A DNA stretch of 64,000 nt from a virus: the IMG/VR virus record IMGVR_UViG_3300047274_000223; one strand, written 5' to 3'. The position numbers were made by a program, and so were the translations under genes. The notes beneath the pieces are model-generated. The model was given only the letters and a program-made list of their open reading frames with translations. It ran no database searches and had not been told where the DNA came from. Shown in pieces: positions 1 through 64,000 of this stretch. Within the stretch, counting starts at the first letter, position 1, and each line of letters starts with the position of its first letter.

Positions 1-1
1 A

Positions 2-163
2 AATACTATCAGAAATTTTGAACCTAGAGTAGAAGTATTAGACGTTACTGTGAGTGCTGCTGAAACATCAGATGATATAGTTTCTGTAGACATTACCTTC
101 AGAATTATTGGTGAACCTAATATTATAAACCAACAATTCATCCTAGAGAGACCTTCAAGTTAA
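2..163 (+). CDS. gp25: Baseplate wedge subunit gp25, 3' fragment (truncated by the window edge)
   Basis: Frame 2 reads NTIRNFEPRVEVLDVTV...QQFILERPSS*. The (N)FEPRV motif is typical of gp25. The stop overlaps the gp6 start (TAATG). Not in the ORF track. Confidence 0.85.
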   Translation, partial: NTIRNFEPRVEVLDVTVSAAETSDDIVSVDITFRIIGEPNIINQQFILERPSS

Positions 164-2895
164 TGAGACCTTCAAACTTAACATCTATAGATTTTGAAGA
201 AATTAGAGAGTCTATAAAGTCCTACATGAGGACTAGGCCCGAATTTACGGACTATGATTTTTCTGGTTCTACACTATCTTATCTGCTAGATGTCTTAGCG
301 TATAATACATATTACTCATCATTTAACGCGAATATGGCGTTAAATGAGTTGTTTTTGGATACAGCGACATTACGAGATAACGTTGCAAGTATTTCCAGAA
401 TGCTAAATTATCTCCCAAGGTCAGCAAAGTCTGCTTGGGGATGCGTTACTCTTACTGTACAGACAGATTTAAATACTAGTGGAAACTTCCCTACCCACAT
501 AACTCTCAAGAAGGGTCAAGTTGCCTCAGGAAACAATAGAGATAAGGGATTTTCATTCTGTATTCTACAAGACAAAGTAGTTGAAGTAGATAAAACTACA
601 GGTATTTCAGTTGTTGGTCCTTTTAAGGTATACGAAGGAGATTTGTTATCATATAGTTATACTGTAGATACTACAATTGATCAAAAATTTGTCATTCCAA
701 ATGAATATGTTGATATTGATACTCTTAGTGTATATGTAAAACAAAATGCTCAGTCAACAACAGTAGACAGATATAGTTTAGTAACAAACATTACAAATGT
801 AGACTCAACCTCAAGATCATTTTTTGTTAGTGAGTATGAAGATAGAAGATACGAAGTTACATTTGGGGATGGCGTTATTGGAAGAGCTCTTGAAGATGGT
901 AATGTTGTTATTATGGAATATGTTGTAACTAATGGACCAGATGGCAACAACATTAAGAGTATGAGATATGGTGGAACTATTGTAGATATTGATGGTAATA
1001 GCATCACTGCAGGATCCGTCAAATTTGAATTAAATTCCAAGACTCAACTTGGAGAAAAACCAGAAACACTAAAGTCAATCAAATTTAACGCACCAAGATT
1101 TTATTCTGCACAGAATAGAGCTGTAACAACTAAAGATTATGAAAATATCGTAAAGAGTATCTATCCAAATGCTCGCTATGTCATGGCAACTGGAGGAGAA
1201 ACATTAAGTCCTCCCATTTACGGAAAGGTCTATGTATCAGTTAAAACTAGAAACAATACAAAGTTAAACAATCTTACCAAGAAGCAGATTGTAGACGATC
1301 TCAGACCCTATACAATGGCATCTATTGAGGTTATTGTACAAGATCCAGATGAAGTTTTTATTGAATTGAACGTTTTGGTTGTTGCCGATTTGTTCCAGTC
1401 AGCAACTTCAGCAACTTCCAGTACACAAACAACACCAGATAACCTAGCATTGCCTGCAGGTAGCGCCGATCTAATTAAAGAGAAAACCCTGTTTGCAATT
1501 AAAAGATTTGCAGCTTTAGAAGATCTGGGCAATTTTAACAAGACTCTTTCAACATCAAAGATCCAAAAAGAGATTCTACAGTCAGATCCTGCAATTGTTG
1601 ATGTACTACTACAAGTAACTGTATATAAATTACTTGGATATCCTGAGGAGCAAAATAAAGGTAAGCCAATGACATGGGATGTCAATTTTGGTATTGCCTT
1701 AGATTGCTCCTGTTCGTCTTCACCTGGAGATGTAATTAAGACCAGTGGATTTTACACTGCAGAGAGACCCCAAACATTACAGTATCTAGAAGATGATGGT
1801 GCTGGTAACTTACGTCAATATTATATTGAAAATAATACAAAAGTTTATACAAACTTGTTTGCTGGTCTATATGATTGCGATAGTGGAATTATTAGAGTAG
1901 GTCCTATTGTTCCTGTTGGAGAAGCTGAATATATTCAATTATCAGTCAAACCAAAAAATCCAGCAAATATTGCCCCTGGTGAAGTAACTGGTAAATTATT
2001 AGCCAGAAGTGGTTTACTTCCTGGTACTAGTACCTCTTCTGGCGTTGGTACACCATCTGGAACTTTTACTGGTGCATCTGCTGGTGCATCTGCACCAACA
2101 ACAACTCAACAATTTACTGGTTCTTCAACTGGTCTTGGTGTTGGAGCAGCACAATCTTATGTACCAACAACACAAGCGACAAGATCCGTTCAAACTACAA
2201 CTACAGATGGATTAACTAATCTAGATGTTCCTGCATCTGTTGCAACCCAGAACTCAACTTCATCATTAACAAGTACTGGATTCCAGACACCCAATGCACC
2301 AGTTTCAATTAATGGAGTGACATTAAGCACTGGCGGTCAAATAGTTTCTGGCGGTACTCTTACATCTGGCGGTACTCTTACCGCTGGAGGAGCTATTACT
2401 TCTGGCGGAACAATCGCTGCTAGTGGAACTCTTACAGTTGGTGGAATTACTACTGTTGGAGTTGGTACTACAGCGGTTGGAGGTACAGCAACGGCAGGAA
2501 CTGCTTCTGTTGGTATTGCAGGAAATCTGGCAGTAGGATCGACTGCAACTGGCATTTCTGTAGCAGTACCTGGTACTACACTAGCAGCCGGAACTGCTGC
2601 TGTTGTAGGTCAAGGAGGAGCAGGTCCTGGAGGAAATATTGTAGTTCCTGGTGGTGGTGTAGTAGGCGGTGGTGGTGTTGTAATTGCCCCAGGTAATGCA
2701 GGAGCTCCTGGAGCAGTATTGCAAATTGCTCCACCACAAATTACTGTTGTTCCACCAGGTTCTGTACAGATTCCGAATTTCAATCCAGGTGGAATTGCTG
2801 TTGCTCCTGCTACGGCAATTAGTACTGTTCCACCTACTCTAGTAATCCCACAAATAGCTCCAGCACCTTCAAGTAGTGCAGGATGTTTTGCCTAA
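163..2895 (+). CDS. gp6: Baseplate wedge subunit gp6 with a long Gly/Thr/Ala/Val/Pro-rich C-terminal extension
   Basis: N-terminal DFEEIRESIKSYMR...FTDYDFSGSTLSYLLDVLAYNTYY and QNRAVTTKDYE motifs; position after gp25. Confidence 0.95.
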   Translation: MRPSNLTSIDFEEIRESIKSYMRTRPEFTDYDFSGSTLSYLLDVLAYNTYYSSFNANMALNELFLDTATLRDNVASISRMLNYLPRSAKSAWGCVTLTVQTDLNTSGNFPTHITLKKGQVASGNNRDKGFSFCILQDKVVEVDKTTGISVVGPFKVYEGDLLSYSYTVDTTIDQKFVIPNEYVDIDTLSVYVKQNAQSTTVDRYSLVTNITNVDSTSRSFFVSEYEDRRYEVTFGDGVIGRALEDGNVVIMEYVVTNGPDGNNIKSMRYGGTIVDIDGNSITAGSVKFELNSKTQLGEKPETLKSIKFNAPRFYSAQNRAVTTKDYENIVKSIYPNARYVMATGGETLSPPIYGKVYVSVKTRNNTKLNNLTKKQIVDDLRPYTMASIEVIVQDPDEVFIELNVLVVADLFQSATSATSSTQTTPDNLALPAGSADLIKEKTLFAIKRFAALEDLGNFNKTLSTSKIQKEILQSDPAIVDVLLQVTVYKLLGYPEEQNKGKPMTWDVNFGIALDCSCSSSPGDVIKTSGFYTAERPQTLQYLEDDGAGNLRQYYIENNTKVYTNLFAGLYDCDSGIIRVGPIVPVGEAEYIQLSVKPKNPANIAPGEVTGKLLARSGLLPGTSTSSGVGTPSGTFTGASAGASAPTTTQQFTGSSTGLGVGAAQSYVPTTQATRSVQTTTTDGLTNLDVPASVATQNSTSSLTSTGFQTPNAPVSINGVTLSTGGQIVSGGTLTSGGTLTAGGAITSGGTIAASGTLTVGGITTVGVGTTAVGGTATAGTASVGIAGNLAVGSTATGISVAVPGTTLAAGTAAVVGQGGAGPGGNIVVPGGGVVGGGGVVIAPGNAGAPGAVLQIAPPQITVVPPGSVQIPNFNPGGIAVAPATAISTVPPTLVIPQIAPAPSSSAGCFA
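2347..2472 (+). repeat. Degenerate 18-nt (hexapeptide, [S/A/V]GGTLT-like) tandem repeat in the gp6 extension
   Basis: tctggcggtactcttaca / tctggcggtactcttacc / gctggaggagctattact / tctggcggaacaatcgct / gctagtggaactcttaca and following units. Confidence 0.85.
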
Positions 2896-2903
2896 AAAAC
2901 ATT

Positions 2904-2911
2904 GTTAAATA
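2904..2911 (+). promoter_or_regulatory. Possible late promoter (GTTAAATA)
   Basis: TAAATA core in the short gap before gp7. Confidence 0.45.
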
Positions 2912-2934
2912 GATATACGGAGATATTTTAAGCA

Positions 2935-5900
2935 ATGCATAACGAACCCCAAGTATCCTTATCTGTTCTCAATCAGATTCCAGATTTTATCAGGGAAGAA
3001 CATCCACTATTTGAAGAGTTTCTACGTTCATATTATAGTTCGCTGGAAAGGGGTAGCGGACCTGTCAATATTCTAAATAATCTTCCAGATTACTTCAATC
3101 TATCGAAATATGATTTAAGGAAGTTAAATTCCACCACAAACTTAATTGGTAATATTTCACCAGATTCTAGAAATATTGAAGTTGAGTCAACGGATAATTT
3201 TCCAGATGAAAATGGAACTATTCTGATTGACGATGAAGTAATTTATTATGAGAGTGTTAGAAAATCCCCTAATGTGGTTTTAACTCCAGACATCTCTTAT
3301 AGTGAATTTAATAAGAAATTAATTACTCTTTCCAATCCATACGAGCAACTTGATGGGATAAGAGACACTTTTGACTTAAAAGCAAATAACGAACCAGTAT
3401 TTCCACCATCGGCAAGACACCTGATTGTAAGGTTATACAATGAAGTTTTGATCCCAGATGTAGATTATATTGTTCTTGGAGATAAAATTAAATTTACTTC
3501 TGTCCCAAGAGAGTTTGATCCAGTAGATCTTGGAGATTCATTTGAAGACATCAGTATTAAATATTTGAAAGGATTTAGTGAATCTACTATCACTACAATT
3601 GATAACATTGGAGTAATTAATACAGCTGTTGATGAAGAAAGATACGATTTCAATCTCAGAATTGATGGTGTACCTTTTGAACCATCATCATTAAGTTTAA
3701 TGGTCGTTATTGTAGATAATATTTTACTACGACCAAATTTAGACTATACCGTTTATGGTAGTTCTATCCTACTTAAGAATTATCCTACACAAAACTCATA
3801 CATTGGTGTTATCAATGCTCCATTATTATCGGTTGGTAATGGATTTGTTGGATATAGTGTAGTTAATAGTCAAGGGCAAGTAGAAAGAATTCTAGTTAAG
3901 AATGGTGGAAAAAATTATTCTATTGATAACACACCAAAAGTATCTCTTGTCAAAGGAGCTGGAAAGAATGCAACTGCTAGGGCTCTAATTAGTGGTGTTA
4001 AAGAAATTACATTATTGGAGGGTGGTAGAGGATATTCTAAAGAAAATCCACCAAGAGTTCTAGTCCAATCCCCAGATAATCCTGATGGATCCGTAGCAAG
4101 AGCCGCAGTAGAAGTTGATGAACAAGGACACGTATCAGAAGTTCATGTAACCTTCAGTGGAAGTGGATATGATTTTGTACCTAGAGTACAATTTATTAAT
4201 CCAACTGGTGCTGCTGTTGGAAATGTCGTTGTCAATCAAAATGGTTCTATTGTATCTGTAGATGTTCTATCTGGTGGTATTGGATACACTGTTGCTCCAT
4301 TAATTTATATTGATGATCCAATCGCCCCCAATGGTATTAAGGCATTACTTCAAGGGAATTTGGGTTCCGATGGAATACTACAATCCGTATCGGTATTGAC
4401 TGGAGGAACTGGGTATGATCAATATAATCCACCAAGAGTTGCGGTAATTCAACCAACAGGTGCTCAAGTACTGTCAGTTGATGTAGATTCATTTGGTAGA
4501 GTTGTTAATATTGAATTATTGAGTGGTGGATTTGGTTATGAGGATGTTCCTAGTGTTTATATTGTTGACGATAGAGTTGATAATATTGGAAATCCCATAG
4601 GTGGTACTGGAGCAACTGCAGTTGCTACTGTTTTTAATGGTGAGATTATTGATATTAATATTACTAATTTTGGTGAGGGTTATTCTTTAGAAGAACCTCC
4701 AAAAATCTTTATCTCTTCTCCAGTTGGAGCAAAAGCTTCTGCACAAATTGGAGAACAGCAGATTACTGGATTTGAAGTTATTGAATCTGGAATCAACTAT
4801 GTTAAATCTGAATTTGTTGGTTGTAGTAGAGGTGTGAGTGGTATTATTGGTTATGATTCCGATGAGAATGCAATTTTTAGTGGTGAGGATACTTCCACCC
4901 CATCACTACATCTTGAAGGATCTTTAGTTAAAGGTTTAGACTCAGTATTTCTAACTACCATACTAGATAGAATCGTAAAACAGTATATTCCAGGACTTCC
5001 AAAATTAGACTACAATACTGTTAATATTGCAAATATCCTAAGAACAGTAAAAGATTTTTATTCATCGAAAGGAACTAGGCAAGCAATTTCATATTTGTTT
5101 AAGGTTCTTTACGGTGTAGATATTGATATCTCGTATCCGAAAGATCAAATCATTAAGCCTTCAGCAGCATCGTGGTCAATCGATACTATCTTAAGAGCAA
5201 GATTAATTTCTGGTAATCCAGAAAATATTAGAGATACTAGCATTATTCAGGAAGAAGATGCTGTAGATACTAATGTCAAATATGCTGAAGCTACGGTTGA
5301 AAACTTTATCGCAATTCAAACTTCAGACTATGATGTTTATGAACTAGTTTTGTCTGAAGAATCTATTGTTGGTTCTTTTACAATTCCATATAAGACTAAA
5401 CTGGCAGAACCAATGACGCCAGAAACTTCAATTATTACTGTAGACTCTACAATTGGTTGGCCGGAAAGAAATGGTGAAATTATTGTTGGTACTGAAATCA
5501 TTCGATATAAAGAAAAGTCATTAACACAATTTATTGAATGTACTAGAGGAATTAATGAAACACCAGGTTCTTGGGATTCTGGTACTATCATTTCTTCAAA
5601 TTTCTACATTAGAGCAAATCCAGGTACACAGAATGAAGTCGTCATGTCTGTCCTCGGTATTGTTGAGTCTAACAATACCACATTAACCGATGAAAGTAGT
5701 TATTACTTACCTGGAGATAAACTGAGTATTTCTAAATTAGGATCTTTAGATGCATCTCCTCTTGTAACTTCATGGTTGTATAATGTTAAGAAACTAATTG
5801 AAGTTGAGTCAATTACATATGGTGGTATTGGAGATAGAACCGCAACCGTCACTTGTTCCAATCCACATGGTTTATTGGTTGGTGATCAGGTAACAGTTTA

Positions 5901-8900
5901 TGGTGCAAACCCAATTGTATATAATGGTTCTTTCCTAGTTTCTGCAAGAGAAAGTGCTTTAGTATTTAAGTATGAATTACCACAACCTGCGACATTAAAT
6001 CCACAAGGTAATATCTTAATTTCCGTTGATTTAAACAAAGGTAAGAGCGATGAGGAATCAATTAATTCTGCTATTACCAACTTTGCAACAAATATTCAGA
6101 ACACTTTCTTCAATTCATCTGATGTATATGTTGCGGCATCGGGAATTCCAAACTATAAGATTGGTCCTTTCTTAGGAACATCACTACTTCCAGGAAATCA
6201 GAGAAAGTTATATAGATTCCCAAGACTCCCACAAACAATTTCACTAAAGCCAGAAACTAAGTATGGATCAGTTGGTTCATTTATCAACGGTGTTTCGGCA
6301 TGGAATTATAAATCAAATGATATTTTTAAATATGGACCAGTAACTAAGGTAAATATTATAAATCCTGGCTCTGATTATGACGCAGATTCTCCACCAGTTT
6401 TATCAATTCGTGGTGGGGGAGGATCTGGTGCAGTCGGAAGTGTAATTGTAGACGGATCCGTAACATCCATTGAAGTCACTAATCAGGGTGATGGATATAC
6501 ATCATCACCACTAGTTTCGATTTCTGGAGGAAAAGGTTCTGGCGCATCAGCTACTGCAATTATCACAAACGGTAAGGTAACTCGTATTTTAGTAAATACG
6601 ACTGGATCTGGATATACTTCAGCACCAACAATTACTGTTACTGGCGGGGGAGGTTTTGGTTGTACTGCTGTAGCATCAGTTAGAGGTCCAATCAAAGAAG
6701 TTGTTGTCGAAGATTATGGAAATGATTACACTTCAGCACCTTCAGTTTCTCTGAGTAGTGGGGAAGGTGCAGCTGCTCAAGCATATGTAAGTAATGGAAG
6801 AATTCTGTCTATTGCTGTTATTGCATCAGGTAATGGTTACACTACTGCACCAAAGGTTGTAATTGTTGGTGAGGGATATGGTGCTGTTGCTATTGCAAAT
6901 ATTCAGACCGAAGGATCTGAAGCAGGAAAGGTAACTTCAATTACAATCCTAAACAGAGGTATTGGTTATAAACAAGGTACTACACAAATCAGATTAGAAT
7001 CTGTTGGTCAAGGAGCAGTATTTAATACTGAAATTTTTGGGTGGACATTTAATTTACAAGAAACCGTCAATTTTGATTATGCTAATGGTTCAATTTTTGA
7101 GGGATTCAATAAACAGTTTGGTGGTGAATATGGTCACGTATCCAATCCAAAGCAACTCAGATATGTTCTCGGAGATAACTTAACTGTTGTCCAGGGACAA
7201 ATTGTAGAAAAGGAAAGTGGTATTGTTCACTCCCCCATTATTGGTTGGGCTTTTGATGGTAATCCAATTTACGGTCCATATGGACTATCAGACCCAACCA
7301 ATCTTTCTAGTACAATTGTACCAATTAATAGTAGTTATGTATTAAAGAGTAATCTGGTATTTGACGCTCAAATCAATCCCACTCCAGTCAGAATTGATGG
7401 ACCATCCCTGGATGAATATCCAGCTGGTACTTTTATTGAAGATTATATCTATCAATTCAGAAGTGAACAATTCTATTTGGATGAATATAATGGTAGATAT
7501 TGCAAAACACCAGAGTATCCAGAAGGAACCTATGCGTATTTCATTACACTAAATTCTGATGGTTCTCCAGCATTTCCGTATATTGTTGGACCAAACTTTT
7601 ATTCTATTCCAGATTCTTGGAACTTGACTCAGTTTGCTGTTCAGTCAAATATCCCGTCTGGTATTGTTAGATATAGAGCACCATTTGAAAATGTTGATAT
7701 TGATGTTGATAGAGCTCCAAATGAAAGCACAAATGCACTAACTTTAGAAAATGGAGACATTTTAACCTTTGAGGTCGAAGATGAGAATAGAGATGGTGTT
7801 ATTGATGAATTTGAAGAAGGAGATCCAGATCAAATCTTCGAAGAGTCTAAACTACAACTATTTGATTACTTCCCCAAAATCGACTTTTCCTCAAAGGTCG
7901 ATATCGAAATTGAAACCACTACCAAATTTGAAGACGCTAAGATTAGTGGATTCCTAATCGAAAATGCGGGAGAAAATCATCAGGTTGGTGACAGACTCAT
8001 TTTTGATGATACTGGAACTGAAGGATATGGAGCTTCTGCTGTAGTTTCCGAAATTGTTGGTAAAAATATCACCTCATACAACTATGAATATAGTGCATCC
8101 CAAGATGAATATTTTGGTATTGTGCAGACAGATTCTCCACATAACATGGTTATCGGAGACATTGTTAATGTGACTACAGTTCCATTAATGGAACCAACTA
8201 CAAAGAGCATCTATGTTAGAACTATTCAAGGTCTTGAAGATGTTGTTGTAGTAACTCCAGGACTAGGATACGATCCAGAAATTGATATTCAAGCGGTAAT
8301 TGATAGTGATACTGGAATTGGTGCAGTTGTAGAACCGATTATTTCATCTACTGGTTCATTGAATGATGTGAGAATTATCAATTCGGGCAGAAATTATCTA
8401 ACGGATCCAAAAATTAGGATTTCTCATCCACAAGTACAGAAGAGATCTATTTATTTTGCAATTAGTAGATACTATGAAGGTTCAGTAAAGATCTTTAAGT
8501 CTATTTCAGATTCGTCAAAAAATACTTATATTGTTGGATCTGTAAAATCATCAAACAATGATACTCATGCATTTATTTCAAAGATTAATAGTGAAGGTAC
8601 TGTACTTTGGTCTAAGTCGCTAACAGCAATCCAACCAGGAAGTACAAAGAGAGCAGAATTTGTTGATATTGTGAAGAATGGATCTGATCTCTATGTAATT
8701 GGTAATACATATCCAAATACTCCTTCAGCAGATAACTTTAATCCTGATCTTCTCTTTGCAAAGTATACGGAAAATACTAGTGGTACTTCAGTAACATTAA
8801 CTTGGCAAAAAGAAGCTGCTGGTATTAGTGGTGTCTTAAGAAAAGACTATATCACTGGAATTTCTGCACTTAACAATAATATTATTATCTGTGGACATAC

Positions 8901-11900
8901 GACTACTAATTCTACTGGTGCATATGATGGTATCTTAATGTACTTATCTCCTGGTGGAGACATTTTACATAAGAGAAAATTAACATCAACAACAGGAACA
9001 GAAAAATTACTTGGAATTAAGGTTGATTCTGATGATAATATCTACGTTGTTGGTCAAACAGTAGAGAATAATTTACTTGTAGCAAAATTAAGAATCGTTG
9101 AGAGTAAAATTATTTCAACTTGGCAAAAACAGGTTGTTTATAGTGGTCAAGAATTCCATGATATTGCATTTGATATTGATGAATATGATGAATTGTTCAT
9201 CACTGCGTCAATTGGTACAACAACTAGAAATAAACTTGGTCTAGTTAAACTTGATGGAAATGCAAATGTTATCGCACAGAAGGAATATAGTATCCCAAGC
9301 ATTTATTCGATTATTGGAGCCGGATGTACTATTGATGTATTCTCCGATCTGAATGTTGGTTATTCTGCTGTTGATACCAACGGTAAGAAGACCTCAGGCG
9401 TAATTAAATTGGACTATAGGGGTAATGTAATCAATTCATATACTTTGGGTGGTGTTGAAGGTTATAACCTAGTGCAGGTCCTCTCGGACGTGTCTGGTGA
9501 TCCATACTTTGTGGGTAACATCCAACCAAATAGATCACAATTCCTATACAACGGAAATGACTATACCGATTTTATCGGTAGACAAGGCAATTTAACAACA
9601 TCTGGCACTGTAAGTATCAATACAGATCCAAAGTGGGGTACTAACGCATTTACTGTTGGTCAAAATGGCGTTCTATCTACTCCAACACTATCAAGTTCTG
9701 GTAATTGGACTGTTGATGCTTGGATTAAGTGGGACTCAGCGGCTACGGCAAAGGTTGCTCAAATTTTCAGAATCTATGATTCGTCTTTAACTGATGGTAT
9801 CAAGGTTCAATTATTTGCAGATAATAGTTCACCATCGACTTTAGGGAAATGGAGAATTTCAAATGATGGTGCTACTGTATCAACGTTCTCGGCATCAACA
9901 AATAATGTAACTCTTCTTTCTAGTGGTTATTACTATATTGCTGTCAATAAGTCATACAATTCTTCTACTGGTATTTCAACTTATACTCTATACTTTAATG
10001 GTACTCAGCAAGCACAAATTACATTAACAAATAATATCAACCCAACTCAAATTCAAGTTGGTTCGTCAACTACCTATAATTCTTGGCCAACGAAGATTGA
10101 TAGTTTCAGACTGTCAAATTATGCAATTACTGCAACAACTATTCCAACAGCGGCATTCTCTGGATACGATTATGGAACAGAAGTTGGTTACTTAATGAAG
10201 TTCGATAAGAATGCAGATGCAGAAAGAATGGGTGATATCACCTTAACAAATAATGGTATTATTACTACAAGAACTACATCGTCAATTAGTGATAATCAAC
10301 TAGAACTTCTAGTTGAAACATATGCTTTGGGCCCAGATGGTCTACAAGTGTTAGATATGAACGATACTACTTCATACCTAACACAAGACTATCATTTACC
10401 ATCATCATATGCTGATGTATGGAGCAGTAGAACTGCAACAATTCCCTCCCCTGGAGGAAGAAAGGCCGTATTTGAAACTAGTGCGTATGGTAAATACTTC
10501 TTTAGGCATTTTGTAATTGATAAGTTTGATAATGTTAGAGTCCTAGAAATCAATCAGGATTTCAATTTTGATATTGGTACTAGAATCAATCAGAAAAATT
10601 CTATTGGTTCAACAGTTGGTTCTGCAAGAATTGTCGATATCGACACATCTAACGATCTTTTATATGTTACCGATGTCTCTGGAACTTTCTCCACAAATAG
10701 TGGTTATTTAGAAAGTTCCGATCTCAAGATTAATGAAATTGAAGATTACACATTTGCATATATTGATGCTTCTAGCCCAGGAACTTTTGGCATCTCAATT
10801 CCCGCTGAGGTGGAAGCAACATTTAAAACTTACTCCGATGAAGATTATCTAATCAGAATTGATGAAATAATCACTGGAGCTTCTTATGCCAGAGGATCTG
10901 TAGTTTCTCTTGGACCAGAGTATTTTAGTTTCTCAGCAGATAGAAGATCTGTAACTATTTCTGGACTAGCATCCGTAACACAAATTACACTAATTGTCAA
11001 TTTAACAAAGACTCTTCAAATTGATTTAATTTCAAACACGAACAGAATCTTTGCAAGATCTACAACTTCGCACTATCTATCCGTTGGAGAAAACATTTAT
11101 ACAGAAACTGCTCCACAATATTCATATGCCGATGGATCTTTCTACATCAAAGAAATTTTAAGCAAGAAAGAATTCATTTTCGAAATTGATAGCGTCCCAG
11201 GATCGTTTATTGGAAGTGGTACTCAACTATATGTCTATGTTAAGCATCCTGTGTTTAAGTTCATTTATGGACAGCAGTATACTTTTGATGTTACTCACGT
11301 ATCGAATGAAGGTTACTATCTATCATTCTATAGAGATAATTTAAATAAGATTGAATATACATTCAAGAATATTGTTAGAAAGGGTATTCCTGGTAGAGAT
11401 GCACCAGGAGCATCTCCATTCATTTCATTCAAGGTCACTGATGATGTCTCAAATATCAGTTACTATGCAGACCCATCTAGAATTGGTCCAAAGAGCCCTG
11501 TTTCGAACTTCTCGTATATTGACGTTGTAAAGAGTCCATACATCGGTAAATTTGAAATTATCGAAACTTCTGGTGGTACAGTAACAGTTGGAGATAATAA
11601 GTTTAAATTTAAGATTGGTATTGATCCAGAAAAGAACGCACAATCTTCACTATCATCATATTCAACCCAATCGTCTAAAGTTGCTGGATCTATTGCAAAT
11701 ATTAGACTTGTTAATGGTGGAGGTTTCTATAAGAAACTACCTGTGATTACTGACATTCAATCAGTAAGAAAAATCGAAAGAGTTGAAATTAGAAGCCCTG
11801 GAACAGAATATCAACCAGGTGAATATTTTGGTGTACCTATTTTAGGTGATGGTGCTGGTGGAAAAGTCAGAATTATTGTAGATGAGAATAGTGATCCTGC

Positions 11901-14900
11901 AGGACAAATCATTGAAGTCGCTGTAACAGATCCTGGTAAAGGATATACTGAAGCATATATTGATGTTGACGCTATTGATGGTATTCTGGGTCCACAATTG
12001 AGTGGTTCTGGTGCTGTTTTAGATGTCATCATTCCACCAAAAGGAACTGGATCTTCTATCTTTGTGAAAGGAGAAAATGTAGGTAAGATTAAGAAACTGA
12101 AGAATAATAACTTTGGTTTTAATTATACACATGATTATACATTAAGACCAGAAATTACATTCCCAGTAAACTTACAATTAATTAATACGAGTATTCTTAG
12201 CAACATAAAAGTTACAGATCCTGGTACTGGTTATACATCTATTCCTCAGGTAGTGATCACAGGTGGTGGTGGATCTGGAGCTGAAGCTATTGCGGAAATT
12301 AGAAATGGTAGAATTAGTGGTATTGTAATCAAGAATGCTGGATTTGGTTACAGTACTGCTCCTGTAGTTGAGTTAAAGACATCCTTTACTTATGTTGTGA
12401 ACTTAGACCTCGGACTATTCCAGATGGCATATCCCCATGGAATTACTAATGGATCTGAGGTTACATTTACTGTAGAGGATTTGGGTGAAGGAACTGCATT
12501 CCCACTAACCTCATTCGGTTATATCATCCCAGGTCAGATCTATTATGCAATTGCAGGAGAATTGGCAGGTCTGGAAGATGATCAACTAAGAATTGCATTA
12601 ACCCCACAAGATGCAGAATCTGGCAACTATATCTCTTTTGCTAATGCTGGTAATGGAAGACAAATTTTATTAACTAACTCATTTGGTGGCGCAGCAGAGG
12701 CCATTGTTGAAACTGGAAGATTCTTATCTGGTGAACAGATATTCCAAGGTGAAAGTTTAGAAACTGCATCAGCAATTGGTTATGTTTCCAATAATGACGG
12801 ATGGCAAATTGGACCAAGAATCCTCAAATTAATTAACACAACAGGAACATTCTCAGTAGGTCAAATTGTAAATGGTGTCATCTCAAAAGCAAGTGGTACT
12901 ATTGATAACATCAACGCTGCAAAAGGAGTTATTGAGGTTGATTCAATCACCAAGACTCCTGGTAAGTTCTTAGATGATGTCGGCAAACCAAATGAAATTG
13001 TACAGAAAATTCAAGACTCATACTTATACCAACAGTTCTCTTATAATGTAAAATCTCCGATTTCTATCGATCAATGGAAGACCACAGTAATTGACAATAC
13101 TCACCCAACAGGATTTAAGATCTTTGGTGAAATTCAAATTGAAGAGAACCAGAAAGGTCTCACCGATAAGGTCGATTTTGAACTAACGAAGAGCGTAAAT
13201 CTCGTCGAAAGTTCTGTGGTTGCTCACATTGACAACTTTGGTCTAGTAGAACCAGTTTACAAAGAATTTGATAATACTCAAGTACTATTCAGAACCAAAA
13301 AACTAACATCATCCGAGGAAATTCTAACTTCATATGTGCAGAAAATTGATGATATTGCATACCTATTTGATGGGGAGAGAACATCTTTCCCACTAACCAT
13401 TGATGGGAATACGGTAATTGCTAACACCAATCAATTACAACTAGTGATTAATGGTGTTGCACAGTCTCCTGGAACATCTTTCCAAGTTCAGCAAGGAAGT
13501 ATCGTATTTAATGAGGCTCCTCCCGCTCCAACTAAGATCAGTTATGCTAGATTGACACTGCAATTCTTGCAAAGTTTTGAACTTCAAATTAGTAATGTCA
13601 GTGGTATTTTGCCCGAGCTCGGACAAACTATTAGAGGTCTCATTAGTGGTGTTTCGGCAACTGTGATTGAATCAACAACATCAACAATCACAGTATTTAA
13701 CAAGAGTGGAAATTTTACTCCTGGGGAACTACTCCTCGGATCTGCTACTGGACTTAGTGCCCAATTCGATTCTGAAGTATTACTTGTAAATGATAATGTA
13801 TTTGAATTCAAAGAATCCATCACAAATACAAACAAAAAAACAGCAGAAGTTGAAGAGATTAATTTAAATATTACAAATAGCGTTGTAACTAACGAGATTG
13901 TAATTAGTAAGACTTCTGGTACTTATAATAGTCCCGCAGGTCTTCTAGCGATTGGAATTAATGATTTTATTGTTTCGGCCAAAACCAAAGTTATTGCTAA
14001 AGTAATTTCGGTTTCACCATATATTGATCCTGAAACTGGAGCTCCTATTTCATCAATCGCAATTAGTGATCCAAGTACTTTCTTCGGATTGTTATATAAT
14101 AGAATTGTCTCACCAGATTATCCAAACGTAATCTTAGATGACATCAGCAAGTCTAGTGTAGAAATTGTAGATATCTCAGATTCCGATTTGAAGATTGAGG
14201 GAAGAATTCCAGAGTTCGAAACAATTAATAATATTACTGCAGAGTATACCGTAAACTCTGGCACTGGTATTGTAGAAGAAGAGTTTATCCAAAACATCAA
14301 AATTAACTACATTAATTCGACTGGAGATTATGCCAATGGTGAGGTCGTCAAAGTTAATAAGTTAGCATATAAGAATCTAACTGGAGGAAACTTCCAGGCT
14401 GGAGATATTGTTTCAAATGGATCTGGATATACTGCCAATGTTATTGGTGTAAGTTATGCATTGAAATATCTATTCTTAGGAGAGCAAACAGGTTCGTTTA
14501 GTATTGGTGACACATTATCATGTGATAGATCATTTGTATCTAATGATGATATTGTTGCTGGTAGAAATGCTGATGCATCCGACCTAATTCTTGCCAACAA
14601 ACTTCTGATTGCAGATGTTGCAGTCGGTAGAATGCTTGCTGCCTACCCTGGATTTACTGTACCAGGAGGAAACCAAAATTGCAAGGATGATATTGTTGAT
14701 GTTCTAGATGAAATTTGCTTTAACCTTAAGTATGGTGGAAACCACAGGGCATATGATGTAGGTCAACTCTATATCGACAACACATATCTACAGGATGAGA
14801 GAGATGAATCGGTTTATGCTTTCAACCAAGCAAGAGATATGGCAATTCAGGCCATGCGTAATGAATCAATTACTATTGGCGGATATTCGTCTCTCAGTCA

Positions 14901-17900
14901 GTATTTTGATCTAACTGTAGAAGGAGATCAGTCTGGAGAAGCAGGGGTTTATGTTCCTGGTGACTGTGCCGATGTTGCAGCATCACTAACTACATTATTT
15001 GGTATTGTAACTCAAGCTATTGGAAGTGATGCTACTCCTGGCAATTTAACTGGTATTACAAGAACTAATATTGGAACAGTATTTGCAGAAATCTCAGCAT
15101 ATTTGGAGATTCCATTTAATGTGGAGCAAATTAATCCTACGACCGATACTATTACAACTTTCCAATACTTTGACGATACCCAACATAGATTTAGAGATGC
15201 AGCGAACTTACTAAGATTGAATTCCACTTATATTATTGAAGAAGCTGTTGGTAGAATGAAGAATTTGTATCCAGATTTGATTATCCCAGGTGATGAAACT
15301 GGAGGATCTGATGGAACTTCCAGATGTAAACTCGACCTATCATTACTTCTAAATGCTACCATCGATGATTTGGAGTATGGTGGAAATTATGAAACTCTTG
15401 CTGCTGGACGTTTTTACTTAGATGAAAACGGTGGTATTAGATTTATATCCAGACAAATTCTGCAGAGCGTATATGCTCACCAACAGATGAGTCTATTGTG
15501 TCAGGAAGCAGTACAAGGTACTTTATCAAATACACCAGAATATACCAATGAAATTCCAGTATTACCTCTAGACATTACCATTGATCCATCACCAGTAAAC
15601 GGAGTATATTGTGCAGATGTAGTGTCAAAAATTGATACTTTATGGTCTTTAATCAATGAGGTAATTACTACTACTGGAGATGTGTATAAGGATGCATCAA
15701 ATGCTCTTTGGTTTAATAGAGACTTTATTGCAGATGAAGCGGTAGGTAAAACAACTAACTATTTCACATATTACTTGAATGGAACTGAGTATAAGGCCTT
15801 CGAATATCCAGGTGGAAATAATGGTGTAACCAAGTGTACCAGAGATATTGCAGATTATATCATCCCATCGATTATTGCAGACTTAATGAGTGGAGGCGAC
15901 TCAAATATAATTGATGCAATGACATATTATATTGATGTTAATGACGTTCTCCATGTTAAAGATGAACTTCTACCAACAATCTATGCATTTGAGCAAGTAA
16001 ATATTCTTTGCCAATATGCAATTGATAATTGGGTAATAACGGGTACTTCTACTGTCTATTCACCACAATTTGGTAATGTGGCAAATATGTATTTTGATGA
16101 ATCGATCACAGAAGATGATGGTACTTATGGTACAAACTGTGCAAGAGTAAAGTCTGCAATTGACACTTTATTCACAAAAGCTATTGCTATTCTATTACCA
16201 GAAAGAGATCAATATATTCTCTCGGGTAGACATTACGATGCGGCCAATCTTATCGAGTCCAATAAACTTCTAATTGCTGATGTTGCAGTTGGCAGAATGC
16301 TTGCTGCCTTCCCTGGATTTACTGTACCAAATGGCAATCAAAATTGTAAAGATGATATTGTCGATATTCTTGATACTCTTTGCTTTAACTTGAGATTTGG
16401 TGGAAATCATAAAGTATATGATGCAGCGCAGATTTATATTACAAATTCAGGATTGTTGAATGGGGAGCAAACAGAATCTATCTATGCATTTAATCAGGCA
16501 AGAGATCTGGCAATTGAGGTCATGCGTAATCAGACTATTGCGATTGGCGGATATTCATCAAGAACTCAAGTTAAAGATCTGACAATTGTTGCCGATCCTA
16601 TAACTGGTTCCAATACAAGTGCATCTTCTTGTGCAAATGTAGCATCTACAATTACGACATTGATTGCAATTGTAACTCAAGCAGTGCAAAATGGCAATTT
16701 AACTGGGATTACAAGAACAACTGATAGTACATCAAATAACTTATATAGAGATGCTGCTAAGTTGATCCTATTCAACAAAGAGTATTTCAAGGAGGAGATT
16801 GCTGGAGCAGTAACTGCACAGTATCCTGGATTTAATTTTGGTGGGGCAAACTCTACCGAATTGCCAACATACAGAACAAAATGCAAGAGAGACATTGGAT
16901 ATATTGTAGATGCAATTGTATATGACTTACTAACAAATGGCAACTCCGCAATCCTTTTTGCAACACAGTCCTATATTGATGCTGCAACGGGAACTTTAAT
17001 CTCCTTACAGGGTGAACTGGTTCAGACTCTATATGCATATACACTATTAAAAACTTTCATGAAGTCTGCTATTAGAGAGAACTTAACTTCACCTTCACCA
17101 AATGTTTCATTTTATGCATACTCTGATAATAATATCGCTCTAACTGCCGATCATCTAACTACAATTGATACCTTCCTAGATGATAGGATGTCAATTCTAT
17201 TAGGAACTCTTAATAATTCAAACTATATTGAAGCAAATGAAATTATTGAATATAATGCAATCACAATTCCATCTAGAGTGTATCCATCCAGAATTGATAT
17301 TACTGGAATTAGCGGTAGACTAAGTGCTGGTGATTATATCTATGGACAAACTTCAGGTATCAAAGGAGAAATAGAATCTATCTTTACAAATAGAGCTACT
17401 ATTAAGAAGACTTTGAAGAGAGTAAGAATTAACTTCACTCTTCCACTAGAGAGATTCATTGAGAATGACACAGTAACCGTTCAAGGTTCAGCAACAAATA
17501 ATGGTATAGTGTATTCATACTCATACTCAGAAAACTTTAATTATATTGATGTTGATGTAAACTCTGGTTCTTTCACCCCAGGTGATATTCTAATTAATGG
17601 TGAAGGTTACACGGCAACGGTAGTTTCTGTAACAGATAAAGTACAGATTTCAAAACTAATTGGTCAATTTAGCAATGGAGATAAGATTAGAGAATTTGGT
17701 TCTAGTACAGAATTTACAATTTCTAATTATTCTAATGTAAGTGCTCCAGTTTTAGATAACACTGGTTCCAAATTGACCCTGGAAACGGAGTCTTATTTTG
17801 GAAACTTTAATGTTTCGAATGTCATTTATTCAAACACTAGTGATGTTTATATTGATGTGAAATATAACTTGGGAACACAAGTTGGTCTTGGTGATCTAGT

Positions 17901-19275
17901 ACTAACTAAAAAAATCTATAAACTAGAAGTTGTATTGAGTGATCCAGCTGTTGTAAGTTTTCCTTTGGGAAATCAACTTCAAGATTCGGCATTGTTAACA
18001 ACAATTGGCACTATTGTTGCATTTATTCCAAATGATCCTGAGGCGCCTACAACTGCAGAGATTTATGTCGGTAACTTAGAACAAGACTTCTTTACAAATG
18101 GATCTACAGTAAATTGTTATGAACCTGGAAATAACTTCCCAATTGGTATTGCAACTGTTACTTCTGCACAAGAAATAACATCTGAGGCTTATGGATTTAT
18201 TGAAAAAATTGATCAGGTTGGTGAAGGCTATAGAATTTATTTAAGTTCTGTAAAAGGTACTTTTAATCCATACGCACAACTGTTGGGAAGATTCGGTTAC
18301 AAGTCTCTGATTACAGATACAAAATCTATTATTGGAAGAGTGTCAAGAAGTTTTAGAGGATTTGATGGTGTACAAGATACTTTTGATCTAACTATCAATA
18401 ATGGAACCGCATATCTACCAAACCCAGATGGTCATATGTTGGTATTCTTGAATGGCGTTCTACAACCACCAACAACTTCGTATTCTGCGTTTAGTGATGT
18501 TATTCAGTTCACCGAACCACCAGAACTAGGAGCTTCTTTCCACGCCGTTTATATTGGCAAATTGAGACAACTAGATGATATTGGATTTGAATTTGATTCT
18601 CTGAGAAATAGTTTCAACTTGAAACTAGATGAAGTTTTCTACTCACTAACAGTTACTTCTGGTTCGGAAGCATCAAATATTAAACCAGAAAATAATATTA
18701 TTATTTCACTAAATGGTATCATTCAAGAACCTGGAGTTGCGTTTGAACTTGTTGGTTCTCGTGTAATTTTTGCTGAGATTCCAAGAGCAGGTTCTAGTTT
18801 TGTTGCATTCTCATATATTGGTTCTGACGCTGACGTTATTGCTTCTGAAGTTATCCCACCAATTGAAGCGGGAGATCAACTTTTACTTGAAGGTGAAGAT
18901 CAGGATAGAACAGTTGCTATTATTGAATCTTCAAACTCTCTAGTAACATTTGACTACACTGGATCTGTTTTTGGTAGAAATGCATCTGCTCTTGTATCCT
19001 TGATCAAGGGAAGAATTACTGAGTTGTCAGTAACCTCATCAGGTAACGGTTATACTTCGAGACCGTCCGTATCCATTGACTCCACAACTGGTTTTGATGG
19101 GCAAGTTAAGGCTCTAGTCGGTGTTTCTAGAGTTGATGTCGTTGATCGAGGAGGTGGATACAAGTATCCAGAGATTGAAATTGTTAATGATGTATCTGAT
19201 ACTCCCGCACTACTTATCTTCGACTCCACTGGTACATCTTTCGATACGGAAGATATTACGTTCGACCAGGCATAA
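2935..19275 (+). CDS. gp7: Giant baseplate wedge initiator, gp7-like (5446 aa), multidomain
   Basis: Sits between gp6 and gp8. Contains KDFYSSKGTRQAISYLFKVLYG and HPTGFKIFGE motifs, many GxGY...P glycine-rich repeats, a YHYH-like segment (HSPIIGWAFDGNPIYGPYG) and propeller-like, LamG-like and helical repeat segments. Confidence 0.85.
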   Translation: MHNEPQVSLSVLNQIPDFIREEHPLFEEFLRSYYSSLERGSGPVNILNNLPDYFNLSKYDLRKLNSTTNLIGNISPDSRNIEVESTDNFPDENGTILIDDEVIYYESVRKSPNVVLTPDISYSEFNKKLITLSNPYEQLDGIRDTFDLKANNEPVFPPSARHLIVRLYNEVLIPDVDYIVLGDKIKFTSVPREFDPVDLGDSFEDISIKYLKGFSESTITTIDNIGVINTAVDEERYDFNLRIDGVPFEPSSLSLMVVIVDNILLRPNLDYTVYGSSILLKNYPTQNSYIGVINAPLLSVGNGFVGYSVVNSQGQVERILVKNGGKNYSIDNTPKVSLVKGAGKNATARALISGVKEITLLEGGRGYSKENPPRVLVQSPDNPDGSVARAAVEVDEQGHVSEVHVTFSGSGYDFVPRVQFINPTGAAVGNVVVNQNGSIVSVDVLSGGIGYTVAPLIYIDDPIAPNGIKALLQGNLGSDGILQSVSVLTGGTGYDQYNPPRVAVIQPTGAQVLSVDVDSFGRVVNIELLSGGFGYEDVPSVYIVDDRVDNIGNPIGGTGATAVATVFNGEIIDINITNFGEGYSLEEPPKIFISSPVGAKASAQIGEQQITGFEVIESGINYVKSEFVGCSRGVSGIIGYDSDENAIFSGEDTSTPSLHLEGSLVKGLDSVFLTTILDRIVKQYIPGLPKLDYNTVNIANILRTVKDFYSSKGTRQAISYLFKVLYGVDIDISYPKDQIIKPSAASWSIDTILRARLISGNPENIRDTSIIQEEDAVDTNVKYAEATVENFIAIQTSDYDVYELVLSEESIVGSFTIPYKTKLAEPMTPETSIITVDSTIGWPERNGEIIVGTEIIRYKEKSLTQFIECTRGINETPGSWDSGTIISSNFYIRANPGTQNEVVMSVLGIVESNNTTLTDESSYYLPGDKLSISKLGSLDASPLVTSWLYNVKKLIEVESITYGGIGDRTATVTCSNPHGLLVGDQVTVYGANPIVYNGSFLVSARESALVFKYELPQPATLNPQGNILISVDLNKGKSDEESINSAITNFATNIQNTFFNSSDVYVAASGIPNYKIGPFLGTSLLPGNQRKLYRFPRLPQTISLKPETKYGSVGSFINGVSAWNYKSNDIFKYGPVTKVNIINPGSDYDADSPPVLSIRGGGGSGAVGSVIVDGSVTSIEVTNQGDGYTSSPLVSISGGKGSGASATAIITNGKVTRILVNTTGSGYTSAPTITVTGGGGFGCTAVASVRGPIKEVVVEDYGNDYTSAPSVSLSSGEGAAAQAYVSNGRILSIAVIASGNGYTTAPKVVIVGEGYGAVAIANIQTEGSEAGKVTSITILNRGIGYKQGTTQIRLESVGQGAVFNTEIFGWTFNLQETVNFDYANGSIFEGFNKQFGGEYGHVSNPKQLRYVLGDNLTVVQGQIVEKESGIVHSPIIGWAFDGNPIYGPYGLSDPTNLSSTIVPINSSYVLKSNLVFDAQINPTPVRIDGPSLDEYPAGTFIEDYIYQFRSEQFYLDEYNGRYCKTPEYPEGTYAYFITLNSDGSPAFPYIVGPNFYSIPDSWNLTQFAVQSNIPSGIVRYRAPFENVDIDVDRAPNESTNALTLENGDILTFEVEDENRDGVIDEFEEGDPDQIFEESKLQLFDYFPKIDFSSKVDIEIETTTKFEDAKISGFLIENAGENHQVGDRLIFDDTGTEGYGASAVVSEIVGKNITSYNYEYSASQDEYFGIVQTDSPHNMVIGDIVNVTTVPLMEPTTKSIYVRTIQGLEDVVVVTPGLGYDPEIDIQAVIDSDTGIGAVVEPIISSTGSLNDVRIINSGRNYLTDPKIRISHPQVQKRSIYFAISRYYEGSVKIFKSISDSSKNTYIVGSVKSSNNDTHAFISKINSEGTVLWSKSLTAIQPGSTKRAEFVDIVKNGSDLYVIGNTYPNTPSADNFNPDLLFAKYTENTSGTSVTLTWQKEAAGISGVLRKDYITGISALNNNIIICGHTTTNSTGAYDGILMYLSPGGDILHKRKLTSTTGTEKLLGIKVDSDDNIYVVGQTVENNLLVAKLRIVESKIISTWQKQVVYSGQEFHDIAFDIDEYDELFITASIGTTTRNKLGLVKLDGNANVIAQKEYSIPSIYSIIGAGCTIDVFSDLNVGYSAVDTNGKKTSGVIKLDYRGNVINSYTLGGVEGYNLVQVLSDVSGDPYFVGNIQPNRSQFLYNGNDYTDFIGRQGNLTTSGTVSINTDPKWGTNAFTVGQNGVLSTPTLSSSGNWTVDAWIKWDSAATAKVAQIFRIYDSSLTDGIKVQLFADNSSPSTLGKWRISNDGATVSTFSASTNNVTLLSSGYYYIAVNKSYNSSTGISTYTLYFNGTQQAQITLTNNINPTQIQVGSSTTYNSWPTKIDSFRLSNYAITATTIPTAAFSGYDYGTEVGYLMKFDKNADAERMGDITLTNNGIITTRTTSSISDNQLELLVETYALGPDGLQVLDMNDTTSYLTQDYHLPSSYADVWSSRTATIPSPGGRKAVFETSAYGKYFFRHFVIDKFDNVRVLEINQDFNFDIGTRINQKNSIGSTVGSARIVDIDTSNDLLYVTDVSGTFSTNSGYLESSDLKINEIEDYTFAYIDASSPGTFGISIPAEVEATFKTYSDEDYLIRIDEIITGASYARGSVVSLGPEYFSFSADRRSVTISGLASVTQITLIVNLTKTLQIDLISNTNRIFARSTTSHYLSVGENIYTETAPQYSYADGSFYIKEILSKKEFIFEIDSVPGSFIGSGTQLYVYVKHPVFKFIYGQQYTFDVTHVSNEGYYLSFYRDNLNKIEYTFKNIVRKGIPGRDAPGASPFISFKVTDDVSNISYYADPSRIGPKSPVSNFSYIDVVKSPYIGKFEIIETSGGTVTVGDNKFKFKIGIDPEKNAQSSLSSYSTQSSKVAGSIANIRLVNGGGFYKKLPVITDIQSVRKIERVEIRSPGTEYQPGEYFGVPILGDGAGGKVRIIVDENSDPAGQIIEVAVTDPGKGYTEAYIDVDAIDGILGPQLSGSGAVLDVIIPPKGTGSSIFVKGENVGKIKKLKNNNFGFNYTHDYTLRPEITFPVNLQLINTSILSNIKVTDPGTGYTSIPQVVITGGGGSGAEAIAEIRNGRISGIVIKNAGFGYSTAPVVELKTSFTYVVNLDLGLFQMAYPHGITNGSEVTFTVEDLGEGTAFPLTSFGYIIPGQIYYAIAGELAGLEDDQLRIALTPQDAESGNYISFANAGNGRQILLTNSFGGAAEAIVETGRFLSGEQIFQGESLETASAIGYVSNNDGWQIGPRILKLINTTGTFSVGQIVNGVISKASGTIDNINAAKGVIEVDSITKTPGKFLDDVGKPNEIVQKIQDSYLYQQFSYNVKSPISIDQWKTTVIDNTHPTGFKIFGEIQIEENQKGLTDKVDFELTKSVNLVESSVVAHIDNFGLVEPVYKEFDNTQVLFRTKKLTSSEEILTSYVQKIDDIAYLFDGERTSFPLTIDGNTVIANTNQLQLVINGVAQSPGTSFQVQQGSIVFNEAPPAPTKISYARLTLQFLQSFELQISNVSGILPELGQTIRGLISGVSATVIESTTSTITVFNKSGNFTPGELLLGSATGLSAQFDSEVLLVNDNVFEFKESITNTNKKTAEVEEINLNITNSVVTNEIVISKTSGTYNSPAGLLAIGINDFIVSAKTKVIAKVISVSPYIDPETGAPISSIAISDPSTFFGLLYNRIVSPDYPNVILDDISKSSVEIVDISDSDLKIEGRIPEFETINNITAEYTVNSGTGIVEEEFIQNIKINYINSTGDYANGEVVKVNKLAYKNLTGGNFQAGDIVSNGSGYTANVIGVSYALKYLFLGEQTGSFSIGDTLSCDRSFVSNDDIVAGRNADASDLILANKLLIADVAVGRMLAAYPGFTVPGGNQNCKDDIVDVLDEICFNLKYGGNHRAYDVGQLYIDNTYLQDERDESVYAFNQARDMAIQAMRNESITIGGYSSLSQYFDLTVEGDQSGEAGVYVPGDCADVAASLTTLFGIVTQAIGSDATPGNLTGITRTNIGTVFAEISAYLEIPFNVEQINPTTDTITTFQYFDDTQHRFRDAANLLRLNSTYIIEEAVGRMKNLYPDLIIPGDETGGSDGTSRCKLDLSLLLNATIDDLEYGGNYETLAAGRFYLDENGGIRFISRQILQSVYAHQQMSLLCQEAVQGTLSNTPEYTNEIPVLPLDITIDPSPVNGVYCADVVSKIDTLWSLINEVITTTGDVYKDASNALWFNRDFIADEAVGKTTNYFTYYLNGTEYKAFEYPGGNNGVTKCTRDIADYIIPSIIADLMSGGDSNIIDAMTYYIDVNDVLHVKDELLPTIYAFEQVNILCQYAIDNWVITGTSTVYSPQFGNVANMYFDESITEDDGTYGTNCARVKSAIDTLFTKAIAILLPERDQYILSGRHYDAANLIESNKLLIADVAVGRMLAAFPGFTVPNGNQNCKDDIVDILDTLCFNLRFGGNHKVYDAAQIYITNSGLLNGEQTESIYAFNQARDLAIEVMRNQTIAIGGYSSRTQVKDLTIVADPITGSNTSASSCANVASTITTLIAIVTQAVQNGNLTGITRTTDSTSNNLYRDAAKLILFNKEYFKEEIAGAVTAQYPGFNFGGANSTELPTYRTKCKRDIGYIVDAIVYDLLTNGNSAILFATQSYIDAATGTLISLQGELVQTLYAYTLLKTFMKSAIRENLTSPSPNVSFYAYSDNNIALTADHLTTIDTFLDDRMSILLGTLNNSNYIEANEIIEYNAITIPSRVYPSRIDITGISGRLSAGDYIYGQTSGIKGEIESIFTNRATIKKTLKRVRINFTLPLERFIENDTVTVQGSATNNGIVYSYSYSENFNYIDVDVNSGSFTPGDILINGEGYTATVVSVTDKVQISKLIGQFSNGDKIREFGSSTEFTISNYSNVSAPVLDNTGSKLTLETESYFGNFNVSNVIYSNTSDVYIDVKYNLGTQVGLGDLVLTKKIYKLEVVLSDPAVVSFPLGNQLQDSALLTTIGTIVAFIPNDPEAPTTAEIYVGNLEQDFFTNGSTVNCYEPGNNFPIGIATVTSAQEITSEAYGFIEKIDQVGEGYRIYLSSVKGTFNPYAQLLGRFGYKSLITDTKSIIGRVSRSFRGFDGVQDTFDLTINNGTAYLPNPDGHMLVFLNGVLQPPTTSYSAFSDVIQFTEPPELGASFHAVYIGKLRQLDDIGFEFDSLRNSFNLKLDEVFYSLTVTSGSEASNIKPENNIIISLNGIIQEPGVAFELVGSRVIFAEIPRAGSSFVAFSYIGSDADVIASEVIPPIEAGDQLLLEGEDQDRTVAIIESSNSLVTFDYTGSVFGRNASALVSLIKGRITELSVTSSGNGYTSRPSVSIDSTTGFDGQVKALVGVSRVDVVDRGGGYKYPEIEIVNDVSDTPALLIFDSTGTSFDTEDITFDQA
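14560..16719 (+). repeat. Internal duplication in gp7: about 0.5 kb copies at 14560-15066 and 16225-16719; more diverged helical copies near 15181, 15685 and 16740
   Basis: DASDLILANKLLIADVAVGRMLAAYPGFTVPGGNQNCKDDIVD vs DAANLIESNKLLIADVAVGRMLAAFPGFTVPNGNQNCKDDIVD; similarity is visible at nucleotide level. Confidence 0.9.
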
Positions 19276-19278
19276 ATA
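19271..19278 (+). promoter_or_regulatory. T4-type late promoter (CATAAATA)
   Basis: Matches NATAAATA, overlaps the gp7 stop, and lies upstream of an AAGGAG RBS and the ATG at 19307. Confidence 0.7.
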
Positions 19279-19306
19279 AACTTGAGAAGGAGTTTTTTAA
19301 AACGAA

Positions 19307-20497
19307 ATGGCTAGACAAAGCATTGGTGTTGGTTCGCAGGCAAATGATGGAACAGGTGATACCCTGCGAACTGGTGCTCAAAAAGTTAATTCAAACTTCA
19401 ATGAAGTGTATAATAAACTAGGTAATGGTACTGATTTGCAAATTAGTATTACTGGTGCTTTTGCCGAAGGGATGACTTTAAGATCTAATGGTCAAGAATT
19501 TGTACCTTCCAGTTTAAATTATAATGATCTGTTAAATAGACCAACAATCCCAGATCCACAAGTCCAATCAAATTGGATCGAATCCGATATCAATTCTGCA
19601 TCATACATTCAAAATAAACCAGGAATTCCAACTACTGTATCAACACTATCTGACGTTTTGGTTTCGGGCCCTTCGATTGGAGATGCATTACGTTGGAATG
19701 GTACTGGATGGATCAATCAAGCAGTACAAGAATCCATTGTAACATCATTAGACAATCTGACTGACGTTACAATCACTTCGGCAGCAGTTGGTAATGTAAT
19801 TAGATTTAACGGTACTGCTTGGGTAAATACCGCTTTAAATTATTCCGATTTATATAATGCTCCTTCGTTATCTACTGTTGCTACTAGTGGTGACTATGAT
19901 GATTTGACAAATAAACCAGATCTTAGTGTGTATTTGACATCTCAAGTACAAAGTGACTGGAATGCCACTAGTGGAACTGCACAGATTTTAAACAAACCTA
20001 CATTATCTACAGTAGCAACCTCAGGTAGTTATACAGATTTATCTAATACACCAACACTATCTACTGTAGCAACAACTGGTGACTATGATGATTTGACAAA
20101 TAAACCAGATTCACTAGCGCCTTCTAGAACAACTGCGAGTGGAACAACAACATCCATTAATAATAATTTTTCTGCAAATTTAACGATTAATGGATTTAAA
20201 ACTTATGCATTATATAAAGTAGAGACTTCGGAATCTGCATGGGTTACTATTTACACAGATGTGAATGCTAGATCAAATGATACTTCTAGACAAGAAACTA
20301 CGGATCCTGCTCCTGGTTCTGGAATTATCGCTGAAGTTATTACAACTGGGGCCGAGACAGTAATGCTAACTCCAGGAACTATTGGATGGAACAATGATGA
20401 TCCAGCATCCAGTAATATATACCTAAAAGTTGTAAATAAGTCTGGAGGACCAGCTGCGATTACAGTAACGTTAACCCTTCTTCAATTAGAACTCTGA
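19307..20497 (+). CDS. Baseplate-attached fibre-like protein with a gp9/gp10-type N-terminus
   Basis: MARQSIGVGSQANDGTGDTLRTGAQKVNSNFNEVY resembles the T4 gp9/gp10 N-terminal motif. It is followed by LSTVATSGDYDDLTNKP fibre repeats and a distinct ~125-aa C-terminal domain. Confidence 0.75.
   Translation: MARQSIGVGSQANDGTGDTLRTGAQKVNSNFNEVYNKLGNGTDLQISITGAFAEGMTLRSNGQEFVPSSLNYNDLLNRPTIPDPQVQSNWIESDINSASYIQNKPGIPTTVSTLSDVLVSGPSIGDALRWNGTGWINQAVQESIVTSLDNLTDVTITSAAVGNVIRFNGTAWVNTALNYSDLYNAPSLSTVATSGDYDDLTNKPDLSVYLTSQVQSDWNATSGTAQILNKPTLSTVATSGSYTDLSNTPTLSTVATTGDYDDLTNKPDSLAPSRTTASGTTTSINNNFSANLTINGFKTYALYKVETSESAWVTIYTDVNARSNDTSRQETTDPAPGSGIIAEVITTGAETVMLTPGTIGWNNDDPASSNIYLKVVNKSGGPAAITVTLTLLQLEL
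19888..20110 (+). repeat. Identical 34-nt direct repeat (19888-19921 and 20077-20110) within fibre repeats
   Basis: tggtgactatgatgatttgacaaataaaccagat occurs twice. Confidence 0.9.
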
Positions 20498-20498
20498 T

Positions 20499-22184
20499 AT
20501 GGAAAGAGAATACGTAGTAACTCTAAAGGAATACGAGCAATTGGAGGAATTCTATGATGACATGGAAACTCCAGGAGGAAATTTGTACATACCAAATAGG
20601 ATGGTGGAATGTGCATTGAGGAGAGATATTTCCAGAAATACACACTACATGCTTACTGATGAAGAGGCAGAAGAAGTGAGAAATGATCCTAGAGTTCTTG
20701 CTGTGGAATTGCTTCCAAAAGAAAGAGGTATCGAACCTGTTCTTTTTTGGGACCAAACTGGTAATTTTGAAAAATCTTCGACTGTAGATCAAGCAGACAA
20801 AAATTGGGGACTACTTAGATGCATTAATGGTTTCCAAATTTCTGGATGGGGTACTAATGGAGGATCCGAGACACAAAAAACAAGTTTAAATATCAAAACA
20901 ACAAGCTCTGGCAAGAATGTTGATGTTGTGATTGTTGATGCACATGTAAATCCAAATCATCCTGAGTTTGCAGTAAATCCAGATGGATCTGGTGGGGGAA
21001 GAGTAAATACTATAGATTGGTATGAATATAATGATTATACTGGTGCTGTCGTAAGTGGATCTTATGATTACTCCACCGTTTCCAGCAATCACGGAACTCA
21101 CGTAGCTGGAACTGCTGTGGGTAATACCCAAGGATGGGCAAGAGATGCAAATGTTTATACAATAGAATTCAATTACTCAAATAGTCCCGTAGCTGAATGG
21201 GATCTAATTTTATTTGATTACTTAAGGGCATTTCATAGAAATAAACCAATTAATCCAGAAACAGGTAGAAGAAATCCAACTGTAACAAATCATAGTTGGG
21301 GATATTCATATGGAAATATTGGACTAGCAAATATTACTTCGGTAACATACAGAGGAGTAACTACTGATATATCTACATTAAATACAGCAGATAAAAAGAT
21401 TGCTCTAGAGACAAGAGGTGTACCAGTTCCATTTGGAACATATCTATACAGAATGCCAGTCAGAGTTGCTGCATTGGATGCTGATATTCAAGATGCAATT
21501 AATGATGGTGTAATTGTTGTTTCTTCTGCAGGTAATTCATATTGGCAAATTTGCAAAGATGCTGGAGATGCAGACTTCAATAATTATATCACTATTGGTG
21601 GTACTGATTACTATCATGCACAAGGATCTTCTCCAGGAGCTGCAAATAATGTTATTTGTGTAGGTTCTATTGGGTCCGAGCATGTAGAGAAAAAAGCAAA
21701 TTACAGTAATTGGGGATCTAGAGTGGATGTATGGGCTCCTGGAACAAATATTATATCAAGTGTATACAATTCTTCAGCAGCATCTGAATTTGGAATTAGT
21801 ATAGTTAATGATCAAAGAAATGGTTCATATTATCTTGGATCTATTAGTGGAACTAGTATGGCATCCCCACAGGTCACTGGTATTCTGGCATGTTTAGCAG
21901 AACAAGAACCAGATATGACTCAAGCAGATGCAATTACATATATTAGTCAATATGCAGTAAAGCAAAATCAACTATTCAATCAAGAACCTAATGTGGATTG
22001 GGTAAATGCGGGTTCTGTTCCACCAACTCAAAGTCCATATGATTCCCTATCGGCAAGTGACAATAATATATTTTTATATTATGTCAAAGAACGTCCTTTG
22101 GATGGTGTCACTACACCAAAATGCAATTTCAAAAGACGACCACAAACAGGAGTAGTTTATCCAAGAATAAGAGGTAGAAGATAA
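20499..22184 (+). CDS. Subtilisin-like (S8) serine protease, probably virion-associated
   Basis: Catalytic motifs in subtilase order: VDVVIVDA (Asp), NHGTHVAGT (His), SSAGNS (oxyanion Asn), SGTSMASPQVTG (Ser). N-terminal prodomain-like EYVVTLK region. Confidence 0.9.
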   Translation: MEREYVVTLKEYEQLEEFYDDMETPGGNLYIPNRMVECALRRDISRNTHYMLTDEEAEEVRNDPRVLAVELLPKERGIEPVLFWDQTGNFEKSSTVDQADKNWGLLRCINGFQISGWGTNGGSETQKTSLNIKTTSSGKNVDVVIVDAHVNPNHPEFAVNPDGSGGGRVNTIDWYEYNDYTGAVVSGSYDYSTVSSNHGTHVAGTAVGNTQGWARDANVYTIEFNYSNSPVAEWDLILFDYLRAFHRNKPINPETGRRNPTVTNHSWGYSYGNIGLANITSVTYRGVTTDISTLNTADKKIALETRGVPVPFGTYLYRMPVRVAALDADIQDAINDGVIVVSSAGNSYWQICKDAGDADFNNYITIGGTDYYHAQGSSPGAANNVICVGSIGSEHVEKKANYSNWGSRVDVWAPGTNIISSVYNSSAASEFGISIVNDQRNGSYYLGSISGTSMASPQVTGILACLAEQEPDMTQADAITYISQYAVKQNQLFNQEPNVDWVNAGSVPPTQSPYDSLSASDNNIFLYYVKERPLDGVTTPKCNFKRRPQTGVVYPRIRGRR

Positions 22185-24304
22185 TGGCATTAGTACCTGG
22201 ATCTGGAGCTATCATTCAACCACGTTTTGATCCCGTAAAACTTGGTGTAGATTCTGTTGTAGTTATTAATGGTGGATCTGGATATTCTCAATCAAATCCC
22301 CCAAAACTCCAAGTAAAAAATTGTGGCAATCCATTACGAGATGCTAGATTACAACCAGTAATCAATAATGGAAGAATTGTGGCTGTAAAAATAATCGACC
22401 CAGGTGAAGGGTATGATCCATTGAGGGTTGTATTTACTCCACAAGTCCCAAGTGATGTTGAACCAGAGAACTTACCAACAAAAAATTTGTCAGCCGAAGC
22501 AATATTAAAAGAAGATGGGTCTGGAGAAATTGATTATATTAAAGTAACAAATTCTGGTGACAACCAATACTATGATGTTGATGCTCAAGTAGTTGGAGGT
22601 GAAGGAATTGGAGCTTCTATCAGAGCAACATCAAAAGCAGTTACAAGTTTAGTCTTATTAAATTCAGGAAGAAACTATGAAACTCCGCCATTCATTACTA
22701 TCAATGGTGGGGGTGGCCAGGGTGCCTCTGGGGTTGTTGATATTGATACTAGAGGTATTGTAGATTTAGACGTTTCAATCAGTAATCCTGGTCAATTTTA
22801 TTTAAAATCTCCTTATGTATTATTGGTTGGTGGAGGTGGCCAGGGTGCCAAGGCTAGGGCAATTGTGAATCAAGGTGAAATTGTAGATATTGAAATTTTA
22901 GATCAAGGTAAAGGATATATTACAGAACCCAAAGTCATTTTCACTAGAAACGTAAAAGTAAAGAGAATATCCAGAAATAGACAATCTTACAACTTAATAT
23001 ACTACAATATTGCAGGTTTAACAAAAGATGCTGCTAGAGATGATTCATCAATTTATTTAAATACCACAGATCCTTTCCCTGGAAGTGGACTTGTTCTACT
23101 AGAAAAGGAACTAATTAGATATACTGGTAAAGATGCAAATAGACTTACTGGTTGTACTAGGGGACTAAACTTCAGATATGATCAAAGAATTGTTTTAGAC
23201 ACACTTCAAGATGATGACGATGGAAATACAGCATATGAATTTAACGTTGGCGATAGAATTGTAAGATTGACAGAATCTGCTAATAATAAAATTGCTGTTG
23301 TATATGATTGGAGACCAGAAACAAAAGAACTATTCGTAGTATTCCAAGTAGATGAATTAGCATTTATTGATGCTGGAACTCCAGGTGAAAAGACAAACGT
23401 TAGATTTGATGCTGGAGTATCCGATTCTACTGGTAGCGGAGATTTACCGCACAATTTGGTGGATGATGAGTTTGGAATCATTTATATGTTGACAACTCCC
23501 CTTTCATCAATGACTGGATTTGCATTTGAGGATATTGCCGAGTTTGATGGCCAAGGTGACGGACTTCCAGATTTGATCAATAGTGGAACTGCATTCGAAA
23601 ATCAAACATTACTTGATGGTGGCATTCCATCTACCTTATATGGTATTGAAGAAACTGTCGGAGGTCAAAACACTACACTATTTGTTAATGGGGATCAAAT
23701 TAAAGATTCTAGTCAACCATTCAAGATTGCTGGTATTACAGATGCTGGACAACTTGATGAAGGTGTTGATCATTTTGCAAAATTGGTAATTATTTTGGAC
23801 ACTTCAAATCCTTCATATTATAATGGAACTGGATTTGTTCCTGGTGAAGTTGTTACTGGCGTCAATTCGTTAGTTCAAGCAACAGTTGAATCTTGGGATC
23901 CAGATACTGCCACTTTAATTGTATCTAATATAGTTCCATATGATACTGGAAATCCTGACGATGGAATTTTATATAAGTTCTCAATGGATAGTACTGTAGT
24001 CGAAATTAGAATTAATGAAGTTGGACAGAACTACACTTCCGAACCAATTGTTACCATTGCTGATACGGGAACGTTCCAAGCAACTGCAATAGCAACAATT
24101 ACTGCCGACCAAGTTACTTCTATTGCAGTGGATAATGGTGGATATGGTTATACGAGCAAACCAAATGTAACTTTCTCTGGTGGAGGTGGATCTGGTGCTG
24201 TTGCTGAAGCAATTTTAGGTGGTGAAAGAATTAGTGGACAAAATGGCGGAATATGGAAAATTAAGTCCATTAATTATTCAACATCATTAAGGAATGAAGA
24301 ATAA
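22184..24304 (+). CDS. Virion structural protein (706 aa) with GxGY...P repeats, related to gp7 segments
   Basis: Repeated NGGSGY/DPGEGY/NSGRNY/DQGKGY units. ELIRYTGK...LTGCTRG parallels gp7 EIIRYKEK...FIECTRG. Confidence 0.75.
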   Translation: MALVPGSGAIIQPRFDPVKLGVDSVVVINGGSGYSQSNPPKLQVKNCGNPLRDARLQPVINNGRIVAVKIIDPGEGYDPLRVVFTPQVPSDVEPENLPTKNLSAEAILKEDGSGEIDYIKVTNSGDNQYYDVDAQVVGGEGIGASIRATSKAVTSLVLLNSGRNYETPPFITINGGGGQGASGVVDIDTRGIVDLDVSISNPGQFYLKSPYVLLVGGGGQGAKARAIVNQGEIVDIEILDQGKGYITEPKVIFTRNVKVKRISRNRQSYNLIYYNIAGLTKDAARDDSSIYLNTTDPFPGSGLVLLEKELIRYTGKDANRLTGCTRGLNFRYDQRIVLDTLQDDDDGNTAYEFNVGDRIVRLTESANNKIAVVYDWRPETKELFVVFQVDELAFIDAGTPGEKTNVRFDAGVSDSTGSGDLPHNLVDDEFGIIYMLTTPLSSMTGFAFEDIAEFDGQGDGLPDLINSGTAFENQTLLDGGIPSTLYGIEETVGGQNTTLFVNGDQIKDSSQPFKIAGITDAGQLDEGVDHFAKLVIILDTSNPSYYNGTGFVPGEVVTGVNSLVQATVESWDPDTATLIVSNIVPYDTGNPDDGILYKFSMDSTVVEIRINEVGQNYTSEPIVTIADTGTFQATAIATITADQVTSIAVDNGGYGYTSKPNVTFSGGGGSGAVAEAILGGERISGQNGGIWKIKSINYSTSLRNEE

Positions 24305-24306
24305 TC

Positions 24307-24314
24307 ACTAAATA
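24307..24314 (+). promoter_or_regulatory. Possible late promoter (ACTAAATA)
   Basis: TAAATA core in the gap before gp8. Confidence 0.55.
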
Positions 24315-24346
24315 TAATAGGTAAGTAAAAACTTCGGAAAGAACTC

Positions 24347-25879
24347 ATGGCTGCACTGCTAACAGATCAATTTAGAATTTATGCAGCGGCAAAGTTTATC
24401 AAATCTTTGGAAGGTCCAGATCCAGAGGCAACAGACTTAGCTGCTGGTACAAATAGAGATAGACTTTATGTATTCATCGGTAGACCACAATCTTGGGAAG
24501 ATGAAAATAATCCTCCGCAAGCTATCGATAGTTTTGCTCAGTATAGCGATTTATATGATGATCTAATTTCTCTGAAAAGAGTTCTTGCTAATGATACTAC
24601 CCAGGTCGTAAGAAGAATTGATTGGATTCCACCAGAAAAGACCACTGGTGGATTGGGTTACATTTACGACATGTATCGTCATGACTATTCACCAACAAAA
24701 ACTGCAGCGTCTGGTTCCACACGTTTATATGATGCTGATTTCTACGTAGTCAATTCATCTTACCAAGTTTATAAGTGTATCTATAATGGCACTTCTCCAT
24801 CTGACCCAAATGGAAAACCATCAACCATCGAACCTACTGGTACTTCCACTTCTATCATCACTACCTCAGATGGTTACCGTTGGAAGTACATGTACACTAT
24901 TCCTGTCGCACAGGTTCTAAAGTTTTTCTCATCCGATTATATTCCCGTACTAGTAGATTCCGCAATTAAGTCTAATGCTTCTGATGGTGAAATTGATACT
25001 GTTGTAATTCAATCATCTGGAGCTGGATACAATAACGGTACTTACGATAATGTTCCGATTAATGGAGATGGTACAGGAGGAAGGGTTACGATTATTGTTG
25101 ATGGCGGTAAAATTGTCAATGCCACAGTAACTTCTGGTGGTACTGCTTATACCTTTGGTAAGATTGTTGTTGATCAAATTAATGGTATTGGTACTGGAAC
25201 TGGTGGACAAATTGACGTAATTATTCCTCCTCAAGGTGGTCATGGTTACGATCCAGCATTTGAACTTGGTGGATATCGCGTAATGGTAAATGCCAAACTG
25301 CAGTATTCGGAAGGATCTGGAGATTTCCCAACAGACAACGACTATCGTAGAATTGGTCTTCTCCTAAATCCATTTAAATTTAACACCGCAGAACTGGCTT
25401 CCGACCTAACCCTAAGTGGTACTAGAGCAGTTATTTTCCCACCAACCTTCCAAGGTACATTCTTTGTTGATGAAATTATTTCGCAAACAAGAATTGTTGG
25501 TGGGGGAACTATTACTTCAAGAGGAAGAGTCATTTCATGGAATTCCACAACAAAAGTTCTAAAGTATTATCAGAACCAAATTGATGGTATCTATCCAGAA
25601 ATTACAGGATCACTAAATGAGTTTGCAGGAAGTAATGTTATTACTGGTGCTTCTTCAGGATCTTCTGGTGAACCAGATGTCGCTTTCCCTTCAGTACCAG
25701 GTTCTTCAACAAGAACCATTAATAATACAGAATATGATTTGGGTATGAGATTCACCTCTGGATATGCGTTCTCAGAGATTGAAAAGAACTCTGGACAAGT
25801 CATCTATATAGATAATAGAAGACCGATCTCTCGTGCGAACGATCAGATCGAAGATATCAAAATTGTAATCGAATTCTAA
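24347..25879 (+). CDS. gp8: Baseplate wedge subunit gp8
   Basis: LYVFIGRPQSW, YVVNSSYQVYKCIYNG, DGYRWKYMYTI and GQVIYIDNRRPISR...EDIKIVIEF motifs. Confidence 0.95.
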   Translation: MAALLTDQFRIYAAAKFIKSLEGPDPEATDLAAGTNRDRLYVFIGRPQSWEDENNPPQAIDSFAQYSDLYDDLISLKRVLANDTTQVVRRIDWIPPEKTTGGLGYIYDMYRHDYSPTKTAASGSTRLYDADFYVVNSSYQVYKCIYNGTSPSDPNGKPSTIEPTGTSTSIITTSDGYRWKYMYTIPVAQVLKFFSSDYIPVLVDSAIKSNASDGEIDTVVIQSSGAGYNNGTYDNVPINGDGTGGRVTIIVDGGKIVNATVTSGGTAYTFGKIVVDQINGIGTGTGGQIDVIIPPQGGHGYDPAFELGGYRVMVNAKLQYSEGSGDFPTDNDYRRIGLLLNPFKFNTAELASDLTLSGTRAVIFPPTFQGTFFVDEIISQTRIVGGGTITSRGRVISWNSTTKVLKYYQNQIDGIYPEITGSLNEFAGSNVITGASSGSSGEPDVAFPSVPGSSTRTINNTEYDLGMRFTSGYAFSEIEKNSGQVIYIDNRRPISRANDQIEDIKIVIEF

Positions 25880-25894
25880 TAGGTAGTAAAAAAG

Positions 25895-28800
25895 ATGCCA
25901 CAAAATACCAACCTGAACGTAACTCCTTATTATGATGATTTCGATAAGGATAAGAACTTTTATAAAGTTCTATTCAGACCAGGATTTCCAATTCAAGCTA
26001 GAGAACTTACTACCTTACAATCTGTTTTGCAGAATCAGATTGAAAGTATGGGAAACCATTTTTTCAAAGATGGTTCCATGGTTATTCCAGGCCAGGTTGG
26101 ATTTGACAACAACGTTGATGGTATATTAGTACAGTCGAGTTTCTTAGGAACTAACGTTGAGGAATATCGTTCTCAATTGGATGGAGCGATTATCACTGGT
26201 CTTAGCAGTGGCGTAAAGGCCAAGGTAATCTATACTATCTCATCAACTGAATCGGAATTAGGATTCATTACAATTTACGTAAAATACATCGAATCTGGTG
26301 GTGTTAATAGAGACATTATTAAATTCCAAAATAATGAACAGTTAATTATTAATAAGGAATTGACTTATGGACAAAATCTATTGGAGATTGGAAGTCCATT
26401 TGCTCAGTTACTACCAAATAATGCTACTACTACTGCATCTACAGCATATATAAACAGTGGTGTATACTTCATTCGTGGTTATTTTATTGATGTTTCATAT
26501 CAGTATGTTATTCTTGAGCAATATGCACAAAATCCATCATATAGAGTTGGTCTTGAAATCTCAGAATCAATCATCACTTCAGAAGATGACCCATCTCTAA
26601 ATGATAATGCCGCAGGGTCATCTAATTATGCTGCTCCTGGTGCTCATAGATTTAGGATTAAAACAACCCTCATCAAAAAACCAATTGAGGATACATCAGA
26701 TAAAAACTTCATTGAACTTTTAAGAGTTGTAAATGGTAAAGTTCAGAAGTTTGTAGAAAGAACTGCATATAATGAAATTGAGAAAGAACTCGCCAGAAGA
26801 GTCTATGATCAAGCTGGTGATTTCATGATCAAACCATTTGATATTAGAGTTAGAGAGTGTTATAACGATGGTTTTAATAATGGTGTATTTGCAGTAAATG
26901 AAGTAACTCATGGACCAACAGGAGTTCCTGGTAGTGGTGTTTTATTGGATTCAACAACTGGAAGTGCTTCTGGTTATCTTGGATTAAATACAACACTATC
27001 TGGGGTTGACTATGGTAAATCTTTATACTCGGTTGAAGTATCTCCAGGTAAAGTATACCTTAAAGGTTATCCAGTAGAGACAACTCAACCAACTTATATT
27101 GATATTCCAAAATCAAGACAGTTTTCGTGCTTCCAAAACAATATTATCCCATTTGAAATTGGTAATTATGTTAAGGTAACTAATGTTTGGGGTCAACCAG
27201 TTATCTCGGGTCCAGATGTAAGTTCATCTTATCAAATTATTGAATTTAGAGATGCATACACGTCTGTTCAGGGTACAGGAACTGGAAATGTAATTGGTAC
27301 TGCGAGAGTGATGAATTTCCAACAAGACTCTTCTGGTGGGGATGGAATTTCTGGTACTGATGATGATCAGTACGAACTATACTTATTTGATGTAACTCTT
27401 CATACAAAATTAAGACTAACTTCATCAACAACAATCGATGCTGGTTCTATGATTGTTGGTAAGATTAGCGGTGCAAGAGGACTACTTCGAGTTGATCCAG
27501 GTGCAAGCTCATTCACTGGACAAACACTAACCCTCACGAATGTTCAAGGTATCTTTAGAGCAAATGAAGTAATTCAGGTCGATGGTAGAGACGTTGGAAC
27601 TGTTTCTATTGCACCATATGACTATCAACTTTCGGATGTGAGACAATTAGTTGGTAAGAATAGCACCAATACGACAACAGTATTTACTTGCGATTCTGTT
27701 CTTGATGATCAAATTCCCCTATCTGGCAACTACTTCACTTATTCCACATCTGGTACAAAACTAACAGGATTTAACAGCAATATTGCAGCAGAAGTAAGAT
27801 CTGGCGATAGACTATATGTAAGTCCTACACAATACTTCACTGTTGCGGCCGTACCAGCAAACTTAAACTTTAGTACAGTATTTAACTATACGACCCAAGA
27901 GATTACAGTAACACCTTCCGCAGGATTTACTCCAACTAACGGACAGCAATTCCAAACTATCGTTAGATTTAGACCACAATTAAATGGAACTAATAATGGT
28001 GATTTGTTTACGGAAATGCCAAAGGCCGCAATCCGAAGCATCTCCGATGAAAGTATGTCCATTAAGAGGACTTATGAATCTCAAGTAACAAGCAGCAGTT
28101 TCTCTATCTCCTTGTCGGAAAATGAACAGTTCTCGGCTATTGATACAGATAACTACTTGATGGTTGTTACTGGAATTAGTGGTGGAAGTACTTATGCTGT
28201 AGGAGATGTTGTTGTTATCCAAGATGATGTACCAGGAAATGCTGCATATGCAACCTTCAATACTACTGGTACACCAAGAACAACTCTAACTGTATCAAAT
28301 CTTGTTGGGATTACTTCAATCCGAATCTACGCAACTATTTCCAGAAACGTAGTTATTGAAAAAATTAAGAATGCGAATAAAATGACTGTCTGGAAAGTTA
28401 ATAGAACTTCCAAACAAAGTGATCAAATTCCTTTTGGTCTCGCATACTCCAATCTGTATGGAACAAGAATTGAAGATAACGAGATCTCATTGGGTGTAAA
28501 AGACGCTTATAGAATCCATGCAATTTATGAGTCATATGATGATAATGAAGCTATCTTACCATCAGTAACTTTGGTTGAATCTGCATTCTTTGCTGTTGGT
28601 ACTATTATCACTGGAAGAACTTCTGGTGCTAAGGGTATGGTCATCGACTTTAACCCAACAACACTAAAACTATCGTTAGTATATCAAACATCGTCTTCAT
28701 TTATTCAAAATGAAGTAATCACTGGAACCAATTCTCAAGGTACTGCAATTCAAGCACTTGTTAGTGATGCTGATGGATCTGTAGAATTGGGCAGTAAAAA

Positions 28801-31800
28801 TATCACATCATCTTTCGAATTGGTTGATGGGCAAACACCATTCCAGTATGGAATTTCATATATTCGCAGAACTAAAGGTTCTTCGTCTCCGATCAGAAAA
28901 CTAAAGATTGTTGGTGACTATTTTGGACATGAATTGACTGGAGACTATTTCAATATCGATTCTTATGTTGGTATTGATTACGCGGATATTCCAGCTTATG
29001 TCAATAGAGCAGGATCTGGTACTACCCTAAACACCAGAAAGCAACTTAGAGATGTTCTGGATTTCAGACCAGGTGTTAAGAACTTAGCATCTGGAGGCGG
29101 AAACGTTGCCAATCCATTCTATATTCAGTGTTCTTCACTAGACTTCTCTAGTAGAGTATTTGATGATAGTGCAACTATCACAGATATCCCAAAAGTCAAC
29201 TCAGACTTTAGATGCGACTACTGTTATTATCTAAAGAGAATCGATACTTTATCATGCGATATGTTGGGTAATTTCTTCGTGTCCTTAGGTACACCTTCAG
29301 AACAACCAGTACCACCACCTCCAGTCGAAAACTCCATGCTTCTCGCCGTCATTGGACACGAAGCCTATGGTTTTGATCCTAGTGTTGATGCATTAGTGTT
29401 TGCAGAAAACATTAAGCGATATACAATGAAGGATGTGGCTCTACTTGATAAGAGAGTACAAAATATTGAATACTACAGTGCATTGACTCTTCTTGAGCAA
29501 GACACAAATATGCTCAATATTAAAGATGAATTTGGAAACGATAAATTTAAGAATGGATACGTTGTTGATTCATTCGAAAATCAAAACGTTGCCGAATTAA
29601 CTGATCCTGACTATAACGCATCACTTGACTTCTCCAATAAAGTTCTAAGACCTTCCCACTATACAACTAATGTTTCTATGGCAATTAATGTTGCCACTTC
29701 GGGAAATATTGCAGTAAACAATAGAGTTGTAACTCTCCCGTATACCGATGTAGTGTTAATTCAGCAACCATATGCATCTCAAGTTGAAAATGTAAATCCA
29801 TTCAACGTTTTTGCCTTCATTGGATCAATTGAATTGAATCCTGCTTCGGATGACTGGGTAGACACTATTGTTGCACCAGCACAGGTACAGCAAATCGAAG
29901 GAAACTACGCTGCTCAGGCAGAGAGAATTGGAGCAGATCCAAATACAGGTCTTGGTCCACAGGTTTGGAACTCATGGCAAGAAGACTGGTCTGGTGCTAC
30001 AACTACCACTTCTGGTGGTCAGTGGCAAGGATGGCTTGGTCCTCTCGGTAGATGGATTCCTGTATATGGAACTAGAACCACTACGACAACAGGTATTGTT
30101 GAGAGAAGAACTGGTACTCAACAGAGACTTGTTACTAGATTTGAACAGAGAAGTCTTGGATCTAGAGTCATCTCAAGAACAAATGTTCCTTGGATTAGAT
30201 CAAGAAACGTTTCATTTGTTGCTGAAAGATTGAAGCCTTCTGCACAATTCTATGGATTCTTTGATAATGTTTCAATTTCTCAGTATGTAACTCCAAAACT
30301 AATCGAATTAATTAAGGATCCTGATGAAGACTTTGCAACTACCAATACTCCATTTGTAATCGGAGAAGATATTATTGGTTATAGAATTACATCAAGAAAC
30401 GCGGATGGTGGTGCAGTTTATACAACAAGAGATCCTATTTTCAGAGCAAGAGTACTGGCACCAAATAACGGATTGAGGTATAATTCTTATACCGATACAG
30501 AATTACCAGAAACTTATTCATCAACTACACCATATGTAAACATTGATACTGATGCTTTAGCATCTCAGGCAAATGGAACCTATTATGGTAATATTGAAAT
30601 TGGTTGCATTCTAGTTGGTAGTAGTTCTGGTGCTAGAGCAATCGTAAGAGATAGAAGAATTGTAACCGACAGAAAAGGAACTGTAAAGGGAACATTCTTT
30701 ATTCCAAGACCAGCAAATACATCAAACCCAAGATGGGCTACTGGAACGAGAACTTTTGCTCTATCAAACAGTTCAACTAACCAGGTTGGAGTTCCTGGTG
30801 GTACAAGTATCTCAAATGCACAAACAAACTATACTGCATCTGGAGTTATTGAGACCACACAGGAAACTATTCTTTCTATCAGAAATGCTGAGATTGTTAC
30901 GGATCAACTATTTGAGCAGAGGACAACTTCAAGAACTACCCAAGAAACCGTTCAGATTGGTTATTGGGACCCTCTTGCACAATCATTCATTGTGCAGGAA
31001 AGAGGTGGTGTATTCTTGACTGGAGCAGATGTATTCTTCAATAGCAAGGATACAAATATTCCAGTTAGTGCTCAGTTAAGACTGATGGAAAATGGTATTC
31101 CAACTCCAAAAATTCTACCACTATCAACTGTTACTGTGTATCCAGAGGATGTAGAAATTTCAGAGAATGCATCGATTCCAACTAGATTCACATTCCCAGC
31201 TCCAGTATATGTAAATGATACTGATGAATATTGCTTGGTTATCTTCTCAGACTCAAACGAATATACCGTTTGGATCTCAGAGATGGGTAGAGTTGACATT
31301 ACTGGTGATAGAACAATCTCCGCACAACCTTATGCTGGTGTTCTATTCAAGTCGCAGAATGCTTCTACATGGTCACCAAACCAGTTACAAGACTTGAAGT
31401 TCACCATCTACAGAGCAGAGTTTAGCACCTCTCCTGGTAAATTAACTCTGAATAACTCGGAGTTAGGTCGTGGTAACGGTGGTATTATCTCATTAAGAGA
31501 GAACCCCATCGAAACCAGAAGAGCAAACCTATCTTTAACACTACAAGATGACACTCCAGTATTTACTTTAGGTGCTAGAATCTACCAGAAGACTACTAAT
31601 GCATCTGGTACTGTCATTGAAATGGATACTACATCATCACCAAATAAGATTGTAGTTACCGATATTGAAGGTCAATTCAATGAAGGTGCATTGATTGGTG
31701 ATGTTGTAACTTATCCTCTAGTAAGTAGTCAGTCAACTGCAACCCTGTATGTTTCTACTCAGGGTGGTGTCTTGACTGGAAACTATACCGTTGGTAAGAC

Positions 31801-33262
31801 TGTTACTGGTCAAACTTCTGGTGCTACGGCTACTATTACTGCTTGGAACTTAGCAACAGGTCAGTTACAGTTAAATTATGTCTCTGATGAATTTGAGGTT
31901 GGAGAAGTTCTTCGTCAATCAAGTCCAACAGTAGATAGCGTAATTCTAAGCACACCAGCAAATCCAGTATACTCTGGTGATACCAAGAATGCTTATATCT
32001 TAACATCACCAGTATATTCATCCTCAGAAAAGAAAATTACTGTATATCACAATAACCATGGTATGCATGATCCAACAAATCATGTTACTATTTCGGATGT
32101 TGTTTCTGAAATTTCCCCAACAATCTTAAGATCTTCAATTACTGCTGAGGATGTTTCAATTCCAGTAACAGATGCATCGGCCTTCCATACAACTATCAAT
32201 GGATTGCCAATTAGTAATGATAATCCAGGTTACATTATGATCAATGGTGAGATTATGGCATACACCGATATCTCTGTGGATGGATTAACTATCACTCTTA
32301 AGAGCAGTGGCGGTAGAGCTGTTGCTGGTGGAGAAGTTGCTTCATCACATACGGAAGGTGATCAGGTTGAATGTTATAATTTGGATGGCATTCCATTGAC
32401 TGAAATTAATAAAACCCACGAAGGAATTACAAACCCAACACTCGATAGTTATCAGTTGACAGTTAATTCAGTATCCCTGGTTGGTATCCGTGGTGGTGGA
32501 ACATCTGCTAATGCTACTCAAAACATTCCATATGAAGCAATAACTCCAATGATTGGCCAAGTGACAGTGAATGGTACTTCGATTACAGGAAGAATTAATA
32601 CAGTTTCTGGTACTTCTATCAGTAGTAATCCAACGAATGAACCATCATTCGTAAATGATGGTAATTTCTTACCAGTAATCATCAATGAAAATAACTTACT
32701 TGATAGACAATCAATTATTCTATCTGGAGTTAACGAATCTGTGAAATTGTCTGGCGCCAAATCTCTAACCATTGAATGCTTACTTGAAACAACATCAAGT
32801 CTCCTATCACCAGTAATTGACCTCGATAGATGTAGTGTTATTACAACTACTAATAGAATTAATAATCCCGAGGATTATGAGACTGCAATTCTTGCTTCTG
32901 GTGATAGCCATGATGCAACTTATATCACGAGAATGATTTCTTTGGATAACCAAGTATCAAGATCTCTCAAAGTATACTTTGATGCTTGGAGAACTGGTGG
33001 AACTGGATTTCGAGTTCTATATAGAACTGTACCTCCTGGTTTTGCTGGGAATGAGGAAACACTTTCATGGAACTGGTTTAATAATGATGGATCATCAGAT
33101 AGACCAGTGAATCCAGAAAATGACGTGGTATTTAGACCATATGAGTATACTGCAACTGGATTGGAATTTGTTAAGTTCCAGATCAAGATTGATATGTATT
33201 CTGATACTCAGGCTAAAGTACCACAAATCAAATACTTTAGAGCAGTTGCAACGGCATCATGA
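25895..33262 (+). CDS. Large virion structural protein, VrlC-like / DUF4815-like (2455 aa)
   Basis: N-terminus NLNVTPYYDDFDKDKNFYKVLFRPGFPIQARELTTLQS, plus KFKNGYVVDSF and DPLAQSFIV motifs; located after gp8. Confidence 0.85.
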   Translation: MPQNTNLNVTPYYDDFDKDKNFYKVLFRPGFPIQARELTTLQSVLQNQIESMGNHFFKDGSMVIPGQVGFDNNVDGILVQSSFLGTNVEEYRSQLDGAIITGLSSGVKAKVIYTISSTESELGFITIYVKYIESGGVNRDIIKFQNNEQLIINKELTYGQNLLEIGSPFAQLLPNNATTTASTAYINSGVYFIRGYFIDVSYQYVILEQYAQNPSYRVGLEISESIITSEDDPSLNDNAAGSSNYAAPGAHRFRIKTTLIKKPIEDTSDKNFIELLRVVNGKVQKFVERTAYNEIEKELARRVYDQAGDFMIKPFDIRVRECYNDGFNNGVFAVNEVTHGPTGVPGSGVLLDSTTGSASGYLGLNTTLSGVDYGKSLYSVEVSPGKVYLKGYPVETTQPTYIDIPKSRQFSCFQNNIIPFEIGNYVKVTNVWGQPVISGPDVSSSYQIIEFRDAYTSVQGTGTGNVIGTARVMNFQQDSSGGDGISGTDDDQYELYLFDVTLHTKLRLTSSTTIDAGSMIVGKISGARGLLRVDPGASSFTGQTLTLTNVQGIFRANEVIQVDGRDVGTVSIAPYDYQLSDVRQLVGKNSTNTTTVFTCDSVLDDQIPLSGNYFTYSTSGTKLTGFNSNIAAEVRSGDRLYVSPTQYFTVAAVPANLNFSTVFNYTTQEITVTPSAGFTPTNGQQFQTIVRFRPQLNGTNNGDLFTEMPKAAIRSISDESMSIKRTYESQVTSSSFSISLSENEQFSAIDTDNYLMVVTGISGGSTYAVGDVVVIQDDVPGNAAYATFNTTGTPRTTLTVSNLVGITSIRIYATISRNVVIEKIKNANKMTVWKVNRTSKQSDQIPFGLAYSNLYGTRIEDNEISLGVKDAYRIHAIYESYDDNEAILPSVTLVESAFFAVGTIITGRTSGAKGMVIDFNPTTLKLSLVYQTSSSFIQNEVITGTNSQGTAIQALVSDADGSVELGSKNITSSFELVDGQTPFQYGISYIRRTKGSSSPIRKLKIVGDYFGHELTGDYFNIDSYVGIDYADIPAYVNRAGSGTTLNTRKQLRDVLDFRPGVKNLASGGGNVANPFYIQCSSLDFSSRVFDDSATITDIPKVNSDFRCDYCYYLKRIDTLSCDMLGNFFVSLGTPSEQPVPPPPVENSMLLAVIGHEAYGFDPSVDALVFAENIKRYTMKDVALLDKRVQNIEYYSALTLLEQDTNMLNIKDEFGNDKFKNGYVVDSFENQNVAELTDPDYNASLDFSNKVLRPSHYTTNVSMAINVATSGNIAVNNRVVTLPYTDVVLIQQPYASQVENVNPFNVFAFIGSIELNPASDDWVDTIVAPAQVQQIEGNYAAQAERIGADPNTGLGPQVWNSWQEDWSGATTTTSGGQWQGWLGPLGRWIPVYGTRTTTTTGIVERRTGTQQRLVTRFEQRSLGSRVISRTNVPWIRSRNVSFVAERLKPSAQFYGFFDNVSISQYVTPKLIELIKDPDEDFATTNTPFVIGEDIIGYRITSRNADGGAVYTTRDPIFRARVLAPNNGLRYNSYTDTELPETYSSTTPYVNIDTDALASQANGTYYGNIEIGCILVGSSSGARAIVRDRRIVTDRKGTVKGTFFIPRPANTSNPRWATGTRTFALSNSSTNQVGVPGGTSISNAQTNYTASGVIETTQETILSIRNAEIVTDQLFEQRTTSRTTQETVQIGYWDPLAQSFIVQERGGVFLTGADVFFNSKDTNIPVSAQLRLMENGIPTPKILPLSTVTVYPEDVEISENASIPTRFTFPAPVYVNDTDEYCLVIFSDSNEYTVWISEMGRVDITGDRTISAQPYAGVLFKSQNASTWSPNQLQDLKFTIYRAEFSTSPGKLTLNNSELGRGNGGIISLRENPIETRRANLSLTLQDDTPVFTLGARIYQKTTNASGTVIEMDTTSSPNKIVVTDIEGQFNEGALIGDVVTYPLVSSQSTATLYVSTQGGVLTGNYTVGKTVTGQTSGATATITAWNLATGQLQLNYVSDEFEVGEVLRQSSPTVDSVILSTPANPVYSGDTKNAYILTSPVYSSSEKKITVYHNNHGMHDPTNHVTISDVVSEISPTILRSSITAEDVSIPVTDASAFHTTINGLPISNDNPGYIMINGEIMAYTDISVDGLTITLKSSGGRAVAGGEVASSHTEGDQVECYNLDGIPLTEINKTHEGITNPTLDSYQLTVNSVSLVGIRGGGTSANATQNIPYEAITPMIGQVTVNGTSITGRINTVSGTSISSNPTNEPSFVNDGNFLPVIINENNLLDRQSIILSGVNESVKLSGAKSLTIECLLETTSSLLSPVIDLDRCSVITTTNRINNPEDYETAILASGDSHDATYITRMISLDNQVSRSLKVYFDAWRTGGTGFRVLYRTVPPGFAGNEETLSWNWFNNDGSSDRPVNPENDVVFRPYEYTATGLEFVKFQIKIDMYSDTQAKVPQIKYFRAVATAS

Positions 33263-33498
33263 AGAAAAATTTTTTGCAGATTGAGAATCATCCCGACTTG
33301 GTTCGGGATGCCTCAACTGGTGCTATAATAAATAAGAATAACGATGAGTATCAGAACTATCTCGCCAACTATGAAAGGTTGAAACGAGAAAGAGATGAAA
33401 TGGAATCATTAAGAACTGACGTTTCTTCTTTAAAATCTGATATTGATGTTATTAAAACCTTGTTACTTAATTTGACGGAGAAACAGAATGACAATTGA
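33259..33498 (+). CDS. Small hypothetical protein (79 aa) with a C-terminal coiled coil
   Basis: ATGA overlap with the upstream stop; heptad-rich LRTDVSSLKSDIDVIKTLLLNL. Confidence 0.8.
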   Translation: MKKNFLQIENHPDLVRDASTGAIINKNNDEYQNYLANYERLKRERDEMESLRTDVSSLKSDIDVIKTLLLNLTEKQNDN

Positions 33499-33688
33499 AT
33501 CGACTAATTCGGAAGAACTTCTAAAATCATTTCGTGAGAGATATACAGGCCTCATTGAGGAAAACCAAAAGTTAACTCAAAAAATTAAAGAGAATGAAAT
33601 TCAAGCACTTAAACTTCTTGGTGCTATTGAAACCCTAGAGTATCTAGAAGCTAGTACAGAGCAACCAGTAGAAAATGTAGAAGAGTGA
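33488..33688 (+). CDS. Small hypothetical coiled-coil protein (66 aa)
   Basis: GGAG RBS upstream; helical heptads; ends just before a terminator. Confidence 0.75.
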   Translation: MTIESTNSEELLKSFRERYTGLIEENQKLTQKIKENEIQALKLLGAIETLEYLEASTEQPVENVEE

Positions 33689-33693
33689 TATAT

Positions 33694-33722
33694 GGGGGGT
33701 CTTGGACCCCCTTTTCTTTTTT
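33694..33722 (+). terminator. Intrinsic terminator closing the baseplate operon
   Basis: gggggtc-ttg-gaccccc stem-loop followed by ttttctttttt. Confidence 0.9.
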
Positions 33723-33729
33723 ATAAATA
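33722..33729 (+). promoter_or_regulatory. T4-type late promoter (TATAAATA)
   Basis: Exact T4 late consensus upstream of the fibre gene. Confidence 0.85.
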
Positions 33730-33775
33730 CATAAGAGAATTATAGTATACCACCAGCAATTTGGGATATTAACCG

Positions 33776-36700
33776 ATGGCAAATAGAATTCAACTAAGAA
33801 GAGGATCTGCACAAGAATGGTCGAACGTAAACCCAACGTTGGCTATTGGAGAACTCGGAATTGAGATTGATACTGGTCGTATCAAAATTGGAGATGGCGT
33901 TACTCCATGGAACTCTTTGCGTTATGAAAGGCCGTTAGAATCTGTTGCCAACAGTGCTAATACTTTAGTTCAAAGAGATGCTGATGGTAACTTTTCAGCT
34001 GGTGCTATCACAGCATCCTTGATCGGAAATGCATCTACTGCTACTAGACTTGCCAACGTTAGACAGATTGCACTTACTGGAGAACTTAGCGGATCTGCAA
34101 CCTTCGATGGTTCATCCAACCTAAACATTTCTTCTACTCTGGCACTTGTTCCGTCACTACCACATTATGATGGAACTAATACTCCAACAGCATCTTACAC
34201 CAAGGTTACTGTAGACTCTAAAGGTAGAGTTATTGATGGCGAAAATCCAGCATCTATTGCTGATTACAATTTGGATGGGACAATTGAAGGCCAGTCAGCC
34301 CAACCATTTGATAGAGATCTTGTTGGTATTGCAGAATTAACAACTACAGGTCATATTGTTAGAGTATCTGATGGTAACATTGCAACAAGAACTGTTACTG
34401 GTACTGCTGGTAGAATTTCAGTTGTTAATGGTTCTGGTGTAGGTGGAAATCCAACTCTAGATCTCATCAATACCACCGTTGCTCCTGGTACATATAATAC
34501 TCCAACAGTTGCTGGTGCAACACAAACACTGAAAGCAACTAAATTTACTGTTGACCAGTGGGGTAGATTTACTTACGCTGAAGATTTTCCAATTGCAACA
34601 GCAGTGGAAGGTACAACTGCAAGTGTATGGTCAACTGGTACAACTTATAATCGTTACGATAAAGTAACTAATGGAGGCAGACTTTATCAAGCTTTAAATA
34701 CAGAAACTTCTGGTGCTACTGCCCCAACACATACAACTGGAGATGCTTCGGATGGAGCAGTATCCTGGAGACATCTTGCCCTAGTTACAACCCGTCAGAA
34801 GGGTCTAGCATCTTTCGATCAGGAAGACTTTGATGTAGATGCTAATGGTCATGTTCAAATTGCATTAGCAGGTGTAGATAATACTCAACTTCAAAATAAT
34901 CAGATTCGTTTTGCCGATGGAAACTCCTATACTGCTTATGAGCTCGATAATGAACTTACTGCTTCTACTGGCTATCGTGGTATTACAACAATCAACGATC
35001 TCTCTGTTAATACTACTGGTGGCAGCCCCTTGCTTAAGTGTCTGGCTGCTGATGATAATGTAGATATTAATACTACAACATCTACCATCTTCTCCGACAT
35101 TACTCTAGACAAAACCAGCACTGCAATTCAAACTATCAATCGTGCAGGTTCATTAACATTATTGATGGATGCAAATACTGCATCCAATAGATTCCTTCGT
35201 TTTACTGCTAATAATGCTGGTGCTGGTTTGGCAAAGATGGAAGTTCTTGCCGACGATGATATTACGATTACATCATCCAACTCTACTATTAGTGTTACAT
35301 CTCCACAACAAATTTCACTCATTTCCACTTCGGCCGATGTTCGAGTTGAGGATATTTATTTTGCAAATAATGTTCTAAGTTCAACCAATTCCACAATCGT
35401 ATTAGATCCAGCGGGAATTGGTGATGACACTGGAACTGTGCAGATCAAAGGCAATTTGCAAGTCGATGGAACAACTACAACTGTCAATTCAACGACTATC
35501 ACTATCGATGATGTTATCTTAACTCTAGGTGGGGATCAAACTCCAACTTCAGATGATAATAAGGATCGTGGTATTGAGTTTAAGTATTACGATACTCAAG
35601 CAAGACTAGGTTTCTATGGTTGGGATGATTCATATACAACTCTAACTGGAACTACTGGTGGTTATCGCTTTCTCTACAATGCAACAAATACTTCTGAAGT
35701 CTTTACTGGTACTGATGCTGGTCTTATTGCTGGCAACCTTGCCCTCAGTAGTAACGTTGGTTCAACTAGTACATCCACAGGCACTCTGGTAGTCACAGGA
35801 GGCGCTGGAATCAGTCAGAACCTTAATGTTGGTGGAACGACCACTGCTGCTGGTGCAGTAACCTTACAGAGCACTCTAGGTGTCACTGATCTAGCAACAT
35901 TCAATAACGGTGTTACGATTGCTGGTAATACTACAGCAGCAACAGAATATTTCAGAATCACCAATGGTGCTGGAGCTCCAGTTACTAAATTCTTGGTTGA
36001 CTCTGCTACAGGTAATACTACAATTGAAGGAACTGTAGATGTAACAGATAACGTTACTCTCAATAAGAATGTAACAATTGTCGGATCAAACACTGCTGCA
36101 ACAGAATACTTTAAGATTCAGAATGCTTCATCTACCGATAAGTTTGTTGTAGATTCTTCTTCTGGTAATACCAGTATTTCTGGAACTCTTGGAGTTACTG
36201 GTGCTACTACTTTAAGTTCAACCTTAGGTGTTACTGCTGCTACTACTTTAAGTTCAACTTTAGGGGTTACTGGTGCTACTACTTTAAGTTCAACTCTTGG
36301 AGTTACTGGAAACACAACCCTAACTGGAAATTTAACCACTCAGAGTGGATCATATATTCACATTCAAAATACCGATGCACCGACAGTAGCAATTGATGGA
36401 TCAAATAACTACATCATTGGAAGCTCCGACTACGGTTCATTCCGACTCGACGGTGGAGGATATTTTGGAAATACTGTTCTATTTGCAAGTGATATCTATG
36501 TAAATGGTGCGGTTAATGTGAAGGACGCTGGTTCTGGTGGTACGGCATCTACAGTTAATAACCTTTCTGTTCGTTATAGAACAACTCTAGGTTCATCGTT
36601 TGCATTTACTGGCACTTACGCATCAGATACCTCTCACAACTTAAGAGTAACTGGCAGTGCTGGTATTCAAACTGACTTGTATGTTGGAGATGATTTCTAT

Positions 36701-39052
36701 GTTGGTAAATTAAATTCTGGAAGTGCAACTAAATTCACGGTTCTTGGTGAAACTGGAAATACAGATATTCAAGGAACACTAGATGTTGTTGGAAATGTAA
36801 CTTTATCTGCAGATTTGGCAGTTAATGGGGGAGATCTAACTACAAATCAATCTACGTTTAATCTGATTAATACTACTGCATCTACAGTAAATATTGCTGG
36901 TGCTGGTACAACTGTTCAGATCGGTGCTGCAACAGGTACAACAACAGTTAGAAATAACCTAACAATTGGTGGCAACTTAACTGTAAGCGGATCTACAACA
37001 TATGTAAATTCAACGGTTACAACAATAAAAGATCCAGTTATTACTTTAGGTGGTTCTGACAGTGGTGGTAATGCCACTTCAGATGATAATAAAGATCGTG
37101 GTATTGAATTTAAGTACTATACAACTTCAGCTAAAACTGGATTCTTTGGATGGGATGATTCTTCTGCTGGGTACAGGTTCCTTGAAGATGCAACTAATAG
37201 TTCGGAAGTATTCAGTGGAACTGATGCTACATTATATGCAGGTTCATTAACCCTATCAAAGACTGGAACTGCATTATCGGTAACAAACAATGCATCAATC
37301 GGAGGAACTTTAGCAGTTACTGGAACTTCCATATTCACTGGAACCATTGATGCAAATGGTGGTATGGATGCTAAGAATATTAGACTTGGCATTTCTGCGG
37401 TAAATGAAATTGACACTATCGTAGGAAATCTAGTACTAGATTCAGCAAGTGGTACTACTCAAGTTGATGATGCTCTAACTGTAAGTGGATTGCTAACTGC
37501 TACTGCAGGCGGTGATGCTGTTCTAACCGCAAGGGATGCTAGGAAGTGGACTACTGCTAGAACACTAACAGTTAGTGGTGATATGACTGGTTCATCAACA
37601 TTTGATGGATCTGCGGCTATGGCTCTTGCAATTACCTTGAATGATACCGTAACTGCAGGAACTTACAAATCTGTAACTGTAGATAGTAAAGGAAGAGTAA
37701 CTGCGGGTACGAATCCAACGACACTATCTGGATACGGTATTACTGATGCACAACCCCTAGATTCCGATCTTACTGCTATTGCTGGATTATCAACAACTGG
37801 ATTAATTATAAGATCTGCAACAGGAGCAGCAGTTACTAGATCAATTGCAGTTTCTGGTACTGGATTATCAATCAATAATGCTGATGGCGTAACTAACAAT
37901 CCAACGATTTCAATCAATGCAACATCAGCAAACAATGTAAATACTGTTGTAGCAAGAAACTCAACTGGCGGATTTAATGCAGGTACAATTACAGCAACTC
38001 TATCAGGCAATGCTTCAACTGCAACAACACTAGAAACCGCAAGAACGATTGGTATCTCTGGAGATGGTACTGGAACTGCAACATCCTTTAACGGATCTGC
38101 AAATATCACCATTCCATTTACCCTAGCAAATTCTGGTGTATCTGCTGGTACTTATACAAAGGTTACTGTTGATACTAAGGGTAGAGTAACAACAGGTGCT
38201 ACTGCATCATCGGATGATCTGACTGCAGGAACAACAAATCTATTCTTTACTGATGAAAGAGCTCAGGATGCAATGAATGCTGCCTTAGTTACCAATTCAT
38301 CTCACAGTGGTATATCAGTTGCATACAATGATGCTGGAAATGCATTCAATATTACAAGATCTCCACTTTCATATAGTTCATCAACATATAGTGGAGATGG
38401 TTCGACTGTTTATTTTGACGCATTAGCAGGTAGATCAGTTCTTGATATTTTGGCAATTGTTGGTGGATTAATCCAAACTCCAGCAACAGAATACAATTAC
38501 TACGATCAGGTTGTTCTATCGGGAGTTGGAGGTCATGAAGGTGAAAGTACAATTGTGGTTTCATCAAATGCTGGACTAACTACTGGTCAGGCAGTTACTG
38601 GAACTGGAATTGGATCTAGTGCCAGAATTACAAATATTTCTGGCACTACAATCACATTATCTTCAGCAAACACTAGTGCTCTTAAGAGAAATACAATCAC
38701 ATCTTCCACATTTGTAGGACCACAAGTTACTGGACAAAACAACCAAACTTATACCAATGTGGCAGCGACTGGTGGTACTGGAACTGGAGCTACATTTAAT
38801 GTCACAAGAGGAACTGCTGGTGTCTTGACAAACGTTACTATTAACAATGGTGGTAAGGATTATGTTTCTGGTCAGGTTTTAACTATTCCAGGAAACTTGG
38901 TTGGTGGTTCAACTCCAACTCACGATATCACAGTTACAATCACAAACACAAATACCACCACAACTACGGCTACATTTGGAGCACTAGTCAAGTTTAATAC
39001 TGCTCCAGCATCTGCTTCAAATAATGTTTCACTCCGTTACTTACCACTATAA
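33776..39052 (+). CDS. Tail fibre protein (1758 aa), mosaic
   Basis: N-terminus RIQLRRGSAQEWSNVNPTLAIGELGIEIDTGRIKIGDG (Mtd-N-like fibre attachment motif). Also YTKVTVDSKGRV...TNPTTLSGYGITDA fibre repeats, a duplicated DDNKDRGIEFKYY domain and Thr/Gly-rich beta repeats. Confidence 0.85.
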   Translation: MANRIQLRRGSAQEWSNVNPTLAIGELGIEIDTGRIKIGDGVTPWNSLRYERPLESVANSANTLVQRDADGNFSAGAITASLIGNASTATRLANVRQIALTGELSGSATFDGSSNLNISSTLALVPSLPHYDGTNTPTASYTKVTVDSKGRVIDGENPASIADYNLDGTIEGQSAQPFDRDLVGIAELTTTGHIVRVSDGNIATRTVTGTAGRISVVNGSGVGGNPTLDLINTTVAPGTYNTPTVAGATQTLKATKFTVDQWGRFTYAEDFPIATAVEGTTASVWSTGTTYNRYDKVTNGGRLYQALNTETSGATAPTHTTGDASDGAVSWRHLALVTTRQKGLASFDQEDFDVDANGHVQIALAGVDNTQLQNNQIRFADGNSYTAYELDNELTASTGYRGITTINDLSVNTTGGSPLLKCLAADDNVDINTTTSTIFSDITLDKTSTAIQTINRAGSLTLLMDANTASNRFLRFTANNAGAGLAKMEVLADDDITITSSNSTISVTSPQQISLISTSADVRVEDIYFANNVLSSTNSTIVLDPAGIGDDTGTVQIKGNLQVDGTTTTVNSTTITIDDVILTLGGDQTPTSDDNKDRGIEFKYYDTQARLGFYGWDDSYTTLTGTTGGYRFLYNATNTSEVFTGTDAGLIAGNLALSSNVGSTSTSTGTLVVTGGAGISQNLNVGGTTTAAGAVTLQSTLGVTDLATFNNGVTIAGNTTAATEYFRITNGAGAPVTKFLVDSATGNTTIEGTVDVTDNVTLNKNVTIVGSNTAATEYFKIQNASSTDKFVVDSSSGNTSISGTLGVTGATTLSSTLGVTAATTLSSTLGVTGATTLSSTLGVTGNTTLTGNLTTQSGSYIHIQNTDAPTVAIDGSNNYIIGSSDYGSFRLDGGGYFGNTVLFASDIYVNGAVNVKDAGSGGTASTVNNLSVRYRTTLGSSFAFTGTYASDTSHNLRVTGSAGIQTDLYVGDDFYVGKLNSGSATKFTVLGETGNTDIQGTLDVVGNVTLSADLAVNGGDLTTNQSTFNLINTTASTVNIAGAGTTVQIGAATGTTTVRNNLTIGGNLTVSGSTTYVNSTVTTIKDPVITLGGSDSGGNATSDDNKDRGIEFKYYTTSAKTGFFGWDDSSAGYRFLEDATNSSEVFSGTDATLYAGSLTLSKTGTALSVTNNASIGGTLAVTGTSIFTGTIDANGGMDAKNIRLGISAVNEIDTIVGNLVLDSASGTTQVDDALTVSGLLTATAGGDAVLTARDARKWTTARTLTVSGDMTGSSTFDGSAAMALAITLNDTVTAGTYKSVTVDSKGRVTAGTNPTTLSGYGITDAQPLDSDLTAIAGLSTTGLIIRSATGAAVTRSIAVSGTGLSINNADGVTNNPTISINATSANNVNTVVARNSTGGFNAGTITATLSGNASTATTLETARTIGISGDGTGTATSFNGSANITIPFTLANSGVSAGTYTKVTVDTKGRVTTGATASSDDLTAGTTNLFFTDERAQDAMNAALVTNSSHSGISVAYNDAGNAFNITRSPLSYSSSTYSGDGSTVYFDALAGRSVLDILAIVGGLIQTPATEYNYYDQVVLSGVGGHEGESTIVVSSNAGLTTGQAVTGTGIGSSARITNISGTTITLSSANTSALKRNTITSSTFVGPQVTGQNNQTYTNVAATGGTGTGATFNVTRGTAGVLTNVTINNGGKDYVSGQVLTIPGNLVGGSTPTHDITVTITNTNTTTTTATFGALVKFNTAPASASNNVSLRYLPL
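36185..36328 (+). repeat. 36-nt tandem repeat (TLGVTGATTLSS x3 plus one degenerate copy) in the tail fibre
   Basis: actcttggagttactggtgctactactttaagttca / accttaggtgttactgctgctactactttaagttca / actttaggggttactggtgctactactttaagttca / actcttggagttactggaaac... Confidence 0.95.
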
Positions 39053-39057
39053 GAACT

Positions 39058-39864
39058 ATGTCAGCATCCCAACCAGCAACTAGAGCAGAGTTTAAAGCAT
39101 GGTGTCTAAGGAGACTTGGATATCCAGCTATTGATATTAACGTGTGTGATGAACAACTTGATGACCTCATCGATGAGGCCATTTCACATTTCCAAGAGTT
39201 TCACTACGAAGGATCATATAGGACTTTAATTAAAATTGAAGTCACAGAAAATATGAAGACAGTAGCAACTAGTTCTTCTGCTGTTGGTGCTACATCTTGG
39301 TTGGAAGCAAATCCTTATGTAGAACTTCCTCCTGGTGTGCAGGGAGTTGATAATGTTTTCACCCAGGTTTCAACATCATCTTCAATTCCAGGTAATATTT
39401 TTAATATTAAGTATCAATTATTCTTGAATGACATTTATGCATTTACGAATAATCAGATTCTACATTATTATATGGTTCAGAATTATCTTGAAACTCTTGA
39501 CTGGGTTACTAACTCAAGACTATACAAGAGATTGAGATACACTGCAAATACAAATAAGTTGTATGTAGATATTGATTGGAGTGAACTTGGTGTTGGTGAG
39601 TATATTGTAGTCGATTGTATGATGGGTGTAGACCCAACTTTATACCCCAAAACTTGGAATGAGCATTGGTTAAAAGATTATGCCACTGCACTCTTTAAGG
39701 AGCAGTGGGGACAGAATCTAAGTAAGTATGATGGAATCCAAATGCTAGGTGGAGTAACTTTGAATGGCAGAAAGATTCTTGAAGAAGCAAAAGAAGAATT
39801 GAAGGATCTCAAGGAAGAATTGAGAAACACCTTCGAATTACCACCAATGGATTTAATCGGTTAA
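39058..39864 (+). CDS. gp13: Neck protein gp13
   Basis: RRLGYPAIDINV, WLKDYATALFKEQWGQNLSKYDGIQMLGGVTLNG motifs. Confidence 0.95.
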   Translation: MSASQPATRAEFKAWCLRRLGYPAIDINVCDEQLDDLIDEAISHFQEFHYEGSYRTLIKIEVTENMKTVATSSSAVGATSWLEANPYVELPPGVQGVDNVFTQVSTSSSIPGNIFNIKYQLFLNDIYAFTNNQILHYYMVQNYLETLDWVTNSRLYKRLRYTANTNKLYVDIDWSELGVGEYIVVDCMMGVDPTLYPKTWNEHWLKDYATALFKEQWGQNLSKYDGIQMLGGVTLNGRKILEEAKEELKDLKEELRNTFELPPMDLIG

Positions 39865-39868
39865 TCCT

Positions 39869-40789
39869 ATGTCAGAACATACCGCATCAGCTTGCACACA
39901 AAGTCCTGATCCCGCTCCTGGTTGTAGATTACGCCTAAATGGTACTCTAGGGGAACAGAATCTTTTAAATGACTTGATCACAGAATCAATTGATATCTAT
40001 GGTCAGGATGTATATTATCTACCAAGAACCTTAGTTAAGGAAGATAAATTATTCACGGAGGATACATTATCCAAGTTTGAAGGAAATTATTTAATGCGAG
40101 CCTACTGCAATACTGTAGACGGATGGGAAGGACAAGGTGATTTACTATCCAAGTTTGGTATTCGTATTGAAGATAAGACCACTTTTATTGTATCACGAAG
40201 AAGATTCGCACAACTAGTTGACGACAATACAAATTTAATTACTGAAGGAAGACCGAATGAAGGAGATTTGATTTGGGCTGCATTTTCGAGTGATCTGTAT
40301 CAGATCACTTTTGTTGAGCACGAAAAACCATTTTATCAACTCGGTAAAGGATATGTTTGGGAGATAAAGTGTGAACTCTTCCAATACAGTCATGAAGATC
40401 TTGATACTGGAATTGATGATGTTGACGAGATTGAGTCTGAGGTTGGATATACATTAGATCTAGCATTTGCTGTTGGTGGTACTGGTAACTTTGACGTTGG
40501 TGAAATTGTTTCTGGTGCGACATCTGGTGCTGATGGTGAGGTCGTATCCTGGGATCCAACAACCAGGAAACTGGTACTAAATAATTTGACAGGTTCATTC
40601 AAAGATAATGAAGTTGTCACTGGAAATACTTCTGGTGCTTCATGGACCGTCGATATCTTAGATTCTCTCAATATGGGAAGTTTTGACGGTGCTATGAATA
40701 AATACTTTGAAGTACAAGGAGACATGATTCTCGACTTTACAGAACAAAATCCATTCGGTGAGATTGGAAATATGGGAGATAGATTCTAA
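39869..40789 (+). CDS. gp14: Neck protein gp14
   Basis: ESIDIYGQDVYYLPR, LSKFGIRIED, RPNEGDLIW, CELFQYSHE and NPFGE motifs. Confidence 0.95.
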   Translation: MSEHTASACTQSPDPAPGCRLRLNGTLGEQNLLNDLITESIDIYGQDVYYLPRTLVKEDKLFTEDTLSKFEGNYLMRAYCNTVDGWEGQGDLLSKFGIRIEDKTTFIVSRRRFAQLVDDNTNLITEGRPNEGDLIWAAFSSDLYQITFVEHEKPFYQLGKGYVWEIKCELFQYSHEDLDTGIDDVDEIESEVGYTLDLAFAVGGTGNFDVGEIVSGATSGADGEVVSWDPTTRKLVLNNLTGSFKDNEVVTGNTSGASWTVDILDSLNMGSFDGAMNKYFEVQGDMILDFTEQNPFGEIGNMGDRF

Positions 40790-41592
40790 TGTTAGGCCAG
40801 TATAGTTATCACGAAATTTTTAAAAAGACCATTATTGGTTTTGGTACTCTTTTCAATAACATACAATTAAGAAGAGTTTCTAATGACAAAACAGAGGTAA
40901 TGAAGGTTCCTCTGGCATATGGTCCTGCGGAGAAATTTCTTGCTCGCCTAAGGCAGACTCCAGATCCCCAAAATGCAAAGGTCCAAATCACTTTACCTCG
41001 AATATCATTCGAGATGGATACCATTCAGTATGATAGCGATAGGAAAGTTGCTCCCACCCAAAGCATCAAGTTTAAAAATGCTGGTGCAAATGATGGTATG
41101 TCAACGGCATACATGCCAGTTCCATATAATCTTGGATTTACTCTAAGTGTCATTTCAAAGAATCAAGATGACGCCCTACAAATTGTAGAGCAGATTCTAC
41201 CATATTTCCAACCTTCATACAACTTCACTGTAGATTTGGTTCCTCAAATCGGAGAAGTAAAGGATATAATTGTTAATATGGATAGTGTCAGTTTTGAGGA
41301 TGATTATGATGGAGAATTTGATCAGAGAAGGGCACTAATATACACCTTCAAATTTACAGCAAAAACATATCTGTATGGACCAGTAAGAGAACCATCAGTT
41401 ATCAGAAAGGCACAGGTCGATACTTATACTTCTATGGATACAGTAAATGCACCAAGAGAAGTAAGGTACACTGTTACACCAGATCCACTCAATGCAGAAG
41501 CCGATGATGATTTCGGATTCAGTGAAGTGTTCTCAGAATTTACGGACATGCAAAAATGGAATCCCGATACAGGAGCGGATGAACCCTTATGA
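40789..41592 (+). CDS. gp15: Tail sheath stabiliser / tail terminator gp15
   Basis: IIGFGTLFNNI, KVPLAYGP, TLPRISFE, QIVEQILPYFQP motifs. Confidence 0.95.
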   Translation: MLGQYSYHEIFKKTIIGFGTLFNNIQLRRVSNDKTEVMKVPLAYGPAEKFLARLRQTPDPQNAKVQITLPRISFEMDTIQYDSDRKVAPTQSIKFKNAGANDGMSTAYMPVPYNLGFTLSVISKNQDDALQIVEQILPYFQPSYNFTVDLVPQIGEVKDIIVNMDSVSFEDDYDGEFDQRRALIYTFKFTAKTYLYGPVREPSVIRKAQVDTYTSMDTVNAPREVRYTVTPDPLNAEADDDFGFSEVFSEFTDMQKWNPDTGADEPL

Positions 41593-41990
41593 GTAGTTAT
41601 GATGGATTAGACGAGGTTTTTGATGTGGAATCAACTGAGATTGTTGAAGCAAAACCAGAAGTTCCACAATCACAAAAACCAGAAATACAGCAAGATTATG
41701 AAGTAACTAGAGCACAGTTACACAATCTTGTTATGAAAGGACAAGAAGCTATCGATGGAATCTTAGATGTTGCCAGAAGTTCTGATCATCCAAGAGCATA
41801 CGAAGTTGCTGGTCAATTGATTAAGAACGTAGCTGATGTTGCAGATAAATTGATCGACCTTCAGAAAAAGATGAAAGATATCGATGAGAAACCTAGATCA
41901 AGTCCTACTACAGTTAATAATACTATGTTTGTTGGATCAACATCAGAGTTGGCAAAACTTCTCAAACAAAATTCCAAACAAACTAAATAA
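41589..41990 (+). CDS. gp16: Terminase small subunit gp16
   Basis: DYEVTRAQLHNLV...HPRAYEVAGQLIK...NNTMFVGSTSEL motifs. Confidence 0.93.
   Translation: MSSYDGLDEVFDVESTEIVEAKPEVPQSQKPEIQQDYEVTRAQLHNLVMKGQEAIDGILDVARSSDHPRAYEVAGQLIKNVADVADKLIDLQKKMKDIDEKPRSSPTTVNNTMFVGSTSELAKLLKQNSKQTK
41982..41989 (+). promoter_or_regulatory. Possible late promoter (ACTAAATA)
   Basis: TAAATA core overlapping the gp16 stop, upstream of the accessory cluster. Confidence 0.55.
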
Positions 41991-42023
41991 AGTATAGGAA
42001 AGAAATTATTTTGGAGTAAATAA

Positions 42024-42572
42024 ATGACGGTTTTAAAGTTGGTGCAGCATTTAACACCACTCATCGATAATTCTGCTACTGTTAAATATACAGATCCAGC
42101 AATTGTGAAATCTGGTGTTTATAAAGTAAGCAACGCAGATACTCATTCATGTAAGGTTTGTATTGGTGGGAATCCACTTATTGTCGATGATGACGCTTGC
42201 CATATTTTACCAGGAGAGGTCGCTATTGTTAAAGCAGCAACTCCAAAAAGAGCACAAGTTATTGGAATAACTAAGGGTGCTACCACAGTTCTAAATGTAG
42301 ATCAAGATGGAAGAAAGCCATCGCATCCATTTAGAGTTGGTGATTACGTGACCATTACTGGTTCTTCAGTAGCAGCATACAACTCTGGTATTGCACATGT
42401 GGCGATAACAGCAATTACCGATACCACTATTACTGTTAGTGTTGATTCATCCGCATATTCAAATTTTACTGGAACTGCAACTCTAAGTAATTCTATTAAA
42501 ATTTCCGCCAAAGGAGATACTAATAATGGTTTAACTGTTTATTGTTCTGAGGTTCAAGTTGTAGGTGGTTGA
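42024..42572 (+). CDS. Hypothetical protein (182 aa), probably structural and beta-rich
   Basis: GGAG RBS; intact ORF; contains an HPFRVGDYVTITG beta module. Confidence 0.75.
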   Translation: MTVLKLVQHLTPLIDNSATVKYTDPAIVKSGVYKVSNADTHSCKVCIGGNPLIVDDDACHILPGEVAIVKAATPKRAQVIGITKGATTVLNVDQDGRKPSHPFRVGDYVTITGSSVAAYNSGIAHVAITAITDTTITVSVDSSAYSNFTGTATLSNSIKISAKGDTNNGLTVYCSEVQVVGG

Positions 42573-42573
42573 T

Positions 42574-43293
42574 ATGCTCAACGAAAACGTATCTACTGGT
42601 GGTGCTAGAAGAGCACGATTCGGTGGCATCAAACAGAGAGTCGGATCTTCTGAAGTAATCTCCAATAAAGATGTCGCAAACGCAGCACAGAAGTCTGCAG
42701 ATGCTAAGAAATCTGCTGGAGATGCTGCTCATGCTGCTGCAACCAAGGCAGGCAAAAGTCCTATGGAAGCAGAGACAGCAAGAAACAGAGCACATAGAGA
42801 ATACGAAAAGGCACAGAAGAAAGCACGTCTAAACAGTTCATACATCCCTTCTTTCGCTGAATACATCCAAGAGGCCAAAGAAAAGGATCATGAAGTTTCG
42901 ATGGCACAATCACAACTAGATAATGCTGCCAAGAATATTAAAACACTCAAGAAAAGTCTAGGAAAAAAAGAGAAGAATATTCCTGCTTGGATGCAAGCAA
43001 AAATTACTGATACTGCTCATAATATGGATGCTGCAGCAACATACAAAGAAAGTGCTGCTTGGACTCGTAAAGAGGGTAAGAATAAGAATGGTGGATTAAA
43101 CGAGAAGGGTCGTAAGTCATATGAAGAAGAGAATCCTGGTTCAGATTTGAAGGCACCTCAACCTGAAGGTGGTCCTCGTAAGAGATCTTTTTGTGCCAGG
43201 ATGAGTGGAATGAAAGACAAACTAACAAGTGAGAAAACTGCAAATGACCCCGATTCTCGCATAAATAAGTCGTTACGTGCGTGGAAGTGCTGA
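42574..43293 (+). CDS. Basic modular hypothetical protein, candidate internal head (poly)protein
   Basis: ATG at 42574 (the track starts at the GTG at 42565). Lys/Arg/Ala-rich segments are separated by MLNE, SFAEYIQE and TYKE. Confidence 0.75.
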   Translation: MLNENVSTGGARRARFGGIKQRVGSSEVISNKDVANAAQKSADAKKSAGDAAHAAATKAGKSPMEAETARNRAHREYEKAQKKARLNSSYIPSFAEYIQEAKEKDHEVSMAQSQLDNAAKNIKTLKKSLGKKEKNIPAWMQAKITDTAHNMDAAATYKESAAWTRKEGKNKNGGLNEKGRKSYEEENPGSDLKAPQPEGGPRKRSFCARMSGMKDKLTSEKTANDPDSRINKSLRAWKC

Positions 43294-43400
43294 TGTCTAA
43301 GTCACCCAACAAAGGCAAGAAAGGTTCTGCTGGAAATAAAAAACAGAATCAAGGAAACGCAACTGCTAAGAAAGCAAAGAACGGCGGAAAGAAAAAATGA
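43293..43400 (+). CDS. 35-aa Lys-rich peptide MSKSPNKGKKGSAGNKKQNQGNATAKKAKNGGKKK (not in ORF track)
   Basis: Exactly fills the gap between its neighbours, with a TGATG overlap at its start and an ATGA overlap at its end. Confidence 0.75.
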   Translation: MSKSPNKGKKGSAGNKKQNQGNATAKKAKNGGKKK

Positions 43401-43834
43401 GTTTGAAAGATCCTTACATCTATCGTGTTAGACAAGTACATAATGTTGTTGATGGTGACACTATTGACGTTGATATTGATTTGGGGTTTGATATCTCTCT
43501 TGCTAAGAGAGTTCGTTTGGCTGGTATTGATACCCCAGAAAGTCGCACGAAAGATGCGTATGAAAAGAAACTCGGTCTCGAATCGAAAGATTGGTTGAAG
43601 CATAGACTAGAGTTTGCTAAGAATATTGTAATCAAGACGGAACTTCCAGACAGCACCGAAAAGTATGGAAGAATTTTAGGATGGCTATATATTAATGATG
43701 AACAAACTTCACTGAACGAGCAAATGATCCAACAGGGTTATGCTTGGTCTTATCTTGGAGATACTAAAGTCAAAGACTTTGCACTTCTAGAAGCAAGACG
43801 CAAAGGTGAAGTTGATGACCGTAATTTTGTATGA
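43397..43834 (+). CDS. Staphylococcal/micrococcal nuclease-like (SNase/thermonuclease) protein
   Basis: VVDGDTIDV...RVRLAGIDTPE...EKYGRILGWLY...LNEQMIQQGYA motifs. Confidence 0.9.
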   Translation: MSLKDPYIYRVRQVHNVVDGDTIDVDIDLGFDISLAKRVRLAGIDTPESRTKDAYEKKLGLESKDWLKHRLEFAKNIVIKTELPDSTEKYGRILGWLYINDEQTSLNEQMIQQGYAWSYLGDTKVKDFALLEARRKGEVDDRNFV

Positions 43835-45480
43835 AGCCCGAAGAAGTCTATCTTGGTAATCCTAACCTAAAGAAAGCAAACGTTAAAGTTGAATTCACTC
43901 AAGAACAGATTGAGGAATTTATTAAGTGTTCGCAAGACCCTATCTATTTTGCGAGAAACTATGTAAAAATTGTTTCTCTGGATGAGGGTCTTGTTCCTTT
44001 TGAGATGTGGGACTTTCAGGAAGAACTAATCCAAAATTTCCACACGAATAGATTCAACATCGCAAAGCTTCCTCGCCAGACTGGAAAATCGACCACTTGT
44101 GTTTCTTACTTGATGCATTATGCGTTATTTAACGACAACGTTAAGATTGCTATTCTAGCAAACAAAGCAGAAACGTCAAGGGAACTTCTGTCTCGTTTGC
44201 AACTATCATATGAAAATCTTCCTAAGTGGATGCAGCATGGTATTGTATCTTGGAACAAGGGATCTCTAGAACTAGAGAATGGATCCAAGATTATTGCTGC
44301 ATCTACATCTTCATCTGCAGTCCGAGGAAACTCATTTAACATCATCTTCCTGGACGAATTTGCGTTCATTCCAAACAACATTGCAGAGCAGTTCTTCTCC
44401 TCTGTGTATCCTACTATTTCGTCTGGTAAGACAACCAAAGTTATTATTATTTCTACCCCAAACGGGATGAACATGTTCTATAAACTTTGGCACGATGCCG
44501 AACGTCATAAAAACAGTTACATACCACTTGAAGTTCACTGGTCTCAGGTTCCTGGCAGAGATGCTAAGTGGAAAGAAGAAACGATTGCTAACACATCACA
44601 AAGGCAATTCACTCAAGAGTTTGAGTGTGAGTTCCTGGGATCGGTTGACACTTTGATCAACCCAGCAAAACTTAGAGCGATGGTATATGAAGATCCCATC
44701 AGATCTAATAAGGGATTGGATATTTACGAAGAAGCAAAGCCAGATCACCAGTACATTCTAACAGTCGATACTTCCAGAGGAACAAGTCAAGACTACTCTG
44801 CATTTATCATTGTAGATATCACTACAATTCCATATAATATTGTTGGTAAGTATAAGAACAATGATATCAAACCAATCTTACTTCCAAATATTATACATGA
44901 TGTTGCCAAAAATTACAACAAAGCATATATACTAATAGAAGTCAATGATATTGGCGCACAAGTCGCTGATATTCTACAATATGATCTAGAGTACGACAAC
45001 CTTTTAATGTGTTCCATGAGAGGCCGTGCAGGTCAGATCGTTGGATCTGGTTTTAGTGGAAAGAAGGCTTCTCTTGGAGTAAGAATGACAACTGCCGTTA
45101 AAAAGGTAGGATGCTCAAACTTAAAGGCCATGCTAGAGGAAGATAAACTCATAGTTAAAGACTATGACATTATCAGTGAATTGACAACCTTCATCCAAAA
45201 GGGAAACTCTTTTGAAGCGGAAGAAGGATGTAATGATGACTTGGCAATGTCTCTTGTTATTTTTTCTTGGTTAGCGATGCAACCCTACTTTAGGGAAATG
45301 ACAAACAATGATGTTCGTCAAAGAATATATGATGACCAGAGAGAGGCAATTGAAGCGGACATGGCTCCATTTGGTTTTATACTAGATGGAACAGAAGAAG
45401 AAAGTTTTGTTGATAATGATGGGGATAGGTGGCATTTGGATGAGTACGGGGATCGATCTTATATGTGGGACTACAGATAA
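43831..45480 (+). CDS. gp17: Terminase large subunit gp17
   Basis: YLGNPNLK, Walker A PRQTGKST, Walker B IIFLDEFAF, nuclease VDTSRG and NDDLAMSL motifs. Confidence 0.98.
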   Translation: MKPEEVYLGNPNLKKANVKVEFTQEQIEEFIKCSQDPIYFARNYVKIVSLDEGLVPFEMWDFQEELIQNFHTNRFNIAKLPRQTGKSTTCVSYLMHYALFNDNVKIAILANKAETSRELLSRLQLSYENLPKWMQHGIVSWNKGSLELENGSKIIAASTSSSAVRGNSFNIIFLDEFAFIPNNIAEQFFSSVYPTISSGKTTKVIIISTPNGMNMFYKLWHDAERHKNSYIPLEVHWSQVPGRDAKWKEETIANTSQRQFTQEFECEFLGSVDTLINPAKLRAMVYEDPIRSNKGLDIYEEAKPDHQYILTVDTSRGTSQDYSAFIIVDITTIPYNIVGKYKNNDIKPILLPNIIHDVAKNYNKAYILIEVNDIGAQVADILQYDLEYDNLLMCSMRGRAGQIVGSGFSGKKASLGVRMTTAVKKVGCSNLKAMLEEDKLIVKDYDIISELTTFIQKGNSFEAEEGCNDDLAMSLVIFSWLAMQPYFREMTNNDVRQRIYDDQREAIEADMAPFGFILDGTEEESFVDNDGDRWHLDEYGDRSYMWDYR

Positions 45481-45710
45481 TGGATTTGGACAGACAGTTA
45501 AATTTAGAACACTTACTATTTGTCGATAGAACGTGTAGAACTTGTGGGAAATTAAAAAATTTATTGTCTGACTATTATTTGACTAGAAAAGATAGAGGAT
45601 CATATCCATCAGCATACTCATATGAATGTAAAGAGTGTACCGTCAGAAGAATTGTAGCTGGTAGAATGACTAACAGAATTTTCGATAGATGGGAGTATCC
45701 TGACTGGTAG
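45480..45710 (+). CDS. Small zinc-finger-like protein (CxxC...CxxC), 76 aa
   Basis: TAATG overlap with the gp17 stop gives the start at 45480; CRTC and CKEC pairs. Confidence 0.75.
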   Translation: MDLDRQLNLEHLLFVDRTCRTCGKLKNLLSDYYLTRKDRGSYPSAYSYECKECTVRRIVAGRMTNRIFDRWEYPDW

Positions 45711-45750
45711 TTTGTTCATGCATTGTTTCCCCATTAGAAAATACCTAAAT

Positions 45751-45758
45751 TATAAATA
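45751..45758 (+). promoter_or_regulatory. T4-type late promoter (TATAAATA)
   Basis: Exact consensus upstream of gp18. Confidence 0.85.
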
Positions 45759-45790
45759 TTTGTAGAAACCAACCCTTAGGAAATAGAAAC

Positions 45791-48031
45791 ATGGCATTCA
45801 GTCAATTTTCCCCAGGTGTAGTTATCAGAGAAATTGATAACACAACTGTAAGTACCGTAGGAAATCCTACTTTTGCTGGTCTAGTTGGTCCTTTTTCAAA
45901 AGGCCCTGTAGAGGAAGTTAGAATCATCACCTCCGAGCAACAACTAGAACAAACCTTCGGCAGACCAAACGACAATAACTTTGAGTATTGGTTCGCTGCT
46001 GCACAATACCTCCTTTATGGTGGTGCAATTAAAGTTGTCAGATCCGACTCCGCAGGTCTAAAGAACTCAGTTTCAAACGGAACTGCAGTTAAGATCATCA
46101 ATAATGATCAATACGAAACAACCTATGAGAACGCTGCTGCTTCTTGGTTCTTCGCAGCGAAGACTCCTGGTGATTTCGCAAACGGAGTAAGAATCTATGT
46201 AACCGATGCAGGTCCAGACCAGATCCTTTATCTAGATGCACCTACCTCAGGTAACGATTGGCAGTTTGCTAACAGCGATGACATCTCCGCAGCAACTGGT
46301 GCTGCTGGTAAGGTATTTAGATACAGTCTCAAGTTAACCCTAGAATCAGGAGTTGTTGGTAACTTTGTTCCTGGAATTGCTGAAGTTAATGGAGATGGTT
46401 GCACCGTTCTAGCATGGGATCCAATCCATAGAGTTCTTGAGATCGAACTAGATTCGGACTACATTGGTATTGTAGAAGATGGTAATACTGTTGAGCAATC
46501 TTCTTCTGGCGCAGCGGCAACAGTTGCTGATGCTGGTGTTTCAAGAGAATTACTTGCTGTTCTAAACAGAGGTTCAATCGAATTTGCTGCTGGTAACGAT
46601 CTAACAGATTCAAACTCTGCTGCAGTAAACATTGGTCGTGCTGGTAGAGAGTATCTAACCAGAGAAGTATTCCCTGGATTCAAGTGGGCTTCTGTTGCTA
46701 CTCGTCCTGGAACTTCACCATACGTTGCAACCAAGAATGGATACAGAGATGAAATTCACGTTGTTGTTGTAGACACAACTGGATCAATCACTGGTACTCC
46801 AAACACAGTTCTTGAGAAGTTCGTTGGTCTTTCAAAGGCTTCTGATGCTAAAACAACTAACGGAGAAGCAAACTACTACAAAACCGCACTTAAGTTACGT
46901 TCTTCATACATTTATGTTGGTGCTCACAATAGCGCAGAAACATTTGCTGTAGGTGCTGTTGCATCCGATGGTGATTGGGGACAAGCATCTGCTAATACAA
47001 GTTTCAATCTTGTTCAGGGTGATGACGTAACCGATCCTGTTGGTGGTGCTGTGTATATCAACTCTGTTGCTGGTGCAACTGTTGCTTATTCACTAGGTAC
47101 TGCTTCTGGTACTGAAGGTGTTTCTGCATATTCACCAACTTCATCTGAATACATTGCAGCACTTTCTAAGTTTGAAGATCCTGAAGCAGAAGATCTAGAT
47201 TTCATCATTCCTGGTGGAATGGGATCAACTGAGATTGAAGGACTTGCAAGAGTAAATGCTATCGTTAACATTCTCAATCAGAGAAAAGATTGCATGGCAT
47301 TCTTCTCACCATTAAGAGATAGTGTTATCGGAGTTCCCGATACTAATGCAGTAACCACAAACCTAGTCAACTGGTTCTCGAAGCTACCTAGCACATCCTA
47401 TGCAGCATTCGATACTGGTTACAAGTATATCTACGATAGATATAACGATACTTTCCGTTATATTCCTTGCAACGGAGATATGGCTGGTCTATGCCTAGCA
47501 ACTCAGGTTAATGCAGATCCTTGGTTCTCACCTGCTGGTTTCCAGAGAGGTGTACTACAGAACGCAATCCGTCTAGCATATTCACCAAACAAGGGTCAGA
47601 GAGATCAACTCTATGTTGAGAGAATCAACCCAATCGTTTCATTCCCTGGCCAGGGAATCGTACTATTCGGTGATAAGACCGCTCTAGGATATCAGTCCGC
47701 ATTCGATAGAATCAATGTTCGTCGCCTCTTCCTAACCGTTGAGAAGACAGTTGCAAGAGTTGCTAAGAATGTACTCTTCCAGCAAAACGATGATACTTCG
47801 AGATCTGGATTCCTCAACGCTGTTGAGCCATACCTAAGAAACATTCAAGGAAGAAGAGGTCTTACCGATTTCCTTGTCAAGTGTGATCAATCAAACAACC
47901 CACCTGACGCGGTTGATAGAGGTGAATTCTATGCAGAGATCTATCTCAAGCCTACTAGAACGATTAACTACATTTCTATCTCCTTCATCGCAACAAGAAC
48001 TGGCGTTGCTTTTGAAGAAGTTGCTTCATAA
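45791..48031 (+). CDS. gp18: Tail sheath protein gp18
   Basis: SPGVVIREID, PWFSPAGFQRG, FDRINVRRLF, IYLKPTRTINYI motifs. Confidence 0.97.
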   Translation: MAFSQFSPGVVIREIDNTTVSTVGNPTFAGLVGPFSKGPVEEVRIITSEQQLEQTFGRPNDNNFEYWFAAAQYLLYGGAIKVVRSDSAGLKNSVSNGTAVKIINNDQYETTYENAAASWFFAAKTPGDFANGVRIYVTDAGPDQILYLDAPTSGNDWQFANSDDISAATGAAGKVFRYSLKLTLESGVVGNFVPGIAEVNGDGCTVLAWDPIHRVLEIELDSDYIGIVEDGNTVEQSSSGAAATVADAGVSRELLAVLNRGSIEFAAGNDLTDSNSAAVNIGRAGREYLTREVFPGFKWASVATRPGTSPYVATKNGYRDEIHVVVVDTTGSITGTPNTVLEKFVGLSKASDAKTTNGEANYYKTALKLRSSYIYVGAHNSAETFAVGAVASDGDWGQASANTSFNLVQGDDVTDPVGGAVYINSVAGATVAYSLGTASGTEGVSAYSPTSSEYIAALSKFEDPEAEDLDFIIPGGMGSTEIEGLARVNAIVNILNQRKDCMAFFSPLRDSVIGVPDTNAVTTNLVNWFSKLPSTSYAAFDTGYKYIYDRYNDTFRYIPCNGDMAGLCLATQVNADPWFSPAGFQRGVLQNAIRLAYSPNKGQRDQLYVERINPIVSFPGQGIVLFGDKTALGYQSAFDRINVRRLFLTVEKTVARVAKNVLFQQNDDTSRSGFLNAVEPYLRNIQGRRGLTDFLVKCDQSNNPPDAVDRGEFYAEIYLKPTRTINYISISFIATRTGVAFEEVAS

Positions 48032-48072
48032 TTGAAACTATAGATCTCAAAAACAACGGAGGATAACTCAAA

Positions 48073-48801
48073 ATGGCACAGAATAACAGAGGTAGAATTA
48101 CTACCTTTAAGGCTAACTCTCAACTAGACTACGCAAGACCAAACCTTTTCCAAGTTGATATTGACTGGCCTGCTGCTCTCGTAGCAATCCTAAATGGTCA
48201 GGGCGGTAACACTGGTAACCAGGCACAGACATTTACTGCAGCTGCTCTTGCAGCACCTGCAGCGAATGCTCAGGCTGCTGGTGGTCCAGATGGCGCTAGA
48301 AGACTTGGTGCATTCACGATTAAGGCTGCTCAAATTCCCGCTTCAACAGTAGGTGTTGTAGAAGTTCCTTTCCGTGGAAGAATGCTCAAGATTGCTGGTG
48401 ACAGAACCTTTGAACCTTGGACAATCACAATTCACAACGATACCACATTCATCCTCAGATCATATTTTGAGAGATGGATGGAAGCAATCCAACTCTATGA
48501 TGAAAACGCTACCGAATTCGATTATGGCGAATTCCCAGGTGCTGATCCACAGTACTTAAAGTACATGGCTCCAATGCGTGTTTCACAACTAGATCGTAGA
48601 GGAAACGCTGTAAGATCGTATGATTTTATTGATGTTTGGCCTTCAAACCTATCAGCGATTGATCTTGATTATGGTTCGAATGATGCAATCGAAGAGTACA
48701 CTGTAGAACTTCAGGTTCAGTACTGGAGACCTCTCAGTGTTGGTGGTGGTCAGAACCAGAACGCTCAGAGCACTGCTTCTACATTGGTCGAACTAGAATG
48801 A
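48073..48801 (+). CDS. gp19: Tail tube protein gp19 (with an Ala-rich insertion)
   Basis: ARPNLFQV, VPFRGRMLKIAGDRTFEPWTITIHND, IEEYTVELQVQYW motifs. Confidence 0.95.
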   Translation: MAQNNRGRITTFKANSQLDYARPNLFQVDIDWPAALVAILNGQGGNTGNQAQTFTAAALAAPAANAQAAGGPDGARRLGAFTIKAAQIPASTVGVVEVPFRGRMLKIAGDRTFEPWTITIHNDTTFILRSYFERWMEAIQLYDENATEFDYGEFPGADPQYLKYMAPMRVSQLDRRGNAVRSYDFIDVWPSNLSAIDLDYGSNDAIEEYTVELQVQYWRPLSVGGGQNQNAQSTASTLVELE

Positions 48802-48802
48802 T

Positions 48803-48810
48803 GATAAATA
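48803..48810 (+). promoter_or_regulatory. T4-type late promoter (GATAAATA)
   Basis: NATAAATA upstream of the portal gene. Confidence 0.7.
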
Positions 48811-48838
48811 GTATCGGATTAATCTTCGATACTATAAA

Positions 48839-50476
48839 ATGTCTCAATTATTTGGTTACTCTATAGAGAGAGCAAAGAAGGTTCCGAAAGGGCCTTCTTT
48901 TGTGCAGAAAGATAATCAGGACGGGGCTACGCCAATCGTCGCTGGTGGTCACTATGGTTATTATGTGGATATTGATGGGGCGGTAAAGAACGAGTGGGAA
49001 ATGATCACTCGTTATCGTGATATGATTTTGCAACCAGAATGTGATTCTGCTGTAGATGACGTTGTAAACGAAGCTATTTGTGGAAGTTATAACGACGTAC
49101 CAGTTACAATCAATCTGGAAAATATCAAAGGGATGAGTGAGAAGGTAAAGAAACTCATCCGCGAAGAATTTGATTATGTCCTAGAACTCTTAGACTTTGA
49201 AAATAAGTCATACGAAATCTTCCGTCGATGGTATGTTGATGGAAGATTGTTCTACCATAAAGTTATTGATGTTAAAGATCCCGAAGAAGGTATTATCGAA
49301 CTACGTTATGTTGATCCAAGAAAGATTCGTAAAGTTGTTGAGATCGAAAACAGACCAGAAAGAGTAGATCCAAATAATCCTTCACAGGCATTTCTTCAGA
49401 AAACTGTTGAGTATTTCATCTACAACGGTAAAGGACTTAAAGCCGGGGATGCTCAAGGTATCAAAATTGCTCCAGATGCGATTACATTCGTACATTCTGG
49501 AATTTTTGATATGAATAAGAACATGGTTCTTTCGCATCTACACAAAGCAATCAAAGCGGTAAACCAACTTCGCATGATCGAAGATTCGTTGGTTATTTAT
49601 CGTCTATCGCGTGCTCCAGAACGTAGAATTTTCTACATCGATGTAGGTAATCTACCAAAGATTAAGGCAGAGCAATACCTTCGTGAGGTTATGTCTCGCT
49701 ATAGAAATAAACTTGTTTATGATGCGAATACTGGAGAGATCAAAGATGATCGCAAATTTATGTCGATGCTTGAGGACTTTTGGCTTCCTCGTCGTGAGGG
49801 TGGTAGAGGAACGGAAATTACTACTCTCCCTGGTGGTCAAAATTTGGGAGAACTGGAGGATGTCAAGTATTTCCAAAAGAAACTCTACAAAGCTCTGAAT
49901 GTTCCAAACTCAAGATTAGAAACCGAGACTACATTTAACATTGGTCGTTCTACTGAAATTACGAGAGACGAACTCAAATTCCAGAAGTTTATCAACCGTC
50001 TCCGTAAGAGATTCTCTGATCTTTTCCAAGATATTCTCAAAACCCAACTTCTTCTGAAAGGTGTTCTTACACTAGAAGATTGGGATCAGATTAAGAACCA
50101 CATCCAATATGATTTCATTGCAGACAACTACTTCAATGAACTCAAGAACATGGAAATGATGAACGAGAGAATGAATCTCGTTGCAACCATGGATCCTTTT
50201 GTTGGTAAGTATTTCTCGATTGAGCAAATTCGCCGCAATATTCTTAAGCAATCGGAAGAAGAGTTTAAGGATATCGATAAGCAGATTGAGAAGGAAATGG
50301 AAGAAGGAAAGATTGTAGATCCAAATGCTATGGTAGATCCTGCAATTGGAATGCCTATGGATCCTAATGCTGCTATGGATCCTAACGCACTTCCCCCAGA
50401 AGAAACTGGTCCTCCCGAGATGGGAGATGGTGGTGTTGAAGCCGATCCAAGAGATCTGAAAAAAGCAGAATTCTAA
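48839..50476 (+). CDS. gp20: Portal protein gp20
   Basis: RRWYVDGR, VIYRLSRAPERRIFYIDVGNLP, EDFWLPRREGGRGTEITTLPGGQNL motifs. Confidence 0.98.
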   Translation: MSQLFGYSIERAKKVPKGPSFVQKDNQDGATPIVAGGHYGYYVDIDGAVKNEWEMITRYRDMILQPECDSAVDDVVNEAICGSYNDVPVTINLENIKGMSEKVKKLIREEFDYVLELLDFENKSYEIFRRWYVDGRLFYHKVIDVKDPEEGIIELRYVDPRKIRKVVEIENRPERVDPNNPSQAFLQKTVEYFIYNGKGLKAGDAQGIKIAPDAITFVHSGIFDMNKNMVLSHLHKAIKAVNQLRMIEDSLVIYRLSRAPERRIFYIDVGNLPKIKAEQYLREVMSRYRNKLVYDANTGEIKDDRKFMSMLEDFWLPRREGGRGTEITTLPGGQNLGELEDVKYFQKKLYKALNVPNSRLETETTFNIGRSTEITRDELKFQKFINRLRKRFSDLFQDILKTQLLLKGVLTLEDWDQIKNHIQYDFIADNYFNELKNMEMMNERMNLVATMDPFVGKYFSIEQIRRNILKQSEEEFKDIDKQIEKEMEEGKIVDPNAMVDPAIGMPMDPNAAMDPNALPPEETGPPEMGDGGVEADPRDLKKAEF

Positions 50477-50479
50477 ATA
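50472..50479 (+). promoter_or_regulatory. Possible late promoter (TCTAAATA)
   Basis: TAAATA core overlapping the gp20 stop; shares TAAATAATTA with the gp22 and gp23 promoters. Confidence 0.6.
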
Positions 50480-50503
50480 ATTAGATAGGAAACATTTATT
50501 ACT

Positions 50504-50668
50504 ATGTCTACAGAAATTTTTGATAGCATTTTTGCAAAAAACAACGCTCAAACTATTGAACTAGTTAATGATGCTTTACAGTCGAAAGCGTTCGATGCTA
50601 TTCAACAAAGAAAAGTTGAAGTTGCACAAAACATTTTTAACCAAGAAGTATCAGAGGACGAAGAATGA
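50504..50668 (+). CDS. Small prohead core protein (54 aa), in the position of T4 gp67/gp68 (not in ORF track)
   Basis: MSTEIFDSIFAKNNAQTIELVNDALQSKAFDAIQQRKVEVAQNIFNQEVSEDEE*; AGGA RBS; lies between gp20 and gp21 with an ATGA overlap. The function is inferred from synteny. Confidence 0.75.
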   Translation: MSTEIFDSIFAKNNAQTIELVNDALQSKAFDAIQQRKVEVAQNIFNQEVSEDEE

Positions 50669-51312
50669 TGAAACTAATTACGGAGAATATTGAGGAGATC
50701 AATGTTCTTACCGAAGAAAAAGATGGTAAGAAAACTCACTATATCGAGGGTATCTTTTTACAGGGTGATATCACAAACCGCAATGGTAGAAATTATCCTG
50801 TAAATATCCTTGAGCGCGAAGTTAATAAATATAACGAGAACTTTGTTGGAACAGGCAGAGCTCTCGGAGAACTCGGTCATCCCGATGGTCCAACCATCAA
50901 TCTTGATCGTGTCTCACACAAAATTCTTTCCCTAAAAAGAGAAGGAAACAACTTCATCGGTAAGGCGAAACTATTGGAAACTCCAATGGGCAAAATCGCT
51001 AAAAACTTACTCGATGAAGGAGTCAAACTCGGTGTTTCTTCAAGAGGTCTTGGATCTCTTACTGTAAAAGATGGTGTCAATTATGTTGGCGAGGATTTTA
51101 TGCTTGCCACCGCTGCGGATATCGTAGCTGACCCTTCTGCTCCTGACGCTTTTGTTGAGGGAATCATGGAAGGTAAAGAGTGGGTTTGGGAAAGTGGTAT
51201 GTTAAGAGAGGTTGAAATCAACCATCTTAAGAAAACCATTGACGAGGCAACTCGTTTCGACCTCCAAGAGCGCAAGGTTAAAGCATTTGCCGCCTTCCTC
51301 AGAGGTTTATAA
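50665..51312 (+). CDS. gp21: Prohead core protease gp21
   Basis: NRNGRNYP, ALGELGHP, LGVSSRGLGS, ADIVADPSAPDAFVEGIME motifs. The start may be the second ATG at 50668. Confidence 0.97.
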   Translation: MMKLITENIEEINVLTEEKDGKKTHYIEGIFLQGDITNRNGRNYPVNILEREVNKYNENFVGTGRALGELGHPDGPTINLDRVSHKILSLKREGNNFIGKAKLLETPMGKIAKNLLDEGVKLGVSSRGLGSLTVKDGVNYVGEDFMLATAADIVADPSAPDAFVEGIMEGKEWVWESGMLREVEINHLKKTIDEATRFDLQERKVKAFAAFLRGL

Positions 51313-51323
51313 TATTTTTAATA

Positions 51324-51331
51324 TATAAATA
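51324..51331 (+). promoter_or_regulatory. T4-type late promoter (TATAAATA)
   Basis: Exact consensus upstream of gp22. Confidence 0.85.
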
Positions 51332-51373
51332 ATTACACGAAATTCCCCGTAAATTAGACAGGAGACAACTCAA

Positions 51374-52393
51374 ATGTCAGAAGATATTTCAAGAATGGAT
51401 CTAGATGAGGGTTCAAACGTCGTCACCAAAGGCGCAAAACCAGCAGAAAGATCCGAACTCAAAGACGAATCAGAGGAGATTGGCGGTCCTACCCCAACTT
51501 CAGGTAAGCCTGACGATACCGAATCAATCGGCAAAAAGGTTGCTGCTAAGATGAAGGGTGCATCTGCTCCTACAACTAAGCCTTCCGATGCTTCTGGCGA
51601 CAAGCAAGAAACCCTAAGCAAGAAGCCTACCTTTGAGGAGACAGAAGAAGATGGCGAACTCATCGAAGAAGAAGCAGAAGAAACTATTCAGTATTCCTTC
51701 GACGAGGACCTTGACGCTCTTGTATCTGGTTCAGACCTTACAGAAGAATTCAAAGACAAAGCAAAACTAATCTTTGAAGCAGCAGTAACAGCAAAGATCA
51801 ACGAAGAAGTTGCTCTAATGAATGAAGCATATGAGCAAGCATTCGAAGAAGCTGTTACCGAATTCAAAACAGAAATGTCCGAGCAAATCGACTCGTACCT
51901 CACTTTTGTTGCTGAGAAGTGGGTTACTGAGAACGCTCTCGCAATCGACAACGGCATTAAGACCGAGATTGCTGAGAACCTAATGCACGGACTCAGAAAT
52001 CTCTTCGCTGAGAACTATCTTGAAGTTCCCGAAGAGCAGTTCGAGATTGCCGCTGAGGCAACCGAACAACTCAACGCTATGGAAGCGAAGCTCAATGAGC
52101 AAATCGAACTAAACGTTGAGATGCATAAGAAACTTGGTGGTTATATTAAGAATGGGATCGTGAGCGAAGTTTCTGTTGGACTTGCTGAAACACAAAAGGA
52201 TAAACTCCAGGGTCTATCTGAAGGTGTCGAGTTCGTAAATGAAGAAGATTTTCGTGAGAAGATCGAAACTCTCAAGGAGTCATATTTCGCTAGAGCAGCT
52301 GCTCCTGCGGTAGAAGACACCCCTGTAGAGCAACCTGTTAGTGGAGATGCAATGTCAGTTTATGCTGCTGCAATTTCCCGCTGGTCCAAATAA
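51374..52393 (+). CDS. gp22: Prohead core scaffold gp22
   Basis: Acidic helical protein with IFEAAV, YLTFVAEKWVTEN and KIETLKESYF motifs; sits between gp21 and gp23. Confidence 0.93.
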   Translation: MSEDISRMDLDEGSNVVTKGAKPAERSELKDESEEIGGPTPTSGKPDDTESIGKKVAAKMKGASAPTTKPSDASGDKQETLSKKPTFEETEEDGELIEEEAEETIQYSFDEDLDALVSGSDLTEEFKDKAKLIFEAAVTAKINEEVALMNEAYEQAFEEAVTEFKTEMSEQIDSYLTFVAEKWVTENALAIDNGIKTEIAENLMHGLRNLFAENYLEVPEEQFEIAAEATEQLNAMEAKLNEQIELNVEMHKKLGGYIKNGIVSEVSVGLAETQKDKLQGLSEGVEFVNEEDFREKIETLKESYFARAAAPAVEDTPVEQPVSGDAMSVYAAAISRWSK

Positions 52394-52409
52394 ACAAAAC
52401 AACGTAATT

Positions 52410-52417
52410 TATAAATA
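52410..52417 (+). promoter_or_regulatory. T4-type late promoter (TATAAATA) for gp23
   Basis: Exact consensus, flanked by the inverted repeat acgtaatt/aattacgt. Confidence 0.88.
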
Positions 52418-52472
52418 ATTACGTATTTGTTATTAAAATAACACATTACTCATTTTTTCAAGGAGAAAGCAA

Positions 52473-53834
52473 ATGTTCATGTCAGAGCAATTGCAGGAAA
52501 AGTGGGCACCCATTCTTGAGCACAAAGATGCTGATCCTATCCAGGATACTTACAAGAAGGCTGTCACCTCAGTACTGCTAGAAAACCAAGAGAAGTTCCT
52601 CAGAGAAGAGCGTGGTATGCTCAATGAGGCTGCACCTACCAACTCCCTTGGTGGTACAGGTTTCTCGGGCGGTTCAACCGCAACTGGTCCAGTTGCAGGT
52701 TTCGATCCCGTTCTAATCAGCCTAATCCGCCGTTCGATGCCTAAGCTCATCGCTTATGACATCTGCGGTGTTCAACCCATGACTGGTCCTACTGGACTAA
52801 TCTTCGCAATGCGTTCGACCCAAGGCACCAACCGCGATATCGCTGGTGGCGCTACCGAAGCATTCTTCAACGAAGTTGATTCCGAGCATTCTTCCGAGAA
52901 CAGCGGAAACACCCTCGGATCAAACACCCAGACTGGTTCAAACCCTGGTCTTCTAAATGACAGCGGCACCTACACCATCGGTGGACAAGGTATGACCACT
53001 GCTCAGTCAGAAGCACTTGGCGATGGCGCTGGTAATCACTTCCGTGAGATGGGTTTCTCAATCGAGAAGGTCACCGTAACTGCAAAGTCACGCGCCCTCA
53101 AGGCTGAGTACTCGCTAGAACTCGCACAAGACCTCAAGGCTATCCATGGTCTTGATGCTGAGCAAGAACTAGCAAACATCCTCTCAACCGAGGTTCTTGC
53201 TGAAATCAACCGCGAAGTTGTACGTACCGTATACAAGATCGCTAAGCCTGGTGCTCAGAACAATACCGCTGCTGCTGGTATCTTTGACCTCGACGTTGAT
53301 TCAAACGGTCGTTGGTCTGTTGAGAAGTTCAAGGGTCTTCTATTCCAAATCGAGCGCGAAGCAAACGCAATCGGTCAGCAGACTCGTAGAGGAAAGGGTA
53401 ACTTCATCATCTGCTCTGCAGACGTTGCAAGTGCTCTCGGCATGGCTGGTGTTCTTGACTACACCCCCGCTATCAACGGCAACAATGGTCTTGCTGGTGT
53501 TGACGATACTTCCTCAACTCTAGTCGGAACCCTCAACGGTCGTATCAAGGTTTATGTTGATCCATATTCCGCTAACGTTTCCGATCGTCACTTCTTCGTT
53601 ATGGGTTATAAGGGTTCTTCACCTTACGATGCAGGTCTCTTCTATTGCCCATACGTTCCTCTCCAAATGGTTCGTGCAGTTGGTCAGGACACCTTCCAGC
53701 CTAAGATCGGATTCAAGACTCGTTACGGTATGGTTGCTAACCCATTCGCTGAGGGTCTAACCCAAGGTCAGGGTGCTCTAACCGCTAACGCTAACGTATA
53801 CTACAGACGTGTTCTTGTAGACAACCTAATGTGA
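52473..53834 (+). CDS. gp23: Major capsid protein gp23
   Basis: ICGVQPMTGPTGLIFAMR, KSRALKAEYSLELAQDLKAIHGLDAEQEL, FQPKIGFKTRYG motifs. Confidence 0.99.
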   Translation: MFMSEQLQEKWAPILEHKDADPIQDTYKKAVTSVLLENQEKFLREERGMLNEAAPTNSLGGTGFSGGSTATGPVAGFDPVLISLIRRSMPKLIAYDICGVQPMTGPTGLIFAMRSTQGTNRDIAGGATEAFFNEVDSEHSSENSGNTLGSNTQTGSNPGLLNDSGTYTIGGQGMTTAQSEALGDGAGNHFREMGFSIEKVTVTAKSRALKAEYSLELAQDLKAIHGLDAEQELANILSTEVLAEINREVVRTVYKIAKPGAQNNTAAAGIFDLDVDSNGRWSVEKFKGLLFQIEREANAIGQQTRRGKGNFIICSADVASALGMAGVLDYTPAINGNNGLAGVDDTSSTLVGTLNGRIKVYVDPYSANVSDRHFFVMGYKGSSPYDAGLFYCPYVPLQMVRAVGQDTFQPKIGFKTRYGMVANPFAEGLTQGQGALTANANVYYRRVLVDNLM

Positions 53835-53852
53835 TCTATTCACATTGATCTG

Positions 53853-53876
53853 AGGACCCTTCGGGGTCCTTTTTTT
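53853..53876 (+). terminator. Intrinsic terminator after gp23 with a cUUCGg tetraloop
   Basis: aggaccc-ttcg-gggtcct followed by a T run. Confidence 0.95.
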
Positions 53877-53878
53877 AT

Positions 53879-53886
53879 GCTAAATA
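53879..53886 (+). promoter_or_regulatory. Possible late promoter (GCTAAATA) for gp3
   Basis: TAAATA core directly after the terminator. Confidence 0.6.
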
Positions 53887-53908
53887 ATAGGTAGCTTGGG
53901 AAGTTGAC

Positions 53909-54499
53909 ATGTCTGCCAACTGGTATCAACAACAAATATCCAATAACAACTATTTGTCACCAATTGGTTTCAAGTTCATTATTGAAAAGGCACCAAAGAC
54001 TACATTCCTGTGTCAGAGTGCCAGCATTCCAGAAATTTCTTTAGGTGAAGCAACGGTAACAACTCCATTTATTGATTATCCATTAGAAGGAAATTTCACT
54101 TATGGAAGTCTATCATTTCAATTTTTGATTGATGAAGACCTCCAAAATTATTTGGAAATCCATAACTGGATGAGAGCGTTAGGTGTACCCTACTCGTTCA
54201 CAGAAAGAAGAGAATTTGAAGACGCTGTTAAAAGAAAGATTAATAGAACTAACGATAGAAATATTTTTAGTGATGGGACATTACTTGTACAAACAAATAA
54301 CCTAACATCAAATTTTGATGTGCTATTTGTAGATATGTTCCCAACCTCACTATCTACTCTTGAGTTTGATGCAACAGTAAACGAAACAAACTTTATGACG
54401 GCAAATGTATCGTTTGCATACACATATTACGAAGTCAGACATCAAGGTGAGATGAGAAGAAGAAAGGTCAGCTGGTGGGAACCATTAGACGATCTCTGA
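53909..54499 (+). CDS. gp3: Tail completion / sheath stabiliser gp3
   Basis: NYLSPIGFKF, FLIDEDLQNYLEIHNWM, MFPTSLSTLEFD motifs; position after gp23. Confidence 0.9.
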   Translation: MSANWYQQQISNNNYLSPIGFKFIIEKAPKTTFLCQSASIPEISLGEATVTTPFIDYPLEGNFTYGSLSFQFLIDEDLQNYLEIHNWMRALGVPYSFTERREFEDAVKRKINRTNDRNIFSDGTLLVQTNNLTSNFDVLFVDMFPTSLSTLEFDATVNETNFMTANVSFAYTYYEVRHQGEMRRRKVSWWEPLDDL

Positions 54500-54505
54500 T
54501 ATAAT
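54497..54505 (+). promoter_or_regulatory. Extended -10 sigma70-type promoter (TGaTATAAT) for uvsY-uvsW
   Basis: Perfect TGnTATAAT upstream of a GAGG RBS and uvsY; no -35 at the usual spacing. Confidence 0.7.
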
Positions 54506-54526
54506 ATGAATACTTGAGGATTTATT

Positions 54527-54955
54527 ATGAACCTAGATCAAATTCAGGAGATGTGGAAGAAAGATTCGGAGATGGACTCCGATCTACTCTGCGAAGAATC
54601 TCTGCGTGTACCACAACTACACCAAAAGTATTTTGAATTGTATAACACATTCTCCATGATGAAGAAGGAGAATGAATATAAATTGAAGACTCTAATTAGA
54701 GACAAGTGGAAGTATTACAAAGGTAAGGCTCCAAAAGAGATCTACAAAGAGATTCCATTTGATCTCAAACTTACAACTAAAGATGAAATTGAAATGTTCC
54801 TTGATGCAGATGAGGACATTCAAAAGGCACAATACAAAGTGGACTACATAGATCAGATACTCACCTATCTTGATAGTATTTTGAAAATGGTCAGTAATCG
54901 CTCCTACCAAATCAAGAATGCAATCGAGTGGGAGAGATTTAAATCGGGAGTATAG
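54527..54955 (+). CDS. uvsY: Recombination mediator UvsY
   Basis: SLRVPQLHQKY, KWKYYKGKA, NRSYQIKNAIEW motifs. Confidence 0.93.
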   Translation: MNLDQIQEMWKKDSEMDSDLLCEESLRVPQLHQKYFELYNTFSMMKKENEYKLKTLIRDKWKYYKGKAPKEIYKEIPFDLKLTTKDEIEMFLDADEDIQKAQYKVDYIDQILTYLDSILKMVSNRSYQIKNAIEWERFKSGV

Positions 54956-54956
54956 A

Positions 54957-56432
54957 ATGGATTTGAAGATTCGTAAGAAGAACGAAGTATATTTAAAGAT
55001 TGAAACAGAACCACATATTAACGTTGAGTTAGCAGAATACTTTACCTTTGATGTCCCAAATGCGAAATTTATGCCACAGTTTCGCAATCGCGTTTGGGAT
55101 GGCAAGATTCGTTTATACTCCCCAGGAACAGGAGAGTTATATTGTGGTCTCGTAGAATATCTTGAGGAGTGGTGTAATGAAAGAGGATATACTTACGAAC
55201 ACTCAGAATGTAAGTTCTATGGACATCCCCATGATACTAATGAGTTTGTATCTCCAGAGGCTGTGGTCTCTTTCGTGAAATCTCTTGGTATGCCACATAA
55301 GGTAAGAGACTACCAGTACAGAGCAATCTACGAAGCACTCAAGCACAACAGAAGACTTTTACTATCTCCTACAGCATCAGGTAAATCCCTGATGATCTAT
55401 TCCATCATTCGCTATCATGTGAATGCTGGTAGGAAAATGCTGCTTGTCGTTCCCACTACATCCCTGGTAGAGCAGATGTACAAAGACTTTGAAGACTACG
55501 GTTGGAATGCTGCAGCACACTGCTATAAAATCTACGCAGGTAGAGATAAGTATGGGATTGATGCTGATGTTGTCATTACAACCTGGCAGTCTATTTACAA
55601 AGAAGATAAGAAATGGTTTAATAATTTTGACGGTGTGATTGTTGACGAAGCACACCTAGCAAAAGCAAAATCACTTACAGGTATCATGACTAAGTTGCAT
55701 GATTGTAAGTATCGCATTGGATTTACAGGAACTCTTGATGGAAGCTACACAAACAAGTTAGTTCTTGAAGGTATCTTTGGTAAGTGTAATCAAGTTACCA
55801 AGACAAATGATCTAATGAAAGAAGGTCATCTGAGCAAATTAAAGATCAAGGTTCTTCTACTGAAGCACAAGTTTACCAAGTTTGAATCCTATCAAGATGA
55901 AATTGATTACATTATTTCCCATCCTGGGAGGAATAAGTTGATTCGTAATTTGTGTCGAGATCTAAAAGGAAATACCCTAGTACTCTTCTCTTATGTCGAG
56001 AAGCATGGAGACGTTCTTTATGATCTCATAAATAGTAAGGTAGGCGATACCCGCAAGGTATTCTTTATTCATGGTGGTGTAGATACAGAAGAAAGGGAAG
56101 CAGCTAGACAAATCTGTGAAAAAGAATCAGACGCGATTATTGTTGCTAGTTATGGAACTTTCTCTACTGGGATTAATATCCGCAATCTTCATAACGTTAT
56201 CTTTGCATCACCTTCTAAATCGCGTGTTCGTAATCTTCAATCTATAGGTCGTATTCTTCGTAAGGGAGAAAATAAAAATCAAGCAACTTTATATGATATT
56301 GCTGATGATATCTCATCAAACAACTTGAAAAACTTCACACTAAATCACTTAGTAGAAAGAGTTAAGATATACAATGAAGAAAAATTTGATTATGAAATTA
56401 TAGAAGTTCGTTTAAAAGATTCCTATGATTAA
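54957..56432 (+). CDS. uvsW: SF2 DNA/RNA helicase UvsW
   Basis: RDYQ, SPTASGKS, DEAH, GTFSTGINI, QSIGRILR motifs. The probable start is the ATG at 54957 (GGAG RBS), not 54918. Confidence 0.96.
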   Translation: MDLKIRKKNEVYLKIETEPHINVELAEYFTFDVPNAKFMPQFRNRVWDGKIRLYSPGTGELYCGLVEYLEEWCNERGYTYEHSECKFYGHPHDTNEFVSPEAVVSFVKSLGMPHKVRDYQYRAIYEALKHNRRLLLSPTASGKSLMIYSIIRYHVNAGRKMLLVVPTTSLVEQMYKDFEDYGWNAAAHCYKIYAGRDKYGIDADVVITTWQSIYKEDKKWFNNFDGVIVDEAHLAKAKSLTGIMTKLHDCKYRIGFTGTLDGSYTNKLVLEGIFGKCNQVTKTNDLMKEGHLSKLKIKVLLLKHKFTKFESYQDEIDYIISHPGRNKLIRNLCRDLKGNTLVLFSYVEKHGDVLYDLINSKVGDTRKVFFIHGGVDTEEREAARQICEKESDAIIVASYGTFSTGINIRNLHNVIFASPSKSRVRNLQSIGRILRKGENKNQATLYDIADDISSNNLKNFTLNHLVERVKIYNEEKFDYEIIEVRLKDSYD

Positions 56433-56865
56433 TTACATCCGTCATGACGAAGAGTTTTACTTTTTAGCTAAACTAGTTTCTGGTGAATCTATCATCGGAA
56501 ATGGTTTTGCTATTGAAGAGGGAGGAAGTACCCAAATTTATGTTACTGATCCCGTAGAAGTGCAAGTTGTAACAAGACAACTTGGTGATACTAATAAAGG
56601 AGTCAAGGGAGTATCCATGAATAAATGGATGGAATTCTCTGATGAAGACTTCTTTATTATTAATGAAAAAGATATTATGAGTATTGCTGGGTTATCTCAG
56701 GAAATGATTTACATGTACGAACTTTTCATAAAAAAATCTCCAGATAAGGAGAACATAAAGGATGTTATTGATGAAAAGAAAGTAGATATGGATTCTGAAA
56801 TGGGATTAAAGGGTAGGGTAAATGAAGTAAGAAAGAAATTAGAAGACCTTTATAAAAAGAGCTAA
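56425..56865 (+). CDS. Hypothetical protein (146 aa), possibly Sm-like fold
   Basis: Intact ORF overlapping the uvsW stop. The pattern AKLVSGESIIG...VTDPVEV...KWM...INEKDIMSI is suggestive only. Confidence 0.7.
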   Translation: MINYIRHDEEFYFLAKLVSGESIIGNGFAIEEGGSTQIYVTDPVEVQVVTRQLGDTNKGVKGVSMNKWMEFSDEDFFIINEKDIMSIAGLSQEMIYMYELFIKKSPDKENIKDVIDEKKVDMDSEMGLKGRVNEVRKKLEDLYKKS

Positions 56866-56892
56866 TATATCTCTTGAACCCTGAGCAGAGTT

Positions 56893-56921
56893 ATTCTACA
56901 CAGATTTTAGATAGTTGTCAA
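56893..56921 (-). promoter_or_regulatory. Candidate divergent (antisense) sigma70 promoter TTGACA-17-TAGAAT
   Basis: The minus strand reads TTGACA actatctaaaatctgtg TAGAAT. Confidence 0.6.
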
Positions 56922-56952
56922 GTACTTCATGGCTTGACAACTATTCTTTTTT
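56911..56952 (+). terminator. 12-bp perfect hairpin plus T tract; probable terminator of uvsY-uvsW-orf, overlapping the gp55 -35 box
   Basis: atagttgtcaag-tacttcatgg-cttgacaactat followed by tctttttt. Confidence 0.7.
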
Positions 56953-56962
56953 AGGATATACT
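56934..56962 (+). promoter_or_regulatory. sigma70-type promoter for gp55 (TTGACA-17-TATACT)
   Basis: Consensus -35, 17-bp spacer, near-consensus -10. Confidence 0.88.
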
Positions 56963-56983
56963 CACATTAAATAACCAAATCGT

Positions 56984-57451
56984 ATGATTGAAAAGAAAAA
57001 GCAACATTACTTAGACAATAAAGAGTTCTTAAATGCTCTTGTAGAATACAGAATCAGTGTTGCCAAAGCTAAAGCTGCCGATCTGCCAAAACCAAGAGTC
57101 AATGATTACATTGGCGAATGCTTTTTAAAGATTGCAACACACCTATCATATCGTCCAAATTTTATCAACTACATGTATAAAGACGATATGATTTGTGATG
57201 GCATAGAAAACTGTATTCAATACGTTGATAATTTCGATCCAGAAAAGTCAACCAATCCATTTGCCTATTTTACTCAAATTGTTTACTATGCATTTCTTAG
57301 ACGAATTGCAAAGGAAAAACGTCAGATGGATATCAAAGAAAAATTGATCGAAAGATCTGGATATGAAGAAGTATTCACCTCAGACGGTGATGATATTAAC
57401 AATTCTTACAACCAAATTAAGTCTAACATCGAATACAGTACTAGATATTAA
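56984..57451 (+). CDS. gp55: Late-transcription sigma factor gp55
   Basis: HYLDNKEFL, YIGECFLKIATHLSYRPNFINY, NPFAYFTQIVYYAFLRRI motifs. Confidence 0.97.
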   Translation: MIEKKKQHYLDNKEFLNALVEYRISVAKAKAADLPKPRVNDYIGECFLKIATHLSYRPNFINYMYKDDMICDGIENCIQYVDNFDPEKSTNPFAYFTQIVYYAFLRRIAKEKRQMDIKEKLIERSGYEEVFTSDGDDINNSYNQIKSNIEYSTRY

Positions 57452-57453
57452 TT

Positions 57454-58485
57454 ATGAAAGTTCTCGTTATTACTGATCAACACTTCGGTGTTCGTAACGA
57501 TTCGTTAGTATATGTAGATTACTATAGAAAATTCTATAGTAATGTGGTTATCCCATTTATCAAGAAGTATAATATCAAACATGTTCTCTGTCTTGGAGAT
57601 ACGTTTGACCGCCGTAAATCCGTAAACTTCAATTCACTTGAAGCCGCTAAAGATATGTGGTTTGATACCTTGGAAACCATGGGAGTGCAAATGACCATGT
57701 TAGTAGGTAACCATGATATTTACTATAAAAACACTCTACGAGTTAATGCCCCATCTCTCCTCTTGGGAGAGTATGGCAACATTCAGATTATGGATGGCCC
57801 TGGTGAATTCCTTCTTGGTTCTTTGCCTGTACTTGGCATCCCTTGGATATGTGATGACAATCGATCCAGAACTTACGAACTTCTGGAACAATCTACTGCA
57901 CCTCTCTGTGTGGGCCATCTTGAGTTTAACGGTTTTGAGACTGTGCCTGGAATTGTAATGGAGCATGGAATTGACCAGCAACCATTTAAGAAATTTGATA
58001 AAGTACTTTCTGGACACTTTCATACCAAATCCAGTAAAGGTAATATTTTTTACCTTGGTAATCCGTATGAACTATATTGGAACGATTATCAGTCTCCACG
58101 GGGATTTCATATTCTAGATACTGATACTTTAGATCTGAAGTTCTATCGTAATCCTTATACTATGTTTGAGAAATATTACTATAAGGATGGTGATGAACTT
58201 CCTGAGACAGACAAGTTCTCTGGTAAGTATGTTAAACTGATCGTAGAAGATAAGCAAGATCATGTAAAGTTTGACAGATTGGTTAAATTGCTCTATGATG
58301 CCAATGTTGCAGATCTAAAAATTATTGAAGATCTTTCCATTGAGTTTGAGGGTATTGATGATGATGTGGAAACTGAAGACACTATGACGCTTCTTGAGAA
58401 ATATATAGATGAAGTGGAATGTTCTAATCGAGATTCGATTAAAGGCATTATGAAGTCCCTTTATTTGGAAGCTTGTGAGTATTAA
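57454..58485 (+). CDS. gp47: Recombination nuclease gp47 (Mre11/SbcD-like)
   Basis: ITDQHFG, LGDTFD, VGNHD, GHLE, SGHFH metallophosphoesterase motifs. Confidence 0.96.
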   Translation: MKVLVITDQHFGVRNDSLVYVDYYRKFYSNVVIPFIKKYNIKHVLCLGDTFDRRKSVNFNSLEAAKDMWFDTLETMGVQMTMLVGNHDIYYKNTLRVNAPSLLLGEYGNIQIMDGPGEFLLGSLPVLGIPWICDDNRSRTYELLEQSTAPLCVGHLEFNGFETVPGIVMEHGIDQQPFKKFDKVLSGHFHTKSSKGNIFYLGNPYELYWNDYQSPRGFHILDTDTLDLKFYRNPYTMFEKYYYKDGDELPETDKFSGKYVKLIVEDKQDHVKFDRLVKLLYDANVADLKIIEDLSIEFEGIDDDVETEDTMTLLEKYIDEVECSNRDSIKGIMKSLYLEACEY

Positions 58486-58736
58486 TGTATATACTAGTAT
58501 CTAAAAAGCATGGAGGAGTCTATGCTGTAAAAAATAAGGATGGCCTTAGAACAGTTCAAATATTTGAATCTGAAGATGATGCCGTTCGTTACCATGGACT
58601 CTTGCTTGCTGACAATTTTGATGATACACTAGAGATTGCAGAGTGCGAACCAGAACAAGTCGCACAGAGTTGTGCTATCTATGGTTACAACTATTGTTTT
58701 ATTGAAACTGATGACATTGTATTTCCACCTACATGA
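58485..58736 (+). CDS. Hypothetical protein (83 aa), resembling the DUF3110-like genes found between gp47 and gp46
   Basis: TAATG and ATGA overlaps with neighbours; VQIFESEDDAVRYHGLL motif. The family call is from memory and unverified. Confidence 0.7.
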   Translation: MYILVSKKHGGVYAVKNKDGLRTVQIFESEDDAVRYHGLLLADNFDDTLEIAECEPEQVAQSCAIYGYNYCFIETDDIVFPPT

Positions 58737-60451
58737 TTACTTTTAATACTATTCGTTGGAAAAATTTCCTCTCTACGGGAAACCAATTCACTGAACTTGA
58801 ATTAGATAAGAGTCAATCCACGTTGATTCAGGGATCTAATGGTGCTGGTAAATCAACACTATTGGATGCTTTGTGTTTTGGATTGTTCAACAAGCCATTT
58901 CGTAAGATCAACAAACCCCAACTTGTAAATTCTATCAACGAGAAGGATTGTGTAGTTGAAATTGAGTTTACGATTGGAAATATTGTTTGGCGAGTTCACA
59001 GAGGAATCAAACCTAACAAGTTTGAAGTGTATCGTAATGATGTCCTAGTAGATCAGGTTGCTGCGAATGCAGATCAACAGAAATGGTTGGAGCAGAATGT
59101 TCTGAAAATGAACTTCAAGAGTTTCACTCAGGTTGTTATTCTTGGATCATCCACCTTTGTTCCATTCATGCAACTGACTCCCGCATATCGTCGAGAAGTG
59201 ATCGAAGATATTCTTGATATTCAGATCTTCTCTACGATGAATGTTCTTCTTAAGGATAGGCTTCGTCAGACAATTGAAAGGCAAAGAGAGTGTGGATATG
59301 ATCTTAAGTCTGCAGAAGATAAAGTTAAGATGCAAGAAGAGTACATTCGCAATTCGCAAACAGCGAACGGTGATGTAATTTTAACCAAACAGCAAGAGAT
59401 TGCTAAGATTGAAGAAGAGATCTTTGATCTACAAAAGCAGATCAATATGCTGGAAGCGGAGAATCTTGATATTGATGCTCACACTTCCGAATTTGATACG
59501 ATCTCCAAGCAGATTCGTAAACTAAACGAACTGCATTTCAAAATCTCTCACAATAAAACAGATGCTGAAAAAAATTTAGACTTCTTTCACGATAATGATA
59601 CATGTCCAACGTGTACTCAAACTATCGAAAAAGAGTTCAAAGATCGGAAAATTTCCGATCTTCGTAGTAAAACTCTTCAATATATTGATGGTCTTTCTAA
59701 GATGAAAGACCAACTCGAAGATCTTGATAAGCAATATACTGCTCTTCAAGAACGTAGAGATATTAAGAAGTCAAATGCATCAAAGATTTTTCATCTTTCT
59801 AATATTATCAGCAGAAATGAAAATTCAATTAAATCTCTAAAAAATGAGATCAACCGTCTTTCTGATTCTCCTGATATTGCTAAAATGCAAGGTAAGTTAG
59901 AAGTCTATCGGGAAGAGTATTCTCAGATTGAACAACAATGTGCGGAGGTTTCTAAACAAAAAACTGAGTATGAAGTGATTGGTAATCTACTTAAAGATGG
60001 TGGTATCAAAGCCCAGATCATTAAGAAGTATATCCCTGTGATCAACAACCGTATCAACAGGCACTTGACAAACATGGATTTCTATGTTAACTTCACTCTA
60101 GATGAAGAGTTTGATGAGGTCATTAAGTCTCGCTACCGTGATGAGTTTTCATACGCATCGTTTTCGGAGGGGGAAAAACAAAAGATCGATTTAGCTCTTC
60201 TCTTCACTTGGAGGGAGATTGCTAGAATGAAGAGTAGTGTTTCCACTAACCTTTTGATTCTAGATGAAGTGTTCGACAGTTCCTTGGATGCATCGGGAAC
60301 TGAGGAATTACTTAAAATTCTTAAGAGCCTAGATAGTTCTACGAATACGTTCGTAATCTCTCACAAAGGTGAGATCCTTATCGATAAGTTTGTGAATAAC
60401 ATTCGATTCGATAAGGTATCAGACTTCAGCAAAATCGTTGAGGAAGTCTAG
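58733..60451 (+). CDS. gp46: Recombination ATPase gp46 (Rad50/SbcC-like)
   Basis: Walker A GSNGAGKS, zinc hook CPTC, signature SFSEGEK, Walker B LILDE, H-loop ISH. Confidence 0.97.
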   Translation: MITFNTIRWKNFLSTGNQFTELELDKSQSTLIQGSNGAGKSTLLDALCFGLFNKPFRKINKPQLVNSINEKDCVVEIEFTIGNIVWRVHRGIKPNKFEVYRNDVLVDQVAANADQQKWLEQNVLKMNFKSFTQVVILGSSTFVPFMQLTPAYRREVIEDILDIQIFSTMNVLLKDRLRQTIERQRECGYDLKSAEDKVKMQEEYIRNSQTANGDVILTKQQEIAKIEEEIFDLQKQINMLEAENLDIDAHTSEFDTISKQIRKLNELHFKISHNKTDAEKNLDFFHDNDTCPTCTQTIEKEFKDRKISDLRSKTLQYIDGLSKMKDQLEDLDKQYTALQERRDIKKSNASKIFHLSNIISRNENSIKSLKNEINRLSDSPDIAKMQGKLEVYREEYSQIEQQCAEVSKQKTEYEVIGNLLKDGGIKAQIIKKYIPVINNRINRHLTNMDFYVNFTLDEEFDEVIKSRYRDEFSYASFSEGEKQKIDLALLFTWREIARMKSSVSTNLLILDEVFDSSLDASGTEELLKILKSLDSSTNTFVISHKGEILIDKFVNNIRFDKVSDFSKIVEEV

Positions 60452-60453
60452 AT

Positions 60454-60473
60454 AGAGGGTAAGCCTCTGTTAT
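60454..60473 (+). terminator. Weak hairpin after gp46
   Basis: agagg-gtaag-cctct followed by gttat; poor U tract. Confidence 0.3.
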
Positions 60474-60504
60474 ATCCTTGAGGTATATTACGCTTACTCC
60501 ATCT

Positions 60505-60577
60505 GGGGAATTAGCTCAGTTGGTAGAGCACCTGCTTTGCAAGCAGGCTGTCAGGAGTTCGAGTCTCCTATTCTCCA
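60505..60577 (+). tRNA. trnA: tRNA-Ala (anticodon UGC), CCA not encoded
   Basis: GGGGAAT/ATTCTCC acceptor stem with G3:U70, GCTC/GAGC D stem, CCTGC-TT-TGC-AA-GCAGG anticodon arm, TTCGAGT T loop, discriminator A73 followed by TTC. Confidence 0.97.
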
Positions 60578-60606
60578 TTCATAAGCAACACTTATCGGTC
60601 AACCCC

Positions 60607-60635
60607 TTGACCCTTGGTTCGTTGTGCTCTATATT
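60607..60635 (+). promoter_or_regulatory. sigma70-type promoter (TTGACC-17-TATATT)
   Basis: Correct spacing; upstream of a GAGG RBS and the ATG at 60659. Confidence 0.85.
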
Positions 60636-60658
60636 AGGTACATACGAAACGAGGTCCG

Positions 60659-62785
60659 ATGCCCGTCAACCCTGAAGTTAAAGGAACCCTTGCCAAACTG
60701 CTTGCCACTGAGAATCTGAACGTGGAGCATCGTCAGGTTCCTACTGCGTATTTTGAAGTCGATAACCGTACCCTTTGCCTGCCGATCTGGAAGAACGTCT
60801 CTGGCACCGTCTATGACCTCCTGGTAGGTCATGAAGTCGGTCATGCACTCTATACCCCTGTGGACTACGGTGCGGTCTCTCAGGCAATCCCACAGGACAT
60901 TCTGAACGTGCTGGAGGATGTTCGTGTAGAGAAACTCATGAAACGTCGTTATCCTGGTCTCTCCAAGTCGTTCTATCACGGCTATAACGAGATGAACGAT
61001 ATGGATTTCTTTGAGATTAAGGAGAAAGATCTTGGTAAGATGTCCTTGATCGACCGTATCAACATCCATTACAAGGTTGGTGTTGTTGGCAATCGCACCA
61101 TCGTTCCTTTTGAACGTGATGAGATTGAGTGGGTCAATCGTGCTGCTGAGACTGAAACCTGGGATGATCTTGTGGATCTTGCTTTTGCTCTGATGGATTA
61201 TCTGAAGCAGAAGAAAGTTGAGGAGAAAGAAGTTCCTGCTCCTCAGACTTCTGGTGGTGGTGATGAACCTCAACCTCCCCAAATGCCTGGTAGTTCCAAT
61301 ATGGAAACTCAAGGTAATTCTACTCAAGGTTCTGACTTTGAGAATGAGGATGAAGAGTCTACTCCAGATGGGGGTAATTCCACCCCGATTGGGGGTAAGA
61401 ATGAGGTGAACGAGAATGTCTCGGAAACTCAACGTGCTATGGATGAAAATCAGCAGCAACTTGTTGATGAACGTGCAAAGGAATATTTGTACATCAATCT
61501 TCCTAAGTTTGATCTGAGTCAAACGATTGTTCCTTTCAAAACTAACGTTGAGAAGATGAGCAATTCTTTTAATGCTTGGCATCAACGTTCTGATCTGGAA
61601 CGTCCTGTGGAAGAGTATCGTAAGTACAAGAAAGATAGCATCAAGACTGTGAACTATCTTGTGAAAGAGTTTGAGTGTAAGAAAGCTGCAGATCAGTATG
61701 CTCGTGCATCAACTTCTCGCACTGGTGTTCTTGATACTACCCGTCTTCACACTTACAAGTTCAGTGATGATGTATTCAAGAAAGTGACCACCATTCCTGA
61801 TGGTAAGAATCACGGTCTTGTGTTCTATCTGGACTGGTCTGGTTCTATGTCCAGCAGCATGATCTCTACGATCAAGCAATTGTATGATTTGATGTGGTTC
61901 TGTAAGAAGTGTGCTATTCCTTTCCGAGTGTATGCTTTCTCGGATTGTCATGTTAATGATCAACTGTTTCCTGGCAAACCGACTCCTAATAATGAAGGTG
62001 ATTTGAATATCGATCGATCATTCCGTCTGTTTGAGTTCTTCTCTTCTAAGATGAACACTCAAACCTTTGATAAGATGATGGAAGTATTCTTTGTTAATTG
62101 CTGGGGGTTCTATCGTGGTAATTGGTATGATTATGAATATTCTCTCTCTGGCACCCCTCTGGTAGAAGCAATCGTTTCCACCCCTCAGGTTGTCGAGAAA
62201 TTCAAAAGTGAAGAGAAAGTTCAGAAAGTTAACGTGATTTATCTTACTGATGGAGAGGCTTGTACTCCTTGCTATAACAAATACATTCCTGCTTTGAAGG
62301 AAGTTCATTCACAACCCATTTATGGTGATAAAATTACTGTTCTCCGTGATCCTAAGAGTCGGTTTCAAACTCAAATCAATACGGATCGTCATGGAATCAC
62401 TAACACCTTTGTTGGTTATATTTCCAACATCGTGAACTACAATCTGCTTGGTTTCCGTCTTTGCTCCAAGAGTGAAGTTCGTATTCAAGCAAATTACTGT
62501 GAGATGCCTTTTGATGAAGTTGCTAAACTGGATAAAGAGTGGACTAAGAATAAGTCTGTGACCATTAAAGGTTGTGGTTTTAAGGAACTGTATTTGATTC
62601 ATGGTACTGATGATTCTTACAATCGTTATCGTTACTGGAATCCAGATGGAAAGAAAGATTCTAATGAAATTGAAGTGAAAGATGTATCTTCCAAGTCCCA
62701 ACTTACCACTGCATTTAAGAAACATATGAATGGTAAGATGGTCAATAAGGTAATCTTATCAAAGTTCGTGGGTCAAATCGCTTGA
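60659..62785 (+). CDS. Zincin-like metallopeptidase fused to a vWA domain (CobT-like partner of a MoxR ATPase)
   Basis: HEVGH (HExxH) followed by NVLEDVRVE; acidic low-complexity linker; MIDAS motif LDWSGSM, SGTPL and YLTDGE. Confidence 0.88.
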   Translation: MPVNPEVKGTLAKLLATENLNVEHRQVPTAYFEVDNRTLCLPIWKNVSGTVYDLLVGHEVGHALYTPVDYGAVSQAIPQDILNVLEDVRVEKLMKRRYPGLSKSFYHGYNEMNDMDFFEIKEKDLGKMSLIDRINIHYKVGVVGNRTIVPFERDEIEWVNRAAETETWDDLVDLAFALMDYLKQKKVEEKEVPAPQTSGGGDEPQPPQMPGSSNMETQGNSTQGSDFENEDEESTPDGGNSTPIGGKNEVNENVSETQRAMDENQQQLVDERAKEYLYINLPKFDLSQTIVPFKTNVEKMSNSFNAWHQRSDLERPVEEYRKYKKDSIKTVNYLVKEFECKKAADQYARASTSRTGVLDTTRLHTYKFSDDVFKKVTTIPDGKNHGLVFYLDWSGSMSSSMISTIKQLYDLMWFCKKCAIPFRVYAFSDCHVNDQLFPGKPTPNNEGDLNIDRSFRLFEFFSSKMNTQTFDKMMEVFFVNCWGFYRGNWYDYEYSLSGTPLVEAIVSTPQVVEKFKSEEKVQKVNVIYLTDGEACTPCYNKYIPALKEVHSQPIYGDKITVLRDPKSRFQTQINTDRHGITNTFVGYISNIVNYNLLGFRLCSKSEVRIQANYCEMPFDEVAKLDKEWTKNKSVTIKGCGFKELYLIHGTDDSYNRYRYWNPDGKKDSNEIEVKDVSSKSQLTTAFKKHMNGKMVNKVILSKFVGQIA

Positions 62786-62810
62786 CCCCTGCTCCCAGAT
62801 GCCCTATACT
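62782..62810 (+). promoter_or_regulatory. sigma70-type promoter (TTGACC-17-TATACT)
   Basis: Correct spacing; the -35 overlaps the stop codon of the upstream gene. Confidence 0.85.
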
Positions 62811-62851
62811 ACTAAGGTAATCGACGGGAGCACCCCCTCAACCCCATCATC

Positions 62852-63913
62852 ATGACGAAACAAGTGGAACTGACTAACCTGACTCAACGATTTGGTAAAA
62901 CTGTAAATGCTGCTCAACTTCGTGAGTATGCTAATGAGACTGGTGTGAGCTACCAAACTCTTACTAAGAAACTGCTCAACTATAAAACTGGACGTGGAGT
63001 GTGGACCTTGGAAGTGGAGAAACTGGAAGAATCTTTTGCTGCTCCTGCAGTTGATCCCGATCGGGAACTTCAGTCCTATGTTCCTGCTAAGGATGGCAAT
63101 TTTGTCCCGTTCGGTAACTTTGCAGATCTGAAGAAAGTTATTCAGTCGAAAGAGTTCTATCCTGTTTTCATCACTGGTCTGTCTGGTAACGGTAAGACTC
63201 ATTCTGTTGAACAGGCATGTGCTCAACTGAAACGTGAACTGATTCGTGTCAACATCACGATCGAGACTGACGAGGATGATCTGATCGGTGGTTTCCGTCT
63301 TGTGGATGGTTCTACCGTGTGGCACAACGGTCCTGTGGTGGAAGCACTTGAACGGGGTGCGGTGCTGCTGCTTGACGAGATCGATCTTGCTTCTAACAAA
63401 ATTCTCTGTCTGCAGTCTGTTCTGGAAGGTAATGGTGTGTTCCTGAAGAAGATTGGTCGTTATGTCCGTCCTGCTGCTGGTTTCACTGTGGTTGCTACTG
63501 CTAACACGAAGGGAAAAGGATCTGATGATGGACGATTCATTGGAACTAACGTCCTTAATGAAGCCTTCCTTGAACGATTCCCAATCACGTTTGAGCAAGA
63601 ATATCCCACTGAAAAGACTGAGATCAAGATTCTTTCTAACATCATGGGTGGTTCGGACGATGATTTTGCCGAGAAACTTGTTCGCTGGGCACAAGTAATC
63701 CGCAAGACCTTCTATGATGGTGGTGTTGATGAAGTGATCAGCACCCGTCGTTTGGTGCATATTGCCAAGGCATTTTCTATCTTCGGCAAACGTGATAAGG
63801 CAATCGAAGTGTGTGTCAACCGTTTCGATGCTGATACCAAGCAATCTTTCTTGGAACTCTATTCCAAGGTAGATGACAAGGTTGAAACTATTGACGAGCA
63901 AGCACCTTTCTGA
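62852..63913 (+). CDS. cobS: MoxR-family AAA+ ATPase, phage cobS-like
   Basis: Walker A GLSGNGKT, DEDDLIGGF, Walker B LLLDEID, ATANTKG, NEAFLERF, ISTRRL motifs. Confidence 0.93.
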   Translation: MTKQVELTNLTQRFGKTVNAAQLREYANETGVSYQTLTKKLLNYKTGRGVWTLEVEKLEESFAAPAVDPDRELQSYVPAKDGNFVPFGNFADLKKVIQSKEFYPVFITGLSGNGKTHSVEQACAQLKRELIRVNITIETDEDDLIGGFRLVDGSTVWHNGPVVEALERGAVLLLDEIDLASNKILCLQSVLEGNGVFLKKIGRYVRPAAGFTVVATANTKGKGSDDGRFIGTNVLNEAFLERFPITFEQEYPTEKTEIKILSNIMGGSDDDFAEKLVRWAQVIRKTFYDGGVDEVISTRRLVHIAKAFSIFGKRDKAIEVCVNRFDADTKQSFLELYSKVDDKVETIDEQAPF

Positions 63914-63922
63914 TATACTAAC

Positions 63923-63947
63923 GGGGAGGTTATCCCTCCCCTTCTTT
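63923..63947 (+). terminator. Probable intrinsic terminator after cobS
   Basis: ggggagg-ttatc-cctcccc followed by ttcttt. Confidence 0.75.
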
Positions 63948-63962
63948 ATGGAGAACTTAATT

Positions 63963-64000
63963 ATGCAATGGAAATACAATGAGGATAAGATCCTTAAAGA
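63963..64000 (+). CDS. 5' fragment of the next gene (MQWKYNEDKILK...), truncated by the window edge
   Basis: GGAG RBS near 63950; open to the end of the window. Confidence 0.65.
   Translation, partial: MQWKYNEDKILK

Follow-up and report, generated by a model that had tools for sequence, protein, structure and literature searches.

The module and its surroundings

The window, by which we mean the whole 64 kb stretch of viral DNA analysed here, carries near its end a module of two genes, a peptidase-vWA gene followed by cobS (Table 1). The tRNA-Ala(UGC) gene in front of the module is the sole tRNA found in the window. Promoters of the form TTGACC-N17-TATAnT precede the vWA gene and cobS alike and are kept in S-CREM1, the closest relative, where they read TTGACC-17-TATAGT, 22 nt before the vWA ATG, and TTGACC-17-TATAAT, at equal distance from cobS. 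In the wider family, canonical -35/-10 promoters upstream of the vWA gene are not enriched (4/54 homologues). The S-CREM1 counterpart of the gene which follows cobS codes for an SLH-domain protein and has the same codon class as the module.

Table 1. Features of the vWA-cobS module and its flanks (window coordinates)
Feature	Position	Strand	Remarks
tRNA-Ala(UGC)	60504..60578	+	Between gp46 and the module; found by ARAGORN; same place in the S-CREM1 annotation
Perfect palindrome ATAAGCAACACTTAT	60581..60595	+	11 nt upstream of the -35 box; just two perfect matches occur in the 64 kb window, this one included
Sigma-70-type promoter TTGACC-N17-TATATT	60607..60635	+	Ends 23 nt before the vWA gene ATG
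In-register antisense ORF, 318 aa	60629..61585	-	Over codons 1-309 of the vWA gene; by-product
vWA gene, 708 aa	60659..62785	+	N-terminal HExxH metallopeptidase-like domain, C-terminal vWA/MIDAS; PHROG 459 'peptidase'; orthologue of P-HM2 PHM2_135
Perfect palindrome ATAAGGTAATCTTAT	62745..62759	+	Within the vWA gene at its 3' end; the cobS -35 box follows 22 nt downstream; same sequence in S-CREM1
Sigma-70-type promoter of cobS, TTGACC-N17-TATACT	62782..62810	+	Stop codon of the vWA gene and -35 box overlap
In-register antisense ORF, 391 aa	62804..63979	-	Over cobS; by-product, no gene
cobS, MoxR-type AAA+ ATPase	62852..63913	+	AAA_5 + CbbQ_C; no AGR, TTA, CTA or TCA codons
Third sigma-70-type promoter, TTGACG-N17-TATACT	63891..63919	+	Serves the next gene (start 63964), cut by the window end
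Intrinsic-terminator-like hairpin	63923..63941	+	After cobS

The cobS product matches PF07728 AAA_5 (7.8e-18) and PF08406 CbbQ_C (2e-8). The vWA protein has no match in Pfam, even at E<=10, and PDB sequence and profile searches returned nothing useful for it; its domains were assigned from invariant motifs and the predicted fold. The HExxH residues H58, E59 and H62 are invariant, and the MIDAS is complete (D392-x-S394-x-S396, T499, D531) and invariant in 35 sequences. Foldseek linked the predicted fold to the vWA domain of NorD (9qhe_G), the MDN1 MIDAS and integrin I domains, at low TM-scores and E ~3e-4 with the full-length model. The label 'peptidase-vWA', given in a sequence-only reading of this DNA, is thus backed by the motifs and the vWA fold.

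Together the two products look like a putative MoxR AAA+ ATPase with its vWA partner. The same arrangement of a MoxR/CbbQ-type AAA+ protein beside a vWA/MIDAS protein is found in NorQ-NorD, CbbQ-CbbO and CobS-CobT, and NorD of the NorQD complex is the best structural match of the phage vWA domain. Unlike the partners in these systems, the phage protein has an additional invariant N-terminal HExxH domain, which has no Pfam match.

Codon usage of the module

All arginine codons of the module are CGN: 28 in the vWA gene (23 of them CGT) and 18 in cobS, with AGA and AGG absent from both, exactly as had been counted by hand in the sequence-only reading. That reading had also set the module against genes which use mostly AGA or use CTA freely, and the counts agree: gp7 (2935-19275) has 140 AGA, 11 AGG and 10 CGN codons, while CTA occurs 22 times in gp18 (45791-48031) and 12 times in gp23 (52473-53834). 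AGR thus makes up 0/46 arginine codons of the module versus 76% elsewhere in the genes of the window (Fisher p=4e-27). Even at 38% AGR, the pooled value of four replication and portal genes including gp46 and gp47, zero AGR would be expected by chance with a probability of ~3e-10. The near-absence of TTA, CTA and TCA was likewise confirmed, with one TTA, no CTA and four TCA (five in all) in the vWA gene and none of the three in cobS.

The avoidance noticed earlier is therefore real; its extent had been understated, as nearly all A-ending codons of multi-tRNA families are hit. ACA (0/68), ATA (0/53), CCA (4/42), GTA (10/89) and GGA (10/67) are depleted in the module too, and the least avoided A-ending codon is GCA (16/52). 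Since about ten A-ending codons are avoided, of which TTA, CTA and TCA make up just three, the earlier emphasis on these reverse complements of stop codons is incidental. The frequency of A in the third position is 0.14-0.17 in the module versus 0.30-0.38 in most structural genes. By A-index, the vWA gene is the minimum of the window (0.078) and cobS is close to it (0.089); gp46 and gp47 reach 0.20-0.22 and the late-gene median is 0.37. Discrete gene classes by synonymous usage (the module, gp46-gp47 and late genes) are therefore present within one genome.

In four-fold boxes the share of A is 0.10 in the module and 0.40 in other genes (OR 0.17, p=2e-42), while the share of T rises from 0.43 to 0.54. 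In two-fold boxes T versus C is unchanged, and the A share of Lys, Glu and Gln codons changes little (0.51 versus 0.63). The depletion is confined to positions where another isoacceptor could be chosen. The increase in T-ending codons together with the near-constant Lys, Glu and Gln usage points to selection on tRNA choice, not to a shift in GC content.

Because TTA, CTA and TCA are missing from the sense strand, the antisense strand is open in register across cobS and across codons 1-309 of the vWA gene, and both frames that had been described there exist as ORFs (Table 1). The length of these frames is what would speak for a protein-coding gene opposite cobS, the 391 aa product of which bars TTA, CTA and TCA from the sense strand. 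We give this explanation practically no credence: the cobS frame is stop-free in just 11/80 homologues (median three stops), it is interrupted in the closest relatives (L068, L069 and S-CREM1), and avoidance of AGA, ACA, CCA, GTA, GGA and ATA would be left unexplained. An overlapping antisense gene was rejected, as the open frame is not conserved among the homologues.

Conservation in relatives and the possibility of recent transfer

The avoidance recurs in the homologues of related phages. The A-index of cobS is below that of the flanking genes in 68/68 related IMG/VR contigs. cobS and the vWA gene rank 2nd and 5th of 132 genes by A-index in S-CREM1, 5th and 8th of 133 in S-PM2, and 9th and 17th in Syn9. 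At conserved residues, 40-55% of synonymous codons differ between the window and its relatives, and the share of A-ending codons is 6-10% in both.

The sequence-only reading had offered recent acquisition from a higher-GC donor as an alternative, with the codon usage being an import relic that has not yet drifted. GC3 is indeed 0.41 in the module versus 0.18-0.30 in many structural genes, and in the hypervariable region of S-CREM1 depleted genes stand singly among ordinary neighbours in a mosaic-like manner. However, the gene order gp47-gp46-vWA-cobS is constant in 6/6 reference genomes, and cobS belongs to the cyanophage core genes (PMC3037559). Its nearest relatives, compared by best hits, are the same as those of the vWA gene and of gp46 and gp47. 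The A share has stayed low despite the 40-55% synonymous turnover, T-ending codons are up, not down, and two-fold boxes are near-constant. Moreover, the orthologues in Prochlorococcus phages use AGA and TTA freely, and MoxR ATPases of cyanophages and cyanobacteria belong to different subfamilies (PMC9964418). Synteny, shared nearest relatives, codon turnover and the box pattern all contradict recent transfer, and we regard it as very improbable.

Correspondence to phage tRNAs

The avoided codons AGA, TTA, CTA, TCA, ACA, CCA, GTA, GGA and ATA coincide with the U34/k2C tRNA set of S-CREM1 and S-PM2, so the comparison with phage tRNA sets proposed earlier gives a match in the relatives. Cyanophages had been said to commonly carry Arg(UCU), Leu(UAA) and Ser(UGA) tRNAs; this holds for the first two, present in 4/6 reference phages, but not for Ser(UGA), present in 2/6. 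In the tRNA-poor Syn9 and S-SSM5 the avoidance is centred on TTA, AGA and ACA, which match tRNAs carried there. In P-HM2 and P-SSM2, Prochlorococcus phages with 0-1 tRNA, the vWA gene is unremarkable (ranks 72/139 and 76/209), cobS is only mildly low (17/139 and 9/209), and AGA is used freely. Among related phages, the more tRNA genes a phage has, the stronger the contrast.

As a host proxy we used an incomplete Cyanobium MAG of 66% GC, in which each avoided codon accounts for 1-10% of its own family; the corresponding U34 tRNAs are presumably scarce in such a high-GC picocyanobacterial host. Genes for Thr(UGU), Val(UAC), Ser(UGA) and Gly(UCC) tRNAs are lacking from this MAG, but Ile(GAU) is missing as well, which suggests that the assembly is incomplete and permits no conclusion from the absences.

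Expression timing and expression level

Temporal classes were taken from the Prochlorococcus phage P-HM2 and transferred by orthology. In P-HM2 the early block spans 056-074; beyond it, Early(A) genes are limited to the peptidase gene PHM2_135 and cobS (PHM2_136) (PMC5082946, S2 Table). In P-SSM2, cobS serves as the early marker gene (PMC6628666). The Puxty 2018 paper on S-PM2 gives no temporal classes.

With the classes so mapped, the avoidance follows expression class, as the sequence-only reading had expected. Median A-indices of the early, middle and late classes are 0.07/0.24/0.39 in S-CREM1 (middle versus late p=7e-5), 0.12/0.30/0.39 in S-PM2 and 0.08/0.27/0.37 in the window, the early versus middle comparison having n=2 per genome because only two conserved genes are labelled 'early'. 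Several middle genes (gp32, helicase, RNA ligase and mazG) show depletion equal to that of the module, and this counts against a timing-based interpretation. Used as a proxy for expression class, the promoter motif separates early from late genes significantly in S-CREM1 only (p=0.0013) and is noisy elsewhere. The A-indices of S-CREM1 genes behind sigma-70-type promoters spread from 0.02 to 0.49, so some early-promoter genes fall outside the depleted class.

The depleted genes could instead be the most heavily translated non-structural genes, fitted to the major tRNAs of the host regardless of timing. Consistent with this, genes for abundant replication proteins are depleted in S-CREM1 (gp32 0.127, gp45 0.153, gp62 0.111), gp23 holds rank 5 by A-index in Syn9 and rank 2 in S-SSM5, and gp23 of the window avoids AGA and TTA. 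However, this late, heavily expressed gene, which encodes the most abundant protein, has 24 TTA, CTA and TCA codons in the window, 33 in S-CREM1 and 18 in S-PM2, versus 0-5 per module gene; nothing points to exceptionally high expression of cobS or the vWA gene; and the order early<middle<late tracks timing. In Syn9 and S-SSM5, both without Leu(UAG) and Ser(UGA) tRNAs, CTA and TCA are nearly absent from gp23, whereas S-CREM1 and S-PM2 carry both tRNAs. The use of CTA and TCA in gp23 thus follows the phage tRNAs, which argues that timing and phage tRNA supply divide the classes, not expression level alone. We consider translation level an unlikely explanation; the two explanations are not exclusive and both can hold.

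A probable temporal codon programme

In our opinion, the module is probably an early-transcribed pair and belongs to a temporal codon programme, its codons having been selected so that the host's major isoacceptors suffice to read them. The sequence-only reading had proposed that these genes are fitted to the tRNA pool of the naive host, and the conservation in relatives, the order of expression classes, the early orthologues and the tRNA sets of the relatives all support this. According to this programme, host sigma-70 RNA polymerase would transcribe the vWA gene and cobS early from their own promoters. Their codons would then be read by G34 tRNAs (NNU and NNC), the inosine tRNA-Arg (CGU) and C34 tRNAs (CUG and GUG), and codons requiring U34 isoacceptors, as well as the lysidine tRNA for AUA, would be avoided. 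Phages of this lineage would supply the U34 tRNAs from their own tRNA genes, and the bulk of the genome, above all the late virion genes, could use A-ending codons freely because the phage tRNAs would have accumulated by then. We infer that this phage has matching tRNA genes outside the window, that these tRNAs build up only once the module has been translated, and that its host is limited by its supply of U34 tRNAs. The programme predicts Leu(UAG), Leu(UAA), Ser(UGA), Thr(UGU), Pro(UGG) and Arg(UCU) tRNAs in this phage, outside the window.

Avoidance of the same codons may also be viewed as a hedge against tRNA-based host resistance: were tRNAs withheld or cut by anticodon nucleases, a first-expressed module free of the codons concerned would still yield its take-over or counter-defence proteins. 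The depleted class of S-CREM1 contains an RNA ligase (Pfam RNA_ligase; A-index 0.084), from a family which includes tRNA-repair enzymes. Lys, Glu and Gln codons, whose U34 tRNAs are the classic anticodon nuclease targets, are not avoided, and the present evidence does not separate a hedge from ordinary tRNA scarcity. Withholding by the host is exemplified by Synechococcus WH5701, in which tRNA-Leu(UAA) expression has been lost; such a loss confers phage resistance, and in a host deficient in tRNA-Leu(UAA) the Syn9 proteins that remain untranslated are rich in UUA, AGA and ACA (Zborowsky et al., 2025; PMC11726456), a finding that also supports the temporal programme. As an explanation of the avoidance the hedge seems improbable to us.

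Besides the RNA ligase, the depleted set of S-CREM1 contains the MoxR-vWA pair and the SLH protein next to it, as well as MazG, gp32, a DEAD/SNF2-type helicase and an SPFH protein. We speculate, while regarding it as rather unlikely, that tRNA-rich cyanomyoviruses keep a defined gene set independent of phage tRNAs, translatable when host U34 tRNAs are scarce, withheld (resistance of the WH5701 type) or damaged. The depletion index would then mark first-line take-over and counter-defence proteins, and some of their genes may share the promoter element ATAAG-N5-CTNAT in this lineage.

Relation to known systems and significance

An early versus late codon split is already known in phages, and the cobS/vWA pair is a very clean new example of it. 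Temporal codon classes in T4, with phage tRNAs serving late genes, were reportedly described by Cowe and Sharp (1991) and by Kunisawa (1992). As in T4, synonymous classes here track expression time, and the codons commoner outside the early class match phage-encoded tRNAs, in our case those of the relatives. The differences from the T4 type are that avoidance is nearly all-or-none (0/46 AGR, 0/68 ACA) and affects only A-ending codons of multi-isoacceptor families, that the phage is AT-rich while its nearest relative infects Synechococcus and the host proxy has 66% GC, and that the contrast is larger in those related phages that have more tRNA genes. Cyanomyovirus tRNAs are said to have been interpreted as compensation for codon mismatch by Enav (2012). 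Differences in codon bias between early and late genes were found in 7/14 phages (Mioduser, Goz and Tuller, 2017; PMC5683454).

The tRNAs of cyanomyoviruses are considered to offset the codon mismatch between a low-GC phage and a high-GC host (Limor-Waisberg, 2011; PMC3152331; S-CREM1 paper, PMC9964418). Work on tRNA compensation concerns the same tRNAs and codons as here (UUA, AGA, ACA, GUA and others) and follows the same logic of host scarcity. Two of these studies compared whole genomes (PMC3152331, PMC9964418) and one whole expression clusters (PMC11726456); an early pair free of phage-tRNA-dependent codons was singled out in none of the three, and we found no earlier description of such avoidance in a cyanomyovirus cobS or peptidase gene in the papers searched.

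The module provides an unusually clean natural case in which codon choice is partitioned by tRNA supply inside one AT-rich genome, the rest of which appears to depend on tRNAs that the phage is predicted to encode. It joins three published threads, namely codon-compensating phage tRNAs, temporal codon classes and resistance through the loss of host tRNAs. A simple sequence index would predict which cyanophage proteins are still made in tRNA-restricted hosts, and 'cobS' and its HExxH-vWA partner are flagged as candidate immediate-early functions.

Codon usage in the vWA-cobS module

The window comes from the genome of a T4-like cyanomyovirus; gp55 follows its virion genes gp7 (giant baseplate protein), gp18, gp20 and gp23. 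The nearest public phage, Synechococcus phage S-CREM1 (72.7% DNA identity over this stretch), has the same gene order, tRNA-Ala included.

Coordinates of the features discussed
Feature	Genome	Position
Back-to-back promoters upstream of gp55	window	56893-56962
gp47	window	57454-58485
gp46	window	58733-60451
tRNA-Ala(UGC), downstream of gp46	window	60504-60578
Palindrome copies	window	60581-60595, 62745-62759
vWA-peptidase gene, 708 aa	window	60659-62785
cobS, downstream of vWA gene	window	62852-63913
Antisense ORFs	window	60629-61585, 62804-63979
Third promoter and hairpin	window	63891-63941
-10 box end, third promoter	window	63919
cobS terminator hairpin	window	63923-63941
Palindrome-type sites	S-CREM1	158030, 83375, 76423, 65726, 85652
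gp32	S-CREM1	24787-25794
RNA ligase	S-CREM1	73004-74086
DUF6267	S-CREM1	79042-79953
SPFH protein	S-CREM1	80872-81690
DEAD/SNF2-type helicase	S-CREM1	83426-84685
SLH-domain protein, next to cobS	S-CREM1	159277-160155
DUF3310 protein, next to cobS	S-CREM1	160213-160521
MazG	S-CREM1	171841-172299
vWA-cobS module	P-HM2	125126-128505
vWA-cobS module	P-SSM2	129430-133895

Codon counts agree with the sequence-only reading, according to which the vWA gene and cobS encode arginine by CGN codons only and nearly lack TTA, CTA and TCA. There are 28 CGN codons in the vWA gene and 18 in cobS, with no AGA or AGG in either, and TTA, CTA and TCA sum to 5 and 0, respectively. The contrasting genes behave as described: gp7 has 140 AGA vs 10 CGN codons, and CTA is freely used in gp18 (22) and gp23 (12). 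The avoidance is wider than initially noticed, covering Thr ACA (0/68) and Ile ATA (0/53), with CCA (4/42), GTA (10/89), GGA (10/67) and TCA (4/63) also depleted. At third positions the A fraction is 0.14-0.17 in the module, half or less of that in most structural genes (0.30-0.38), and the T fraction does not change. The A-index (A-ending fraction of Leu, Ile, Val, Ser(TCN), Pro, Thr, Ala, Arg and Gly codons) is 0.078 for the vWA gene and 0.089 for cobS, compared to 0.20-0.22 for gp46 and gp47 and 0.37 for the median gene of the window. The step is located exactly at the tRNA-Ala/promoter boundary, at about 60.6 kb.

This pattern is tRNA choice, not a compositional shift. Four-fold boxes have an A share of 0.10 in the module vs 0.40 elsewhere (OR 0.17, p=2e-42) but a higher T share, 0.54 vs 0.43; T vs C in two-fold boxes is the same as elsewhere. 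For Lys, Glu and Gln, where both codons are read by a single U34 tRNA, the A share drops only slightly, from 0.63 to 0.51. The preferred codons (CGT, CCT, ACT/ACC, GGT, TCT, GCT, ATC, CTG/CTT, GTT/GTG) are presumably all readable by G34, I34 or C34 isoacceptors under standard wobble rules. As a host proxy we used a 66% GC Cyanobium genome located via the S-CREM1 psbA gene. Since both A- and T-ending codons are rare in it, the module does not mimic host codon frequencies; it retains phage AT-richness where major host tRNAs can wobble. In this proxy, a MAG, 41-42 tRNA genes were detectable and anticodons UGU (Thr), UAC (Val), UGA (Ser) and UCC (Gly), which are among those carried by cyanophages, were missing; the bin is probably incomplete, because Ile(GAU) is also absent.

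The in-register antisense ORFs do exist, but they are a by-product: just 11 of 80 homologues have a stop-free frame, and stops interrupt it in the nearest relatives.

Conservation and the possibility of recent transfer

Homologues in relatives show the same avoidance: of the cobS homologues from 80 IMG/VR contigs, 71 have no more than two AGA and AGG codons in total. In all 68 contigs with sufficient flank, cobS has a lower A-index (median 0.10) than its flanking genes (median 0.28; p=8e-13), and the same holds for the vWA gene in 45 of 47. The five exceptions have low GC (0.34-0.35), from which alone we read them as Prochlorococcus-phage-like. When the window is compared with its relatives S-CREM1, L068, L069, L070 or S-PM2, 40-55% of synonymous codons differ at conserved residues, a turnover as large as that of gp46, gp47 and gp20. 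As the A-ending share nevertheless remains low (6-10% in the window, 6-16% in the relatives), the codon usage points to a maintained equilibrium and not a frozen relic.

Recent acquisition from a higher-GC donor, the alternative originally offered, is rejected. Such a donor would lower T-ending codons along with A-ending ones, yet the T share rises. cobS belongs to the cyanophage core gene set (PMC3037559), the gp47-gp46-vWA-cobS order is identical in all six reference genomes, and L069, L068, L070 and S-CREM1 are nearest by best hit for cobS, vWA, gp46 and gp47 alike. According to the S-CREM1 authors, MoxR ATPases of cyanophages and cyanobacteria belong to different subfamilies (PMC9964418).

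Relation to the phage tRNA complement

S-CREM1 and S-PM2 both carry Arg(UCU), Leu(UAA), Leu(UAG), Ser(UGA), Thr(UGU), Val(UAC), Pro(UGG), Gly(UCC), Ile (lysidine type) and Ala(UGC), and the codons avoided by the module are exactly those of this U34 set. In Syn9 and S-SSM5 the avoidance is centred on TTA, AGA and ACA, matching the tRNAs these phages carry; CTA, GGA and GCA show no such avoidance. In P-HM2 and P-SSM2 the A-index of cobS is still slightly low and that of the vWA gene unremarkable, and AGA is freely used in both. Despite free AGA/TTA use, these two modules still avoid ATA (4/65 vs 35% in P-HM2, 8/69 vs 34% in P-SSM2).

tRNA genes, A-index ranks and median A-index by expression class (classes transferred from P-HM2; early class with two conserved members)
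Phage	tRNA genes	cobS rank	vWA rank	Genes	AGA+AGG	Early/middle/late
Window						0.08/0.27/0.37
S-CREM1	25	2	5	132	0	0.07/0.24/0.39 (middle vs late p=7e-5)
S-PM2	26	5	8	133	0	0.12/0.30/0.39 (p=8e-4)
Syn9	6	9	17	128		0.17/0.25/0.29 (not significant)
S-SSM5	4	8	14	135
P-SSM2	1	9	76	209
P-HM2	0	17	72	139

Eight further S-CREM1 genes (loci L003-L011; SLH-domain protein to MazG in the coordinate table) are extremely depleted, with an A-index of 0.045-0.13 and 0-1 AGA/AGG codons. In the hypervariable region such genes are singly interspersed with neighbours of ordinary usage (0.35-0.47).

Promoters and expression timing

Intergenic sigma-70-type promoters precede the vWA gene (TTGACC-N17-TATATT, ending 23 nt upstream of ATG) and cobS (TTGACC-N17-TATACT, 41 nt). 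A third lies before the gene downstream of cobS, and S-CREM1 has all three at matching distances. The -10 box of the third is directly followed by the cobS terminator hairpin, within or just ahead of which its transcripts would begin. Upstream of gp55, opposite-strand back-to-back TTGACA-N17 promoters lie within a 12-bp inverted repeat.

The perfect palindrome ATAAG-N5-CTTAT occurs just twice in the 64 kb window, 11 and 22 nt upstream of the -35 boxes of the module promoters, spacings that differ by one helical turn. The cobS-side copy has the same sequence in S-CREM1, where four further ATAAG-N5-CT(A/G)AT sites lie 10-11 nt upstream of a TTGAC box, one of them preceding the codon-depleted helicase gene. 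No palindrome-promoter pairs were found in Syn9, S-PM2, S-SSM5, P-SSM2 or P-HM2. The palindrome may serve the host-type promoters of this lineage as a regulator or an UP-type element.

RNA-seq clustering of P-HM2 in the light placed PHM2_135 (peptidase orthologue) and PHM2_136 (cobS) in class Early(A), as the sole early genes outside the small-gene block PHM2_056-074 (PMC5082946, S2 Table), and cobS served as a representative early gene in P-SSM2 (PMC6628666). With P-HM2 classes transferred by reciprocal best hits, the A-index increases from early to middle to late genes in S-CREM1, S-PM2 and the window; P-SSM2 has no gradient across the mapped classes. In P-HM2 itself early-class genes have an A-index of 0.37 vs 0.46 for middle and late ones (p=0.0015). 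Some S-CREM1 genes behind early-type promoters lack depletion, and the middle genes gp32, DEAD/SNF2-type helicase, RNA ligase, MazG and SPFH protein are depleted like the module.

The two proteins

cobS, a MoxR-type AAA+ ATPase, matches AAA_5 and CbbQ_C. Pfam searches gave no match to the vWA protein, annotated as "peptidase". In 35 aligned orthologues the N-terminal HExxH (H58, E59, H62) is invariant and the C-terminal vWA domain has a complete MIDAS motif (D392-x-S394-x-S396, T499, D531); between the two halves lies a disordered linker of about 55 residues (193-248). PDB search with its AlphaFold model (mean pLDDT 74) retrieved vWA domains, NorD of the NorQ-NorD complex on top, then MDN1 MIDAS and integrin I domains (E ~3e-4; TM-scores are low because the full-length model was the query). 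Since a MoxR-type cobS neighbours a MIDAS-bearing protein with a NorD-like vWA domain, the pair resembles the remodelling systems NorQ-NorD, CbbQ-CbbO and CobS-CobT.

Proposed tuning of early genes to the host tRNA pool

Early and late genes differ in codon bias in 7 of 14 phages (PMC5683454). Cyanophage tRNAs have been described as compensating for phage-host codon mismatch (PMC3152331, PMC9964418), and loss of host tRNA-Leu(UAA) blocks translation of UUA/AGA/ACA-rich Syn9 proteins (PMC11726456). In the literature searched, coverage of which was limited, we found no description of near-total codon exclusion in the conserved cobS/peptidase pair or of its scaling with the phage tRNA complement.

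gp23 contains 24 TTA, CTA and TCA codons in the window, 33 in S-CREM1 and 18 in S-PM2, with free CTA/TCA use, and only 0-2 in Syn9 and S-SSM5, both of which lack Leu(UAG) and Ser(UGA) tRNAs. This heavily expressed late gene seems to make use of phage tRNAs, unlike the module, a contrast which sets timing apart from mere expression level. Overall, the codon observation is confirmed, and the proposal that these early genes are tuned to the naive host tRNA pool is supported by the tRNA sets of relatives, conservation and the expression classes of orthologues.
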